A stretch of 63,191 nucleotides of DNA, filler included, from Hausera hauseri (lineage: Eukaryota): the NCBI GenBank assembly GCA_046269625.1. It is 13 parts of 13 records of this genome, joined end to end, with 100 filler letters (N's around TTAATTAATTAA, not from the genome) between each part and the next. Parts side by side here need not be neighbours in the genome. Positions count along the whole stretch, not along the records: positions 24,106 to 28,573 come from JBJURY010565561.1; 12 more parts are not named here. One strand, written 5' to 3'. A model generated the notes under the pieces. The model was not told the DNA's origin, ran no database searches, and was given only the letters and a program-made list of their open reading frames with translations. The position numbers were made by a program, and so were the translations under genes. Within the stretch, counting starts at the first letter, position 1, and the number at the start of each line of letters is the position of its first letter. Positions 1 through 63,191 of this stretch are shown here, one piece after another.

Positions 1-532
1 CATTTAGACACCGTTATCGAATACAGCTCATTATGGCTTTCGTTTCGAATACTACTTGATACTGGATTCCCTCATCAGTGCACGCACGGGTATCTGTGAC
101 GTCATCGGTGCATCGTGCACCTTTCATTCCGGTGTCGTTCGGCTACTCATCGCCCGATTGTTACGGGACTGGTGCCATTTCACCGCTAACGTTTTCCAGC
201 TCGCCGTAAACCACATGCCGATCCAGGCTCACTTTTTTTCCTTCGCTCCGTGAAGCCTCCTGGCATCCGATCGACTCCCTTCTTTCACCATTTGATACGC
301 CATTGCTGTTCCATTATTTCTGTGTGCCACACATGACCGTCCATCATTTCCTTCTAACATCTGCTTTTCTGTGCACGTTCCCTGATTCCGGAGTGCACCG
401 TGCACCACTGGAGATGTGATTTTTTAAATCTACACTGTCGAATTGACAAACCCAATACCTGTGTGCACATCAAGCACGCTTCGTGTTGGCTATCGGGGGA
501 GGGTGAGCCGGGACCGGCATTTTTCTACTACT
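1..532. mobile_element. Polinton/Maverick terminal region (end at 532)
   Basis: Ends ...TTTTTCTACTACT, i.e. 5'-AGTAGTAG on the minus strand, the typical Polinton terminus. The GTGCAC-rich subterminal DNA resembles the ends at 4631 and 20060. Confidence 0.65.
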
Positions 533-559
533 CAATGGGTCATAAGTACTGGGTTTGTC

Positions 560-1330
560 AGGTAGCACCATTAATGCCTTTTAAAGATGAAGTAATCGGC
601 AGAGTATTAACTACAATAGAATGTAAGAAGGTAGAAGTTAAATTAAAGCTAATCAAAGAATATACATCAGAATTACCGGTGACTTGTAACAATGTGCCAT
701 GTTACGTAGTGCCTGTGACAAGAATTCTATTAGAATCAAGTGATAAGCCAACCATATTGGAAAACTGTACATTTAGTATGTCACCAATGTTTAAAATAAA
801 TGGCGAACATTGGGCAAGGATGTCAAAGATTGAACAAGTACCAGTACTAGAAACACTTAGTCTAATAAACTTACAAACGAATAACAAATTCGAACTACTC
901 ATGGGCATTCCCCAAGGAGGAATCTATACCGAACAGAATCTAAAAGTTTATAGACGAATGTTACTATTCCCGCAGAAAAGACAAAGAGTGGTCATCAAAT
1001 TGACAAGACGAGTAATGTGGAACGGAGAAGACTTATTACAGTAGGAAAAGCAAATGCAAAGAGATTATCTTAAGAAAGTCACAAAAAGTGTTACGGAAAA
1101 TATGTGGGGAAAATTCCTACATTTCGGACAATCAGATTCAGTCTTTTGGAAACATATTTCATAATTAGTACAATGCGAACGATATTCACCGCTTTTGACA
1201 AAGCACATATAATGCATGCAGCAGTGGGATGTTCATAGAAGATTTTAATAGCAGTAATACCTGCAGTAGCTGGTTGCTTTTTAGCAAATCACGATGCAAA
1301 ATGGAAAACAAAAATACATAAAGAAAAATG
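560..1330 (+). pseudogene. C-terminal fragment of a chuvirus-like glycoprotein (retroelement env-like), third family
   Basis: IECKKVEV..SELPVT..PVTRILL..PMFKI..GGIYTEQNLKVYRRMLLFP, then MWGKFLHFGQS and a hydrophobic segment. The same motif series occurs in the glycoproteins at 52.1-53.1 kb and 55.0-56.0 kb. Stops and frameshifts after 1044. Confidence 0.75.
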
Positions 1331-1866
1331 AAAAGACGTTGAGAACAACTCTTCATGTAGTACACTCATTGATAAAAAGGATGATGACGACAATGATAAT
1401 CCAAACACTAGTAAATCCACTAATAAATATATTAAAAGACTAAAGCGAGTTTCGTAGACATCATGAAATATAAAGTAAAAAAACGCTATTATCACACTTG
1501 CCAGAAATAAATTTTGTCTATGAATATAATGGACAAGCCATATGTGCTGTAAACCTTACTTATGACCAATGGAATCAATTCCAACTCAACGAGTGAGTAG
1601 TAGGATGTGAAGACATGGCGCCAACCCCCTGCCGAGGAGAACAAATGTAGTTCTGGGATGAGTTATGCGGTAAAAAAACGATACACGCACGCGCGTTTAA
1701 CAGAGTGTAGATGGGAGGCGTGCAGTTATTATAGTGATACACACAAGCATGTGTACTGAATGGATACGGGGTGGTTAAAAATTTTAAATTTCGCGCCAAA
1801 ATATTTTTGTTTACATTTTGGTAGTCGGGTATAAATATTGCGTTGTTTCAACAAATAATACGATAA

Positions 1867-2172
1867 ATGGTATGATTTAAGTTTGTTCCCCGAAATTATC
1901 TATATACTTAGAATTACAAAATTGATTTAGATGCTGAAATTAAGCGACTTACACATAAAATATGCAGTGGGAAAATTGATTGTGTCCAATTTCTAAATGA
2001 ACTAGAGCATCAACACTTTTTATCAAAGGAAGGCTATGTAGAACTTATTGTTCGATCGATATTAATGACAAACATTAAAGAGGAATTTAGAAAAAGACAG
2101 GGAACTGTTTTACATATGTGTAGTGTTCTTACTGGTGCAGTTGTAATATTTTTATCAAAATTTGTTCGATAA
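1867..2172 (+). CDS. Putative spliced 87-aa tail-anchored membrane protein (ATG exon 1867-1869, intron 1870-1911, exon 1912-2172)
   Basis: TATA-like GTATAAAT near 1830, then ATG|gtatga...ttag|. Open frame MNYKIDLDAEIKRL...EFRKRQGTVLHMCSVLTGAVVIFLSKFVR*, immediately followed by AATAAA. Missing from the ORF track. Confidence 0.5.
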
Positions 2173-2304
2173 TAAATGTTAACCGTTGTATGTTATATAT
2201 GTTCACAATACCATAACAGTCTAAATGAAACGTATTTACTGCGATTAAAGCTTATTAATAAAAGAAACAGTAAAGAATTAAATATTTATTGATACGAAAA
2301 ATAA

Positions 2305-3560
2305 TCACACATTTGTATAATAATGTCCATATGTGACACTTTTGTTCCTGTCAATCCACTGGCGTTTGTCGTCGAACGGATCCTAGGCCTTTTTTCTATA
2401 TTGGATTGTCGTAAGCTAGTAGTTTTTAGTCCCAATTCTCTCCTGGTCCACTATGGTCCCACAACCGGTTTCATAAGCCTGTAGGTATCCGTCAAACTGC
2501 AAGTCTGCTTGCTTGAGACTTATGCTCTTGCATTTGAGGACTGGTTTGCTTTGGGTTTTGAGGGCACAGGATTTCGGCCGTAGGAAAATCTCCTCTTGAT
2601 CCTAAACGCTGCCCTTACTCTCATCTCTAAATTTTCCAATTACAGCTGCGAAACAAGTCGAGTACAGCGGATCGCTCTTGTCATAGTTCGACATATCTAA
2701 CTGCTCATTTGCTATCATTGCCGGTAAGAGTTGCGATTTTAAGTCAAGACCACGGCATTCAAGGAAGAAGCTGTCAGTATCACCGGCAACGATATTAAGT
2801 TCACATTGAAACTGGTGCCTAAACGTCTCCTAGTCGATAAAATTCAACTCATACATCCGTAACTTGGAAAGATCAAGTACGGCCTGACCTATGTATGAGG
2901 GACTATCTAATGTCAACATGTCTTTATCGAGGAGAACGGCAACCAGCTATTATTATACTCTCTTTAACTGGGCCTTGATAGCATATGTAATAATCTTCTT
3001 AACATTATTACACAGTCTTAGGTTGGACCTTTTCAACAGGTTTTTCCATACAAACTGTTGTGTTTAAGATTGAAAAAGTCCTTCTCAAAAGGATTATTCG
3101 CTGCAGCTTTCTTTTCAGTGTTTAGATTGATATAATCCTTAAAAACATAACCCTGGTCAAACTCAACAGCCCGATGAACCTTTTTAACCGCAGCGCTTAA
3201 CTCAATGTACAACTGTAAGATCCGGTAGTAAACAACATAATTGGACTTACGCTCATGTGCAAAAAGCAATTTCTTAACTTTTGAACCAGGAGGGCACGGA
3301 CTTATTGGAACTAAAGCAGTTGGTCTAATTTATCATGCTTGTTAGCCGGAATACTTAAACCAACTTCAAATACCAAGCCTCGTTTTCCTTAACACAGTCA
3401 ACATAAGGCAATTGCTCCATTAGACTATTTAACTTATCTTCATCATAAATCCAAGTAAAATTCGCAAATGGCAAAGGTTGCGATAAAACCCAGCCCTACA
3501 AATTATTTACATCTATACATAAGAGACTGGTGCTTTTATCGGAGACAACTCTATACTTAT
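2305..3560 (-). pseudogene. Polinton-type protein-primed DNA polymerase B, C-terminal half (decayed)
   Basis: Motif A YIDVNNL, motif B KDFFNLKHNSLYGKT, motif C GDTDSFF, C-terminal DKRQWI..TYGH; many frameshifts and stops. Confidence 0.85.
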
Positions 3561-3564
3561 TTAC

Positions 3565-3796
3565 TGTGAGGAGGAATTAAAACAGATGTTAGAGTTTAAA
3601 TTTAATTCAAAGGTAATTCAGTAAACAGCCAACAGAAAGTCACGAAATTCAAAAAAGAAGGGAAATAAGGCTCACTTCTCGAATGAAGGAGATAAATGTT
3701 ATATAAACTTTTATAATAAATATCTGATGGATAAATCAATCTTACAATCATCAAGTAATGTTGAGGTCTGGATGGTAGAGACGTGATCTACTCACA
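3565..3796 (+). repeat. LTR (232 bp) of a small Gypsy-like element, followed directly by PBS-like TGGCGACC
   Basis: TGTGAG...CTCACA terminal inverted repeat, internal TATATAAA and AATAAA, TGGCGACC at 3797, gag-like ORF downstream. Confidence 0.7.
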
Positions 3797-4200
3797 TGGC
3801 GACCAACGCTTCACGAGACTTTTTCGAGAAGAAATTGATGCCAAAAGACAACGTGGAAACCTTTATTGGAAAATGCGAGAGATACTTCGACTTCATAAAG
3901 ATGTCGGAGGCGAATCGGAAAATGGCGGTTCTGTGCCTATTGGCGGATGAAGCACCGGAAAAATACTATTTGGTGAGCCAGAAGGTAAAAGGTTATCAAA
4001 ACCGGTTGAGAAGGACCTTTGCAAAACCGACAACGCTGTGCGGAGATATTCGGGAGGCATTGGACTACAGAATGAATGGGGCAGAACCGGACGCCTACTT
4101 TAACAAAATCGAACAGCTGGTGAATGGCATCCTTAGCCACAAAATAACAGTGGAAGCTCTAACAGAGGAATTAATGATCCACTGTTGCGACAATCTAGAG
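3796..4200 (+). pseudogene. gag: Truncated retrotransposon gag-like ORF
   Basis: Helical capsid-like sequence (VETFIGKCERYF...DAYFNKIEQL) directly after the LTR/PBS. It switches to Polinton integrase sequence at about 4201. Confidence 0.55.
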
Positions 4201-4309
4201 ATTTATGATATAACAGATGATGATGATAAAATTGTTCGGGGAAAGTTTTATGAGCAGGAATTACAGGTCCTGCCAAAGAAACCTGAGGTGTACAGAGTGG
4301 AGAAAATCA
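4201..4309 (+). pseudogene. Polinton integrase C-terminal fragment
   Basis: YDITDDDDKIVRGKFYEQELQVL..EVYRVEKI matches YRIKDSSAEEIKGKFYGQELQVL..DIFRIQSV at 23.8 kb. Confidence 0.75.
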
Positions 4310-4409
4310 NNNNNNNNNNNNNNNNNNNNNNNNNNNNNNNNNNNNNNNNNNNNTTAATTAATTAANNNNNNNNNNNNNNNNNNNNNNNNNNNNNNNNNNN
4401 NNNNNNNNN
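4310..4409. other. Artificial contig-joining spacer (first of 12)
   Basis: 44 N + TTAATTAATTAA (stops in all six frames) + 44 N. The same spacer occurs at 8980-9079, 15174-15273, 19461-19560, 24006-24105, 28574-28673, 34918-35017, 39293-39392, 44518-44617, 49128-49227, 54183-54282 and 58657-58756. Confidence 0.98.
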
Positions 4410-4631
4410 CATTGATATGCCCTACCGATTAGCACTTTGTTTCGATCGATTCGATCAACACTGCACTGTGCAGCGATAGATTTGTGAAATGTGCACAAAT
4501 GTGCTTAGCAACAGTGCGTAGCGGCACCGTCGCCTAGTACTCTACCGATCGACAGTGCTCCGTGTGCACTATCGATTTATCGACGCGCACACTTCTCGGG
4601 GCGTGAGGGGAACCCGCATTTTTCCCCTACT
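4410..4631. mobile_element. Polinton terminal inverted repeat end (end at 4631)
   Basis: Ends CATTTTTCCCCTACT (5'-AGTAG on the minus strand). About 150 bp is clearly homologous to 19830-19990 (TCGATTCGATCAA.ACTGCACTGTGCAGCGAT...CTTAGCAACAGTGC). Confidence 0.7.
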
Positions 4632-7600
4632 CATATAGTCCTGAAAACTGATCTTCTTGGCCAAAGTAGCTTTTTGAACGCCCTTGGCTCTCTTTTTGAT
4701 CTGACCACATACGTCTAGAGCATATACCTTAGATCTGAGAGCTACAAATCTTGAAATGACTGCTCCATTCACCTCCTTCGGATAGTTATCGGATAGATAT
4801 CCATATGTTGGGTCAACTGGGAAAAGTCCTCACAAATATCCCCTGTATGTATCCGAATGATGAAACTATCAGTATCCATGTACATCAGCTGCATGGACTT
4901 GAACTTGGGGACCATTATACCGCAATGGAATCTGTACATTAGGGCCTTTGACAGGTCGAGGATTGCCATACCCACATATATGGCCTTGTTGAATGCCAAT
5001 GTTGTTTTTAGCATTTGGGTGCCTACCAAGTTTTCAGTATATATTGTGCTGCTACGGAATTTAAGCTTGGCAATAAGCTTCTTTGCCCACTTCCAGTCAC
5101 ATACTAGCTCAATGTTAATTCTGTTGTGGATATTCTTTATGGTCGTGCCAAAAACTCTGTTATGATATAGTTTGAATTGGTCTTTCTCAAAGTCGTTCTG
5201 GGCATTAGTCCGCAGCTTCGTATTGAGATCTGTGTATGACTGCAATCACATAGTCTGTCTTAACTACAGGGCTCTATGGATCTTGGCAATACGAATTCCA
5301 TGCCTAACTGCTTGCTGGAGTTTGATGTAGTGGACTACATACCTCTCCCTATTACACAAATGACAGAGCAGCTTTCTATGCTTCCTATCGGGTGGAAGCC
5401 TGCTGTTAGGGAGGAAAGTCAGATGTTAATGCCTTGCGCGGATGGAAGCCGGATGTTCCATATCCACCTCCATTATGTATCCCGCATCACCAGTGGGATC
5501 TAGGTCCAATATAGGGATGTTTTCAGGATTCGCAACCCATTTAAAGTTATCATGTGGCAATGGGGTGCTCATTACCCATCCATACAAGTTATTGGCATTT
5601 AGGTATTATATGTATGAGGGTTCCTTGGATGGATCATACTGGGCCATATACATGTTGTTGGCCTCACTATACCGCTAAATGGCCTTGAATATTCCGCCTC
5701 TAATGTTTTTCTCGATCATATGGATCATATCATAATCCTTAATGATCTGCAGCCTAATACTAATATATCTCAGCACTACTGCCCAGCTCATCCCTGGAGC
5801 CGTAAAGAAATAAGCCTGATTCAATGCATGGCTCTTCATTGTAACATCCCTGAAGCTCTCAAAGACATCTGTCAGAAGCCGAACATCGATTTTGGAAATA
5901 TATATATATCACTATATTCCCCTATTTTCCGGCATTGGAATGCATGTCAGACGTTCTGGGCATGCTGTTAGTCAGCATCACTTATATCGCAATCAGAGAG
6001 GATATTGTGAAAGTCCTTCTTGTCCGACAGTGAGGTCTCATTCAGTGTTTCCCATGAGGTTATGTATTCATAGGGAAATACTCCTTTCCTTTTAATAAGG
6101 TCAAAGGTAGTGGGGAAGAATTGCTTTGTCTCCTTGAGTTCTTCTGCAGGGAGGTTCTTCACTAAACTGTCCATGAAGACGACATGAAACGAAAGCTGTC
6201 TATGAAGCGAAGCCTGATTTTTCCCACATGCTTCGTAAATGTGATGTATTTTTCCTCACTGTAGGGGATCATATCAATGTTTCCTTCAATGTTGCCCAGT
6301 TCCCAAACAATGAAGTTGGAATCATAGCCACTGAGGTTGCGAAAAACAACAGGCATATATGTACATGTTTTTCAGCGAAGATTGAAGTTGTTGCATGCTG
6401 CCCCTCGATATGCACCTGTAAAAGGGCAATGATCTTTGACTTTATGATTTTCCTTCGTGAAGGACTTGTCGCACAAGTAACATGTTGTTGCCTTGCGCCA
6501 TTCTTCTGCTTGTGTCCACGACATTCTCATTGTATTCTTATGCTGCTGAAGCATGTTTTCAAGTTTATGAACCATATCTTCAAGACGTTTCATGAAATGT
6601 GCTGCTGCACCCTGACCCCTAAATAGAAATGGTTCATTGTCCAGTCCTTTGGCATACATGCAATACGATGACAGTTCATGATATTGATATGCCGTTGTGC
6701 TGCTATGTTGGGTATTGTGAGTGCAGCTGTGAATTGGCCGGAGAATAGCTTCAAAGTCGCTATAGATAACTATTGGAACTTGGTCTTATTCTCGAACTTT
6801 TGAATTCAATATACTCCTCCTTGGGAAATTCTGGCCTAATACAGTAATTGTTGTTGCAGTACATCTTGTACTCTGCAAGCTTGTCCACAGCTGAATCACC
6901 ACTGAAATTGGAAAAGCATCGTTTACATATTTCTATTTGTCCATGATGATTAGTAATTTTGGATATAACTAGACGCTCAAAATTCTTAATTTAAACATAA
7001 TGTTTCTTTTCTCCATCGTCTAGTAGGAGCAGATCCCTATGATCTTCCAATTCAGTATCATATATCTGCAGGGGATAACATTTGTTCACCTTATCCAATC
7101 CAATGATATTGATGGATATATTGTTGATTCGGCTGAACTTCTTAATTTCATATAAAGATAGAGGGAATATGATACAATGGAAGTCATATTTGTGCTTCAG
7201 ATCATTATATAGCCAAACTAGATCTGCTGAATGTTTTTGACCCGGTACGAGATTTGAATGGTATACATGAAACACTTGTTGCCATTATTATGGACATTGA
7301 TGCATGCTTTTTATTAGCAATCCATTTCGGAAGCTGTATATATGAACTATCCTGCATGGGGGAGAATCTGTACACATACACATGCAATCTTTTGATGGTT
7401 TTTAAAGTCCATCCACTCTTCTTATCCTGGCTCTCATCAGCTTCACGGATCATCTTTGTATGCACTTCACGCAGCCATTTTACTATATGGGTGGCTTCAA
7501 AAATGGGTCTATTTCTGGTCTTGAAGGCCTTTTTGGACTCTTCGCCATGAACATTGACGTATGTGGCCTCCAGTTTTATATTAGCCTTAATGGCCTTGAG

Positions 7601-8373
7601 CTCAGCTATGTTGTCCTGGAGAATTCCCTCTGTTTCTTCCTCTGTGTACTCCGGGAACTCCTTGATGGTTGTTTGATCAATTGCATCAATGGCATATTTG
7701 CGGCATTTTTTCTTTAGTTCTGCAGGATCAACTGGCCGCTGTCATTGACTCTTTGATGAAGCCACTACGCCTGATGCGCCTGATGCTCCTGATGCGTTTG
7801 ATGCGCGTTTTAATCCTGCATCTGGCTGTACTGCAGGCTGTGGTACTGCAGGCTGTCAACTAGCTTATGTTCAATAAAGATGATCTTCTTTGACTTTGAT
7901 GCGAAGTCAGTCAAATGATGTTTGGGATCTTTATAAAACTGTATGTATTCTCCATCACATACAGCCTCACATCCTGGGAAAATACAATAAATGATCCTAT
8001 TGAATTTGCATCCATAATAGCTGCTTATGGTAGTGTAACAATTCTGAAGGTTGTGTATTGCACATGTGCAATACACATATGAACTGCATCTTTTATTTCC
8101 CTTTGGCACGAAAGTCGTTTTATTTTTTCGACTTGGTGAAGCAAATCAAGTGCTGTTTATGGACATTGTAAAAGTCTTCATAATTGGTTTGACACACTAC
8201 CTCACATGTAGGGCATATATAATACTGAACCATGTTGTAAATATGGCTAAAGTATTTCATCATAATAATGTGGCAATTTTCAGGCTCACGGATTTGAGCC
8301 AAGCATTCTCTGTAAAATTTGCACATCTAAAAATCAACCATTGATTTAGGAGCACAATTAAAATACTTACCAT
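4632..8373 (-). pseudogene. Polinton protein-primed DNA polymerase B with N-terminal extension and endonuclease VII-like insert (decayed, near full length)
   Basis: SGWTL..SSYIQLP, HRDLLLL..KHYV, YSDFEA (Exo I), CYLC..KDHCPFTG..ACNNFNL (Endo VII-like), NLSGYDS (Exo II), KGVFPY, KLYHNRVFGTT, YMDTDSF, LRSKVY..KRAKGV. Truncated at KKISFQDYM by the terminus at 4631. Confidence 0.92.
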
Positions 8374-9156
8374 TTGTTGAAGTGATTTTGGAAATAATAA
8401 AAAATATAGCCGTATTACCATGTACTGCCCCGATTATTGATTGGTTTTAATGCACTTATGTTTTAATGCATCAATTAAATTAAATGATTTGTGGCGCCAA
8501 ATTTAAAGTTTTTGACCATGGGAAATCGAATGGCGTCATTAGATTCTTCGAATAATGCACGCTTGATTGAATATTCGAGTTCGAATAGATAATTATTTGA
8601 ATATCTAACATTATATTATGATTCGGCATATAAGACTTCCTATCCCGCCCCGCTATTAGGTTTATTGATTTCCGCTTCACTGGGATTCAAATGTAGATTT
8701 TGCTTACTTCGAAATATTGATTTTATATCTATATAGTACAGCTTCCTGGAATAACCTTAGTGCATAAGAGAGTTTTCATATATGGGAAATTGATTCGCAT
8801 TGTTAGATTTTTTCAAATAGTTCGAACTTTGGTATTCGAGCTCCATAATATTCGAATTTCGAATATCTGACTTGAGATTCGAGATCGCCATATTCGACTT
8901 CCAATCTGTCCCCGCTAATAATAATGTCGCATTTTTTACTTCTTAGGACCTAAAAGCCTCTGGAGTGTCTGCGCCAGGTNNNNNNNNNNNNNNNNNNNNN
9001 NNNNNNNNNNNNNNNNNNNNNNNTTAATTAATTAANNNNNNNNNNNNNNNNNNNNNNNNNNNNNNNNNNNNNNNNNNNNAAAGTTCTTTGGAGATAATTG
9101 AAGAAGTGCGAAATGACATGATATTCAAAGGCCAATATTGCATACTTCAAGGATTA

Positions 9157-10838
9157 CACGGCGCTACAAATTTTCATGAAAGTCGTAGTTATGGGCATTT
9201 TTTCGCAATATATGTAATTTATTGCGAAAAAAAGAATCTGCAATCAGTTTTGTTCTAATGTCAACCGCTCAAACAAAAGTTTGAAAATTATACTTATATG
9301 CTCATGAGCGCTAATGGAAAAAAGACATGATATTTTACATACTGATCAACAGGACAATTAATAAAGTAAATAATTACAATTCTATTTCACATCATTACGA
9401 AATATCAAAAATGAGTTCTTGAGCGAGTTTGTCTTTTGTACTAGCAAGAAACCACGAACCATACCCCACACATAGTCCCCATCATAGCCGCATCCCATCT
9501 CCTTTGATAATGCTTTTCCATAACTTGAATGTCCTGGTGAACCATTCACCATGTTTTTATGTTTTTTACTAACAGATCCCAAATTCGATCTGAAGAAATC
9601 CAGATGCGAATGGCGAAAATGCATCTTTATTGACATTCGGCATCCAAAACTCTCATATGTCTTCATCAAATTCTTAAAAAGATTTTCATAACTGTCACTC
9701 CTGTTTTTTCAAAGAAATCCACTCACCACCCTTCCGAGCACCTGCCATGTCTTTCTTTAAATCCCTGACATCATCTTCTGTAACTCTTGACATTGTTACA
9801 TGTCATGAATTTGAGGTCCTGTAAAAACACCGGCTTTGAGATTTGCGTCTGAGTTTTGGGAACATAGAGCAAATGTATTGGAATGTAGTTGACTAAGAAT
9901 CCAGTGCAGTAACATACTGCTTGGCAAGACCGAGCTTTATATGCAAAGGTGATAGCAGAACTTTAGTTGGAACAATCAAGTTGTCATGACGGACGTTGTA
10001 ATGACCAACAGTTAAGTCAGGGCGAGCAGGCCAGTCTTCGGCAACATCAAAATATTTATCAAAGGATTGGTGTCTTTTTGTGTACTTAGATATTCTGCAT
10101 GATGAATCCAACAAATCCCACTCTTTCAACCTGAATGTGAGCAATTCTGCGCCGGATTTCGACAAACACATCTTGATTAAGTCATCCATTTACTTCACAT
10201 TTCGAAAATGTGGCTGTTTGTCCGTGTCAGGATTCCACTTATAATCATAATCTATTGAGATATCTTTGTCTGACATTTCTAAGGAAACTGGTGGAATTGG
10301 AACAGGCAGCTGATCACTATGAGGAAATGGTACATTAGATGATGGTATGTCAGGATATGCAAGCTTTGCTCTGTCTGTAGTTTTCTTGTATTTAGAGACA
10401 AAAATAGCAGTCATTGTGATTTACGGGTTCACGCTACACACGGGAAATAGCAAATGGCATGCTTTTTCTATCTCCTCTTAACCATCTCTAAAGCTGACCT
10501 GCAAGTGGCACAAGATACATGAGGTGCCCGTTTCTTATCTTGGTCACCAATGTCCATACTAAAATAAGCAGCATATGCTGTCCAGAGTTTAGTACCATGA
10601 GATAATTGATGTTTCGACTGTTTTGGACCAATGTAGAAACCACAAATGTAACAAAATGCATCTGCTTACCCCTTAAAAAGTCTATACAGATAAATCTATA
10701 CTAAATATAATCAAAAAATCATTTTTTCAAAAAAACGGTGAAGGTAGGGAAAATATGATGGCATGATTAGATTCAGAGGATTTTATTTACTAAAGAAGCA
10801 TTTTCAAAATGACATAACTATATATTTGTTGCGCTGTG
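9157..10838 (-). mobile_element. CMC-Chapaev3-like DNA transposon, internally deleted, both ends intact
   Basis: TIRs CACGGCGCTACAAAT / CACAGCGCAACAAAT (13/15), with TTA on both flanks (3-bp TWA TSD). Transposase relic motifs FCYICG, GDQDK..APH..C..C, LHIKLGL.KQ.V.AL, GCRMSIKMHF.HSHLDFF, DYVW. Confidence 0.85.
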
Positions 10839-10987
10839 TTACACCAATTTTTATGACAAAATATTAATGAAACGCATTTTTCTCTACCAACGTATTACCA
10901 AGATTTCTTAATACGTGCAACAGTTTATATATGGGGTGTGTATTTGTGTATATTTGTTAACATTCAATTTATTCGAAATTAATTTAG

Positions 10988-13900
10988 ATGCTCAATCCAA
11001 TCACATTTGCAGACATACCGGCGGTAAATTTATCCGAGGCTCTGAAGAATGAATATCGTCAAATGATGACTGCTCTGAAAGATTTGGAATGTTTGTTAGC
11101 TTCTAGAAGAAATACCACTGATGTTAAAAATGTCGCATCCAATTCTAATGCTAATAATTCGGAAGTAAGTAGTTGCTTCCATAAAGAATGTTAATGGACT
11201 GTGCATGGTCTTGCATCAGGCTGCTGTGAATCATATGAAATAAACAGTTAAATATACATTTTCCATAAGAGATCATTTTGACATGTAAAATTTTTTTTTG
11301 ATTGAACTTTGAGAATAATTAATGATGATTGTAGTTTTGTACTGCATTGTCTATGTTTAAGCATTCCAAAAATTGCGATTGGCTGAATTTTGCGCTCATA
11401 GAAGCTGCCCCGTCGTTGGCCAAACATACCTCTAAGATCTAATCCTAAGGTAGCAAGATTCTGTTGTATTGCCTTGGTCATACCTTTGCCAGTAAAGTCT
11501 GCGATGGGAACAAATAGCAAAAATTGCTGTGTATGTTCAAAATGTCTTATACCAACGTAACGCATTGCGTCAATAATTGGTCTAATGTTTTTACCGTCAT
11601 TTCATATAATGGCGACTGATAGTGTCACTTATCATGGTCGATAAATCGTTCAGCGGCACTTGTCCAATGTATACTTTTCTTTGCTGCCACCAGTAGTGGA
11701 AAGAATAGTGCAGAATTTGTCTTATGTTCCATCATCCATTTGTGAATACGTCAATCAGGTCAATGAATGTAACCAGCTCGATACATTTTTCTTATATTCA
11801 AAAGCATAAAATCAGACTCCGTGGTGAATTTCATTACGTTTCCAGTCATATTTCCTCTATTAGCACCACCTAGCCGGAGTCGAAATCTTAGTGTTCATAA
11901 GGAGTGGCGGATGCTGTTAGCTCTCATTGAACTCATTTGCCTAAGGATGACTAAATGTTTGAATATTGTTAATGAGGTTCATCTCGTAACTGCTGTTCAG
12001 GTTTGCCAATTTGCCTTATTCACTACTAATCATACTACTGACCGGTTCCATCGTGACCTCTTCCATATTCACATATATTTCCAGGACTAGATTTTTGTCT
12101 TTTCCAAGTCGTCAGCCCTTATAAATGTATTTGTGATATTTTTACTTCTTGTCGTGGTTGAGTCAAATAATGTTTTGAAATTAATGATTGCTACATATAT
12201 TGCCCGCTATAATAATTGTTTAGACAAATTTCCTTGTTGGATTTGTAAGTCTAATATTAATTTAATCAGATTTAAATGATTATTATTATTTTTTTTATAA
12301 AGACGTTATATATTTGACGTTCATAATTAACATTTAGGTTCAACATCTACATCGTGAAATATTCTATCGGGACTCGCTTATAAAATGCCTTTCTGATCGT
12401 CTGAAAGTGTTGTGTAAAGCCAACGACAAGCTGATAATAGATTATGAAAATCAAGAAAACATTTTATCCGAAGAATTAAACTATTTAAAACGCCAGTTGG
12501 AAAAAGCTCAAGAGGCCATGCATTCATTGTTAAAGTTGAAAAGTCAGAGCAATGTAGCGGTTTCGCACGAAATTGAAAAAGAAGTCTATTATCTCAGAGA
12601 ATCGATGAATACCAAAGATTTAATGATATCTGATTTCAAGATAAGACTGGAGAGAATTGGTAGAGAAAATGATGAATTACGACATGAGATTCAGAAACAA
12701 GAGCGCATGTTGAGTCCATTGGATCGGGAACTGTCATACACGAGACATGTTAATGATCAATTGCGAAATCAGATCGCGTCCTTAACCGATTCTCTGGAGT
12801 GCAAAAATTCTCTGATCCATGATTTGACGAGCCGTCTGGATGCTATTGGAGAAGATGATAACCTAATTAAGGGTCTATGCAATCAATTCCAATTCCAGCA
12901 AGATGATCTTTGTGAACAATCGGAAAAATTGAACGAATTTCGAAATCAGATCAGAATTTTATCGGAAAACGTGCAGTTTAAAGATGAAACAATCGCCGAA
13001 TTACGATGTTGCATAAAACGACTGACAGATTGTTCGTCCCTATCGAAATTTGCTAAATATAAAAATAATGGTGAGAGTTCCTCAGAACCGGGCAGCACGC
13101 TGAATCGACTTTTAGATTCGATTAAACAATACGTATCAAATTATAAGCCCGATTTGCTGAAGTATATAAATGCCGAAATGGATGCCTACAGTTCGATCGA
13201 GAAGTTTTTTCTCGAGTTATTGGACATACTTAACGAAGCTTGTAACTCAAGTAATGATATCGAAATATTCAAAGAATATCTGACGAATCAAATTAATTTG
13301 AAAAATAATATCGTCGAATATTTGACGAATAATTTGACTGGGAATATTGAAAGTCTTCGAAAACTGCAGCAGCAAATGAACACGATTCTGTCTATAAACA
13401 TGGATATCGGATTTAAATGTGACTTGAAAAATTATCTTCACTGTTGTTACTTGCTCGATGATAATTTGCGATTAGTGTTGGAATATTTGGTGAAATTTGT
13501 TGGTGATCCTTCGGTTAGACAATCTGGATCGTTGTCTGCATTGAATAGGGCTTCGTTAACGAAACCATTGTTAGAAGTACAATCAAATAGTTATACAAAG
13601 GTAATCTCGAATTTGGAAGAAGAGCTGGAAATGTTGGGGAAAACGTACGAACAAGACAAAACTCGTTTAAATGAGCAGTTAAAAAGTAAATTAGAATGTA
13701 TAGATGATCTGAATAAAACCATTTGTCAAATGCAAAAAGATTACGATAACAAAGCGAACGAAAATCGAAAGCTTCAAAATACCTTATCGGAAATCGACGT
13801 ACTGAAAAACGAAAATAAAAACCTTCTGTTTAAGAATCAGCGGTTGGAAGGGGACAATAAAAATTCCGCCGATGAGATTCGTAAATTGAAAGAAAACAGC

Positions 13901-15173
13901 AAAAATCTTGGTGATCAATTGAGTCAACTGCAATATAAAATGAAACAGGATAAAGTACGTTTTGATGAAGAGTTAGGCTATAAAATTGATGACATTGAAG
14001 ACTTGAACAGAACCATACAACGAATGCAAAAAGAGCTCGATAGTAAAGCGAATGAAATGAAAGAATGTAGAAATACTATTTCAGAACTTGGGGATCGTAA
14101 CAGTGAAATCGATAAATTGAAAGAAGAAAATAAAAATCTATTAGCTAAAATTCAAAAACTAGAAAATGAGAATAGAAAATATTCAGATGACGCTCGGCAG
14201 CTAAATGAAAACAGTAAAGTTCTTGTCCAGGAGTTGAATGAATTGAAAGACAAAATCAAACAGGCTGAAGAAAAGTATAATGTTGATCTTAAAGATAAAT
14301 TAAGGAATATAAACGATTTGCATGAACAAATACGTCAAACACAAAAGGAACTTGATGATAAAGTAGACCAAAGTAATGATTTCCAAATCACTCGATCGGA
14401 GCTGGGTGACTGTCAAATTGAGATCAGTAATCTTAGAGAGGAAAATAAAAGTCTTCTGGTTAAGAATCAGATGTTAGAAAAAGACATTAAAATTCTTACA
14501 GACGAGGTTCATCGGTTGCAGAAAAGCAGCAAAGCTATTGCACAGGAACTGGATGAATTACAGGACAAAATGAAAGAGGATGAAGCATATCATAGTGATG
14601 AATTAGAAAGTAAATTACGGGTTATAGACGAGCTAAATAAAAAAATACGTGAAGTACAAACGGGATTTGATGAAAAAGTCAACGAAAACATGAACTTTCA
14701 AAATACACTATCGGAACTGGCAGATTGTCAAAAAGAAATCTCCAGATTGGTGAATGAAAATCTGAAATTATCAGAGAAAATTCAAAAATTGGAAATTGAC
14801 AATGAGAACTATCATAATACGCTATTGGAGCTTACTGATCGTCAAAATGAAATCGAACACCTGTTGGTCGAGAATAGAAATTTACTAGATAAAATTCAAA
14901 AATTGGAAAGTGATAATATGAACTTTCAGAATACACTTTCTGATCTTCAAAATGAAATCGATAATCTGTTGGTTGAGAAAAGAAATTTACTAGGTCAAAT
15001 TCAAAAATTTGAAATCGATAATAGAAACTATCACAATACGCTATTGGAGCTTACCGATCGGCAAAATGAAATCGAAAATCTGTTGGACGAAAATCAAATT
15101 TTATCAGATAAAATTCAAAAATTAGAAATCGATAATAAGAACGCTCAAACAAAAGTTTCTGATCGTCAAAATG
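10988..15173 (+). CDS. Host long coiled-coil protein, partial (exon 10988-11164, intron 11165-12337, exon 12338 to contig end)
   Basis: Clean frame of more than 2.8 kb with heptad-rich E/K/N/L sequence. GAA|gtaagt donor and ttag|GTT acceptor join in phase 0. No TE motifs; runs off the contig. Confidence 0.75.
11250..11990 (-). mobile_element. Decayed hAT (ZMYM1/Tip100-like) transposase relic inside the host intron
   Basis: RYV..FLLFVPI.DFTGKG..KAI...L..LGLDL...GQ, and an upstream WL..LTYSQMDDG..KFC TTF-zinc-finger-like remnant. Confidence 0.6.
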
Positions 15174-15370
15174 NNNNNNNNNNNNNNNNNNNNNNNNNNN
15201 NNNNNNNNNNNNNNNNNTTAATTAATTAANNNNNNNNNNNNNNNNNNNNNNNNNNNNNNNNNNNNNNNNNNNNCGACGAGAAGGTCTGATAACCGAATAT
15301 AACATTTGATGTTATTATTTTACGATAACGAAATTGTGACAACAAATTCAGTCAACAACTCAAATCTGAC

Positions 15371-15633
15371 CTTTAATCCCTTGGCCAACGACAAGGCTCC
15401 ATTTTGTCGTAAATGATTCCAGCTCAAATTCAAATCTTCAATACTGTCATTTTCCTCTGAAGATGAATATGAAAATTATCAATTACCACTCCATCATTTA
15501 CCCAACATCATTTTTATGGCTCCTCCACATTCCGTACTGAATTTGTTATCCGCAACATCGAGTTTGATGATTGTTCGGTTTTTAGAAAGGGCCTGGAATA
15601 AAGCTGTTCCATCATTGTCATCCAAACTGTTGC
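15371..15633 (-). CDS. Host leucine-rich-repeat (RNI-like, LRRC74-like) gene, two exons (15502-15633 and 15371-15456)
   Basis: Spliced reading NSLDDNDGTALFQALSKNRTIIKLDVADNKFSTECGGAIKMMLEENDSIEDLNLSWNHLRQNGALSLAKGLK. The 45-bp GT-AG intron (15457-15501) keeps the frame, and both exons have GT/AG borders. Confidence 0.7.
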
Positions 15634-16199
15634 CTGTTCAAATGTTCAAATGATGGATATTATTACATGTCATATTGGTCATATCGTGATGGGGCAAATT
15701 GGACATCCCATACAGCGGTATGAGATCCCATAAATTATTATGATGTTTATTAGGTTTGGGAAGGGGGGGGGTGAAATGTATGTGTTACATGCGATTAAAT
15801 ATATGTCATGTCAAATGGAATAAGAAATAATTGGCATTTTTATTACAAATACGTCAATAGAAATATCGATCAATAAAACATGGCGGAATGAGGTAAGTAA
15901 TGCACATGATAGATGTATTAATGGTACTAGTTGAATATTGATGGAATGGATTCGTTACGTTAGCAACGGATAATCAATACAACAAATCACCTCTAAGAAT
16001 CAATATTTTCAACGTTCTTGTTGACGCAATCCAAGATGCCAAAATACGACAACCGAATTTTCCAATTCCAGTACATGACAGATTCTATACATGATAGATT
16101 CGCTATTTAAATTTTTATACAATGTTACAAGTTCGTTTATATGACTCGATTTCAACATCGATGTTAATACTGATAACGAATGTTTTGACAACATATTTC

Positions 16200-19100
16200 C
16201 CTGCATATTGATTACTGGACATAATCCAATATTCTATATGCCCCACATGTGAGGTATTGTGCAGGACAGGGTACGAGGAATTTTACAATGTACATAAACA
16301 TCACTTGATTTCCTTCGTCAAGTCGAAAAATGAAATATTCTATAACAATATGCCAACAATGTCTATAGTGCCAAAAAAACCAAAGGTGCAGTTCATATAT
16401 GTATTGCATATGTACAATTCATAGCCCCGAGAATTGTCACAATACCATGAGGAGCTATTATGGCAACAAATACAATAGGATCCTCTATTATATTTGCCCA
16501 GGATGTAAGACTGTATGTGATGGCGAATACATACCGTTCTATGAAGATCATAATCAACATCTGACTGACTTTGCATCAAAGTTCAAGAAGATCATATTTA
16601 ATGAACATAGACCAGTTGCACAGTTCGCAGTACAGTCCGCAGTACAGCCCGCAGGAATGAAACGCCCATCAGGTCCATCAGATGCCTCAGGCTCAATAGG
16701 CGTAGAGGCTCGGCCAAAAAGCCAAAGACAGCGACCAGTAGATGCTGCTGCATTAAAGGAAAAAGTCTGCAAATATGTCATTGATGCAGCTGGGCAAAGA
16801 ACCATCAAGGAGTTCTTGGAATATGCAAAGGAAGAAATAGAGGGACCCTCCAGGACAATATGACTGAGCTCAAGGCCATTAAGGTTAATATGAAATTTGA
16901 GGCCACATACGCCAATGTCGATGCTGATGAATCAAATATGCCCTTTAAGACCAAAGATAGGCCCATATTGGAAAGCACAAATATATCTGAATGGCTGCAG
17001 GAAGAGCATACGAAGCTGATCCGTGAAGCCGATGACAGCCAGCATAAGAAGAGCGGATGGGCTCTGGAAACCATCAAGAGACTGCTTATATATGTACATA
17101 GATACTCCCCCATGCAAGGCAGTTCATATATGCAGCTGCCGGAATGGATTCGGATAAAAATGCTTGAATCAATGTCCATAATAATAAAAACATGTGATTC
17201 ATGTATGCCATTTTATGTAAACTCGTACGGGATCAAAAACATGCAGCAGATCGAATTTGGCTATACATTGATCTCCAACACAACTACGACTTTCAGTGTA
17301 TCACATTCCCTTCATCCGTTGACGAAATCAAGGAGTTGAGCCGCATCAACAACATATCCATCAATATCTTTGGATTGGATGAGAAGGACATATACTACCC
17401 TTTGCAAATATGTGATGCTGAATTGGAAGATCATAGGGATCTGCTGCTACTAGACGACGATGATAAGAAACATTATGTTTGGATAAAGAATTTTAGGCGT
17501 CTTGTCAAATCCCAAATAACAAATCATGAACACGGAATCGAAATATGCAAAAGATGCTTATCGCATTTTAGCGGTAAGTTAGCTGTAGAGAAGCTGAATG
17601 AGCACAAGATGTACTGTAACAACAATTATTGTGTAAGGTCAGAATTTCCCAAAGAGGACTATATCGAATATAAGGAATTCGAGAAGAAGATCAAGGTCCC
17701 AATTGTCATCTATTGCGACTTTGAGGCCATTCTCAGACCAGTACATACATGCAGTCCCAATCCTCAACATAGCAGTACAACGGAATACCAATATCACGAA
17801 CTATCATCGTACTGCATGTGTGCCAACGGATTGGACAATAAACCATATCTATTCAGGGGTCCATGCGCAGCAGCACATTTTATGAAGATACTTGAATACA
17901 TGGCTCATAAGCTTGAAAAATGCTACAACATAAGTACGACATGAGCATATCTTAGATGCAAGGACAAGAATGGCGCAAGACAGCATCATGCTACTTTTGC
18001 AACAAATTCTTCACCAAGGAAAATGGTAAAGTAAAGGATCACTGCCATTTTACAGGTATATATTGGGGTGCAACATGTAACAACTGCAATCTTCGCTGCA
18101 AAACATGCAAATATGTACCTGTAGTATTCCATAATCAAAGCGGTTATGACAGCCACTTCATAGTCCAAGAATTAGGCAACATTGATGGCAATATAGAAGT
18201 GATCCACAACAATGAGGAGAAATATATCACTTTCACTAAGCATGTTGGTAAAATCTGACTTCGCTTCACTGATAGTTTCTGATTCATATCATCTTCACTG
18301 TACAGTTTAGTGAAGAACCTGCCTGCCGAAGAACTCAATGAAACAAAGCGATTCTTTCCAGATGCCTTTAACCTAGTTAAAAGGAAAGGAGTGTTTCCCT
18401 ATAACTATATAACATCATGGCAAACACTGGATGAGTCCACATTACCGCCCAACGATGATTTTTACGGACAGTTGTAGGATTGTGATATCAGTGATGAGGA
18501 CTACCAACATGTTCAGAACGTCTGGCAGGCATTTCAATGCAAAACATTGCGGGAATATAGTGATATATATCTCCAAACCGTTGTGCTGCTGCTGACAGAT
18601 GTATTTGAAAGTTTTAGCGATGTCACAATGAAAAGCCATACTTTGGATCCGGTTTATTTCTTCACGGCTCCAGGGATGAGTTTGGCATCAAGGCTGCTCT
18701 ATACTGGTATCAGGCTGCAAATTATTAAGGACTACGATATGATCCTTATGATCGAAAGAGGCATTAGAGTGGGAATATGCAAGCCATTCACCGGTATAGT
18801 GAGGCCAACAACAAGTATATGGCTGAACACGACTTAACAAAGGAATTATCATATATTTCTTACCTGGATGCCAAAAACTTGTATGTATGTGCAATGAGCG
18901 CCCCATTGCTATATGATAATTTCAAGTATGTTGAGCATCCCGAAAACATCCCTATCATGGACCTGGACCATGCTGGAGATACTGGCTACATACTGGAGGT
19001 GAATATGAAATATCCGACTTCCATCCACACAAGGCACCAATAGCTGCCTTTCCTCCCTGAAATCAGACTATCGCCCAATGGAAAGCGGCGAAAGCTGCTC

Positions 19101-19460
19101 TGCCATTTGGGTAATAGGGACAAACACGTAGTCCACTACATCAATCTCAAGCAGGCAGTTAAACATGGACTCCACATTACAAAGATCCACAAAGCCGTCC
19201 AGTTTAGCCAGTCCATGTGGTTGCAGATCTAAATACCAAGTTGCGGACAAATGACAAAAACGATTTTGAAAAAAACCAGTTTAAGCTCTATAAGAACAGC
19301 GTTTTTGGCAAGACGATGGAAAATATCCGCAACTGGATCAACATCGAGCCAGTATGTGACTGGAAGCGGGCAAAGAAGCTTATAACTAAGCCTACCTTTC
19401 ACAGCAGCACCATATATGCGGAGAATTTGGTAGGAACCCATATGCTAAAAACATCACTAG
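16200..19460 (+). pseudogene. Polinton protein-primed DNA polymerase B (decayed), same family as 4632-8373
   Basis: SGWALE..GSSYMQLP, HYVWIKNF, VIYCDFEA, KDHCHFTG..CNNCNL, FHNQSGYDSHF, KGVFPY, YLDAKNLY, KLYKNSVFGKT; colinear with the minus-strand copy. Confidence 0.92.
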
Positions 19461-19560
19461 NNNNNNNNNNNNNNNNNNNNNNNNNNNNNNNNNNNNNNNN
19501 NNNNTTAATTAATTAANNNNNNNNNNNNNNNNNNNNNNNNNNNNNNNNNNNNNNNNNNNN

Positions 19561-20060
19561 GTGCCATTTTGATATCATTGATTTAAAATTTATAGCGGAA
19601 AGGCCTATGTGCTTTCGGTCCCACTTGCGAATTATTCGAAAACCAATCAATCGATTTAAATTCTAACTGCACAATCACATACAACATCAAGTGCACTACC
19701 GATTGCACCCGGTCTCGAGAGCTAACGACCGACTTTTGATTTTCGGGGAATTCAATATTGTTGATTTTTGCACACATGCACATGTGCTGCACACTTGCAC
19801 TTGCACCCATCGATGTGCACTCATGTGCACTATCGATTAACACAAAGTGCAAATCGATTCGATCAATACTGCACTGTGCAGCGATCGATATGTGAAAAGT
19901 GCAAAAGTGCCCTTAGCAACAGTGCCTATCGGCACCGTTACCAGGCACTCTATGGATCGATAGTGCACAGTGTGCACTATCGATCGGCACATGTGCAAAA
20001 TCAATTTATCGATTACCCCTCCCCCCGGGAGTGGGACCGAAAGCACATTTTCCTCCTACT
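19561..20060. mobile_element. Polinton terminal inverted repeat end (end at 20060)
   Basis: Ends CATTTTCCTCCTACT; dense GTGCAC/ATCGAT palindromes; homologous to 4410-4631. Confidence 0.7.
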
Positions 20061-20706
20061 GGAACAAGTTAGGTAATGCTCTTAAGATGACTCCGTCCCC
20101 AGTGAGCTTTGATCCCGATAGTTTTTTCATAAAATCAATAAATTGATCATTTTCAATGCAAATAAAAAACAACTAAGGAATTTTCCAGAAGAAGCCAAGG
20201 CGAATATTCAACTTAAAATTAAACGTACAAGCAGAACACGACTGGAGTAACCTCATGGAATTATATGAAGTTCGCGTCTGTGCTATATATTTTGCTGATG
20301 ATGCATAAATGCACTAATTGTCATGTTTATAATTACTTTACTAAATTATTGATTAAAAATATACCTTGAGTTAAACTTTGTTGATTTTTACGTTACATAT
20401 TATATTTATAATAATCATTTATAAGTAGTTTCATATGCAAAAAGCAAACCTTTAACACGTAAATGAATTAAGCAGACTAAGAAGTTCTGCAACCTCGTTG
20501 GCTATCATTGATTTATTAAACCAGCATGTTGCGTTATCAAGAATTAATAACATGAAACACAGTATATAGTTATACAATTAAAAAAACTGCAACGTAAATT
20601 ACTAAAATATCAAATATACTGTCAATTTGTTGACATTTCAAGCACACGGAAACAAAATGTAGATTATTATTAAAAAGTAAGCAAGAAACGTAGTGTTGAC
20701 ATAAGG

Positions 20707-21156
20707 CTAAACGTTTCTCAAACAATTAGATCCATGTATATTAGCTGGTATTGTCATCAGCTTAATTGCGAAATAGTTGACAAAACGTTGTGATGGAAAG
20801 TATGATTTAAGAGTTTTTTGTTTCTGTCCATCAACTTTGCCTTTCACATAAAACAATGTTTGTCTTGTATCAACAAAGAAACTTGAAACATCAATTACGC
20901 ACTTTGGACAAAACAATCGAAATATTTCTTCCCAGGCTAACTTGACTCGATTATTTATCCTATGGTGATTTATGCATTTCGTAGTTTCTGATAACCATTT
21001 CCAAGATACTACAGGTCTGAAAACATAATGCAATGGGTAGAACATATTGCCTACATTCATTATACACAGTTCCTTTAAAATATATAATTCATTGTCATAA
21101 AATGCTTCAAAATCGACAAAACACTGTTTTTGACTACTACAAAAAGAAAAAGCCAT
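20707..21156 (-). pseudogene. Polinton accessory ORF with a DEDD/RNase H-fold-like N-terminus
   Basis: CFVDFEAF....YILKELCI...HYVFRP...LFYVKG..QK..L. Lies directly downstream of the protease in a Polinton gene block. Confidence 0.55.
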
Positions 21157-21211
21157 ATCTAATAATTTATTGAGATACTTGTCTGTACTTGTTTTTCAAC
21201 CATGAAATACA

Positions 21212-21559
21212 TCAATGTTCATAGTAAAACGTTAATGGGTTCTTATACATTATACTGTTATACACAATTTGTTGACGCATTCGTTCTAGTTTTGTGACCA
21301 ATACTGATGGATAGCACATACCGAGCGGTTCAAAGACCCGAATAACATTGACCTGGACATTAATGACAATCCAATGCTCACCCTGTAAATTCGAAGTGAG
21401 TATTGACAACGTCAGTTGCTGGTTGCATGTAATCCGATAAGCGTTCCAACCCATAGACACCTGAATCATTTCGGTCCACGTAAATGAGTTTGTTGTAGTT
21501 CAATCTGAAAAGTACTAAATAAAATGCAATGTAAAAGTTATTTCTCAAACTTACTTCAT
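21212..21559 (-). pseudogene. Polinton adenain-like cysteine protease (decayed)
   Basis: SGVYG...VVNTH, a frameshift, then SNLQGEHWIVI..VFEPLG. A 50-bp intron (21505-21554) places an ATG in frame with the GVY motif. Confidence 0.8.
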
Positions 21560-21587
21560 TGTTGCACGCACAACCCCATTATATTTT

Positions 21588-22756
21588 TTATACAATAATT
21601 TGGCCAATCTTAGTAATTTCCACCGTTGAATCAAATATTCCATACAAGTACATGGTAATAGATACAGCCAGCTCTTTCTGCAAACGGACGTTCAATTTTA
21701 GATTACCGGTTTTTGGTAACTGAGTCTGCTCAATATCGAAATCTGCAGACAAGAAAAATGGAAATAATAATTTCAGATAATTGATTGAGCATTTGTTTCA
21801 ATGTCGTTGACTTTTCAAAATCCATTCTGTGTGATTCTTGGTTATCATCGTTTCGAGATAGTAATTATCTGAATATTTGCATGAGTAAATTTTGAGCTGT
21901 CTTCAATAGTCACACTAATTAATCGAGACTTGAAATGTTACAAGCACAGATTACGGTAAACGCTCATCTGCAAACAAATTGTTTTTGTACTCACCCCCTG
22001 ATCCTTTTGGTAGACAGATATATACCATTTTGCTACGCTGAATCGGATACACGGTATTCGGTTTTTCCAAACCAATACGGTAGGCAATTAAATCAAAAGG
22101 TTTAACTCTAACTCGCCAAACAAGGAGTTTTGCTTCTTCGATGTAAATTTCTGGTGATTGTGCTCCTTTCGAATCTGTTTATACTTTGACATACTTAAAA
22201 ACCACATTTCCCGAACTTCGGATGAACCTAATTTAATTGATGTGCATGGAAACAAATATTTGGGCTGGTTAGAAAAATCCAAAATTAATGGACCACATAA
22301 AGTAAGTTTATTAGATTTATCTATCCGCGCTTTACGACCTTCATCTTTTCCATAGCCATGCATTGAAGAAATGTATTGAAGTATCCGTTCCAAAATTTAA
22401 AACGTTTTCAAGAATCGCTTTTGCATAAAGGAATAATTTGTATCTTCCACTTTTATATTGTTAAACATGGGTATTACTTCTTTAAACAATTAATACAGAA
22501 ATATTGCATAGGGTAATATCGTATGTTGCCACCGAATTTTTACCGTCTGAACCAACAACTTTGAGCGTAAAAACAAGAGTTTCATTCAAATAACTGTAAT
22601 CATTATCAGAGCCGATTATTTTAAATTCAATTTGATGACTTCAATATCCCGCAATTGCATTTTTCGGATAAATGGTTCCAAATTTAGATAACGCAACAAT
22701 TACTTGAGGTGCAGCCTGATAAAAAATGTCAAGTTCACTTTGCCAGCGTAAATCAT
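21588..22756 (-). pseudogene. Polinton major capsid protein (double jelly-roll), decayed
   Basis: N-terminal SELDIF..P...IYP...IEFKIIGSD.DY..LNET, middle GPLILDFSNQPKYL and YPIQR, C-terminal KTGNLKLNVRL..YGIFDSTVEI. Confidence 0.8.
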
Positions 22757-22989
22757 AATAGTTTATCAAATATTGTTTTTATGCGTTTGCATAGTTTTTT
22801 TGGTATTATTGTGCTTTTGCTTTCTCATACCGTCACCTTAATTAAACTGATTTGCCGTTTACCGAAGTGCATTTGATGTATGCTCTCGGATTTCAGGCAA
22901 ACCATCAAGAGCACTATCTTTAATGGCATTGCTTTACTGTCCCAAAATAAAATCTGGACCGGCTCTCACAGCTGCTGACCCTGCCGCTA

Positions 22990-23660
22990 GATTATTAACT
23001 TCAATTCTGTTTACTGAAGTCGATGACACAGGCAAGTACATGGGATAATGAAATTGTGTGAAAACAACATCACCGTACTTGTATTTCGTTTCTAACAATA
23101 TTTTTCGTAGGAGTGCAGGACGTGCCTCACCAACAAATATCGGTTCCATCACGCTGCACTAAATAAATATTTGACTGTATACGTGGTTTTGTATGCCCGT
23201 TTTGTATACGTGGTCTGTATATTCCTTTGATATTATGTAAACATGTTATTAAATTCAGATTCCTGTAATCCCAGAATTGATTCAATTCCGAACCAAATAA
23301 TATTTAAACCGCATTGCCTTGCAACGTGATTTCGATTAGCCCGCTTCATCGTTGGGTTTAATATTGGTGAAAGTATCTCGAAAATCCATGAGACTTAAAG
23401 ATAATTAATTAAGAAATCGTACCAAAACATCAAAAGCCATGGATGTTTGAATTCTTCCAGTTCTGTTTGGCTTTACACTTTTCACTTTACATATAATTTT
23501 GTACCATTTTTAAGTGTTGTTTGTGGACTATATTTGAATGAAATTGCATTCAGTGCAACTTTCCAATTACGATGCAGTATTATTGGATTTGAGTATTCAG
23601 CGATCAATTTTCTTGAAGAATTACTAGGGTAAATACTGTTACAAGCGTTACTTGCAACTG
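22990..23660 (-). pseudogene. Polinton minor capsid (penton) protein, decayed
   Basis: N-terminal NAC.SIYPSNS...NPII..NWKVALN; C-terminal EPIFVGE..ALLRKI...F.YPMYLPV...NRIEVN. Confidence 0.72.
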
Positions 23661-24005
23661 TTTTTATTTATCAACTGAGACGAATAAATCCAAGTGAGTA
23701 TATTATAGCCAACCCATTTAACTAATAACTGTTTGTCTTTTCCTTTTCCTTTTGTTTTCAATACAGATTGTATTCGAAATATGTCCGGTGATTCTGATAA
23801 TACCTGGAGTTCTTGCCCATAAAATTTACCTTTGATTTCTTCTGCACTTGAGTCTTTTATTCGGTACATGACAGGCATTTGTTTTGTGTCGATTTCGGAA
23901 ATTTGAAATACTTCATCACTCCAATTTGTGTTAAAGTTTTTGATAAATGGTGAAGTACTAATTCGTGATATTCGTACTAAATCGCCAACTCTGTATTTGG
24001 GCTTT
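23648..24005 (-). pseudogene. Polinton retrovirus-like integrase, C-terminal SH3/chromo-like part
   Basis: PKYRVGDLVRISR...NWSDEVFQI...YRIKD...IKGKFYGQELQ...LVKWVGY...TWI. Confidence 0.85.
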
Positions 24006-24105
24006 NNNNNNNNNNNNNNNNNNNNNNNNNNNNNNNNNNNNNNNNNNNNTTAATTAATTAANNNNNNNNNNNNNNNNNNNNNNNNNNNNNNNNNNNNNNN
24101 NNNNN

Positions 24106-26490
24106 TGCCATTTTATTACGCATTATTTCGTAATTTAACTTACACTCGTTCATTATTATCTCACGATATAAACTTCTAATTTTTTTCCTTACGTAATTAA
24201 TCAAAAAGTCGATCTTGTTATCGAAATATTGCATCAACTTTACACCTTTCTTGTCGACTTTTGTTTTTTCGCCGGGTATTCTTTTTTTCGATAAGAAAAT
24301 ACCCTTATAATTAGTTTTTGAAGCTTCTTTATTACATTTAGTTGCTACTCCCGTGATCTTAAATCGCATCATGTCTTCCAGATTTTCTGAGTATACAAAT
24401 GTAGCTACTTCTGTCATCTTGACTTTCTTCGTTCCTTCTTTATACGTCGCTGCCTCTTTTTCCGTTGTTTTTCCAACCGTTTTACTAAATTTTCCTTTTT
24501 TCAACAACGTTAATTGACATTTATTTGCTATGGTTTCCCAAGTCATTTCAGACTCTCCAGTATCACATTCACCATTATCATATTCACATTCACTCATTGC
24601 CGTCATTACTTCTGTCTGTGAATCGAAGAGTACTTCATATTCTTTCAACTGAATCTGATAATCTTTGATGGCTACCGTTCTAGGGGCGATGGTACCTCCT
24701 ACGTCATAATCCACTCCTTTACACGTGCCTTCCATTGTTTTATCTATTCTTCCGGCCCTAAATATTCTAGTATATTTTATTCGATTTCGTATTGCCGGTA
24801 TATGTGCATTTTGTATCGTAATAATACCAATCTTAAAAGCATCCTGACACTCTGCTCGTGATATAATGATTGGTTTGAAAGGTGTAGTAGGCTCAATTAT
24901 AGCTGAATTTCCGGAATAGTAAGCACAATTAAACAGAAAGAAGGACCTCTTTACATAACATTCTCTGACCTTTGCTTTTATAAATTCCGACTCTTGATAT
25001 ACGAAGTACGTAAAACCACATGTCGTTGTTAGTTGTTCCGGATCAGCTTCTGGGCACTTCTCCAAATCTACCAAAGAGTACTTTTGACCTTCGCTAGGTT
25101 TAGAGCAATCATAAGCTATTATACCTACCGCTTTTGGCATAAGTAATGACGTTATTAATAGAATTTGAATAATCTCCATCATTGACATGCCTGTCGTACC
25201 TGCTCTAGTGGTACCTGGTTGTGTCGGAGCTGGCGTCTCTATTAACCTTTCTCGTTCTCCAGGCCTTATTACATTAGTCATCAGACTGCTTAGCCATCCA
25301 CCTCTACATTGAGCCCAATTGCCTAACGTATCTTTCAAAATTTTTACGGCTGTTCGTATATTCCGTTCTATTTCTTCTAAGTTTTGCGTTTGATGATTTA
25401 TTACTATTATTTTATATAACAGATACGATATCGCCGTTCGAGCTTTTTCGCGTGTAATTCCGGTTGCGAACATTTTTTCTAAAATATCCATCTCATGCAG
25501 TTCATTTATTCGTTCTTCCTCTAAGTTTTCATAGAATTGCCTACTTATTCGTAGCATATTATTATGTAACGTTGTGAATAGTTCATCTGGTATTATTGTC
25601 TGCATGTCAAATGAGGCGAATGACGTATGTAGTCTAGCCAATAATGTTCTTAATAATGGGTCTATGTCCACCGATTCAGGAGTACCATCTGTTCCTGCTA
25701 ATAATAATCGTCTTACTATTTCTTCATTTCTATCTTTTCTATTACGAATGTCACTTATTTTAGTTCCTTTCGGCCTACCTCTTCTCTTGGCTTCTGTTTG
25801 AACTGTGACATCTTGGGTATCACCCATAGGATTCTCTACTTCCTGTGGTTCTAGTTCCCTTAGGATATTTTCTACTGTTGCCTGAGCTCTTGCCTCTGGA
25901 TGTATTTCGGTTAACGTTATCGGATTGTAGTTCTCACTTCTACATCCAATTCTTAATAATTTATCGTAGTTATATAACGTCCTCCCATAATAACTTAATC
26001 CATAAGGACTTCCTTGATAGAAAGGTTCCAACTCCTCAATCTTTTCTCTTAAAGATTGTATATCGTCTACTTCATTCATCCTAATAACCCTCATGTCTTG
26101 GTTTCCTTCTCTTACTGTTATCCGTATAACTTCATTTCTTCCTTTCTCATCCTCGGCAGCTTTGGCTAATACCGTCCTGGCTATTTCTCTAACAGGACTG
26201 GTATCTTGAGCTAATAGCACCAATTGGCGTAGGATTTCATTCATCCTCTCTGGCGTTACTTTGTTAGTCAGTATCTTCAATATCGTAGTAGTCGTTTTAT
26301 CCACATCGATTATGTTATCGGGATCGACCGTCAACACTGCCTGGATGATATCTTCTTCTTCGTCTAAGTCTACACCTGGGTTCCTTATTACCTGGCCCAA
26401 TATAGCATCGTCAAATATTGGCGTGGCTTGGGTTTCTTCTGGATTGAATGAGGGTAAGGGTGTACTAAGGTTACTCTTCTTTCTTCCTCT
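24106..26490 (-). CDS. Retroelement polyprotein segment: ubiquitin-like domain, AT-hook, internal signal peptide, chuvirus-like glycoprotein (5' part; runs off contig)
   Basis: Open for more than 760 codons. UBL about 25906-26127, KRRGRPKG about 25765-25788, hydrophobic IIQILLITSLLMPKAVG, then IIAYDC..YSLVDLEKC, ECYVKRS..NC, GTCKG, ECKLNYEIMRNKMA. Confidence 0.8.
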
Positions 26491-27710
26491 TTTCTTTTTT
26501 TACTACCTCTTCCCTCTCTGTTAATGTTTCTCTTGATTCAACCTCTACATCAACTATTTTCCTATTGCCTCTCTTTCTTCCTTTTCGTGATCCCTGTTTC
26601 TCTGGTTGATTTTCTATCATATAGATACTACTTTCTTTTAGTCTTTGCTGCTGTCTTTTATACTCCTTTAATTCTATTTCTAATTGCTTTTTCGTGCGTT
26701 GGTACAACGTGTCGTTGATATAATTGACACTTTCTTTCTTTTTATTTTTTTTAGTCTCTTTTGCGCTAACGTTGTCATCCGTTTCGTATTCCATATCGGA
26801 GGATTCATTTGGCGTGGCCGATGTATAATATTTTTTCTGTTGTTTTTTCTTATTACTTGATCTCGAGGAATCTCCTTTGCGTGATCTACATGACTTGGCT
26901 ATATGTCCACATTTATTACAATTAAAACATTTCAGTCTTCCTTCGGAATCTATGTTAGGCAGTGATCTTCCATCCTTCTTAGATTTCTTCTTATAATTTG
27001 CCTTTTCCCCATCGTTTCGTAAATTAAACCTGACTTTCTTTTCCACATTTGACTCAGCTTCTGTGGCTGACGTTTGTGAGGAGCTTCTGTTTCTTTCATA
27101 ACGTTGATATCGTTGAGTACTATTGTTTCTTCTTTTATCATATCCATTGTTATTACTTTTAGACTTCTTCCACCCATACAGTTTTGCATCTCGTTTGTCT
27201 TTTCGCGCCTTTCTTATTGCTTCTTGGAACGTAGGCGGGTCTGTTTGTGAAATTATTGTCCTTAATCTTTCTTCTAGTCCGTATTGAAATTGGGCCAACA
27301 ATGCGTTATTCCGCATCGTAACATCCGGATATACTCTTGATGCGAGTTTTTCCAATGCACAGACAAAGTCCTAGACTGTTTCGTCTTTATATTGCCTTCT
27401 TCTTATAAATTCTTCGATTCTCCCCTTTCCAGGGGGATCTAGTAAAAACTTTTGAGGCAGTTTTTCTTTAATTCCTTTCCATTCCTTCTTGTCTTCGTCC
27501 AGCATCTGATATTAAATCATAAGAGCCGTCCCTTTTAGATAAAGTGGTAATCTTTTTAATCCTTTCTTGTCGTCCTCACCGAAGCTTTAGGAATATACTT
27601 CGTATTCCATCATGAAATCATGTATGTCTTCTTTGAACGAGAACTTTTTCATCGGTAGAGTGAAATCAGTCTTCGACTGAATCACCTGCTCTACGTTATG
27701 GTTTGCCATA
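26471..27710 (-). pseudogene. gag: Gypsy-type gag with CCHC zinc knuckle
   Basis: LPLYLKG.A, RRQ.KDETV.DF..ALEKLA...YP, QFQYGL, PPTFQEAI..A, CFNCNKCGHIAKSC; stops in the 5' part. Confidence 0.85.
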
Positions 27711-28673
27711 AGTTCGTCAAGGCTTAATGCGAAATGAGAAAAGAGTGAATATAATGCCCACAATTACCTTAGAAATTAATTTGAAATTCTCGACAATGAT
27801 TACTGATATTATTTACGGAATCAGGTTGGAATAAATAGAAAAGCAAAAATCAGAAAGGCATAGGAGTGAAGTAGTGAGAATCCCAAGCAATCAGTATCAG
27901 ACTGAAATTCACACAAGTATTCGAAAAAGTTATGAGAAGTATCGATCAGATATAGCTGAGGACGAAATTGGACTCATTTCTAATCTGAGGAAATTGCTTT
28001 GAGGAGAGCCGAGTCAACCAAATCAATTCGAAAATCACTGTACATAAGATGAAAGCAGCTACGAAAAAATAAGTGGATTTAATTGGATTTATCATGATTT
28101 TTGTTACTAATTCTGTTCAATCGTCACTAATTACATTGGTAGAGACTTCTACGTAAATGGTTAATTAGTGGGGAGAACAACTAACGTTGACTTGATTAGA
28201 CGTTGTGAGTGGGTATGCAGAGAGGTGTTGTACTGGCTTACCTACCTATTAGTCGGTAATGTGTATGGGGATACTCTTTGGATTATTTTATTACTTTCTA
28301 CTGTTTACTTTCTTATCTTTTATTTAAAAATTAAACTGGCGACCATCAGGTAGAGTTAGACTTGGTCGACCAAATACCAACTTAATTAGCTTTTACTTAA
28401 TTACTCACGTTAATTAGTAAAAAGACTTTAAAAATAAAAAAATAATGTAATGTAGTTCTAAAAGATACGAACAAACAGCATTAACAAACACAACATAAAA
28501 ATCAAATGATACACTTACACGTAGACATGGAGTGATGTATCATAAATTTGTAAATAGCCAATGTCTGTTTTCANNNNNNNNNNNNNNNNNNNNNNNNNNN
28601 NNNNNNNNNNNNNNNNNTTAATTAATTAANNNNNNNNNNNNNNNNNNNNNNNNNNNNNNNNNNNNNNNNNNNN

Positions 28674-28832
28674 TGAAAACCAGCTCAGGACACTGGAAAC
28701 AGTCTCCTGGGTTTTCGATAAAAGAACCACAGGGCAAGTAGTAATATTATGAGTAATAGTATAGTACGTAACAACAACAAACTAAACTAAATAAATATTA
28801 TTATTCATACCCACAACAATATTATTACTACA
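28674..28832 (+). repeat. 3' part of the 5' LTR of a Gypsy element
   Basis: Ends ...TACTACA, 3 nt before a perfect PBS; contains AATAAA; the 5' end is lost at the contig edge. Confidence 0.6.
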
Positions 28833-28835
28833 AAA

Positions 28836-28853
28836 TGGGGGCTCGTCCGGGAT
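28836..28853 (+). promoter_or_regulatory. Primer binding site, tRNA-Pro
   Basis: TGGGGGCTCGTCCGGGAT is the canonical 18-nt tRNA-Pro PBS. Confidence 0.93.
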
Positions 28854-29149
28854 CGAAAAATTAAGATCACCCGAGGAGAGGAGCTAGATCACCGTACCTC
28901 GTCCGGGAGCGAAAATATAGATCACCCGAGGAGAGGAGCAGTATTATTTAAATCACCGTCCTTCGTCCGGGATTGAAAATATAGATCACCCGAGGAGAGG
29001 AGCAAATATTATTTAAATCACCCGTCCTTCGTCCGGGATCGAAAATTTAGATCACCCGAGGAGAGGAGCCAGTATTAATTAAAATTGTTTAACTTATAAC
29101 ACCCGTCCTTCGTCCGGGATCGAAAATATAGATCACCCGAGGAGAGGAG
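28843..29149 (+). repeat. Five-copy array of a ~40-bp PBS-derived unit with AT-rich linkers
   Basis: Core TCGTCCGGGATCGAAAATATAGATCACCCGAGGAGAGGAG starting at 28843, 28899, 28963, 29029 and 29110. Confidence 0.95.
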
Positions 29150-29706
29150 TATAAAATCTGAGGAGTGAAAGTAAGTAAGTAAAAAAATCCAGTGGAGAAT
29201 CAACGCCAAAGCTCACATAGCGACACAAGAGAACCTTTGGTCAAATTTTTTTTTTTGGTAAAGGGAAAGAAGATAATATTAAGGGAATTAATTATAATTT
29301 TAGTGAGTAATTTATTTTAGTTAAGATGCATGTTTGCCTAATAGCTTCCGTTTCAGTGTAGCAAGGCAAAGGCACAGATACAGTGATCTCGCCAGTAATC
29401 TAAGGCCTCTTATTAAATTATTATAAATAATAAAAAGGTGGGTCTTGAAGGCAGAGGCCAAGGTAAGTTCGTCGAATCAAACGACGTACGCCAAGCAGAA
29501 ATAATTAGTTAAAAGATAAGTCAAATCCAAGATTTCACGGAAATTTAAGAGTATGTATTGAGAAATTGAAGAGCGCACACTTTAGCGCCAAAATTTGAAT
29601 TATCAAAACCGCGATCACCCATTGTAACACATACGCAACACGTAGCGCACGACAAAGCAGGCACCTACATTTCATTTATCGTATTCATTTGCATGATCAT
29701 TGAAGA

Positions 29707-32700
29707 ATGGCAACGGAATCGTCAGCCCTGATGGAACAAGCTGCCAGGGAACAGGATACGACCAACAACGGACTAGCGTCCTTACTAGAACAGTTTAACA
29801 AAGATTGTGCGATACAGCAATTACGTGGGTTGACACCGGCGTTTAAGGGAGACAAGGTTATGTTACCGACATGGTTGACCATGCTGGAACTCGTAGCCAG
29901 CCAGAGGAGCCTACCGGAGGCAATGTACGTTGAAGTGGCAATGCTTACTTCCGCCGGTAAAGCCCAAACTATGATACAACAGTGGATTATGTTCGAGAAA
30001 GATATCTCCTGGAAGGAAATGAAAGCACGGTTGATCCGGACGTATGGAGAACCGATAGACCAAGACATTGTCCTACGAAGATTACATGCGGTGGTACAGG
30101 AACCACAAGAATCGATACTGTCGTATTATGAAAGAGTCCGTCAGACGCTAGTGCATGCCTTTATAGATGTAGAGAAGCTGTCATCAGACGCCCAAAGAAG
30201 ATGGGTCGCATCGTTCATAGATGGATTGGCCGAAGAACGTATCAGGAGAAAGCTCACAAAGAAACCACCGGCTACATTGACGGGAGCCATGGAAGAGGCA
30301 GTGGACCTAGAAAATGAAAACATCAGATTTAAGGCAAGATACGCCTCAAAGTTGCGTTACGCAGACGAGCGGGAGTCTCTGGAGCCAGAGGAGGTGAATG
30401 TCATTAGAGAGAGGAAGCCACAGCTAGAGCCAACCCAGAACCGGTCCCCATATGAAAGAGTATCGAGGCCATCACTAACCCAGTCCATAAAACCTGTAGG
30501 ACAAAGTATAAATCCGTATAAACCCTTTCCAAAGACAAAGTGGTATGACCTTACGGGAAAATTGGTCATGAACGCCGACCACGTCTGTGAATTCTGCCAT
30601 AACGAAGGACATACAGCCACGAAATGCCGAGCAAGAGAGAAGTTTAGACAGTGTATTACGTGTGGTGTATGCCAGCAGAATGGACATCTGGCTCAAGATT
30701 GCACCATACTAAAGAGTGAACCGAAGCCGGGGTCGATGGTCCACACCCTGGAAGAGGTGCGAAGGAGCCCCATAGCGCAGCCAGAGCAAGAGGAATGGGA
30801 GGCCAAGCAGACGTCCAACCCTAAAGAACCACAAGTGTATACTATCACTGAGACGTTGACCGAAACCGACCCATGCTCAGTCCTAGTACAGATCGAAGAT
30901 AACCTCATACGAGCGCTATTGGATACGGGAGCGAATATCTCCGTTATAGACAGTAGGACAGTAGGGGAGTTGGATATCACCCACCGGATGAAGCCGTACG
31001 AGTCATCGCTCGCAACTGCCGGTAGTGAGAGAATGACAGTAGTGGGAGAAATCAAACTCACGTTCGGGCTAGCGGGAAACAAGTTCAAACATACGTTCCG
31101 AGTGACACCGAGGTTACAAAGAAGAATGATCCTTGGTAGCGACTTCTTAGACCGGAATAAGATTGAACTCAGCTTCCGAAGGAATGCGATCAAGGTTAAG
31201 GATCAGTGGCACGGGATCGACGATGACGTATATATTGCATCCTTGGTGAGGGTAAAGGAGAACACACGGATACCACCGCAATCCATCAATGTAATACAGG
31301 CCTATGTGAAACCGTCTACTTACCTTCGCACGGGAGAGGATATATTCCTCACGAATATAGCAGACCACGAAAACTCAACACCCAGCGAAATTTTCCAGGA
31401 TCCTTGGATTCACACGATAGATACCACGGTGAGGCTGGAGGCATCGCACGACGTGCCAATCACAATAGTCAACAACTCTCAGAAACATATATTCCTACGG
31501 AAGGGTCAAGCAATCGCCACTGCAGCCAAGATACGTCAGGAAGAGTGTGAAGCCATATGCAGCATCCAAGCTGAACAGTTAACGAGGACAACGGTTGTCA
31601 GGCATGACGAGCAATCCTCAAAACCAGAAACACAAGATAGGCTAGAAAAGTTACTGAGCCAAAGGCAAAAGCACGTCACCCTAGATCGAGAAGTGGTAAG
31701 ATTGGTCAGGGAGCATCCGGACACGTTTGCTGTGGACGATAGCGAGCTGGAAACGACCAACACTGTGTATATGGACATAGATACGGGTAACCAGGCACCC
31801 ATCGCCCAAAAACCTTACCCAGTACCAATACACAAAAGAGAGTTGGTGGAGAAGGCCATTAGCGAGATGCTAGAGAATGGTATTATCTCCCACACAATAT
31901 CCCCATGGGCGTTCCCAATTGTGCTGGTGCAGAAGAAAGATGGAAGCACAAGATTTTGTGCAGATTTCAGAAAATTAAACGCCGTGTCAAAATCGATTTC
32001 TTTCCCTCTGCTACACATAAACACCATCATCGATAGCCTGGCTAATAGCAATTACTTTTCGACGCTGGATGCAAGGGCAGGATTTTGGGTCATACCCATG
32101 ACAGAAAGAGCAAAAGAGCGGGCAACGATCACTACCCACATGGGCACGTTCAATTTTAACGTTATGCCTTTTGGCCTGAAAGGGGCACCGGCGACGTTTA
32201 TGGCCTTAATGAACCGAGTGCTGCAAGGTTTGTCGAACATCGCGATGGCCTATATTGACGATATTATAGTACACACAAACGGCACACTGGAAGACCATAT
32301 TAGGGATTTGAAAGTAGTCTTCAATAGACTAAAGCAACATCACGTCAGGTTGAAGTTGAGCAAATGTGCATTCTTCCAAAAGGAGACCAAGTATTTGGGA
32401 TTTATAGTAGGGCAGAAAGGCATACGACCAGATCCCGAGAAGGTAGAGGCGATACAAGGAATCCCAGAACCGACCTCGGTACGAGAAGTACGAAGCTTCA
32501 TAGGATCTTGTAGCTATTATCGGAGATTCCTGCCGGCGTTTTCGTCGATAGCAGAACCACTCATCAATCTCACGAGGAAAGGTACTCGATTCAGATGGTC
32601 CGAGGAATGTAGTGCAGCCTTCATGGAACTTAAGGAACAGTTCAATAAAATACCCATCCTGGGATACCCCGATATCACGAAACCCCTCATATTATATACC

Positions 32701-34779
32701 GATAGCTCAGACTTTGCAGTGGGGGCAGTGCTCGTACAATGCACTGAAGAAAACGCACCCATCCCGGGAATTCCTAACGAAATACCGATAGCCTTCCTAT
32801 CGCATTCGCTGAACAAGACGCAAAGAAAATGGTCTACGACGGATAAAGAGGCCTACGCCATCGTATTCGCGTTGCAGAAATTCCACGCATACCTATACGG
32901 AGCAAAATTTATCTTAAGAACGGACCATCAATGCCTGCAATATCTGTTGGCGTCAGAACAGAAGAGCCGAAAATTACAAAACTTTGCGCTGAATATACAA
33001 GCCTATGATATGACCATTGAATATATCCCAGGGAAACAGAATACGTGCGCCGATTTCTTGAGCAGAATCCATCATAGAGAACGTGAGGGAAGTGTCGCAG
33101 ATGAAGACGACATTGAAATTAACGACCATACGTATGAGGTTAACATAATAAACGCGAATAGACGAAAAGATTATAGTACCGTGGAGGTAACGGAAGAAGA
33201 AGGCAGCAGGAAACCGTTGACTACTCTGACACAAAACGTCGACATGAAACGAGAACAAGAAAACGACCCGCACTGTCAACAACTCCTGATGCGCTTAGAA
33301 ACGAATCCGAAGAAGAACGAAAGGTATATCAAATTTGAAGACGGGCTGTTGTACCATATCCACTACAACAACATGCTCCGGTTGGTGGTACCCAAAACGC
33401 TACAGCCGCATATAATACATCAGTACCATGATTTACAAGGGCACTGCGGTATCTCAAGAACTCTGATGACGATAGAGGCCAAATATTTTTGGGAACATCT
33501 AGCGAAGGATATCTATAAGTATGTCTCCACCTGCACACACTGCCAACTGAATCGGAGAGACTCGACCAAAACTCCAATACTGGAAACCGAACCGCCGAAA
33601 TTCACCTTCCAGAAAATTTCGCTAGACCTAACCGGACCGCATCCCAAAACACTATTAGGGAATCAGTACATACTGCACGTCGTAGATGAATACTCCGCGT
33701 GGCAGGAAGCTTACCCGCTACCCAACAAACTAAGCGATAATGTGGTAAATACCTTGGTGCAAAAGTATTTCACGGAATTCAGCGTCCCACAGGAGATCCT
33801 TACGGATAACGGGGGAGAATTCGTGAATAGTAGGTTCGAGGAGATGTGCAAAAGATACAATATCGTGCATCGAAGGACCAGTATCTACCACCCACAAGCC
33901 AACGGGAGGAATGAGGCGTCACACAAAACGCTATATGAGATTATGAAGACATATGTGAATGATACCCGAGACAATTGGGATACGTTCTTGCCGTTTTGTT
34001 TGTCCGCCATTAGGACCACATACCAAACTTCGACCGGGCTTAGCCCATATAAAATAGTATTCGGGCACGAACCGACGTTACCTTTGGATAATATTCTGCT
34101 CAAACAGGCAAAGCTATATTACGGTACAGAAACACACGAACTACTCTTCCATAACTTCGATAAAATCCACAGTCAAGTAATTAAAAACGTCAAACAGATG
34201 AAAGCCAGAAACTTGCAATATCACAATAAGACCGCCGAGTTTAAACAGTTGAACCCCGGAACACCAGTTCTATACAAAGTTCAGAAAAAGCAATCCAAGT
34301 TTGATAACAAATGGGTGAAAGGCTTCAATATTGTGGAAAAGCTAGGAGAGGCCACTTATCTAATAGAACACCAAATCTCAGGCCGAAAAATTATAGTGCA
34401 CGAATCAGCCCTGAAGCAAGAGCAACTCGCAAGTACGGAAACCGAAAGGGTGGATGCACAAGAACAACCAGACTTTACCAGCTACGTGCAAGATTTTACG
34501 AACACAGCACAGTTTGAACAACACGAGGAGGTTATAACCAACAAGAATACCGATCCGCAAGAGATTAGAGAAACAGAGAGAGAATCAGAACTCGATGTAA
34601 TACCGTATATTTTGGGAACTCAATGCACGACATCGCAACCAGAACAGAGAACAGTGGAACCAGGAATGCAAGGAATCAAACCAGCCGAAATACAGCCAAC
34701 ACAATCCAGCGGTAGCTCCGAAGCAGACACACCAGCACTTAACACACGTTCCAGAAAAAAGGTTACCTTCTGCCTATAA
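29707..34779 (+). CDS. pol: Intact Gypsy/Ty3 Gag-Pol polyprotein (1690 aa)
   Basis: Two knuckles (CEFCHNEGHTATKC, CGVCQQNGHLAQDC), protease LLDTGA, RT SPWAFPIVLV..DFRKLN..MPFGL..YIDD, RNase H TDSSD..EAYAI..TDH, integrase HHCC + DLTGP/TDNGGEF/NGRNE; no interruptions. Confidence 0.97.
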   Translation: MATESSALMEQAAREQDTTNNGLASLLEQFNKDCAIQQLRGLTPAFKGDKVMLPTWLTMLELVASQRSLPEAMYVEVAMLTSAGKAQTMIQQWIMFEKDISWKEMKARLIRTYGEPIDQDIVLRRLHAVVQEPQESILSYYERVRQTLVHAFIDVEKLSSDAQRRWVASFIDGLAEERIRRKLTKKPPATLTGAMEEAVDLENENIRFKARYASKLRYADERESLEPEEVNVIRERKPQLEPTQNRSPYERVSRPSLTQSIKPVGQSINPYKPFPKTKWYDLTGKLVMNADHVCEFCHNEGHTATKCRAREKFRQCITCGVCQQNGHLAQDCTILKSEPKPGSMVHTLEEVRRSPIAQPEQEEWEAKQTSNPKEPQVYTITETLTETDPCSVLVQIEDNLIRALLDTGANISVIDSRTVGELDITHRMKPYESSLATAGSERMTVVGEIKLTFGLAGNKFKHTFRVTPRLQRRMILGSDFLDRNKIELSFRRNAIKVKDQWHGIDDDVYIASLVRVKENTRIPPQSINVIQAYVKPSTYLRTGEDIFLTNIADHENSTPSEIFQDPWIHTIDTTVRLEASHDVPITIVNNSQKHIFLRKGQAIATAAKIRQEECEAICSIQAEQLTRTTVVRHDEQSSKPETQDRLEKLLSQRQKHVTLDREVVRLVREHPDTFAVDDSELETTNTVYMDIDTGNQAPIAQKPYPVPIHKRELVEKAISEMLENGIISHTISPWAFPIVLVQKKDGSTRFCADFRKLNAVSKSISFPLLHINTIIDSLANSNYFSTLDARAGFWVIPMTERAKERATITTHMGTFNFNVMPFGLKGAPATFMALMNRVLQGLSNIAMAYIDDIIVHTNGTLEDHIRDLKVVFNRLKQHHVRLKLSKCAFFQKETKYLGFIVGQKGIRPDPEKVEAIQGIPEPTSVREVRSFIGSCSYYRRFLPAFSSIAEPLINLTRKGTRFRWSEECSAAFMELKEQFNKIPILGYPDITKPLILYTDSSDFAVGAVLVQCTEENAPIPGIPNEIPIAFLSHSLNKTQRKWSTTDKEAYAIVFALQKFHAYLYGAKFILRTDHQCLQYLLASEQKSRKLQNFALNIQAYDMTIEYIPGKQNTCADFLSRIHHREREGSVADEDDIEINDHTYEVNIINANRRKDYSTVEVTEEEGSRKPLTTLTQNVDMKREQENDPHCQQLLMRLETNPKKNERYIKFEDGLLYHIHYNNMLRLVVPKTLQPHIIHQYHDLQGHCGISRTLMTIEAKYFWEHLAKDIYKYVSTCTHCQLNRRDSTKTPILETEPPKFTFQKISLDLTGPHPKTLLGNQYILHVVDEYSAWQEAYPLPNKLSDNVVNTLVQKYFTEFSVPQEILTDNGGEFVNSRFEEMCKRYNIVHRRTSIYHPQANGRNEASHKTLYEIMKTYVNDTRDNWDTFLPFCLSAIRTTYQTSTGLSPYKIVFGHEPTLPLDNILLKQAKLYYGTETHELLFHNFDKIHSQVIKNVKQMKARNLQYHNKTAEFKQLNPGTPVLYKVQKKQSKFDNKWVKGFNIVEKLGEATYLIEHQISGRKIIVHESALKQEQLASTETERVDAQEQPDFTSYVQDFTNTAQFEQHEEVITNKNTDPQEIRETERESELDVIPYILGTQCTTSQPEQRTVEPGMQGIKPAEIQPTQSSGSSEADTPALNTRSRKKVTFCL

Positions 34780-35769
34780 CAAATTTCGAACAATTTTCAT
34801 CGTCATACAACATATCCGATCCAGAATTCGTATCAAAGAGAATAAAACTTTACGAACAATTGTATCAGTACCTAAAAATAGAAATTGGTGAGAATGAACT
34901 GTGTTTATATCGAGATANNNNNNNNNNNNNNNNNNNNNNNNNNNNNNNNNNNNNNNNNNNNTTAATTAATTAANNNNNNNNNNNNNNNNNNNNNNNNNNN
35001 NNNNNNNNNNNNNNNNNCCACATTGTCTTAATTGAGTATTTGTTTATCGTTTAGTATGGTGTCCCAATGTAATTAGTCAAACAATGTATTGAAACAGTTT
35101 CATTAGAATTGCGAGACGCATTGAAGCAGCCGGATTAAATGTTTTCTTAAACCATAGGAAATGTAAAAATTGATTAAATATATGGCGTATGAATAACATA
35201 CACAGAAATCACTAATTATTTTTCTCATTTTAATTTGTTTCTATGTTTCAGTTAGGTGTAGTTCTATTTTGCGTATTTTGAGAATATTATTCAAGATCAA
35301 CTAATTGAAGAATTTGTCAAGTTATTTCTAAATACGAGTTAGAGAACTGTGATCATAACATTTAAGTTTGAAGGTCATAGTTTCGTACATGTAACAATGA
35401 ACTGGAAGTACATTTCCACGTTGGTTACTGATGGTTCTTGGTGGTCTGTAGTTCATGTAATAAGATTGTAATATGTCAAATTTTATTTTTGGAGTTGGCT
35501 TTTCAACATACTATATAAACCTTAACCATTTTTATGGATTTTGAATAAAGAAAATTTTACTTGAACTTCCATTTGAAGAAAGCGTGAAAGTTTTATTTAT
35601 AACACACATACTATTTTATTTGTTTATACGTTCATTTATTTTCTTTTGGGTTATTTTAAACTATAATATGCATAAAATGAATTTTAGGAGACCAGTCGTC
35701 GTAACTTCTTAAACTGCCAGCGTATTAAAATCATTCTTTTGTAGTTGAAATAAGGGACTCAATTTAATG

Positions 35770-37070
35770 CTACCGTGGACAAAAAGTAATTACACTGATT
35801 AAATAAAACACAGAAAATACTTTATTCACACAAATTTATTGTGTCTCCTTCAAAGTAATCCCCTCCCACTTGAATAAACTTATTCCAACGTTTTTTCCTG
35901 TCTTTAAACAGTTATTATACGCAGCTTCTGGTATAGCCTGAAAAGCCGCCAGTGATTTCTATTGGATGGCTTCTACTGAATCAGATCGATGTCCACAAAG
36001 TGGTAATTTCAATCGAGGAAAAATGAAAAGTCACACGGAGTCATATCTGGCGAATACGGTTCTTGCGGTACGACATTCATTTGATTTTTGATGAACTACG
36101 GACGAATAATTAAAGTTTTATGCTATGGAGCGTTATCGTGGTGCAGAACCATGAATTGTTTCACCATAATTCTGGTCGTTTTTTACGAACTGACTCACGT
36201 AAACGACTCAAAAGGCTTAAATAATATCCTTTGTTGACTGTTTGACCAGTTGCAAGGAACTCTTTGTCGACAACGCCACGGTAGTCGAAGAAAACAGTCA
36301 ACATGACCTTGATTTTTGACTTACTTCGACGTGGTTTTTTCAGTTTTGGTTCATCTGCATCACGATATTCACTGGATTGTTGAATTGTTTCCAAGTCATA
36401 AGCATAGATCCAAGTCTCATCGTCAGTAATTATGTATTTCAGATCATCATCAGTCATAGAAAGCATCTCTTCGGCCATTTGAACGCGACGTTGTTTTTCA
36501 AACACATTCAAAGCTTTTGGAACAAGACGAGAAGACACGAGACGATTCCAAACCGTCCTTTAAAATTGTTTGTATTGATTCTTTTGATATGCCAATACTG
36601 TCTACAAGATTTCTTTGAGTCAGTCGACAAGTGGAAAGTACAAGCTCCTTGATTTTATTGATGTTTTACGCATTAGTTGAGGTTGATGGCCTTACTGAAC
36701 GAGGGTCGTCTTCAACTACTTTGTGCTCTCAACAACTGATTTATACCACTTAAAAACGTGTGATCTTGATAAACATTCATAGCCGTAACACTTTTGTTCA
36801 TTTTCAATGCATCAGAACAAGAAATTTCATTTTTGGACAAAATTTGATACAAATTCTTTGTTCCACATATTTATCCATATTAAAAAATCACCGAGAGCAA
36901 GTTTATTCAGACACAAAAGACGCTGTAATTTCTAACCTAACAAAGCAAATATCATGAAATTTCTTTCAGCTGTTCACAACAGTCATACCACCCTACCAAA
37001 TAAATATACACATCGCTATTCAACGCGCGTACTTTTTATAAATAGTCTCATTACCTTTTGTCTACAGTAG
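35770..37070 (-). mobile_element. Mariner (D,D34D-type) transposon, full length but decayed
   Basis: Imperfect 27-bp TIRs (CTACCGTGGACAAAAAGTAATTACACT vs reverse complement CTACTGTAGACAAAAGGTAATGAGACT), TA at the right flank, 1.3 kb. Motifs RLVPK.L, IITDDETWIY.YD.ET, KVMLTVFFD, LHHDNAP, PYSPDMTPCDF. Confidence 0.93.
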
Positions 37071-37840
37071 TATATTACTATTAACATCATGCGTGGCCAT
37101 TGTTTTCAGGGTGTCCCTCCCCGGGGAGCCTTGCCCACCGTTTATTCATTTGGTCAATTGACAAACAAAGAGTTTAGCAAACATACAACATGCGCGGCTT
37201 CAATCAACAAACAGAATAATACCAATAGTAATTATAATCTTAAAATAGTTTTCGTCATCACAGCCTTCGTTTGATACGATATTAAGGAGGTCGTAATATT
37301 GTTCATGAATATCACTACACGTATTAATCAAAACTTCTAATTCCAGAGATCCACATCCATCAATATTCTCTATCCACAACTCATCCAAAAGAATTTGACA
37401 TGTTAAAAGAAGTTTACTATCAAAATGTTTACTTTCTTTCATAAAACTACAAATCATTTTCCAAGCTTCATTACGACTTGAAATTATCGAATGCATAGAA
37501 TTCGTTCTTTGTTCGAGATAAACTGACACACACGATTTTCAACATCAAGAAGCCTTGTTTTACCAGATTCATTTGACCGAACCAAAGATAGAAGAATAAT
37601 TTCGTTTTCCTCTTCGTGAAAACTATTTACTACCCAAATACGAATATCTTTGAAAATTTTATTAACTGTATTTTTTTAAAGATAAACAATTGATCGGAAT
37701 ATAAAATTAAAATTGTTACCTCACTGCTGTCAATTCCGTTTCCAACAAGTACTCACAAAATATTTTGATCATTTTAGTTTCATATATACGACTCGAACTG
37801 TCGTTTTTGGAACTCTCCAATTTAATATGATTGAATAGGC

Positions 37841-38830
37841 AGAGGCTGAACAAGGGAGAGGCGAAAGAGGCAATCGCCCAGGGCGCTGGATTTGAGGCAA
37901 TATTTACATATCAAAGTGCAGTACAATTCAGTTAATTACAAATGAAGCTGGTAGCAGTGTTAGTGTGTTGCCATTTCAATTATAATATCCAAACTTAATG
38001 TAAACATCTGTTTATTTATCAGCAACTACCTCTGTAATCTGTAAACTGCTAAGTGCTAATTATATAACATTCAGGCTTTAGCTGATTACATTTATTATAG
38101 ATCCAGCGGACAAAATGATGACGCAATAACAACATAAGCATGCATTTGACAAAGACAAATCAGGCTTTCAGAGGCCACTCAAAATGTTTGGCAGACTCGA
38201 CAAATGCTGGTAACTTCCTCGATACTGTTAAGCTTCTTGCGAAAATCCATCTGTCTAATATCACTGAGAAGAAGGAATCTGTGACATATTTGTCTCCTCT
38301 CATACAAAATGAATTCATTTCTCATCACTGGAAAAATTCGTGCAACCATTTTGGCCGATATTCTAGAGGCTAAGTACTTCTCTATAATGTTTGGAACAAC
38401 TCCCGACGTTTCCCATGTGGACCAGATGGTACAACAAATCAGATATGTCAAAATTGGTGGAGATGGAATTGTGAAAGTCTTGGGGAGCTTTGTCAACTTT
38501 GTCATATGCCGTGGGATGACAGGCGAAGCAATTGCAGAAGAAATTGTTGGAAAATTGAGGGAAGATCGGCTGCCCATTCAAGATTGCAGGGCTCATAGTT
38601 ACGACAATGCTGCATATATGTACGGCAAGAATCGGGATGTTCGAACTCGGATTTCTCAATTGAACCCGATAAGTCGTTATGTTCCCTGCAGTGCTCAAAG
38701 TCTTAATCTCATATGCGTACACGCTCCCAAATAAAATAGAGTGTGAAAATTTTCGACGTTATTGAAAAACTTTTCACGTTCTTTTCATACTCGACTCACA
38801 GATGGGAGATGATAAAGCGCCTGAAAGATT
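37841..38830 (+). mobile_element. hAT (ZMYM1/Tip100-like) transposon fragment
   Basis: AFRGH..GNFL...YLSP.IQNEFI, then AKYFSIM..TTPDVSH.DQM...RYV, CRAHSYDNAA.M.G, YVPCSAQSLNL. GC-rich terminus-like segment from 37841. Confidence 0.88.
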
Positions 38831-39392
38831 CGTTTTTATTTTGAATATATTCCAAAGTACCTGAATCTTCGAAATTCATGGTTTAAAAAATGATAGAACT
38901 GCGGTTTTACGAAAAATCATGTTTAAACTGCTATAATTTTTTCAAAAAATGTTTATATATATATGTATATAGTTATTTTTTTGGTGGGCTAATGTAGGCC
39001 AATGTGGGCCAAACTTGCTCAGCTTTACGTTTGAATTGGTTACGCTTTGTCTAAATTGGATACGTTCATTTAAATATTGTTTAAATTTGACAAGTTTCAT
39101 GGCAGACATTGTAACAACAGCAAATAAAGGCGCAAAGAAACATACAAACACCTGTGCAGTATCATAAATCTGTTGAGTAGTTTCCAACAGAATGTATCCC
39201 CACAACAAACCACATATCACACAGACAATGGCATCCGTAACCACCATTATAAAAATCGATATTTTTAGTCTATGGGGTGAGAATAGAATCTTNNNNNNNN
39301 NNNNNNNNNNNNNNNNNNNNNNNNNNNNNNNNNNNNTTAATTAATTAANNNNNNNNNNNNNNNNNNNNNNNNNNNNNNNNNNNNNNNNNNNN

Positions 39393-42300
39393 GAACGAAG
39401 ACGGTCGACAGAGAGTCGGCAGAAATGGGAATTTGGTTTGTTTTACTTGTGGCAAAGAAGGACACATTTCAAGGTCATGTCCAAATCCGCGTAGCGTTTC
39501 ATTTACCGAACCGAATAAGACTAGTATGATTAGAACCAATGAGAACCTAGAAGCAAAGTATGGTGTTCGTGGAGATACAGGTACTATCATCGATAAACAG
39601 GATTTGAGAAAATTCTTAGATGCTCAGCCAGACACTATGAACTTACAAATTTTGATAGCTAGAAGAGAATACGGAGATAAGTTGCGATTACTAGAAGTAT
39701 ATCACGGCTTAGCAGAACCAGAAACTGAATATGAATACGCAATAGCACCTAAACGAAGTGATATGACACGGAAAAAGTGTTCCGACGAGCAATAAGCCAT
39801 CTGATAAACCAGGCACATCGACGGCAATCGACTTAGACGCAAAGCCTGAGTTTACGGTTGAAAAAGTAGCTAAGCTTACTGAGGACGATGCAGCAGAAAA
39901 AGAATTTATGGAACCGTTAATACTTAAAATTACGAAGAATAGAGGCCGAAGCCTTTCATTAAAAACGAAACGTAGAAGTCGTTCACGCTCCAAAATAACC
40001 AGATTGAAAAAAAGGAAAACCCGAACGTCGGTCCGCACACCCCTGTCGGAGTAGCAGAATCCATAGAGTTAATTAACGAGATTAACGAGATTTACCCACT
40101 TCCTGCAACGAATACTGAGGATTTCGATCCCAAAAAGTGTAAAGTTCGACATTCGTGGAAAAACGCCAATGAATTAAGGAAATTGAGAAACAAACGTTAT
40201 GAGCCAGAAATATTACAGTGTGACTTAGAAAGGCTTAAACAAATTAGCGAACAAGTAGATATATCCGGGAAAGAGCAGCAATACGCTGAGAAGTTATATA
40301 AAAGTTTGAAACTGCGTAATGAAGGAAAGTTTGCTTAAGCAATTGACTTAGAACAACCCGAAGAGGTATCAACCGAAACGTTGTTAAAATGGAAGCAGGA
40401 ACTAGAATCATGGATTAAAAGCGGAATAGAATTTTTAGAAAGGTGGAATAAAAATAAAGACAGAGTCGACGTAAAAATCACTAAAGCTCAGGCATTACTG
40501 TCCACTTTAGAAGCAAACCCGAAATTTAAGAGAGCAGCTCGCAGTTTGGAACGTATGATGGATGGAATTCGCCTTGTAATGATTCACCGGCTCATAGAAA
40601 AACAGGTCAGCAATCGAAATAATAGCGACTTAGAAATATTGGGTATAGACCTAGTAGATATTCCTCCCTTAATGGAGATGATTAAACTCACGTTTGCCGT
40701 ACCTAGACGGTATACAAATTTAGAGGATCGTATTGGAATAGAAAATGAAATATGAGCACAGATTTATAATTTGAGAAATGGAATTATGTTCCCAAACAAC
40801 GAGGATACTCAATATACAGTAAAGGCTTGTATAGTAGAATTGGACGAGTACAAGGATGAGTTTAGTTATGTCGGGCGAGTTATGAATTTTCTAAGAGGAC
40901 CAGACGATGAGTTAGAAGATGCCTATAAGATGCTAGATAAAGCCATAATGGCGAAACCTGTAATAGCAAATCAACTGTCACAATGGTCCGAATTAATAAC
41001 GCGATTAAGCAAATTGGTAGAAGATCGCAAAACAAAATTTCCGCAAAGTGAGCCAACGGTAAAGAAACAACTAGAAGAAAGTGCGCACGACCTAGGCACG
41101 ATGCGAATAGGAATAGACATCCGTACTCAATTCGAAGCGCTACGACGACTAAAATTTATGGAAAAGGAACGAGAAGCACTGATGATGGAGGAAATCTACA
41201 GACTGATCGAAGAAACGAACTTTACTGAAAAACGGAACATGATTCACGATGTGAACTCAAAGTTAAAGATTATTCGACTCGAAGGATTACAATACTTAAC
41301 AAGAAAACCAATCGACGAAATTTCCGCACAAGACATTGAAATCATGGTCATTCGTCCAGGGCATCGAGAGACGTTAACGGACGCAATAAAGTTTTTGCAC
41401 AAACTCAAGAATGAATGGCCGGGTCAGACCAGAATTTTCATACCATGTTGATAGAAATAGGAAACGACCCACATTTTAGTTTTCAGGAACACAAGTTCGT
41501 AAAGAAATTATTGGATGCAATGGACCCTGATTCAAAGGTTATAAATGAGCTGTATGAGTTAGCCTATTTATTGGTGGAAATGGCGGAAATCAGTGATGAG
41601 TAGATGAAACAATTGATGCCCAAGATACAGAAAGTAGAAGAAACATGTATCAAGACGAAATAAAGGGCAACAAAGTTGGAGGAAATAACCAAAGAGCTCG
41701 AAGTCTATCGAAACAAATATGCTTTTACCGAATCAGAGATTAAGAATAAAGGAGAATTTGTACAAAGATATCAAAAAGATGTGATTCTTGAATTGACAGA
41801 TTATCACCTGAAAGGGCTGGTTGGCCCGAACGAATTGGGCGAATTACTGGAAATGATTCAGTATGCCTGTGGAAATGGAGTAGGTTTCCGAACTACGCAA
41901 ATGAAAGAAATACAACCTAGATTAAGGGAAATTCGGGGAAACATTCAAAGAGCCAATACGGCTTTATTGGACTACCGACTCCCGTATGTCGGAAACGAAC
42001 ACGAATGGGATGCATACTTTGACGAAATACTTGCTGGAAAACCTGACTCCAGTACAGCTAAACGAAATAGAAACATGTCCGCGAGACAGGAGATTCAATG
42101 TGGAGATGTTACCAGATTCAGCGCTAACTGAAAAGGATTTGATTGAATTCATTAACATAAATATTACTGAGAATAAATTACGGCAACTTATTCCAACGTT
42201 AATTAAATTATCTAGCGAAAACACGATTTACAGTACGGTGCCGAAACTTTTGATAAGAAAGTACGCTAAAATCTTGAGTGCTAAACCTGCGGTGACGATA

Positions 42301-43230
42301 AAGGTAATGGTGTCATCCGAATGGATGGACGAAAACGAATGCGAGTTGATTACATATTCCTACATAAAGGACATAAGAGAATGGCTAGTAAACAGTGGTG
42401 GAACGAACGAGTTAAACTACAGATTTTATTATAGAGGTAGAATACTCGATGACCTAGAACAACTAATAGACGTCGAGATTATTCCTGACGAAACAAATAG
42501 GATAGTGGTAGTAGCTAACGAACAAACAAAAGAAGAAGCTACACGTAAAACCAAAACAGAACAATGCGTAGGACAAATCATGGGAGTTCGAGACGCCGCA
42601 CTGCATTTCGAGTATTTACAAACGGACGAAGATAAAGAACAATACGACATAAATTTAGTACCAGTAAGTGAAACAACCACTAAGGGTCCAAGACCGAAAC
42701 GCCCAGTAGGCAGACCTAGAAAAATGCGAGAAGAAGTAGATTACAACGGAGAATTAATTAGAGAATTGAGACAGATGTCGATTCCGACTCTTGGCCCAGA
42801 TAACGAGGAATTAAGCGAGTTAATGAAAAATTTAATACGAATTGTGAATTATTCTAGTTTTCGAGATGTGTTAGATGATAAAGAAAAGATAATTTTCGAT
42901 GCAGCCAAAATGATGAGAAGTTTACGTTTCAAGCTGTCAAAAAGTAACTTAACCGACAAGTCAGTAATAGAAAAGATCATGGTAGAAAACACGAATGAAG
43001 AATTGGGAAAGGTATTGCTATACTTAGCTATAAAAATAAATACTAATCGAGAGAATGAGATCAATAGGGCTATAAGCTTAGCACGGAGAGCAGCAAGAAG
43101 AATACCTTGCCAAGTAAATTGGGCATGGCTATTTGGCAAGGAAGAAGAAAAACGAAATAACAATAAACTAGACGAGATGTTGCGTAGCCTGACAATGTCA
43201 GACGTCGAAGGTCGGAAAAATGAATCGAAT
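39393..43230 (+). pseudogene. Retroelement Gag zinc knuckle plus long accessory region with ubiquitin-like domain and AT-hook (decayed)
   Basis: CFTCGKEGHISRSC at 39439. About 2.8 kb of broken helical coding sequence follows, then a UBL at about 42292-42519 (YRFYYRGRILDDLEQLIDVEI) and PKRPVGRPRK at about 42690-42723, in frame with the glycoprotein signal. Confidence 0.75.
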
Positions 43231-44517
43231 TGGCTAATTAGCTTGCTTACCTTAATGATGCTAATAAAGCATATAAGCGCGGTAACCGTCTACGATTGCG
43301 ATAAGTTTAAATTAGGACAGAGATATTCCTTAATGGACCTGGAAGTATGCGAGGACGCCAGACCGCGCAAATTGGAAACGAGAGAGAAAAGTTACTTCCT
43401 GTATCAACAAGAAGAATTGATATCGTTAGACGGAATGGAGTGCATGTTGAGACGATCGCGTAGTATCTTCCACTGTCGACTAATACACGGACATTCTTCC
43501 ATAATTAAGCCAACTACTCCGCTAATTCCAATGAATTTAGAACGCCAACACTGAAAACAAGCTAAAGAGAATGGAAGAGTACAATGGGACAGTATGCAAT
43601 TAGAAATGCAATCCGGAAAGATAATCGGAGCATACAAAGTAGTAGCTGGAAGGCTGGATATGCATACCGGACATTCTAATGGAGCACAATACGATACAGG
43701 AAAAGGATTAGAATCAAACATAGTAGTTATGGATTTCTACGAATCAGAAATGCGATCACAAAAGGTAATGTTCCATAGTGTCACTAAGTTATATACTGAG
43801 AATCAGAAATGCCATTTACAAGACGGAATTTGTGCTTTTAGAAGCTCGGTTATAGTATGGAAACCTCCTTCTGGAAGAAATTGTAATTTTATTAAAATTA
43901 AAGAACTAAAGTTCAATGAAACTACAGGGAAGAGATATGTGGACAAATCGGAAACTAACTCAAGGACACATAAGGATGTATCAGAACACTCTACACATAC
44001 TATATTAATTTCGGATCAGCATGGATTGAAATTTATTAAAAAAGAAATGATGTCCCGCTGTGATTTAGTGATGTTTGCTACGAAATATGAAGCGTTTTTC
44101 GTCGCAGAAACGGAAATAAGTGCGAAAATTTATAAACTAGAAACGCAGGATGTCCACATTGAAGATTACCTGAAAAATAGAGGTGATTACTTCTACTATA
44201 AAGGACAAGTCGGAATAACGAAATTATATCACAAAATGATAAAGAATGACTGCAAATTGGATACATAAATCATGAGAACTAAAATGGCTCTTATATATGC
44301 AAACCCAGAATTAGCTTCACCAATAATTCCCATGAGAGAAGGAATTTTTGGTGGGTAACAGGCGAAGTACTGCTAACTTTTGAGTGTGAAAAGAGACATG
44401 TACCCATCAACGTGGAAGAAAAATGTTGCATTCAGGAACTTCCTGTTATTTACCAAAATATTCCGAGATTAGGTACACCTCTGACGAGAGTGTTACTGAA
44501 TAACGCTAGCCTACCGA
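43231..44517 (+). pseudogene. Chuvirus-like glycoprotein, 5' two-thirds
   Basis: WLISLLTLMMLIKHISA|VTVYDC..YSLMDLEVC, ECMLRRS..FHC..HGHSSII, CKLD..IMRTKMALIYANP, GEVLLTFEC, CIQELPV, TRVL. Confidence 0.8.
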
Positions 44518-44634
44518 NNNNNNNNNNNNNNNNNNNNNNNNNNNNNNNNNNNNNNNNNNNNTTAATTAATTAANNNNNNNNNNNNNNNNNNNNNNNNNNN
44601 NNNNNNNNNNNNNNNNNCGGAACTTTCGGATATT

Positions 44635-47600
44635 TTGCAAATCGATAAACAATGTTTATATATTGATTCAGGTGCAAGTTGTCATCTTCTTTCTGATGAG
44701 AATTTATTTACAGAATTAAAGTATGAACATTCGCCAGCAAAAATAATTCTCGCAAATGGAAAGACTCTAATTTCGAAAGCAATTGGCTATGCCGACCTTG
44801 ATTTGAAATGCGAATACGGTTTGCAAAAGATCACGTTAACCGATGTTTATTTCGTTCCAGACTTACGGTGCAATTTAATTTCAGTTAAAAAGATCACTGA
44901 TAAAGGATATTCCGTTCTTTTCGAAAAGGAAAATTGTTTCGTGAAAAAGAATGATGAAATAATTATGCACGCACGTTCCGATAAAGGCAGTTTATATAAA
45001 ATCAATCTGATCAAACAAGCAGAAAGCGCTAACATTGCGACTGAGTGCAAAAATAAAAATTGCATACAAATGTGGCACTCAAGACTCGGTCATCGGAGTT
45101 ACGATGCAATTAAACAGATCGTTCGCGAAGACCTTGCCGACGGAATAACATTAGATAATTGTGAACATAATAGTAATTGTTCAGAATGCATTAAAAACAA
45201 AATGCAACAAATTCCGTATCCAAAGGTAGCTAGTGTTCGTGCGACCAAACCACTTGAACTTATACATAGCGACATCTGTGGGCCTATGCCAACCCCGAGT
45301 GTTAGCGGAAAGCTATATTTCGTCACATTTATCGATGATTATACCAGGTACACCGTCATCTATTTACTTGCTAAAAAGAACGAAGTCTTTAGTAAATTGA
45401 AAGACTTTATCGGTATAACAAAAAATAAGTTCGGAAGAACTATACAAACACTCCGAACCGATAACGGAGGCGAATACACCAGCAATGAAATCGAAGAATT
45501 TTTATCGAGCAACGGCATCAAACATCAGCTGACTGTACCTTTCTCACCCCCTCAGAATGGTGTAAGTGAAAGAAAAAATAGAAGTCTCACTGAAATGACT
45601 AGATGCCTGCTTTCTGAGAGCCGACTACCGAACAAATTATGGGGCGAAGCTGTACACACCGCAAATTACATTCAGAACCGCCTGCCTACGAAAGCTTGTG
45701 AAAGAACTCCCTACGAATTATGGAGTGGAAGAAAACCTAACCTAGCTCACATGAAACAATTCGGTTGCACAGCCTATGCATTCGTTCACAAAGAAAACAG
45801 AAGAAAATTAGACCAGAAAGCGATAGAAGGGATTTTTGTCGGCTACGACCAACGATCAAAGGGATACAGAATCTATACAACCGAAAACCGTATAATCGTC
45901 AGTAGAAGCGTAAAATTCATTGAAGAACTGTCGACAAACGAAAATGTTGTAATCCCTCATCCAAGAGCAGAAGATGATGTAAGTAATGACAAAACCGAAA
46001 GGGAATCAGAAGTCAATTCAGAAGAGCTCAGACGATCAGAAAGAAAAAATAAAGGAATACCTCCCGAGCGCTTTGGATTCATGGCAGATATTGCCGAATA
46101 TACTCCTCAGAATTTCAAGGACCTGGATAATTTAGATCCCAGAGAAAAGGAAAAATGGTTACTCGCTGTTAACGAAGAAATCACTTCCTTGTCGAAAAAC
46201 CATACATGGAACTTAGTTGATCTTCCTGATGGAAAGAAACCTATCGGATGCAGATGGACCTTTAAGCTAAAAAAGAATGAAGACGGCACAGTGACTCGCC
46301 ATAAGGCAAGACTAGTCGCAAAAGGCTATAGTCAGAAATTTGGAACCGACTATGATCATACCTTTGCACCAGTAGTTAGACATACAACTATTAGAACCTT
46401 TTTCGCTGCAGCAGCTTACGATAAAATGCACGTCGCACATGCTGATGTTACCACTGCTTTTCTACACGGTAATCTTGAAGAAGAAATATATATGGAACAG
46501 CCGGAAGGCACAATCCAAGCAGGACAAGAACAAAAGGTGTGCAAATTAAACAAATCTCTTTACGGTCTAAAGGAAGCCACTAGAATATGGAATAAAAGAA
46601 TTGAAGAAATCCTAAAGAACAACGGTTTTTCACAAAGTACTGCAGATCCATGCTTATTCATGAAAAAGGATGGAACAGATACAATAATGGTTACTATTTA
46701 CATTGACGACATCCTTATAGCATGTAAAAGGCTCAATAAGATCGATATGTTAATCAAAACCTTCAACAAATTCTTTGAAGTAAAGAACTTAGGAGAAGTT
46801 ACAAATTACCTCGGAATCCATATCAAAAGGAATAACGGAAAATTCTTACTGAACCAAGTATCAAAAATTCATGAGTTAAAGAAAAAGTTCTGCCTGAATA
46901 TGAATAAACAGTCCTACACACCAATGGACACTGCCTATCCAAAAAACCAAGACACCCAACAACTGACTGATAACACAAAATATAGACAAATCATCGGAGG
47001 ATTGCTATATATAGCAACCGTAACAAGACCAGACATCAGTTTTGCAGTGAACCTGTTGAGCAGGAAAAATGAATCTCCAAGTGAAGAAGATTTGAAGGCA
47101 GCTTTAAGAGTCGTAGAATACCTGAATTCAACGAAGGACTTTTACCTCCAAATAGACTCTGACAGCCCTCCTATACTCACTTGCTATACAGATGCTGACT
47201 ATGCATCAGACTTGGCAACTCGCCGGTCAACCGGAGGAAACCTGTTTTTCCTCGGGAACAACCCAATTTTGTGGTCCACAAAAAGGCAAAATTGTGTTTC
47301 CCTATCCTCAACAGAGTCCGAGCTCATTTCAGCAGCCACAGCCGCTCAAGAGTTCAAATGGTTATTAGATTTTCTAAAAGATTTTGGACTATTCCAAAAA
47401 TTACCCATACAAATGTTCGAAGACAATAAGTCCACCATATCCTTAATCCAAAATGGAAAAATGAATACTAGGCTAAAGCATATCAATGTTAAGTATTTCT
47501 TTTTAAGGGAAATGGAAGAAAATAAAATAATTAAGATGACATACTGCAATACAAGTTCCATGATTGCAAACATTTTTACCAAGCCCTTATCCAGACCAAA

Positions 47601-47658
47601 ATTTATTGAAATAAGGGACAAATTAAGTCTAATTTCTTTTCCCGAAATACATGATTAA
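44635..47658 (+). CDS. pol: Copia/Ty1 Pol (PR-IN-RT-RH), 5' end cut by contig edge
   Basis: IDSGAS, WHSRLGH, HSDICGP, RTDNGGEY, QNGVSERKNR, KARLVAKGYSQ, YIDD, YTDADYA, SSTESE. The last RNase H Asp reads N (IANIFTK). Confidence 0.97.
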   Translation: MQIDKQCLYIDSGASCHLLSDENLFTELKYEHSPAKIILANGKTLISKAIGYADLDLKCEYGLQKITLTDVYFVPDLRCNLISVKKITDKGYSVLFEKENCFVKKNDEIIMHARSDKGSLYKINLIKQAESANIATECKNKNCIQMWHSRLGHRSYDAIKQIVREDLADGITLDNCEHNSNCSECIKNKMQQIPYPKVASVRATKPLELIHSDICGPMPTPSVSGKLYFVTFIDDYTRYTVIYLLAKKNEVFSKLKDFIGITKNKFGRTIQTLRTDNGGEYTSNEIEEFLSSNGIKHQLTVPFSPPQNGVSERKNRSLTEMTRCLLSESRLPNKLWGEAVHTANYIQNRLPTKACERTPYELWSGRKPNLAHMKQFGCTAYAFVHKENRRKLDQKAIEGIFVGYDQRSKGYRIYTTENRIIVSRSVKFIEELSTNENVVIPHPRAEDDVSNDKTERESEVNSEELRRSERKNKGIPPERFGFMADIAEYTPQNFKDLDNLDPREKEKWLLAVNEEITSLSKNHTWNLVDLPDGKKPIGCRWTFKLKKNEDGTVTRHKARLVAKGYSQKFGTDYDHTFAPVVRHTTIRTFFAAAAYDKMHVAHADVTTAFLHGNLEEEIYMEQPEGTIQAGQEQKVCKLNKSLYGLKEATRIWNKRIEEILKNNGFSQSTADPCLFMKKDGTDTIMVTIYIDDILIACKRLNKIDMLIKTFNKFFEVKNLGEVTNYLGIHIKRNNGKFLLNQVSKIHELKKKFCLNMNKQSYTPMDTAYPKNQDTQQLTDNTKYRQIIGGLLYIATVTRPDISFAVNLLSRKNESPSEEDLKAALRVVEYLNSTKDFYLQIDSDSPPILTCYTDADYASDLATRRSTGGNLFFLGNNPILWSTKRQNCVSLSSTESELISAATAAQEFKWLLDFLKDFGLFQKLPIQMFEDNKSTISLIQNGKMNTRLKHINVKYFFLREMEENKIIKMTYCNTSSMIANIFTKPLSRPKFIEIRDKLSLISFPEIHD

Positions 47659-47667
47659 AGGGGGGAA

Positions 47668-47920
47668 TGTTGTAAACTAATCATGACTTTCGGCAAAAAC
47701 CCTACTCATAACTGGACTTTCACATTTGTCTTGTAACCCCATAAAAGCCGCCAAGGCGCGCGCCAAAACGTCCCGTGATGTATTATTATTCATTCCCTGT
47801 TTTTGTTCTTCTATGTACGCCACGTCTCTTGTGTTCTTTGTGATGTATCGTCTAAGCTTACGAACAACTTAAATAAAATTCGTCTTATGGAATTACTCCA
47901 TTATTTTAGTCTTTCCAACA
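47668..47920 (+). repeat. Copia LTR (253 bp)
   Basis: Preceded by PPT AAAGGGGGGAA; TGTTG...CAACA termini; AATAAA near 47872. Confidence 0.88.
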
Positions 47921-48095
47921 CAAGTCTACACGTATCCTGATAAGGAGATTCTCCGTGTGATAGAGAGGTAAGTGTGTTTTTACTACCTACTCTTTCAATG
48001 ATTATGAGACTGAACGGAAGTCTCTAAATCACGTTACTCTCTAGACTGTGTTTGTGAAGTTGTTAAAAACTGTTCCACAAAGAAAAACTTTAAAT

Positions 48096-49127
48096 ATGGC
48101 TCAATCAGTTACTAAAGATACAATAACAAAACTGAACTCCGAGAACTATGCGACCTGGAAGTTCAAGATCCAAATGCTACTAATGTGCGATGGACTAGAC
48201 GATATTATTAACTCTCCCCCACCGGAGAATCCTGATGAAGCATTTCTAAAAAAGGACAAACAAACGCGAGCTATCATAAATCTGTGTATAGATGATTCTC
48301 AAATCATACACGTTAGAAACGAAACTACCGCTGCCGGAACTTGGCAAAAGTTAAAATCTGTACATGAGCGTTCCAATTTAAGCAGCAAATTATATTTGTT
48401 AAGAAAATTGTATTCAATCAAAATGCCGATACATGGGAATATGGTAGAACATATTACGCACATGATGGATCTAGTCGAAAAACTAAAGGCTATCGGTGAG
48501 AATATTCCCGACCAACATGTAGCTGCACTCCTACTAGTGTCAATCCCAGAATCTTACAATAATTTAATCACTGCTCTAGAAGCAAGAGATGAGAGCCTCA
48601 TAACTACGGACCTAGTTAAAGCGAAATTAGTCGACGAATACAATAGAAGGTCAGAACAACAAGCTGATAGAAATTCTAATACTTCGACAGCTTTTAAATC
48701 TGCATTAAATGCAAGAAATTTTAATAATAAGAAAGCAGAGAAATTTTGCAGCTTTTGTAAGCGCAACGGACATACTCGAGATCGCTGTTTTAAATTACAA
48801 AATAAAAACAATGTTTATCCCAATAATGCGAAATCAGAAGAACGCGTGACCAAATATGGCGGCAAATCGGACCGATATTGCATGACCGCAAAAAGTTTTA
48901 ACTCGAGCGTCAGCCAGATTTCTTTGGCGCCAGATGGGAAAAATATTTACACTAAAGGATTAATTATAACGCCGGAACTTTCGGATATTTTGCAAATCGA
49001 TAAACAATGTTTGTACATTGATTCAGGTGCAAGTTGTCATCTTCTTTCTGATGAGAATTTATTCACAGAATTAAAATATGAACATTCACCAGCAAAAGTA
49101 ATCCTCGCAAATGGAAAGATTTTATTT
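48096..49127 (+). CDS. gag: Copia Gag plus start of protease (second, tandem copy; partial)
   Basis: KLNSENYATWKFKI, W.KLKSVHE, LLVSIPESY, CSFCKRNGHTRDRC, then the same LQIDKQCLYIDSGASCH as at 44635. Confidence 0.93.
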
Positions 49128-49227
49128 NNNNNNNNNNNNNNNNNNNNNNNNNNNNNNNNNNNNNNNNNNNNTTAATTAATTAANNNNNNNNNNNNNNNNN
49201 NNNNNNNNNNNNNNNNNNNNNNNNNNN

Positions 49228-50285
49228 TTTTGTTCGGGGTTGCTGGGAATCCATTCGTGTTCCCACTTTAATCCAGCATTTATATCCCTTAGATATTAGG
49301 ATCTTTGATTAGCGGTCAACACCCTGCTTATTTTTATATTTCCTCCGGTCATGGCCTTTACCATTAACTTAAAACGGCCTCTCACGGTGGTTGGTAGATG
49401 ACCCTTCTTCTCTTCAACCTTAATTCCCATTTGTCTCATAACTGTCGGGTGGGTTTCTATCTCTCTCACTCCGGCTATATGCGTTACCTGTATGGCTAAT
49501 TTCTTTATCATCCTCTCTACTTGATACCCCACTAAGATGTATCCATAGAGGCATTGTGCTACTTCTTGTTGCACTAATTTGGAATCCTTTCCATGATTTA
49601 ATTGCTCTCTTTTAATACCGGTAACTTTTGCATAAGTTTCTAGCACTTTCTTTCTCGGGTTAATGATTTTCAAATAAACCTCTGTCCCGTTTTCTTCTCG
49701 GATGGATATTTCGATCGGAATATAATTTCCCTCTTCTCCTTCCCCCTAGTTTATTGCGACAATCCTGAGATTCCTTTCATCGGCTACCAATCTAAATGAA
49801 TGTAGATGTGCGTCCTGTTCTTCTTCCTTGGGCCTTTGTCTGAACTCTAAGGGCGGCAATGAGACGGTTATTATCTCCTCTTCAGTAGTCTCGATCATCA
49901 TCTTTACAGGTAAGGCGGCCACACGAAATTCCAGTTCTTAGTTATGGAAATTTCTTCTGTCAAATATGAATGTGCTGAAATAGCTTTGCCTTCCTTGGAA
50001 AGAGTCCCATTTTTGATCTTTCAATCGATAATAAATTTCTCCGTCGGCCAGGTGTACATATATCTTCTGTTCTTTATCCGTTTGATACTGAGTGATCTGT
50101 TTGAAGGGGTATGCCTTAGCATCCTTGTCTTCCCTCCATGCGTACAAGTATACCGCTCTGGCCTCCTCGATTGTACCTTTTAACCCATTTGGTATCTCGC
50201 CAACTTTCCCATACTGAACGAAGCTCTTTCCTTGTAACTCCGTATTGATTTGCCTATAGATGGCCTTTGAATTCGGGATCCGCAC
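49228..50285 (-). pseudogene. Accessory ORF ending in a degenerate REX4/ISG20-like DEDDh exonuclease-fold domain
   Basis: ORFs 49938-50285 and 49296-49673 share one frame with two stops. IVAIN*..IEISIREENGTEVYLKIINPRKKVLETYAKVTGIKREQLNHG..VQQEVAQCLYGYILVGY follows the REX4-type pattern, but catalytic acidic residues are not evident. Confidence 0.55.
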
Positions 50286-50331
50286 TGTTACATATCGCTG
50301 TAAAATTCGTCGATACTAAGTCGACTTGTGT

Positions 50332-52010
50332 TTTCTAGTTTCATCAGCGTATGTTCGATATCTTTTAAGTGTTCCTCTTCTGTTCTCGATGCTATTATCA
50401 CATCGTCTAAGTACGCAAAAGCATGATCCAATCCCATTAACATTTTGTTCATCATTCTTGTAAATATGGCTGGTCCAGTAGTAATGCCGAATGGCATGAC
50501 ATTAAACTGATAAACACCATCGTGCGTTTTAAAAGCTGTCTTATAGCGATCTTCGTCTTCTATCTCCACTTGCCAATATTCGGATTGTAAATCCAGAGTG
50601 GTAAACCATTTTGCTCCTAAGAGACGGTCTAAAGCCTCTTTGACCGACGGTAGTGGGAAGGAATCCTTCATCATAAGATTATTCAAGGCTCTGTAATCAA
50701 TACAAAATCGATGTTTGGTGGTACCTTTTTTTAACCATGAGGATTCGTGAATACCAAGATCTATAGCTAGGTCTGATTATATGGGCTTTAAGTATTCGTT
50801 CAACTTCCTTCGTTATCTCGGGCCTTAATGAATGCGGCGGAGGATACCATTTTGGCATCTTTTGGTCTTTCAAGTCTATTTCCTCGTTTGACCCTGGCTT
50901 TTCCTTGAGTGGAATAGTTAGTTTTAAGGCTTTCGCTCTACCGATATCTTTTTCGTCTTTTGCAATAATCGATTTATATCGGCATAACAATTCGTAGAAT
51001 CGGCAATAAGACTCAGGTGAAAACTTAATTTCAACATGAGGTGGAAATTCGGTATACTTGTAAGGTTTTTCTTCGATAGTTATTGACGATACTCTATACG
51101 TGTCTCCTAAAGTAGTATAAGCATGGAGCTTGACATGAGTTTGCGCGTCATTAACTATTCTGATTGGTACTCGGCCGGAGTGTACTTTCGTTAATACACT
51201 GCTGAGTAATATATTCCGATCTAACGTATCTCTCGGTTTAAAATATACTGGTAGATCATCATCTTGCTGTATCTGGGCATAAATTATCATTTCTGTTCTT
51301 GGTGGAATGTTTTCGTCAAATAGTATCCACACTTCTCCAAATTTTTTATCCTTACGGCTTTTCCCGCCTTTATTTGGCCTGATTTCTATCAGCTTCCCTG
51401 TTTGTAAGTCAGTTGCTATATTTGGCAATCTTTTCAGTAGATCACATCCTAGAACTATGTCGTCGGTTAATTGTTCCATAACCGCAAATTCATGCCGGAA
51501 AAATTGTCCAACGAATTGAACTTCTGGGTTCCATTTAAACATCGGTTTCGACATTTCACCAAAAGCTCCTGTACTTCCTGGATCTTTTGCAGATGGAGAA
51601 TATAATTGTCCTCTTAGAGTTTGTGGTATTGAATCATTTTTAGTGTAAGACATTTCCGATCCTGTATCGATTAAGGCATAAACTTCCCAATCTTCAATAA
51701 TGATTTTGGCGAAGGGTCTCCCTTCTATTACTGTTCCGAAAGAGTTCGGTGTATCCTTTGAGCGTTTCGCCACCGATATTTTGTGTCCATTAATTCGGAT
51801 TTCGGGAGAGGCTACTATATTCTCCGATAATTCTCTTAATTCTTCATTTGGGTATAATTCGTTGTTTTCTATGTGTACTTCTTCCGCTTCATGTGTACTG
51901 ATTAATGGTTCTCGATTATTAGTATGTAATTCAGTATTCTGGAAAGTTTTTAACCTTGGATTATCCCAAACCGTTGATATAGTTTTTATGTTTCGAGGTT
52001 CTTTCGGAGA
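50332..52010 (-). pseudogene. pol: Gypsy protease + RT (truncated after YLDD) downstream of the glycoprotein
   Basis: ALIDTGSE, dUTPase-like spacer, DSFPLP, TLDLQSEYWQV, MPFGIT, AYLDDVII; homology ends at about 50332. Confidence 0.92.
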
Positions 52011-52083
52011 TTACAACATCTTTGGACCGTCTGTGGATTGTCGGTAACACATTTACCGTAGGATTCCGTAACGTTTCGTTCCT

Positions 52084-54182
52084 TCATAAGGATCTTCTAC
52101 GTTTATTGTTTTCCGTCTGATATGAACTCATAGATCGTTTGTCACAATCTTCATAGAATGGAGAGGTAGGAGGTAACATGGGCAATGGTGCTTTAACGAC
52201 AGAGTACATCTTATGTCTATTTAATCCTGAAAGTACTTCTCCTCCCTTAGGCTCGTCATCATCTGAATTATTTCTTCGTAAATTGGGTTTTGAAAATTTC
52301 TGATTCCTGAAGAATATGGGTCTTTCTTTTCGTTTACCACTATAATAGCCGACATGGTGTTCTACGTCCGATTTCCATCTATTTTCTGCGTATGCTTTTA
52401 AGAATTTTCCAAAGGGTGTTATGATTGCCGTCAATGCCTTACATAAAAATCCAGTCAATATAAATAGTTCATTGCCATTTATTACCTCTTGGATGACTGC
52501 TTTAATCATGTGTATCAAGAAGTGTATCGCTAAAAATCCGGATGCAGCTTGTCCGAATATCAGAAAATTTCCCCACATTTTGTAAAGTATTTTGTTTGCT
52601 ACTCTCTGATGATGATTCACATCGAGTAAAGATTCCCATTTAGCTTGATATCGGGTGTCGTCTACTACAGACGCCATGGCTCGATTTAGCTCATGTGTTC
52701 GTTGTCGTGGAAAGGCAAGGAATTATCTGAAAGCCTCAATTTCCCTCGGTCTATATATGCCTTTTAAGGAAGTGTTTTAAAATTTATTGTCTGTAATTCT
52801 TTTTGCGAGATTTGTTCCTGTTAATTTATTTGGAGCGGCAATAATACATCCATTTGGCAAGCTGACCCAGTCTGTCTCACTACGTCTAAACCTAGGTTCT
52901 CCTAAGTTTGCCTTGCAATTTTTAAGGATGGTTGATTGGGTAGCATTATCCAGTAACACTCTCGTCAGCAGTGTAGCTAACCTCGGAATATTTTGGCAGA
53001 TAACAGGAAGTTCCTGGATGCAATGTTTTTCTTCTACGCTCATGGGTACATCTCTCTTTTCACATTCATAAGTTAGCAATACTTCGCCTGTAACCCTACC
53101 AAAAATTCCTTCTCTGATGGGAATTATTGGAGAAGCTAATTCTGGATTTGCTTATATCAGAGACATTTTAGTTCTCATGATTTCTGTATCCAATTTGCAG
53201 TCATTCATTATCATTTTGTGACATAATTCTGTTATTCCAACTTGTCCTTTATAATAGAAGTAATCATCTCTATTTTTCAAGTAATCTTCGATGCGGACAT
53301 CCTATGTTTCTAACTTTTACGTTTTCGCACTTATCTGCGTTTCTGCGATGAAAAAGGCTTCACAGTTTGTAGCGAACATCACTACATCGCATCGAGAGAT
53401 CATCTCTTTTTTAATAAACTTCAACCCATGTTGATCCGAAATTAATATAGTAGGTGTAGCGTGTACTGATACATCTTCACGTGTCCTCGAATTGGTTTCT
53501 GACTTGTCCACATATCGTTTTCCTGTAGTCTCATTGAACTTTAGTTTTTTAATTTTAATAAAATTAAAATTTCTACCAGGAAGGAGGTTCCAATATTATA
53601 ACCGAACTTCTAAAAGCACAGGTTCCATCTTGTAAATGACATTTCTGATTTTCAGTGTATAATTTAGTGACACTGAGGAACATTACCTTCTGTAATCGCA
53701 TTTCTGATTCGTAGAAATCCACAACCACCACGTTTGATTCTAAACTTCTTCCGGTGTCGTATTCGGCTCCATTACAATGTCCACTATGCATATCTAGTCT
53801 TCCGGCTACTACTTTGTATGCCCTGATTATTTTCTCTGGCTGCATCTCCAATTGCATACTGTCCTATTATATTCTCCCAGTTTCCTTTGCTTGCTTGCAG
53901 TGTTGACGTTCTAAGTTCACTGGGCTGTTGGTTTGATTATAAATGAGTGTCCATGAACCAACCCACAGTGAAAAATGCTACGTGATCATCTCAACATGCA
54001 TTCCATTCCATCTAGCGATATCAACTCTTGTTGCTGATACAGGAAATAATTTTTTTCTTTTGTCTTTAATTTGTGTGGTCTAGCATCTTCGCATACTTCC
54101 AGATCCACTAAGGAATATCTCTGTCCTAGCTTAAACTTATCACAGTCGTAGACAGTTACAGCGCCTATGTGCTTAATTATCA
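52084..54182 (-). pseudogene. Chuvirus-like glycoprotein, nearly complete, with TM and cytoplasmic tail
   Basis: AVTVYDCDKFKLGQRYSLVDLEVC through CIQELPV, TRVL, GIY, MWGNFLIFGQAASGFLAIHFLIHMI; same family as 43231-44517. Confidence 0.82.
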
Positions 54183-54282
54183 NNNNNNNNNNNNNNNNNN
54201 NNNNNNNNNNNNNNNNNNNNNNNNNNTTAATTAATTAANNNNNNNNNNNNNNNNNNNNNNNNNNNNNNNNNNNNNNNNNNNN

Positions 54283-56300
54283 TTAATGCACGGACATTCG
54301 TCAATAATCACACCAACTATCCCTCCAATTTCGATGAACTTAGAATGCCAGCACTGCAAACAGGCTAAGGAGACTGGAAGAGTACAATGGGACAGTATGG
54401 AATTTGAAATGCAATCAGGAAAGATAATTATGGCATATAAGGTAGTGGTCGGAAGGTTAGACATGCATAACGGACATTGTAATGGGGCGGAATACGACAC
54501 CGGAAAAGGATTACAAGCAAACGTAGTGGTCGGGGATTTCTATGAATCAGAGATGGGAGCACAAAAAGTGATTTTCCATAGTGTCACCAAATTATATACC
54601 GAGAATCAAAAACGTCATTTAAAAGACGGAACCTGTACTTTTAAAAGTTCTGTTATAATATAAAAACTTCTCTTCTAGACGAAACTGTAATTTTATCAAA
54701 ATTAACGAATTGAAGTTTAATGAAACTACAGGAAAGTGATATGTGGATAAATCTATTACCAACTCAAGGACACGCAAAGACGTATCAGAACATCCTACAC
54801 CCACTATATTAATCTCTAATCAGCATGGACTAAAATTTATTAAGAAAGAAATGATTTCTCGTTGTGAAATAGTGATGCTCGCTACTAACTATGAGGCGTT
54901 TTTCGTCTCCGAGACAAAAATAAATGAGAAGACTTACAAGTTAGAAACGCAAAATATTTGAATTGAGAATTATCTAAAAAACAGAGACGATTATTTCTAT
55001 TACAAAGGGCAAGTCGGTATAACCGAGTTATGACATAAAATGAGAACAAATGAATGTAAATTGGATATGGAAATCATGAGGACAAAACTGGCTCTTATTT
55101 ACGCTAATCCCGAGTTAGCATCCCCAATAATTCCTATGAGAGAAGGAATTTTTGGACGATTTACTGATGAAATCTTACTGACTCATGAATGTGAGAAAAG
55201 AGACGTACCAATCAATGTAGAAAAAAACGATGTATACAGGAACTTCCCGTTATTTATCAGAACACTCCACGATTAGCCATGCCGTTTACTAGGGTATTGT
55301 TAGATAACGCGACTCAGCCAACGATCCTTAAAGACTGTAAGGCAAGCTTAGGAGAACCAATGTTTAGACTTAGGGAAACAGATTGGAATAGTATGCCAAA
55401 TGAGGTATTACTGCCGTTCCGAATAAATTACCGGGGACAAATTTCGCGAAAGGGATTACCGACGACTAATTCCAAGATACCTCTCAAAAGGGTATATATA
55501 GGCCCAAAGAGACTGAAGCCTTCAGGCAATTCCTCGCCTTCCCACAACAACGGACACATGAATTAAATCAAGCCATGGCATCAGTAGTAGAAGATACTCG
55601 CTATCAGGCTAAATGAGAATCCCTGATCGAAGTAAACCATTACCAACGGGTAACTACAGAAATACTCTAAAAAATTTTGGGAAGGTTTTTGATTTTTGGA
55701 CAAGCCACATTTGGATTTTTAGCGATATATTTCTTGATTCAATTAATTAATGCAGTCATTCAAGCGGTAATAAACGGATATGAAATATTTACATTGACTG
55801 GATTTTCATGCAAAATTTTAACGACAGTTATAACACCATTCGAAAAGTTTTTTAAGGCCTACGAAGAAAACAGATGGAAATTAGACGTAGAACGCCATGT
55901 CGGATATCATAATCGTAAAGGAAAAGGAAAACCGATGTTCTTGTACAAGCGGAAATTCAAGAAATCTAATATACGGAGAAATAATTCAGATGTCGACGAG
56001 CCTTATGGAGGAGAAGTACCTTCGAGAACAAATTGGCATAATGCGTATTCCATTATCAAAGCACCGTTGCTTATGCTACCCCCTACTGCTCCAGAAGATT
56101 GTAATAAGCGTTCAATGATCTCATATCAGATAGAAGTATATAAGAGGACAATTAGCTTGGGGGACCCATATGAAGGGAAAAAACGGTATGGAATTTTGCT
56201 GAAAATGTGCTATCGACCGCCGATGGATGATCCTACAATCTTGTACTCTCCACGGGAACCCCGAAACATAGAAACGAGACCACCTGTCTGGGAAAATTGA
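54283..56300 (+). pseudogene. Chuvirus-like glycoprotein with TM and tail
   Basis: HGHSSII, GHCNG, CKLDMEIMRTKLALIYANP, FLIFGQATFGFLAIYFLIQLI. The tail is in frame with the protease ORF at 56418. Confidence 0.82.
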
Positions 56301-56417
56301 AGGTTACAGACCTTCCAAAATATAGAATTCCACACTAATAATCGAGAACCATTAATTAGTACACATGAAGCAGAAGAATTGAACATCTAAAATAATGAAT
56401 TATACCCAAATGGTGAG

Positions 56418-58340
56418 TTGAGACAGCTAACCGAGAATATAATATCCTCTCCGGAAATCACGATAAATGGTCACAAGATATCGGCAACAAAACGTCCTAA
56501 AGCGGCGTCAAACTGGTTCGGGGCAGTAATAGAGGGAATGCCCTTCGCCAAAATTATTATTGAAAATTGGAAAGCGTATGCATTAATCGATACAGGTTCT
56601 GAGATGTCTTACATTAAAAACGACTCAATTCCCGAAACTTTAAAAAAGACAGTTATATCCGCCGTCAGCAAAAGATTCCGAAAGAACAGGAGCTTCATGT
56701 CAATTGTCAAAACCAATGTTCAAATGTAACCCAGAACTTCAAATATTTGGACAGATTTTCGATCACGAATTTGTAGTTATGGAACAATTAACTGATGACG
56801 TAGTCTTGGGGTGTGATGTATTAAAAAGACTATCAAATATAGCAATTGACTTGCAAACCGGAAGATTAATAGAAATCAGGCCAGATAAACGCATAAAAAT
56901 GCTAAGGATAGGAAATTTGGAGAAGTGTGGATACCGGTAGATGAAAATATTCCACCGAGAAAGGAGATAATAATTTACGCACAAATTCAGCAAGATGACG
57001 ATCAGCCAGTATATTTTGAACAAAAGGAAACATTAAATCCAAATATAGCGCTCAGTAACGTACTGACAAGAGTACACTCCGGTAGTATACCAATAAGGAT
57101 AGCAAACAACGCACGTAACCCCGTAAAGCTTTATGCTTATACTACTCTAAGAGATACGTTAAAAGTGTCGTCTATAACTATTGAAGAAAAGCCTTACAAG
57201 TATGCCGAATTTCCACTTCATGTTGAAACTAAGTTATCTCCAGAATTTTACTGTCGATTCTACGAATTATTATATCGCTATAAATCGACTATTGCTAAGG
57301 ATGACGAGGATATCTATAGGTTTAAAGCATTAAAATTGACTGCTCCTCCCAAGAAAAAGCCTGGTTCGAATGAAGAAATAGATCTTGAAGATCAGAAGAT
57401 GCCGAAATGGTATCCTCCGCTACATTCCGAGATAACAAAAGAAGTCAAACGGATGCTAAAGGCCGATATAATTAAGCCCAGCTATCGATCTTGGTATTTA
57501 CCAATCCTCATGCTTAAAAAGAAAGGTGGTACGAAACATAGATTTTATATTGATTACAGAGCATTAAATAATCTTATGATGAAAAATTCCTTTCCATTGC
57601 CATTAGTAAAGGAAGCACTAGACAAACTCTCAGGAGCAAAATGGTTCACCACTCTAGACTTACAATCTGAATATTGGCAAGTAGACATCGAGGACAAAGA
57701 TCGATATAAAACCGCATTCAAAGCACACAATGACGTTTATGAATTCAATTTTATGCCATTTGGTATTACTACCTGGCCCGCTATCTTTACGAAAATGATG
57801 AAAAAAATGTTAATGGGATTAGATCACGCCTTTGCATATTTAGATGATGTGATAATTGCGTTAAGAACAGAAGAAAAACATTTAAAGGATATTGAACACT
57901 TCTTAATGAGACTAGAAAAGGCAAGACTAAAATTGAAGTTAAAGAAATGTAAATGGGCTCAAACGCATTATCCTATCTGTGCCATATAGTTGGAGAAGGA
58001 GGATCAAAACCAGATAAATTATTATTGAAAAAAATATCAGATTGCATAAAGCCACAAAATCAGAAAGAATTAAAGTACTGGCTAGGTCTTTGTGGATATT
58101 ATGCCACTTATGTACCAGATAACTCAAAAATAAATGCACCCTTATATCGTCTACTTAAAAAGGGAATTAAATGGAAATGGACAGACGTCGAACAAAAAGC
58201 TTTCAACGAGATAAAGAAGATATTAACAAGTGAACCAGTTTTATGATACCCGGACTTCAATTTACCATTCATAATTAAAGTAAAGAAGGTATTCGATATG
58301 AATTGGCTCAGAAACGAGATGAAGAATTAAAACTGTTGTC
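56418..58340 (+). pseudogene. pol: Gypsy protease, RT and start of RNase H
   Basis: ALIDTGSE, RFYIDYRALN, TLDLQSEYWQV, AYLDDVII, WLGLCGYY, W.WT..EQKAF..IK..LTSEPVL. Confidence 0.93.
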
Positions 58341-58756
58341 ATTGAAATAGTTGTGTGGATGTTGTACACGTGTATCAGCCGTTGGTCCTTGTGAATAGAT
58401 AATCAAATGAATAAATTTATAAACTTTTGCCAAGTTTTCTTGGTGCAACAAAACGTAATCCGAACATTTCGGTTGCACCAACAACATTTCGTAATTTTAT
58501 TTTGGAATGGAGTTTGTACAATTTGTTATGATACATAACTCATAACCTTTGTCAATCACTGTAGCAATATATTAAAAAGGATACTTCGTATTGAGATTCA
58601 AAAGGCTTTATTAACAACCTTCAAAATTGTATTTTTAAAAATTTTATTAGTTATCANNNNNNNNNNNNNNNNNNNNNNNNNNNNNNNNNNNNNNNNNNNN
58701 TTAATTAATTAANNNNNNNNNNNNNNNNNNNNNNNNNNNNNNNNNNNNNNNNNNNN

Positions 58757-59486
58757 TCTTGGTTCACGGGTAGTTTGCAACAGGGGTTTTGCGCACCTGC
58801 GCGAATAGAACAATATTCTATTTTCGGGGTTTGTCCACTTGCTGCTTTGAATGTGATGCTAATTTCTCGGTTGACAGTTAACTCTGTTTTGGCATCTACT
58901 TGGATGAATTGTTTTTGCTTGTTTATAGAGATTCTCCAAATATTTTCGTCTAATAGTCTCACATCCGGGTCAGTATATCGCAGCAATTCATTGGGTTTTA
59001 CTCCATGATGTCTGTTTCATGCAAGAATAACTAACTGAAATTGTGGTTTTACTTCAATATAAACTTCGGTTGAGTCTGGTAAGTATAGGCGATAGGCAAG
59101 ATTATAAGTACGCCCAAAATCTATGTCGCAACACTGCGTATTTTCTCCAGGCTCAAAATCAAAATTTTCGCTTCTTTTGTTATTACATCATATAAACCAA
59201 TTTGAAATCTTCCAAAATCGTGGTGCGGTTTCCAAGTCTTAAATCCAACACATACGGCGTTTGGTGAATAATAATGAATCGTCATTGATTGCAATAGTTT
59301 AGCACCTTCTTGTCTTCGGATATCTTCGACTGTTGGTTTCTTTTCCGTTTTAATCGGTTCCGATTTTGATTCGCTCTTCCGAATTCCGTATATATCTCCT
59401 AACGTAGGCTCATCGTGCCGCCATTGGGCTTGTGTTCTCGGAATATAAGAAGCAATTAGCGATAATGCTAAGACTATCTGAACGTA
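58757..59486 (-). pseudogene. Post-integrase ORF with signal-peptide-like start and CC motifs
   Basis: In the integrase frame, after KRYNLR..RPI*, comes YVQIVLALSLIASYIPRTQAQW. After a frameshift: GENTQCCDIDF and EYCSIRAGAQNPCCKLP; runs off the contig. Confidence 0.5.
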
Positions 59487-62400
59487 CTAGATCGGTCTGG
59501 CAATTATTGACGAAGTTTTTACCTCGCATTGGCGTAAATTATAACGCTTGTTTGGCCGTATTTCTGTCTTGACAACTCTTTGTACTGACACAACTTCTTC
59601 CTTTTCATTTTTGTTAATATACACTGTGGTCGGCGTGACTTTGGTAACTTCGTATGGTCCTCTGCCTGTGCGAGTTAATTTTATTGAGGTGCCTTTCTTG
59701 GCTAGTGGGTAATTGCATAGACCCAATTTTCTTGTTCTATATCATGCGGTTTCGCTTTCTTATCATATTGCTTTTTAAACTGCTCTTGATATTCTTAAGA
59801 TAATTTTTTGGCAATTTCCCAGCATTTTTGTAATCGCGTTTGTAATACTTCTGCGAAATTTTGTTCTAAATCTTCGGGATTGACTGTGAATGGCGTCATT
59901 CCTAAGTCCGTGGGCAACACGGCTTCGCGTCCATACATCATGAAAAATGGAGTGAATTTTGTTGCTGGATGTGGTGTGGTATTAATAGTAAACTGAGTCT
60001 CTTCCAAAAATTCGTCCCAATCTTTCTGGTCCTTTGCTACTACTGTCAATAATATACGTATAATGGTTGCATTCATTCGTTCCACCATTCCATTACATTG
60101 AGGATGATACGCAATAGTCGTTAATCGTTCGATTTCAAATATTTTAGTGATTTTTTCAAATAATTCACTTGTAAAATTTCTTCCTCGATCTGTGAGTATC
60201 TTGTCTGGGGGTTCGTATCGGCAAATAATCCTTCTTACTACGGCTTCTGCTAAAGTTTCTGCCTTTTGATCAATTAACGATATCAACTCGACGAAATGAG
60301 TTAGTCGATCAATACACATCAAAATATATTTATTGTTCCTGTGAGTAGTAGGAAGAGGTCCTACGAGGTCCATCGACATGGCTTGCATGGGCCTGTAGGG
60401 TACATCAATTACTTTTAGTTCGGCCATGTAATTTTTCGTCTTCTTTTGTTTAGTTGCACATACGTCACAAGCATTCACCCAATTTTTCGCATCAATATAG
60501 ATACTAGGCCAGAAATATTTATTCATTATTCTTTCTAACGTTTTCTTCCAGGACATGCGCCATGCCAAATATGAATCGTGTTCTGACATCAGTACTTCTG
60601 TTCGAAAACCTTTTGGAATAACTGTCAGTTTCATTCATTTCCGTTCGTAATATAAAATATCTTCATTGCTCTTGTCACTTAGGACGCAATATTTATGTCC
60701 GTGTCTGTGTAAATGTTTCTTTAACTGTCGTCCCTTCGGTATGACATCCTTTTTAGCAAATTTTATAATCTGCTGGATGACCTTATCCTTCCTTTGTTCT
60801 GTTGAAATTTTAATTGCTTTATCCATTGTCAAGGCGCGTTGCCGATCTACTATCTCTTCGAGTTGGCTTTTCTTCATTACAGTAATCGCACTCGTTTTAG
60901 TCTTCAATCTTGATAGTGCGTCCGCGTCTACATGTTTATTTCCCGGCGTATACTGGAATTCAATATTGTATCTTGATATTTCTTCGATCCATCTGTTAAG
61001 CCTGCATGTCGGGTTATTTGCTCGGACTTTTAAGGTTGTAACGGCCTTGTGATTAGTGACAATTATAATTTTCTGACGGTATACGTAAACGTTGAAATGA
61101 TGCAGTGCTTCTTTTACGGCTAGAGTTCCCAGTTCTGTAACCGAACAGTTTTTCTCGGCCTTCTTCAAAGAACGTCCTGCATAAGCAATTGGGTGTTTTA
61201 ATTTTTTGTCTTCTCTTTTCTGCGCTAATTTATAACCAATGCCTTCCTTACTGGCGTCTGTCTTGATTATAAAAGGTAGTTAAAATCTGGATATCGCAAA
61301 ATGGGTTCACTTGTTAATATTTTCTTCATCTCATCAAAAGCTTTCTGTTTGACGTCTGTTCATTTCCATTTAATTCCTTTCTTAAGTAAGCGATATGAGG
61401 GTGCATTAATTTTTGAATTATCCGGTATGTAAGTTGCATAATATCAGCATAATCCTAGCCAGTGTTTTAATTCCTTTTGGTTTTGTGGTTTCATGCAATC
61501 GGATATTTTGTTCAATAACGATTTATCTGGTTTTGATCCTCCTTCCCCAACTATATGACCTAGGTAGGATACGGCGTTTTGGGCCCATTTGCATTTCTTT
61601 GGATTTAATTTCAATCCGGCGTGTTCTAGTCTCCTTAGCGTATGTTCCATATCTTTAAGTGTTTCTCTTCTGTCCTCGATGCTATCATCACATTGTCTAA
61701 GTACGCAAAAGCATGATCCAATCCCATTAACATTTTTTTCATCATTCTTGTAAATATGGCTTGTCAGGTAGTAATACCGAACGACATGATATTAAATTCA
61801 TAAACGCCATCATGAGTTTCGAGTGCCGTTTTATATCGGTCGTTGTCCTCTATCTTTACTTGCCAATATCCGAATTGTAAGTCTAGAGTGATAAACCATT
61901 TCGCTCCTGAGAGTCGGTCTAATGCCTCTTTGACCGACGGTAGTGGGAAAGAATCATTCATCATAAGATTATTTAAGGCTCTGTAATTAATACAAAATCG
62001 ATGTTTCGTGGTACCTTTCTTCTTAACCATGAGGATTGGTGAATACCAAGATCTATAGCTAGGCCTGATTATGTCTGCCTTAAGCATTCTTTCGACTTCT
62101 TTCGTTATTTCGGGCCTTAATGAATGCGGCGGAGGGTACGATTTCGGCATCTTCTGGTCTTGCAAATCTATTTCCTCGTTTGACCCTGGCTTTTTCTTGA
62201 GTGGAATAGTTAGTTTTAATGCTTTCGTTCTACCGATATCTTCTTTTTCCTTATCAATAATCGATTTATATCGGCATAACAATTCGTAGAATCGACAATA
62301 AGACTCAGGTGAAAATTTAGTTTCGACATGAGGTGGATATTCGGCATACTTGTAAGGTTTTTCTTCGATAGTTATTGACGATACTATATATGTGTCTCCT

Positions 62401-63191
62401 AAAGTAGTATAAGCATGGAGCTTGACGGGAATTTGCGCGTTATTAGCTATTCTGACTGGTACTCAACCGGAGTGCACTCTTGTTAATACGTTGCTGAGTA
62501 ATATATTCGGATCTAACGTATCTCTTGGTTCAAAATATACTGGTTGATCGTCAACTTGCTGTACCTGGACACAAATTATTATTTCTGTTCTTGGCGGAAT
62601 GTTTTCGTCAAATGGTATCCACACTTCTCCAAATTTTCTATCCTTAGCATTTTTCACGCCTTTATTGGGCCTGATTTCTATTAATTTTCCTGTTTGTAAG
62701 TTGATTGCTATATTCGGTAGCCTTTTCAGTAGATCACATCCTAGAACGACGTTATCCGTTAATTGTTCCATAATTCGAATTCATAATAAAATGTTTGCCC
62801 AACTATTTGGACTTCTGGGTTCCATTTAAACATTAATTTCGACATTTGGCCAAAAGCTCCTCTACCTGCTGCGTCTTTTGCAGATGGAGGATATAATTTT
62901 CCTCTTAGAGTTTGTGGTATTGAATTATTTTTAATGTAAGACATTTCCGATCCTGTATCGATTAAGGCATAAACTTCCCAATCTTCAATAATGATTTTGG
63001 CGAAGAGTCTCCCTTCTATTACTGTTCCGAAACAGTTCGGTGTATCCTTTGAGCGTCCATTAATTCGGATTTCGGGAGAGGCTACTATATTCTCCGATAA
63101 TTGTCTTAATTCTTCATTTGGGTATAATTCATTGTTTTCTATGTGTACTTCTTTTGCTTCATGTGTACTGATTAATGGTTCTCGATTATTG
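59487..63191 (-). pseudogene. pol: Gypsy Pol (PR-RT-RH-IN with GPY/F motif), decayed; same family as 50332-52010
   Basis: LIDTGSE, RFCINYRALN, KTDASKEGIG, ELGTLAV, HVDADALSR, CDVC, MDLVGPLP, TDRGRNF, NGMVERMN, GPYEV. Near-identical in DNA to 50.3-51.9 kb, including the pre-protease linker. Confidence 0.95.

Follow-up and report, generated by a model that had tools for sequence, protein, structure and literature searches.

A retroelement of the gag-env-pol Ty3/gypsy type carries, between Gag and its envelope, a short cassette whose parts run in the order helical domain, ubiquitin-like domain (UBL), AT-hook, predicted Bcl-2-like domain, hydrophobic segment and gB-type envelope (env). The order and spacing are alike in all four elements that we compared, though their UBLs are only 13-31% identical, and in two of the four, P0003 and L001, the cassette is fused to Gag. 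Our main reading, to which we give a probability of roughly 0.55, is that this is a Burro-like accessory cassette of a gag-env-pol Ty3/gypsy element, in which a membrane-hung domain of Bcl-2 fold dampens host cell death or stress signalling.

The window, meaning the whole stretch of 63,191 nucleotides that was analysed, consists of 13 separate contigs of 4-6 kb each with N spacers between them, and the two families that bear the cassette therefore sit on different contigs: family 1 on 24106-28573, where the element lies on the minus strand, and family 2 on 39393-44517, on the plus strand. Nearly all 13 contigs are transposon fragments of an animal, with a GC content of ~36%. Decayed pieces of a Polinton-like polymerase, of mariner and hAT-like transposases and of a copia-type pol, all named by eye from translations, occupy 4410-8979, 15274-24005, 35018-39292 and 44618-49127. 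An uninterrupted gag-pol ORF of 1691 aa at 28842-34779 looks like an env-less Ty3/gypsy element, and four copies of a 62-nt repeat stand ahead of it (28892-29164). An open coiled-coil frame of 945 aa at 12338-15173 ends in tandem repeats of 219 nt and resembles a host gene or transcript.

The four elements compared were families 1 and 2 and two outside relatives, P0003 and P0004, the contig of the latter being L001. These relatives were the only two matches at E<=0.001 in a profile search of 1.84 billion representative proteins; P0003 is 41% identical to the family 1 ORF2 over 757 columns, and P0004 was matched by the family 1 profile at E 5.7e-9. Word-indexed protein searches returned nothing for the region before env, while the env and the four-sequence profile each led to P0003 only. 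Related loci were found neither in viral contigs nor in the first metagenome scan, and the second scan gave two, L001 and L002, of which L002 was dropped as a relative (45% over 51 aa, outside the cassette). In sequencing run X1, 17,070 and 9,232 contig pieces, which are not copy numbers, align to the two families, both cassettes included. Both families are present as many diverged copies within the same sequencing runs, and their copies in the window are broken relics of the cassette-bearing design.

In family 1 the cassette and env share ORF2 (24106-26499, minus strand), which is 798 aa long and open to the contig end. Gag (26474-27763, minus strand) is left in three same-frame pieces split by stops; it matches the P0003 Gag by BLASTP at E 2e-13 and has a CCHC zinc knuckle at ~26885-26932 (minus strand). 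ORF2 and Gag stand in different frames in this copy and overlap at 26471-26499. In P0003, Gag, UBL, AT-hook, Bcl-2-like domain and env form a single ORF, and in L001 Gag and the cassette share one ORF with env in the same frame beyond one stop. Since both relatives have Gag and cassette in one ORF, the frame change in the family 1 copy is most likely decay. The stop in L001 is a lone in-frame TGA at 3058-3060 of that contig, past the Bcl-2-like domain and ahead of the env signal segment, and may be either decay or a site of read-through.

The place of env relative to pol was established in family 2 only, because the pol of family 1 lies outside the window and both P0003 and L001 end inside env. 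In family 1 env directly follows gag, and pol would lie past the contig end. Overlapping copies of family 2, pieced together, place env between gag and a pol in the order protease (PR), reverse transcriptase (RT), RNase H (RH) and integrase (IN). The family 2 contig has a Gag zinc knuckle at 39436-39486 (plus strand; zf-CCHC, E 3.8e-7) and, at 43234-44516 (plus strand), a hydrophobic segment with a gB-type env, a stretch disrupted by stops and shifts of frame. Another copy at 50291-54182 (minus strand), 84% identical in DNA to 43259-44511, holds env, the env C-terminus, protease and the start of RT, with env upstream of pol. In the third copy, at 54283-58243 (plus strand) of contig 54283-58656, a single frame with interrupting stops runs through the env C-terminus (55671-56297), protease (56391-56726) and RT (56889-57986). 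Three further contigs overlap the family 2 contig or each other at 76-88% DNA identity, and in them protease, RT, RNase H and integrase come after env. No LTRs were seen on these contigs of 4-6 kb, none of which spans both ends of an element.

Several other features of family 2 were seen. Between the Gag knuckle and the cassette, 39976-42128 holds additional coding sequence of ~2.1 kb, which is broken, mostly helical and without a significant Pfam match. Between PR and RT, where Burro has a dUTPase-like domain, there is an insert of ~100 aa in which Pfam gave no dUTPase match. In one copy, pol breaks off inside RT at ~50300, and a further ~1 kb of coding sequence that is not pol comes after it (49299-50315, minus strand). 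Part of this stretch (49299-49745) weakly matches RNase_T/DEDD exonucleases at E 0.007; it is possibly a 3′ accessory gene brought next to RT by an internal deletion. A broken ORF at 58759-59486 (minus strand), after a family 2 integrase, begins like a signal peptide, has no match in Pfam and is a candidate second surface protein.

A sequence-only reading of the window had noted a UBL paired with an AT-hook between Gag and envelope in both families. We confirmed the UBL of family 1 (25903-26127, minus strand, in ORF 26499-24106) by profiles and fold, and that of family 2 (42292-42519, plus strand, in ORF 41926-43551) by profile. Single sequences gave little: Pfam reported no ubiquitin match for the family 1 UBL alone, E 0.099 for that of family 2, and E 0.031 in P0003 and 3.8e-5 in L001, both under the cut-off, the best single-sequence score being 23.8 bits against a cut-off of 25.4. 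BLASTP between the family 1 and family 2 segments was not significant (best E 0.084), phmmer with each UBL alone found nothing significant in the PDB, and a single-sequence AlphaFold model of 25720-26448 was uninformative (pLDDT 41, no strands). The ESM Atlas, consulted as a lead only, listed for the family 1 UBL three unnamed matches and then Rad60-SLD and ubiquitin clusters at 0.88-0.90.

At the profile level the similarity to known UBLs is significant. A UBL profile of family 1, P0003 and P0004, searched against 1113 frames of the window, recovered the left-out family 2 at E 8.9e-5, a score reached by 0/1000 shuffles, and a profile of helical domain plus UBL, again lacking family 2, recovered it at E 2.7e-10. 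The two segments thus align by profile, as the earlier reading had anticipated. The UBL of P0004 alone was marginal against the family 1 pair (12/1000 shuffles) and with the helical domain included was reached by 0/1000; hhalign of that pair against family 2 alone gave a weak match of probability 13% and E 0.002 over 314 collinear columns. Against the PDB, the two-sequence profile gave the RAD23A UBL in 4/5 rows, the best 60 of the 399 matches of the four-sequence profile were all ubiquitin or UBL-bearing, and so were 26/26 matches of the UBL-only profile at E<=0.01. The best natural single domains matched the four-sequence profile at E 5e-6 to 1e-5, including ubiquilin and UHRF1 UBLs at ~1e-5. 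AlphaFold with the four-row alignment built the expected beta-grasp for the family 1 segment, as strand-strand-helix-strand-strand-strand with pLDDT 61-69, and this model fits the C-domain of ISG15 with TM 0.82 and rmsd 2.1 A; family 2 is assigned to the fold by homology.

No Gly-Gly follows the UBL in any of the four elements, which bears out the view that it is an integral, non-cleavable part of a conserved accessory module between Gag and env. A pestivirus-type processing signal needs Gly-Gly, and that role for the UBL was rejected on its absence.

Directly N-terminal of the UBL lies a helical domain that the sequence-only reading overlooked. In family 1 it is a four-helix domain at 26152-26358 (minus strand), and in family 2 it lies at 42127-42270 (plus strand), where a profile lacking family 2 found it at E 0.0078 (1/1000 shuffles). 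The domain stands ahead of the UBL in all four elements. Searches against PDB sequences gave no match below E 0.4, and a death-fold identity, which we had considered, is unsupported for that reason.

The AT-hooks are where the earlier reading had placed them: KRRGRPKG in family 1 (25765-25788, minus strand, in a linker predicted to be disordered) and the AT-hook-like KRPVGRPRK in family 2 (42697-42723, plus strand). The search pattern, picked after the motifs had been seen, occurs twice in 83 long frames, at exactly these two places (shuffle mean 0.08, P=0.005). In 4/4 elements the hook sits between the UBL and the next domain, 197-228 aa upstream of the ectodomain start. Six of its seven residues are kept in P0003, where the linkers are only 28-35% identical, and the RGRP core is flanked by basic residues in three of the four elements, that of family 2 reading VGRP. 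The Pfam AT_hook model scores only 7.1 bits in P0003. A second AT-hook-like motif, near the family 2 variant, lies at residues 303-311 of P0003 between the zinc knuckle and the cassette.

Past the AT-hook, and within the 170-200 aa that precede the signal segment, family 1 has a predicted Bcl-2-like helical domain (25276-25728, minus strand) that had also been overlooked. This stretch of ~150 aa is the best-kept domain before env, at 51% identity to P0003 (66/130), against 31% (23/74) for the UBL. The Pfam Bcl-2 model matched family 1 at E 0.004, P0003 at 0.055 and L001 at 0.019, with 14-18 bits and all below the cut-off of 31.4. A family 1 profile recovered the domain in P0004 (26.8 bits, 0/1000 shuffles). 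Against the PDB, 57 of the best 60 rows of the two-sequence profile were Bcl-2-family chains at E ~0.5, in an alignment spanning BH3 to BH2 of Bax, and a Bcl-2 profile that included the whole of P0003, and was diluted by its Gag columns, gave Bcl-2 in 27 of 30 rows at E 0.8-2.4. Foldseek with the family 1 model returned 44 PDB rows, none at E<=0.001, of which 22 were Bcl-2-family and 22 ubiquitin-like, three of the latter being presumably so. The Bcl-2 rows had probability 1.00, E 3e-3 to 8e-3, TM 0.51-0.61 and rmsd 5-7 A over a part of the model with pLDDT 39-63, a low-confidence fold match, and viral rows included herpesvirus BALF1 and an iridovirus BCL2-like protein. We consider a Bcl-2 fold of the 25276-25728 region in family 1 to be probable.

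The motifs of the family are unevenly kept. A BH2-like motif (aromatic-x4-GGW), reading RGGW at 25294-25305 (minus strand) in family 1, is invariant in family 1, P0003 and L001 (3/3) and absent from family 2. At the degenerate BH1 (25441-25473, minus strand) the NWGR of Bax/Bcl-2 is replaced by TREK, SRNK and EDTK, so that the BH1 Gly and Trp are missing, and at the BH3 position (25534-25560, minus strand) the Asp reads R, E and D. A working BH3-binding groove is therefore doubtful, judged from these residues. Family 2 has a helical region in the Bcl-2 slot (42751-43131, plus strand) which, when aligned to family 1 with gaps, is identical at 17/57 positions; it scored -1.7 bits against the Bcl-2-like profile, with 895/1000 shuffles higher, and Pfam gave no Bcl-2 match in family 2.

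The cassette of family 1 ends in a hydrophobic segment (25117-25173, minus strand), ~40 aa past the BH2-like motif and directly upstream of the ectodomain. It is the only strongly hydrophobic segment of ORF2 (Kyte-Doolittle peak 2.06, the next being 1.03) and would be an internal env signal sequence, possibly also a tail anchor. The last 340 of the 798 residues of ORF2 form a gB-type, Monjiviricetes-like fusion ectodomain (24106-25116, minus strand; PF24664, E 1.9e-30) cut by the contig end. L001 matches the same model at E 7e-43. A fragment of a third gB-type env family, 29% identical to family 2, was seen at 358-1044 (PF24664, E 1.5e-19).

The closest published parallel is Burro / GYPSM1, giant gypsy-like elements of dugesiid planarians, in which gag and pol are described as enclosing, in frame, a Ubi2/SUMO-like domain followed by BCL-2 and that in turn by a mononegavirus-like env (PMC6431247). 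The sequence-only reading missed this precedent, by which a UBL and BCL-2 between gag and env are already published. A role in meddling with apoptosis and ubiquitination was proposed there for Burro and left untested (PMC6431247). As in that description, the elements here have a Gag with a CCHC knuckle, a UBL, a predicted Bcl-2-like domain and env in frame, and very many copies (PMC6431247); the in-frame run after Gag was found in P0003 and L001, and in family 1 with the frame change after Gag. Burro ORF1 is 4,873-5,140 aa long, with Smc, MATH, BIR and ankyrin motifs, and the polyprotein of ~5,000 aa is called hard to study in the same source (PMC6431247). In contrast, family 1, P0003 and L001 have one knuckle and only ~250-370 aa from knuckle to UBL core, and Pfam found none of the four motifs in the elements here. 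The available text of the Burro review mentions no AT-hook (0 occurrences) and no helical domain before the UBL (PMC6431247). Our comparison with Burro is made by published description, and on that footing the element shares Burro's way of working and lacks its size and its full cargo; because of these two differences we rejected calling it Burro itself.

The elements here also resemble the GAG-ENV-POL HSV/gB-type errantiviruses of Nematoda, Bryozoa and Platyhelminthes, which are multi-copy and have a Ty3/gypsy pol and a gB-type env between gag and pol (PMC13524379). The words 'ubiquitin', 'AT-hook' and 'Burro' have 0 occurrences in the text of that article and 'bcl' appears there only inside other words, so cassette cargo is not described in it as far as its text goes (PMC13524379). 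Ty3/gypsy elements with a gB-type env in the usual gene order also exist (PMC13524379). The literature searched gave no description of the AT-hook, of the helical domain or of a cassette this short; the figures and sequences of PMC13524379 and the primary Burro paper may show an AT-hook. We would class the element, by description, as a new member among the GAG-ENV-POL gB-type Ty3/gypsy elements. Viral Bcl-2-fold proteins, such as herpesvirus BALF1 and the iridovirus BCL2-like protein, share with the predicted family 1 domain a divergent fold, degenerate BH motifs and a C-terminal membrane segment, but here the domain forms part of a retroelement polyprotein, with the envelope signal segment as its presumed anchor. 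Poxviral Bcl-2-fold modulators are further such proteins of large DNA viruses.

From this layout we infer a topology, a set of cleavages and a function for each part. A single polyprotein would be threaded through the ER membrane, with Gag and cassette cytosolic, followed by the signal segment, a lumenal ectodomain, the env membrane segment and a cytosolic pol. Signal peptidase would free the env ectodomain, the part upstream would stay in the membrane by the hydrophobic segment at its C-terminus, and the element's own protease would trim Gag from this anchored part. The Bcl-2-fold domain would then hang on the cytosolic face of the membrane, which is the topology of cellular Bcl-2 proteins, and would likely dampen host cell death or stress signalling. 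The UBL may serve as an integral docking or folding domain rather than a tag, probably without use of the ubiquitin Ile44 surface. The AT-hook would likely bind AT-rich nucleic acid, whether the element's RNA or cDNA or, after release, chromatin, or serve nuclear import; basic AT-hook-like patches can also act as nuclear-import signals.

The cassette could instead be a matrix-like module for particle assembly. The Bcl-2 fold would then no longer oppose cell death but serve as a scaffold close to the membrane that links Gag with the envelope membrane; the helical domain and the UBL would act as spacers, and the AT-hook would retain the AT-rich RNA of the element itself. Fusion to Gag and the terminal membrane segment suit such a scaffold, and because the BH1 Gly and Trp are missing and the Bcl-2 signal is undetectable in the many-copy family 2, where UBL and AT-hook stay, we keep it as an unlikely but serious contender. 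Against it stands the invariance of the BH2-like RGGW in 3/3 elements; no such cassette is reported, in the text of PMC13524379, for gB-type Ty3/gypsy elements of the usual gene order, and Burro is described as also carrying BIR and MATH domains, which points to a cell-death theme (PMC6431247).

The sequence-only reading had suggested, as an example, proteasome/ESCRT recruitment and binding of AT-rich nucleic acid or chromatin; as a mechanism, the UBL would mimic ubiquitin and recruit proteasome or ESCRT receptors for budding or turnover, and the AT-hook would tether the product to chromatin. In its favour, the UBLs matched best by sequence belong to shuttle factors (ubiquilins, RAD23, BAG6) and to UHRF1, and so speak the invariant equivalents of Gly47 and Leu50 and the R at the Lys48 position in 3/4 elements. 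Ile44 is the centre of the ubiquitin patch bound by proteasome and ESCRT receptors, yet the position, numbered from ubiquitin in the PDB alignment, reads S, H, V and Y (Ser in family 1, Tyr in family 2) and is aliphatic in one element of four, so mimicry toward these receptors is disfavoured. The UBL is moreover less conserved than the domain that follows it, most of its residues that are invariant in the three-way alignment occupy the core, and the AT-hook lies on a part predicted to be membrane-anchored, from which chromatin is reachable only after release; we therefore regard this mechanism as improbable. As for the domains having been picked up from host mRNA and carried along without function, or resembling known domains by chance, each single sequence does fall below the Pfam cut-offs and the window copies are decayed. 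Order, spacing and core residues are nevertheless kept in four elements down to 13% UBL identity, the linkers are gappier than the domains, the shuffle controls were passed and Burro offers a published parallel (PMC6431247), all of which leave this explanation very little room.

The layout itself, with a UBL and BCL-2 between gag and env, is not new. Large DNA viruses habitually carry Bcl-2-fold cargo; among retroelements it is reported, in the literature searched, only for the giant Burro elements. A cassette of 400 aa kept in several divergent multi-copy families shows a core part of Burro-type cargo and offers small natural domains that can be tested one by one. We speculate, as an unlikely but serious possibility, that family 1 preserves the minimal ancestral core of the Burro cargo (helical domain, UBL, AT-hook and Bcl-2 fold), in which one hydrophobic segment would be both env signal and Bcl-2 tail anchor. 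The processing of the envelope would then yield a working anti-death protein on the side, and would do so in lineages far outside dugesiid planarians. If the Bcl-2-like domain protects cells, these elements would manipulate the survival of their host cells.

Follow-up and report, generated by a model that had tools for sequence, protein, structure and literature searches.

Decayed retroelements, probably of the Burro type, in which an envelope lies in frame between gag and pol

The available text of Arkhipova and Yushenova 2019 (PMC6431247) describes Burro, or GYPSM1, as giant gypsy-like LTR retrotransposons with long LTRs and many copies in planarians. The domain order given there is a single polyprotein with a CCHC-containing Gag, a Ubi/SUMO-like domain, a BCL2-like domain, an in-frame env, and PR-RT-RH-IN. 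The Burro env is related to mononegavirus-type fusion glycoproteins, and decayed Burro-type fragments were reported from Dugesia japonica. GAG-ENV-POL elements were also catalogued in flatworms, bryozoans, and nematodes by Chary and Hayashi 2026 (PMC13524379), and in the POL tree they do not form a monophyletic group; in the portions available, a single ORF for the three genes is not stated and Burro is not named. Nematode endogenous retroviruses (Sacco et al. 2022) are cited in the available text as having a flipped env-pol order.

The window analyzed here (the whole stretch of 63,191 nt) is made up of 13 short contigs joined by N spacers, and decayed pieces of Ty3/Gypsy elements were found on five of them (4.4–5.1 kb each). 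The composite order is Gag(CCHC), ubiquitin-like, Bcl-2-like, signal, glycoprotein (PF24664), TM, protease, RT, RNase H, and integrase; it was pieced together from overlapping copies, as none of the contigs reaches from gag to integrase. Stops and frameshifts are present in every window copy, and the element ends fall beyond the contigs. DNA identity is 76% between copies C and D (over 3,610 bases), 88% between C and E, and 84% between B and C, while copy A represents a separate subfamily (28% env identity; no blastn match to the other copies). We have little doubt that these are Burro-type elements, and it is very likely that the contigs are decayed copies, from two subfamilies, of Burro-type Ty3/Gypsy retroelements encoding Gag, cargo, Env, and Pol in one reading frame as a polyprotein. 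The host is likely a flatworm, judging from the env relatives only.

Relatives are the yield of a HMMER search (252 sequences), 21 of which were scanned for domain order. Word-indexed homology searches returned no relatives and were uninformative; these blanks carry no weight because the full HMMER search gave 252. No related locus was found among the viral contigs or metagenome contigs searched. The gag-side features, together with one isolated glycoprotein piece, are the following:

26474..27709 (-): copy A Gag, with a single CCHC at 26929 and three stops; 49% identity to P0002 Gag
24106..26499 (-): copy A open frame of 798 codons, with the ubiquitin-like domain, the Bcl-2-like domain (25294-25563), the signal (~25120-25173), and the N-terminal half of the glycoprotein (PF24664, E 2.1e-30; 41% identity to P0002)
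39393..43233 (+): copy B CCHC at 39439 (zf-CCHC, E 3.8e-7), long spacer, ubiquitin-like domain (~42360-42560), and likely Bcl-2-like domain (~42950-43140)
43234..44517 (+): copy B glycoprotein, N-terminal two thirds, preceded by the internal signal (Pfam, hydropathy)
358..1146 (+): isolated fragment, the C-terminal part of a third glycoprotein of family PF24664 (E 1.5e-25)

The original prediction had the Gag CCHC leading to a signal and glycoprotein in copies A and B. This order was observed, as on the copy A contig (24106-28573, minus strand), but direct succession was not: a ubiquitin-like and a Bcl-2-like domain intervene, and the CCHC-to-signal distance is 440 to ~1,280 codons. The copy B ORF at 41926-43551 (+) is open from the spacer via the signal to env. 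In copy A, the frame shifts between gag and spacer; P0002 is open across the same break, with Gag, ubiquitin-like, Bcl-2-like, and env all within a single ORF.

Single-sequence Pfam searches of the copy B spacer gave Rad60-SLD_2 (E 0.09) and ubiquitin (E 0.14), both below cut-offs. The same spacer matched relatives in a shuffle test (P0156, z 8.5; P0002, z 4.6), and a profile built from 2 window and 6 related proteins assigned the ubiquitin-like domain with an E-value of 4.9e-5, all 60 PDB matches listed being ubiquitin-like. An Atlas search with the spacer returned ubiquitin clusters at 0.75-0.76, which is a lead only. The Bcl-2 match of copy A (E 0.0024) is below the Pfam cut-off, that of relative P0004 has an E-value of 0.00096, and the top PDB match of the copy A region is BOK (E 0.58). 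A Foldseek search with a poor AlphaFold model of the spacer placed the Bcl-2 family in 11 of 46 rows, none at E<=0.001, and no direct profile match to Bcl-2 was obtained for copy B. BLASTP alignment of the copy A and B spacers was not significant. No Pfam match to MATH, BIR, Smc, or ankyrin was detected in these two spacers; ankyrin is present in relative P0152.

The env pieces of five element contigs match PF24664 (Monjiviricetes_fusion), and a profile of the env family retrieved gB in 36 of 39 PDB matches (best E 0.0017), over one 74-position stretch. Both findings bear out the predicted chuvirus-related or class III glycoprotein, whose motif series was also located where it had been placed. 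In the env tree, the two window envs belong to a clade of 19 (SH 0.985), the rest being 12 polyprotein-embedded envs and 5 fragments. A single-sequence PDB search with env gave 0 matches and an Atlas search nothing usable. The AlphaFold models of env and spacer have pLDDT values of 29 and 36, so structure matches count as leads only: with the low-pLDDT env model, 9 of the best 11 Foldseek matches in BFVD were named viral glycoproteins, several of them chuvirus-like and 0 at E<=0.001, and the matches from the VIA structure search were generic and helical (Z<=7.4).

The env-to-pol features are carried by copies C, D, and E:

52580..54182 (-): copy C end of the signal segment and glycoprotein ectodomain, with stops and frameshifts (PF24664, E 1.5e-12 and 1.3e-4; relatives by tblastn, E to 1e-60)
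52411..52579 (-): copy C, two hydrophobic stretches, the first being the env TM (Kyte-Doolittle peaks of 1.74 and 1.85)
51723..52410 (-): copy C tail of env and linker to the protease, with two stops and, near 52110, a net indel of 11 bases relative to copy D
50325..51722 (-): copy C protease (RVP, E 0.001), ~210 codons without assignment, and RT to just beyond YxDD (RVT_1, E 1.5e-28)
49228..50315 (-): copy C coding region joined mid-RT, without a family; at 49299-49745, a stretch weakly resembling DEDDh exonucleases (RNase_T below cut-off, E 0.007)
54283..55715 (+): copy D glycoprotein ectodomain (PF24664), broken, its 5' part lost at the contig end
55716..55841 (+): copy D env TM, then another hydrophobic stretch (KD 2.18 and 1.37)
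55857..56510 (+): copy D linker in the env/protease frame, with two stops (56298 and 56388), neither present in copy C
56511..58333 (+): copy D protease (RVP, E 2.5e-4), unassigned region, RT (RVT_1, E 1.2e-27), and RNase H start
59530..63191 (-): copy E linker end, protease, RT, RNase H, and integrase with GPY/F region (PF17917, PF00665, PF17921)

The glycoprotein and TM of copies C and D had been thought to lead straight into protease and RT. They do precede these enzymes but are not adjacent to them, as the protease DTG motif (51677 in copy C, 56580 in copy D) lies ~260-290 codons past the TM. The TM is followed by another hydrophobic stretch in the window copies and in 13 of 13 relatives listed (max KD 1.0-1.85). 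In copy D, a single frame runs from 55404 through the TM to the protease, interrupted by the two linker stops; glycoprotein tail and protease thus share a frame, as predicted.

Comparison of 214 linker codons between copies C and D gave a dN/dS of 0.16 in the env/protease frame, against 1.22 and 1.69 in the other frames, and 0 shared stops, against 6 and 9 off-frame. These comparisons show that the TM-to-protease linker has evolved under coding constraint in the env/protease frame. The junction stops are private to each copy, including two in copy C, as had been claimed, but the two copies also differ by the 11-base indel, which changes the frame. Among the 21 relatives scanned, 6 carry env, protease, RT, RNase H, and integrase within a single uninterrupted ORF, and two of these (P0009 and P0019) also have an upstream CCHC in it, in line with the proposed single frame from gag through env to pol. 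Overlapping contigs of sequencing run X1, possibly the source sample, tile the linker; for the copy D linker, no length difference was listed at a 25% threshold, a result of little weight given the thin cover and the three empty bins in run X2. Slippery-type heptamers occur in both linkers, mostly at different positions. Our reading of the frame changes in the copy C linker and copy A gag-spacer is decay, with no unbroken copy of either subfamily.

These frame changes would also suit an unlikely alternative, in which the same element expresses Env and Pol chiefly through spliced or subgenomic RNAs (Pol alternatively through recoding) and the single frame yields a minor product. Gag output is far above that of Pol in most retroelements, and this general excess favors such expression. 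A signal-like segment precedes env in all 10 relatives listed; Met codons lie just upstream of it in copies A and B and in 6 of these relatives, as separate expression would predict, whereas the other 4 have no Met in the preceding 50 residues. The linker without a shared stop, and the relatives P0002, P0009, and P0019, which are open across the junctions, likewise argue for the single frame.

All four PR-RT-RH-IN domains are found in that order on copy E (contig 58757-63191, minus strand), where RH-IN had been predicted, and this copy is colinear with relatives P0003, P0009, and P0152. The top PDB match of the copy D RT is Ty3 RT (E 1.5e-35), in agreement with the expected Gypsy-type pol; the runner-up family (E 2.2e-22) is presumably the caulimovirus-type enzymatic polyprotein. 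Membership in Anakin/BEL-Pao was ruled out by the Gypsy-type RT_RNaseH and Integrase_H2C2, the absence of any BEL/Pao family match, and the Ty3 top match, and Troyka was rejected as it has no envelope. No dUTPase was detected by Pfam at E<=5 in the ~210 codons between PR and RT in 3 of 3 copies; the Burro paper used HHpred. The region at 49228..50315, every bin of which is covered by contigs of both sequencing runs, probably represents the 3' portion of the element, brought next to RT by an internal deletion, or else another repeat.

The RT tree (11 rows) is poorly resolved and places copies C-E on a long branch, not grouped with env-bearing relatives. This long branch, like the non-monophyly of GAG-ENV-POL elements in the POL tree, fits an independent gag-env-pol lineage from a non-planarian host (another flatworm, a bryozoan, or a nematode) that converged on the Burro layout. 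We regard such convergence as quite improbable, given the ubiquitin-like and Bcl-2-like domains at Burro positions and the confinement of motif matches to Schmidtea: in the available eLife env table, 4 of 6 short motifs were found, with 7 of 7 matches in Schmidtea rows and 0 in nematode rows. Three of the four matching motifs come from the window and one from the table itself, and they are short motifs, not a full alignment. The short contigs, and the common adjoining of arthropod chuvirus glycoprotein fossils to Gypsy fragments, might suggest an ordinary Gypsy element that carries such a fossil as a nested insertion or through misassembly, which the original prediction named as its refutation. 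This reading is effectively refuted by copies C and D (76% alike, colinear over the junction, under purifying selection), by relatives keeping the order in one ORF, and by the contigs of run X1 (possibly the source sample) that tile the linker.

For the Burro-type polyprotein, the sequence features make the following processing model fairly likely, and flavivirus-like processing may reasonably be inferred by analogy. Cleavage of the polyprotein would fall to the signal peptidase of the host and to the protease that the element encodes. As an internal signal, the hydrophobic segment ahead of env would place the ectodomain in the lumen, while Gag-Ubl-Bcl-2 would stay cytosolic, tied to the ER membrane. 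The env TM would stop transfer, leaving the tail, protease, RT, RNase H, and integrase cytosolic and initially tethered to Env, until the protease releases capsid, nucleocapsid, and enzymes; a membrane-spanning second hydrophobic stretch would instead put the protease in the lumen, against this model. Sharing one membrane, Gag, Env, and Pol would be produced in a 1:1:1 ratio, an arrangement expected to favor endomembrane budding and, through a class III fusogen, cell-to-cell spread. The Bcl-2-like domain would delay the death of the producing cell. For extracellular spread, we see the chances as even. The lineage had been called potentially infectious; the window copies cannot carry out this cycle, as all are broken by stops and frameshifts, and the published descriptions, in the portions available, show no particles of such elements.

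One further feature lies beyond the integrase:

58757..59486 (-): copy E signal-like hydrophobic stretch (KD 1.89), then ~240 unassigned codons to the contig end; candidate second membrane protein

All 5 relatives extending that far have a second, weakly fibronectin-like signal-plus-TM cassette past integrase in the same ORF, and 4 of the 5 share a C-x-x-L-x-P-[DS]-T motif. The only PDB match of the relatives' cassette profile is an EphA2 fragment (E 1.1); no Pfam family matched the post-integrase domain, that of copy E included, and a PDB search with it gave no match. The copy E tail weakly matches that of P0152, at a level reached by 6 of 300 shuffles; among pairwise comparisons of the tails, only 1 of 21 had z >4, and the tail profile missed copy E. 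From sequence, the predicted second surface protein looks undescribed: no mention was found in the literature as available, and Grohme et al. 2018, Repbase, and Sacco et al. 2022 may contain one. Tentatively, Burro-type elements could be enveloped viruses in which one polyprotein yields a gB-type fusogen and a post-integrase type I attachment protein. The latter would consist of a signal, a fibronectin-III-like head, a Thr-rich stalk in some, and a TM, and would bind the target cell. Attachment is split from fusion in herpesviruses and paramyxoviruses, as this two-glycoprotein reading proposes for Burro-type elements; were the cassette an attachment protein, the entry system would be unlike that of other retroviruses and errantiviruses.

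The window adds two decayed subfamilies to an already published kind of element, an unusual one whose ER-threaded polyprotein would tie Gag, Env, and Pol to one membrane in equal amounts. Among comparable systems, nematode endogenous retroviruses reportedly have a continuous gag-env-pro-pol ORF. In what is available on them, they resemble the present elements in having a metavirus env upstream of pol, and their hosts are nematodes. Anakin (BEL/Pao, mosquito; PMC7642597, available in part) has a glycoprotein of the same broad family with a BEL/Pao pol, unlike the Ty3/Gypsy-type pol here. The HSV/gB-type errantiviruses (Platyhelminthes_C1a, Smed_errantivirus_1-6), as far as the available text of PMC13524379 describes them, share the gene order, the Ty3/gypsy POL, and a gB-type ENV with signal and TM; Platyhelminthes_C1a errantiviruses are intact and mostly multicopy, whereas the window copies are broken. 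The suggestion of a possibly undescribed lineage therefore falls, because the Burro env lies in frame, flanked by gag and pol (PMC6431247, available text), and the order is also catalogued in PMC13524379. Compared with Burro as described in that available text, copy A is far more compact; one CCHC knuckle is found in copy A and one in copy B, where the contig start cuts Gag, against 2-3 in Burro; the Burro cargo MATH, Smc, BIR, ankyrin (species-variable), and dUTPase has no Pfam match in the window copies; and copy E has a post-integrase signal-like segment, none being mentioned there for Burro. Sequence evidence beyond the earlier descriptions, as available, comes from purifying selection over the junction of env and protease and from several natural relatives with one ORF. 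Shared with Burro are the Gypsy-type PR-RT-RH-IN, the env in frame before the protease, and a Ubi/SUMO-like domain upstream of the candidate Bcl-2-like region.

The window contains five broken pieces of Ty3/Gypsy elements, very probably of Burro type, Burro being a group of giant gypsy-like planarian elements with env in frame within gag-pol (PMC6431247). Each piece lies on a contig of its own, and stops and frameshifts are present in all five. The copies and their Pfam assignments are as follows:

Copy A, 24106-28573 (-): glycoprotein (env, PF24664) with an upstream zinc knuckle
Copy B, 39393-44517 (+): env (PF24664) with an upstream zinc knuckle
Copy C, 49228-54182 (-): env (PF24664), then protease and RT
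Copy D, 54283-58656 (+): env (PF24664), then protease and RT
Copy E, 58757-63191 (-): RNase H and integrase

These assignments confirm the originally observed domain order, and the series of glycoprotein motifs was present at the stated places. Gag does precede the signal and glycoprotein, and the glycoprotein and TM do precede the protease, with long intervening stretches that had been missed. The distance from knuckle to signal is 440 codons in copy A and ~1,280 in copy B, and the protease DTG lies 260-290 codons downstream of the env TM. Copies B, C, D and E share 76-88% DNA identity (blastn). Because copy A gave no blastn match to copies B-E and its env is only 28% identical to that of copy B, we recognize two subfamilies in the window. 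Copy C is cut mid-RT and joined directly to a repeated coding region (49228-50315, -) with a weak Pfam match to DEDDh exonucleases (E 0.007); judged by eye, the catalytic motifs of this region seem degenerate.

The glycoprotein tail and protease of copy D had been placed in one frame, and copy D does keep a single frame from 55404 across the TM and on into the protease. Five stops interrupt it, two of them in the linker (the stretch between the env TM and the protease). The linkers of copies C and D fit the open consensus junction that had been proposed. Over 214 aligned codons in the env/protease frame, zero stops are common to both copies and dN/dS is 0.16, with 40, 32 and 90 differences at codon positions 1, 2 and 3, respectively. 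The other two linker frames give dN/dS values of 1.22 and 1.69, with 6 and 9 common stops; for the env TM region and the protease start, the values are 0.20 and 0.12. Between these copies, 8/10 indels change the frame, and an 11-base indel lies inside the linker. Contigs of sequencing run X1 overlap one another across the copy D linker. Contigs matching copy C at 85% or more numbered 13,900 in run X1 and 718 in run X2, with 30/30 bins filled in each. The family is therefore highly repeated, contig depth not being equivalent to copy number and X1 possibly being the source sample.

A full HMMER search with copy A env as the query found 252 proteins at E<=0.001, of which 150 were listed, and 21 long relatives (18 HMMER matches and 3 cluster members) were scanned for domains. 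As ORFs predicted from assemblies, these are evidence of open frames and not of translation: six of the 21 carry env, protease, RT, RNase H and integrase in a single chain (P0003, P0009, P0010, P0019, P0152 and P0156), P0021 runs from env through RNase H, and seven further ones contain env and protease. A CCHC motif is also found upstream in P0009 and P0019. Relative P0002 is 49% identical to copy A in Gag and 41% in the spacer (between the Gag CCHC and the signal) and env, and its frame is open at the site where copy A shifts frame. An env tree was built from those 89 of the 150 listed matches that span 270 residues or more. In it, the two window envs belong to a clade of 19 (SH 0.985), whose other members are 12 embedded envs and 5 fragments (304-492 residues). 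This clade is separate from stand-alone glycoproteins of 600-750 residues; three other embedded envs lie outside it. The RT tree (11 rows) was not resolved and placed copies C-E on a long branch.

Several relatives (P0003, P0005, P0006, P0022 and P0152) have two to seven protease-like repeats per polyprotein, some positioned after the integrase; C2H2 fingers and ankyrin repeats also occur. The database entry for P0009 names it a hypothetical protein from a Flavobacteriaceae MAG; in this record, animal DNA has probably ended up in a bacterial bin.

Family membership gives good support to a predicted class III fusogen fold for env; direct structure comparison supports it weakly. Herpesvirus glycoprotein B accounted for 36/39 PDB rows matched by an env profile of 40 relatives (best E 0.0017), in a match confined to one 74-position stretch. 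Foldseek on a very poor env model (pLDDT 29) ranked chuvirus-like and other negative-strand virus glycoproteins at the top, none reaching E 0.001. A third, divergent PF24664 piece is present at 358-1146 (+) (E 1.5e-25), with a Gag-like ORF from 3787 on the same contig; no protease was seen behind it.

Two further domains lie between Gag and env. A profile of copies A and B with six relatives matched ubiquitin-like chains in all 60 PDB rows shown (E 4.9e-5). The domain directly before the signal matched Bcl-2 with E values of 0.0024 (copy A) and 0.00096 (relative P0004), both below the Pfam cut-off; its best PDB match was BOK (E 0.58). The Bcl-2 assignment of copy B depends on two comparisons: P0002 aligns to it weakly (z 4.6), and a match to P0007 by tblastn continues into env. 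BLASTP gave no alignment between copies A and B in this region.

Hydropathy profiles have one signal-like segment before env and one strong TM behind it, and the relatives are arranged in the same way. Under general ER insertion rules, the first segment would act as an internal signal. Signal peptidase would then split Env from Gag-Ubl-Bcl-2, the latter staying cytosolic and membrane-tied, while the env TM would bring the chain back to the cytosol and the element's protease would release the mature proteins. Gag, Env and Pol would be equimolar on one membrane, which would favor budding into endomembranes, and the Bcl-2-like domain might postpone cell death. A weak point of this topology model is a second hydrophobic stretch downstream of the TM, found in copies C and D and in 13/13 relatives. 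Met codons precede the signal in copies A and B and in 6/10 relatives, and a separate env message is therefore possible.

After its integrase, copy E has a signal-like stretch followed by ~240 codons with no assigned family. In all five relatives whose chain continues beyond the integrase, a signal-like segment is followed by 230-350 residues and another hydrophobic segment; the sixth single-chain relative stops within the integrase. The motif C-x-x-L-x-P-[DS]-T occurs in four of these five cassettes. When the four were combined with copy E in one profile, it matched only one PDB entry, a 98-residue EphA2 chain (E 1.1), which we take to be fibronectin-III. Pairwise similarity is weak, with 1/21 pairs exceeding z 4; copy E versus P0152 gave z 3.0. 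No published description of the cassette was found in the literature searched, Repbase and the Grohme supplement being outside its coverage. A two-glycoprotein entry system cut from one polyprotein is conceivable, if rather unlikely.

The window as a whole (13 short contigs with N spacers between them, GC mostly 30-40%) consists mostly of mobile elements. An unbroken, env-less Gypsy gag-pol ORF of 1,691 codons lies at 29704-34776 (+) (GC3 0.51 versus 0.31-0.40), with four copies of a 62-base repeat ahead of it (28892-29164). Decayed ORFs at 4410-8979 and 15274-24005 resemble a Maverick/Polinton protein-primed polymerase and neighboring genes, a label given by eye; two of the contigs are 77% alike over 3.3 kb. 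Also labeled by eye, a Copia-like element at 44618-49127 has a pol ORF of ~1,010 codons and then a second gag start, in two tandem copies with 155 bases in common at 94%. An intron-free coiled-coil ORF of 945 codons (12338-15173, +) contains internal repeats; its Pfam matches are all sub-threshold, and it is possibly a host gene.

The original interpretation, a capsid-to-enzymes polyprotein with an internal envelope from a possibly undescribed lineage, is thus supported in part; its novelty is refuted by two papers, that on Burro and that of Chary and Hayashi 2026 (PMC13524379). The latter describes GAG-ENV-POL elements of nematodes, bryozoans and flatworms whose env is of the gB type; six of these elements belong to Schmidtea mediterranea, where their intact copies number 1-215. 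Of six short motifs, five from the window and one from the env table of that paper itself, four were found in the table (three of them from the window), gaps in its aligned rows possibly hiding others, and all seven hits fell in Schmidtea rows. Copies A-E are further examples of this already published kind of element.

Follow-up and report, generated by a model that had tools for sequence, protein, structure and literature searches.

Among the closest described systems is the planarian element Burro (GYPSM1), in which, according to the available text of PMC6431247, a Gag with a CCHC knuckle, ubiquitin-like and Bcl-2-like modules, and a mononegavirus-type env lie in frame ahead of protease, reverse transcriptase, RNase H, and integrase (PR-RT-RH-IN). 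The same text reports accessory ORFs and a wealth of host-regulating domains. A comparable order is found in the GAG-ENV-POL errantiviruses of nematodes, bryozoans, and flatworms, whose ENV is of the HSV/gB type (PMC13524379, main text). How such gB-type elements enter cells is left unexplained, since herpes gB requires partner glycoproteins, a link made in the Discussion of that paper. In the accessible part of its supplement, six of six Schmidtea rows have no LTR called in the 3-kb flanks searched, which may fit long unannotated flanks, with long LTRs as an alternative cause. LTR elements of bdelloid rotifers carry a captured, non-env ORF3 after integrase and, in the available text of PMC5408684, some of these have membrane helices and others are DEDDy exonucleases. 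Within the covered parts of these sources, the gag-env-pol layout and the presence of non-env ORFs after integrase (the latter in rotifers, PMC5408684) are each already known.

Here we analyze 63,191 nucleotides of Hausera hauseri DNA (GCA_046269625.1; hereafter the window), which contain a broken gene directly behind the integrase of a Ty3/gypsy copy. We propose that its product may be a membrane protein with fibronectin type III-like (FN3-like) domains that serves the fusogen of the same element family as an attachment partner.

Results

A broken gene behind integrase

The window comprises 13 unrelated contigs of 4.2–6.2 kb each, artificially joined by 12 linkers of the form N44-TTAATTAATTAA-N44, and most of the contigs contain pieces of eukaryotic transposons. 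The gene of interest occupies the left edge of the final contig (S13, JBJURY010583223.1, 58757-63191). Because the sequence stops at 58757, at a linker joining unrelated contigs, the gene is truncated by the assembly; the signal, repeat 1, and the larger part of repeat 2 fall inside the window, and the remainder is predicted from an intact relative, P0004 (Table 1). The rest of S13 is a decayed pol, assigned to Ty3/gypsy (Metaviridae) by its PR-RT-RH-IN order, H2C2/rve integrase, and GPY/F motif. Over the integrase piece, identity to the best Pol relatives does not exceed 41%. Its roughly 960 codons are interrupted by about six stops, not counting two of the eight listed that sit at frame-change edges, and by three changes of frame.

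Table 1. Coordinates of the gene behind integrase, the pol of the same copy, and related copies in the window
Feature	Position	Strand	Evidence or remark
Artificial contig linker	58657..58756	.	gene has no continuation to the left of the linker
Post-integrase gene, broken, truncated at contig end	58759..59529	-	corresponds to about residues 1-249 of the 479-aa P0004
Repeat 1 second half and most of repeat 2, FN3-like beta-sandwiches (predicted)	58759..59148	-	P0004 alignment, models
Frame break within repeat 1	59149..59162	-	P0004 matches end at 59163 and resume at 59148 in different frames
Charged linker and repeat 1 first half	59163..59420	-	alignment to P0004
Signal-peptide-like stretch, including TAG 59489-59487	59421..59504	-	hydropathy; best conserved part relative to P0004
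Probable gene start: ATG, non-integrase frame, nine codons	59503..59529	-	three identities to P0004 residues 1-9
Integrase, broken: H2C2 zinc domain, rve core, GPY 59660-59652, KRYNLR 59549-59532	59532..60634	-
Protease, spacer, reverse transcriptase, RNase H, same copy, broken	60635..63191	-
Monjiviricetes-type fusion glycoprotein directly before protease, S11	52087..54182	-	PF24664 E 1.5e-12, 1.3e-4
Same glycoprotein before protease, S12	54335..55850	+	PF24664 E 3.1e-9, 4.9e-4
Family 5' part, S9: zinc knuckle, long linker, glycoprotein from about 43237	39393..44511	+
More distant family, S6, same layout: zinc knuckle, glycoprotein from about 25182	24106..27370	-

An initial annotation, made from the sequence alone, had proposed a secreted or membrane protein encoded in the usual env position. 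The gene does lie directly behind integrase on the minus strand, and P0004, its intact relative, has a signal peptide and one membrane helix. The landmarks given earlier are likewise present on the minus strand: a TAG in the integrase frame after KRYNLR, a signal-like stretch (YVQIVLALSLIASYIPRTQA, followed by QW) from 59486, and downstream one frameshift and one stop, the latter a TGA at 59019-59017. This TGA lies between two similar Cys clusters, found as CC pairs at about 59133-59128 (repeat 1) and 58782-58777 (repeat 2). The TAG had been taken for a decayed TGG, to be checked on another copy. P0004 does have a sense codon at this position and reads through it, with a residue other than the one guessed.

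Stops are rare in the two coding frames (one in 109 and one in 130 codons, or 2 in 239), while each of the four alternative frames has 5–11 over the same region. Base composition predicts 16.5 stops in 244 codons, so that two or fewer would occur with a probability of ~1e-5, a value to be read with the post hoc choice of frames in mind. P0004 matches both frames in order (tblastn E 4.6e-39). The region behind integrase is confirmed as a real but broken gene, beyond what chance would produce. Neither a polypurine tract nor an LTR was found within it.

An alternative genetic code was considered and rejected. Since stops of all three types (TAG, TGA, TAA) act as breaks, and ORFs of 1691 and 1030 codons in the window are intact under the standard code, the standard code was kept.

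An intact relative with the features of a type I membrane protein

P0004 was found by a phmmer search of 1.84 billion representatives (cut-off E≤1e-3), with the second frame, stops masked as X, as query. It is the sole usable match of two (479 aa, E 4e-20) and a single-member entry from a 4939-nt contig; the other, P0005, was dropped as a repetitive protein matched over only 16 residues. Identity is 33% over 129 residues of the second frame and 42% over 117 residues of the first, which was absent from the query. The two sequences are colinear across both frames, and no intron-sized gap separates their parts. Searches for further relatives recovered only P0004 itself among 3340 near-length and 386 shorter candidates, and two GTDB scans gave 84 and 43 pattern matches, none of which was confirmed as a relative.

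By hydropathy and pattern, P0004 has the signal, C-terminal helix, and sequons of a type I membrane glycoprotein. Only two segments are hydrophobic (residues about 14-31 and 424-455), and the second leaves a tail of 27 residues that carries a single YxxI motif. Repeats 1 (about 72-165) and 2 (about 178-285) are related and share a C..C..CC pattern; their alignment score of 76 was reached by none of 1000 shuffles. They are followed by a linker that is 44% Ser/Thr and by a third repeat that is weakly related (its score was reached by 37 of 1000 shuffles). The third repeat, membrane helix, and tail are observed only in P0004. As to the second glycoprotein of the initial annotation, P0004 has four sequons, and the part of the gene within the window has none.

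Structural comparison points to FN3-like domains

We modeled full-length P0004 (pLDDT 46) and its two repeats (pLDDT 53), both with low confidence. With the two-repeat model, Foldseek returned 23 PDB matches at E≤1e-3, with TM-scores of about 0.3; 20 of the 21 listed matches are fibronectin, Robo, integrin beta4, or cytokine-receptor chains, which we take to be FN3 structures. In VIA-align this model came closest to fibronectin, with 141 positions aligned at rmsd 4.8 and Z 8.2. Single domains gave Z 6–7.4 at about 3 Å, bacterial Ig-like sandwiches among them, and a Z under 8 can arise from a shared sandwich fold alone. The full-length model had no Foldseek match at E≤1e-3 and a best Z of 6.5, and a viral structure library yielded generic sandwich proteins only (best E 3e-4). 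The Atlas search returned FN3 membrane proteins at 0.83–0.87, under the 0.9 mark, and serves as a lead only. By sequence, there was no match to Pfam fn3 or to solved FN3 domains in the PDB, and searches of Pfam, PHROGs, and PDB sequences gave nothing useful.

Set against the definition of an FN3 domain, a seven-stranded beta-sandwich of about 90 residues, the evidence amounts to Z values of 6–8.2 on low-confidence models. Because these weak models match FN3 structures and sequence methods do not, we regard a beta-sandwich repeat as likely and FN3-like as the best reading of the predicted fold, supported but not firm. The module was probably captured long ago from a host surface protein. The structure prediction and Foldseek comparison suggested in the initial annotation thus favor an FN3-like fold, within the confidence of the models, and give no sign of a fusogen.

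This bears on the idea that the gene is the true env, a second fusogen in the usual position. Its place after integrase, its signal peptide, and its single membrane helix are what such a protein would have. P0004, however, contains no internal hydrophobic fusion peptide, no furin-type site (RxK/RR), and no Pfam fusogen match, and no fusion protein appears in the descriptions of its listed structural matches; we consider a second fusogen extremely improbable and retain the FN3-like reading.

A fusogen precedes protease in the same family

Contig S11 shares 88% identity with S13, and contig S12 shares 78.5%. In both S11 and S12, a PF24664 fusion glycoprotein stands before protease, as had been reported for the family at the outset. 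A class III-type fusogen is found between gag and protease in this family, to which S13, whose sequence begins downstream of that position, is linked by its 78.5–88% identity to S11 and S12. The linker regions of S9 and S6 align at 26% identity; that of S9 has a weak ubiquitin-like match (about 42361-42492, E 0.11) and that of S6 a weak Bcl-2-like match (about 25294-25563, E 0.0033), each below the Pfam cut-off.

Several further features of these contigs were noted. The region between knuckle and fusogen contains GRP-type basic motifs (39393-43236, plus strand; 25182-27370, minus strand), and the S9 linker, about 1,200 codons long, is mostly free of Pfam matches. A fragment of another Monjiviricetes-type glycoprotein lies in S1 (358-1041, plus strand, E 1.5e-19); it has no DNA match to the other copies, and no pol match was found behind it. 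In S11, reverse transcriptase gives way abruptly to an A-rich, roughly 350-codon frame on the same strand (49228-50320, minus strand) with a weak DEDDh exonuclease match (PF00929, E 0.007–0.03). This frame may be a downstream cargo ORF moved to reverse transcriptase by an internal deletion, in the manner of the rotifer elements, or an unrelated insertion.

The gene as part of the element

The post-integrase region of the family is covered by one contig of the 13, S13. There the gene adjoins integrase on the same strand, and no repeat, poly-A, purine tract, or element end lies between them. Its 3–4 breaks per about 250 codons compare with about 9 per 960 in pol (binomial P 0.5–0.75, a weak test). 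An ATG at 59529, within the integrase tail in another frame, opens nine codons whose likeness to the start of P0004 is equaled by 129 of 123,306 windows, a comparison chosen post hoc. This N-terminal likeness suggests that the ORF is distinct from pol while overlapping its end, that one more break directly precedes the signal, and that P0004 has a homologous stretch upstream. The AT skew, 0.18 in the gene and 0.21 in a host-like gene, leaves A-richness without power to discriminate between element and host.

Taken from one copy, the position of the gene, its matching decay, and the weak N-terminal clue make it quite likely that the gene belongs to the element. A less likely account, though one we give some weight, is that it is no regular part of the family and represents either a processed copy of a host gene or a fragment from some other mobile element, P0004 then being a host or unrelated protein. 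The single copy in the window would fit such a passenger, as would the 4.9-kb contig of P0004, which could be a transcript, and S11 offers a precedent in which a family copy is joined abruptly to other coding DNA. Yet the junction in S13 is on one strand and has neither gap nor element end, the gene has decayed at the rate of pol, and the likeness to P0004 at the N-terminus falls in a frame that overlaps pol. For a conserved host receptor, moreover, one would presumably expect further relatives among the 1.84 billion representatives.

If the gene belongs to the element, it could also continue the polyprotein at its C-terminus, with translation passing through the TAG position and signal peptidase freeing the product, as for the upstream fusogen. 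In S13 the signal-like stretch is indeed in frame with the integrase tail, in S6 and S9 the linker and the upstream fusogen share one frame, and P0009, from an unrelated gypsy Pol, runs in frame into a hydrophobic tail. P0004, by contrast, was called as a protein of its own whose first residues resemble a frame of the window other than that of integrase, and the Pol relatives P0006 and P0009 carry an RYxLR- or RYPRR-like motif at the end of the integrase tail. An extension of Pol seems improbable to us; from the reading frames, the gene is probably a separate ORF that overlaps the end of pol. Among Pol relatives, none of 120 has a tail resembling P0004, and a hydrophobic tail is present in 2 of the 89 that have GPY/F. 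The P0009 fragment has an in-frame signal-like stretch and a membrane helix after integrase, dissimilar to P0004, and is possibly an independent case of a membrane protein in this position.

Other elements in the window

The window also contains an intact gypsy gag-pol element of 1691 codons without env (29704-34779, plus strand), preceded by four 62-nt repeats (28892-29164). An intact copia-type element (44618-49127, plus strand) lies on a contig that begins in pol and ends with gag; its 155-nt terminal overlap, at 94% identity, probably reflects a collapsed or circular assembly. An open frame of more than 940 codons at 12338-15173 (plus strand) is coiled-coil-like and has internal repeats of 105 to 315 nt. 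Two copies of a decayed element (5000-8235 and 16219-19456) are 77% identical over 3.3 kb; by eye they resemble a Polinton-type DNA polymerase region, and the one piece scanned had no Pfam match.

Discussion

We propose that the gene behind integrase serves a Burro-like Ty3/gypsy element of gag-env-pol layout as an accessory gene, an intron-free ORF that would start within the last codons of pol. Its product, as modeled on P0004, would be a type I membrane protein in which the signal peptide is followed by a pair of FN3-like domains bearing Cys, then a Ser/Thr linker and one more FN3-like domain, and lastly a membrane helix with a tail of 27 residues. Expressed from a subgenomic message, the protein would reach the cell surface or the particle membrane and present its FN3-like domains on a stalk, where adhesion to a neighboring or target cell, or to matrix, could allow the upstream class III-type fusogen to act. 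We place the probability of this whole explanation at roughly 0.4. The initial annotation had read the locus as a two-glycoprotein system of a fusogen and an attachment or accessory protein; the fusogen and the membrane protein gene both stand, and the second product is refined to a putative FN3-like type I protein.

Granted that the gene belongs to the element, we give adhesion that lets the fusogen act about an even chance. Host-cell modulation is nearly as likely as attachment. Here the product would act on the host as a receptor-like decoy, or as a modulator that damps signaling or immune recognition or blocks superinfection; taken by itself, we hold this to be doubtful. The many cytokine-receptor ectodomains among the best structural matches are consistent with such a role, as are the short tail with its YxxI motif, the weak matches elsewhere in the family to Bcl-2-like (E 0.0033) and ubiquitin-like modules (E 0.11), and the host-regulating domains that fill Burro in the available description (PMC6431247). 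The tandem-FN3 matches, however, are not specific to cytokine receptors, with fibronectin and Robo scoring alike, and there is no sequence likeness to any named receptor. We keep attachment as our preferred reading at the strength given above.

A more general proposal, that Burro-like elements use a two-protein entry machine made of a class III-type fusogen within the polyprotein and a host-derived FN3 attachment ORF after integrase, is at present tentative and, in our estimate, rather unlikely. Against any such partner role, attachment by this gene included, the PF24664 family places the fusogen alongside the G proteins of mononegaviruses; since many of those engage receptors on their own, the fusogen may need no partner.

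In the text of the open full-text papers searched, we met no Ty3/gypsy element that combines a fusogen with a further surface protein of FN3 type. The gene is a candidate to seek downstream of pol in published elements, a region that PMC13524379, in its available parts, did not annotate as coding. Should it prove to be a standard component of the element, it would be a candidate for how such elements attach to cells, and if the two-protein reading of entry is true, also for the partner still missing for the envelopes of gB-type retrotransposons. Acting on the host instead, it would bring a mimic of a surface receptor into Burro-like cargo.

Features that mark Burro are a ubiquitin/SUMO-like and then a Bcl-2-like module before env, a dUTPase-like region between protease and reverse transcriptase, BIR, ankyrin, and MATH domains, two or three knuckles, a single polyprotein of about 5000 aa, a length of >25 kb, and a planarian host. 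In our family the ubiquitin-like and Bcl-2-like matches before env come in the order given in the covered text on Burro; they are sub-threshold and come from two different contigs. The scanned pieces, from partial and broken contigs, have no BIR, ankyrin, or MATH match, and one knuckle was seen in each such contig. Between protease and reverse transcriptase lies a spacer of about 150 codons, with no dUTPase match in its two in-frame pieces and a third piece out of frame. The text of PMC6431247, its figure aside, mentions neither FN3 nor a second membrane ORF in Burro, and the available text of PMC8532177 and PMC13238120 has nothing on Burro ORF layout. We refer to the family as Burro-like rather than Burro. 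Troyka, as described in the available part of PMC12440569, was judged not relevant.

The likeness to the GAG-ENV-POL errantiviruses lies in ORF order and fusogen class, and those elements differ in having only gag, env, and pol annotated in the covered parts of PMC13524379, whose main text contains no occurrence of 'fibronectin', 'immunoglobulin', 'attachment', 'accessory', or 'Burro'. The rotifer ORF3 shows, in the available text of PMC5408684, that an env-like position need not mean env; a fusogen ahead of pol is lacking there, the ORF3s with membrane helices measure 210–230 aa, and 'fibronectin' does not occur in that text.

Animal FN3 surface proteins (fibronectin, Robo, class I/II cytokine receptors, FNDC5/FNDC9) resemble P0004 in combining a tandem beta-sandwich ectodomain with a single membrane helix. 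P0004 differs from them in the absence of a sequence match, in its own C..C..CC pattern, and in what is probably a location within a retroelement. In paramyxoviruses, F works with a separate attachment protein. No homology was found to that pair or to herpesvirus gB with gD and gH/gL (PMC13524379), and the likeness of our locus to both is an analogy confined to the proposed division of labor between a fusogen and an attachment protein.
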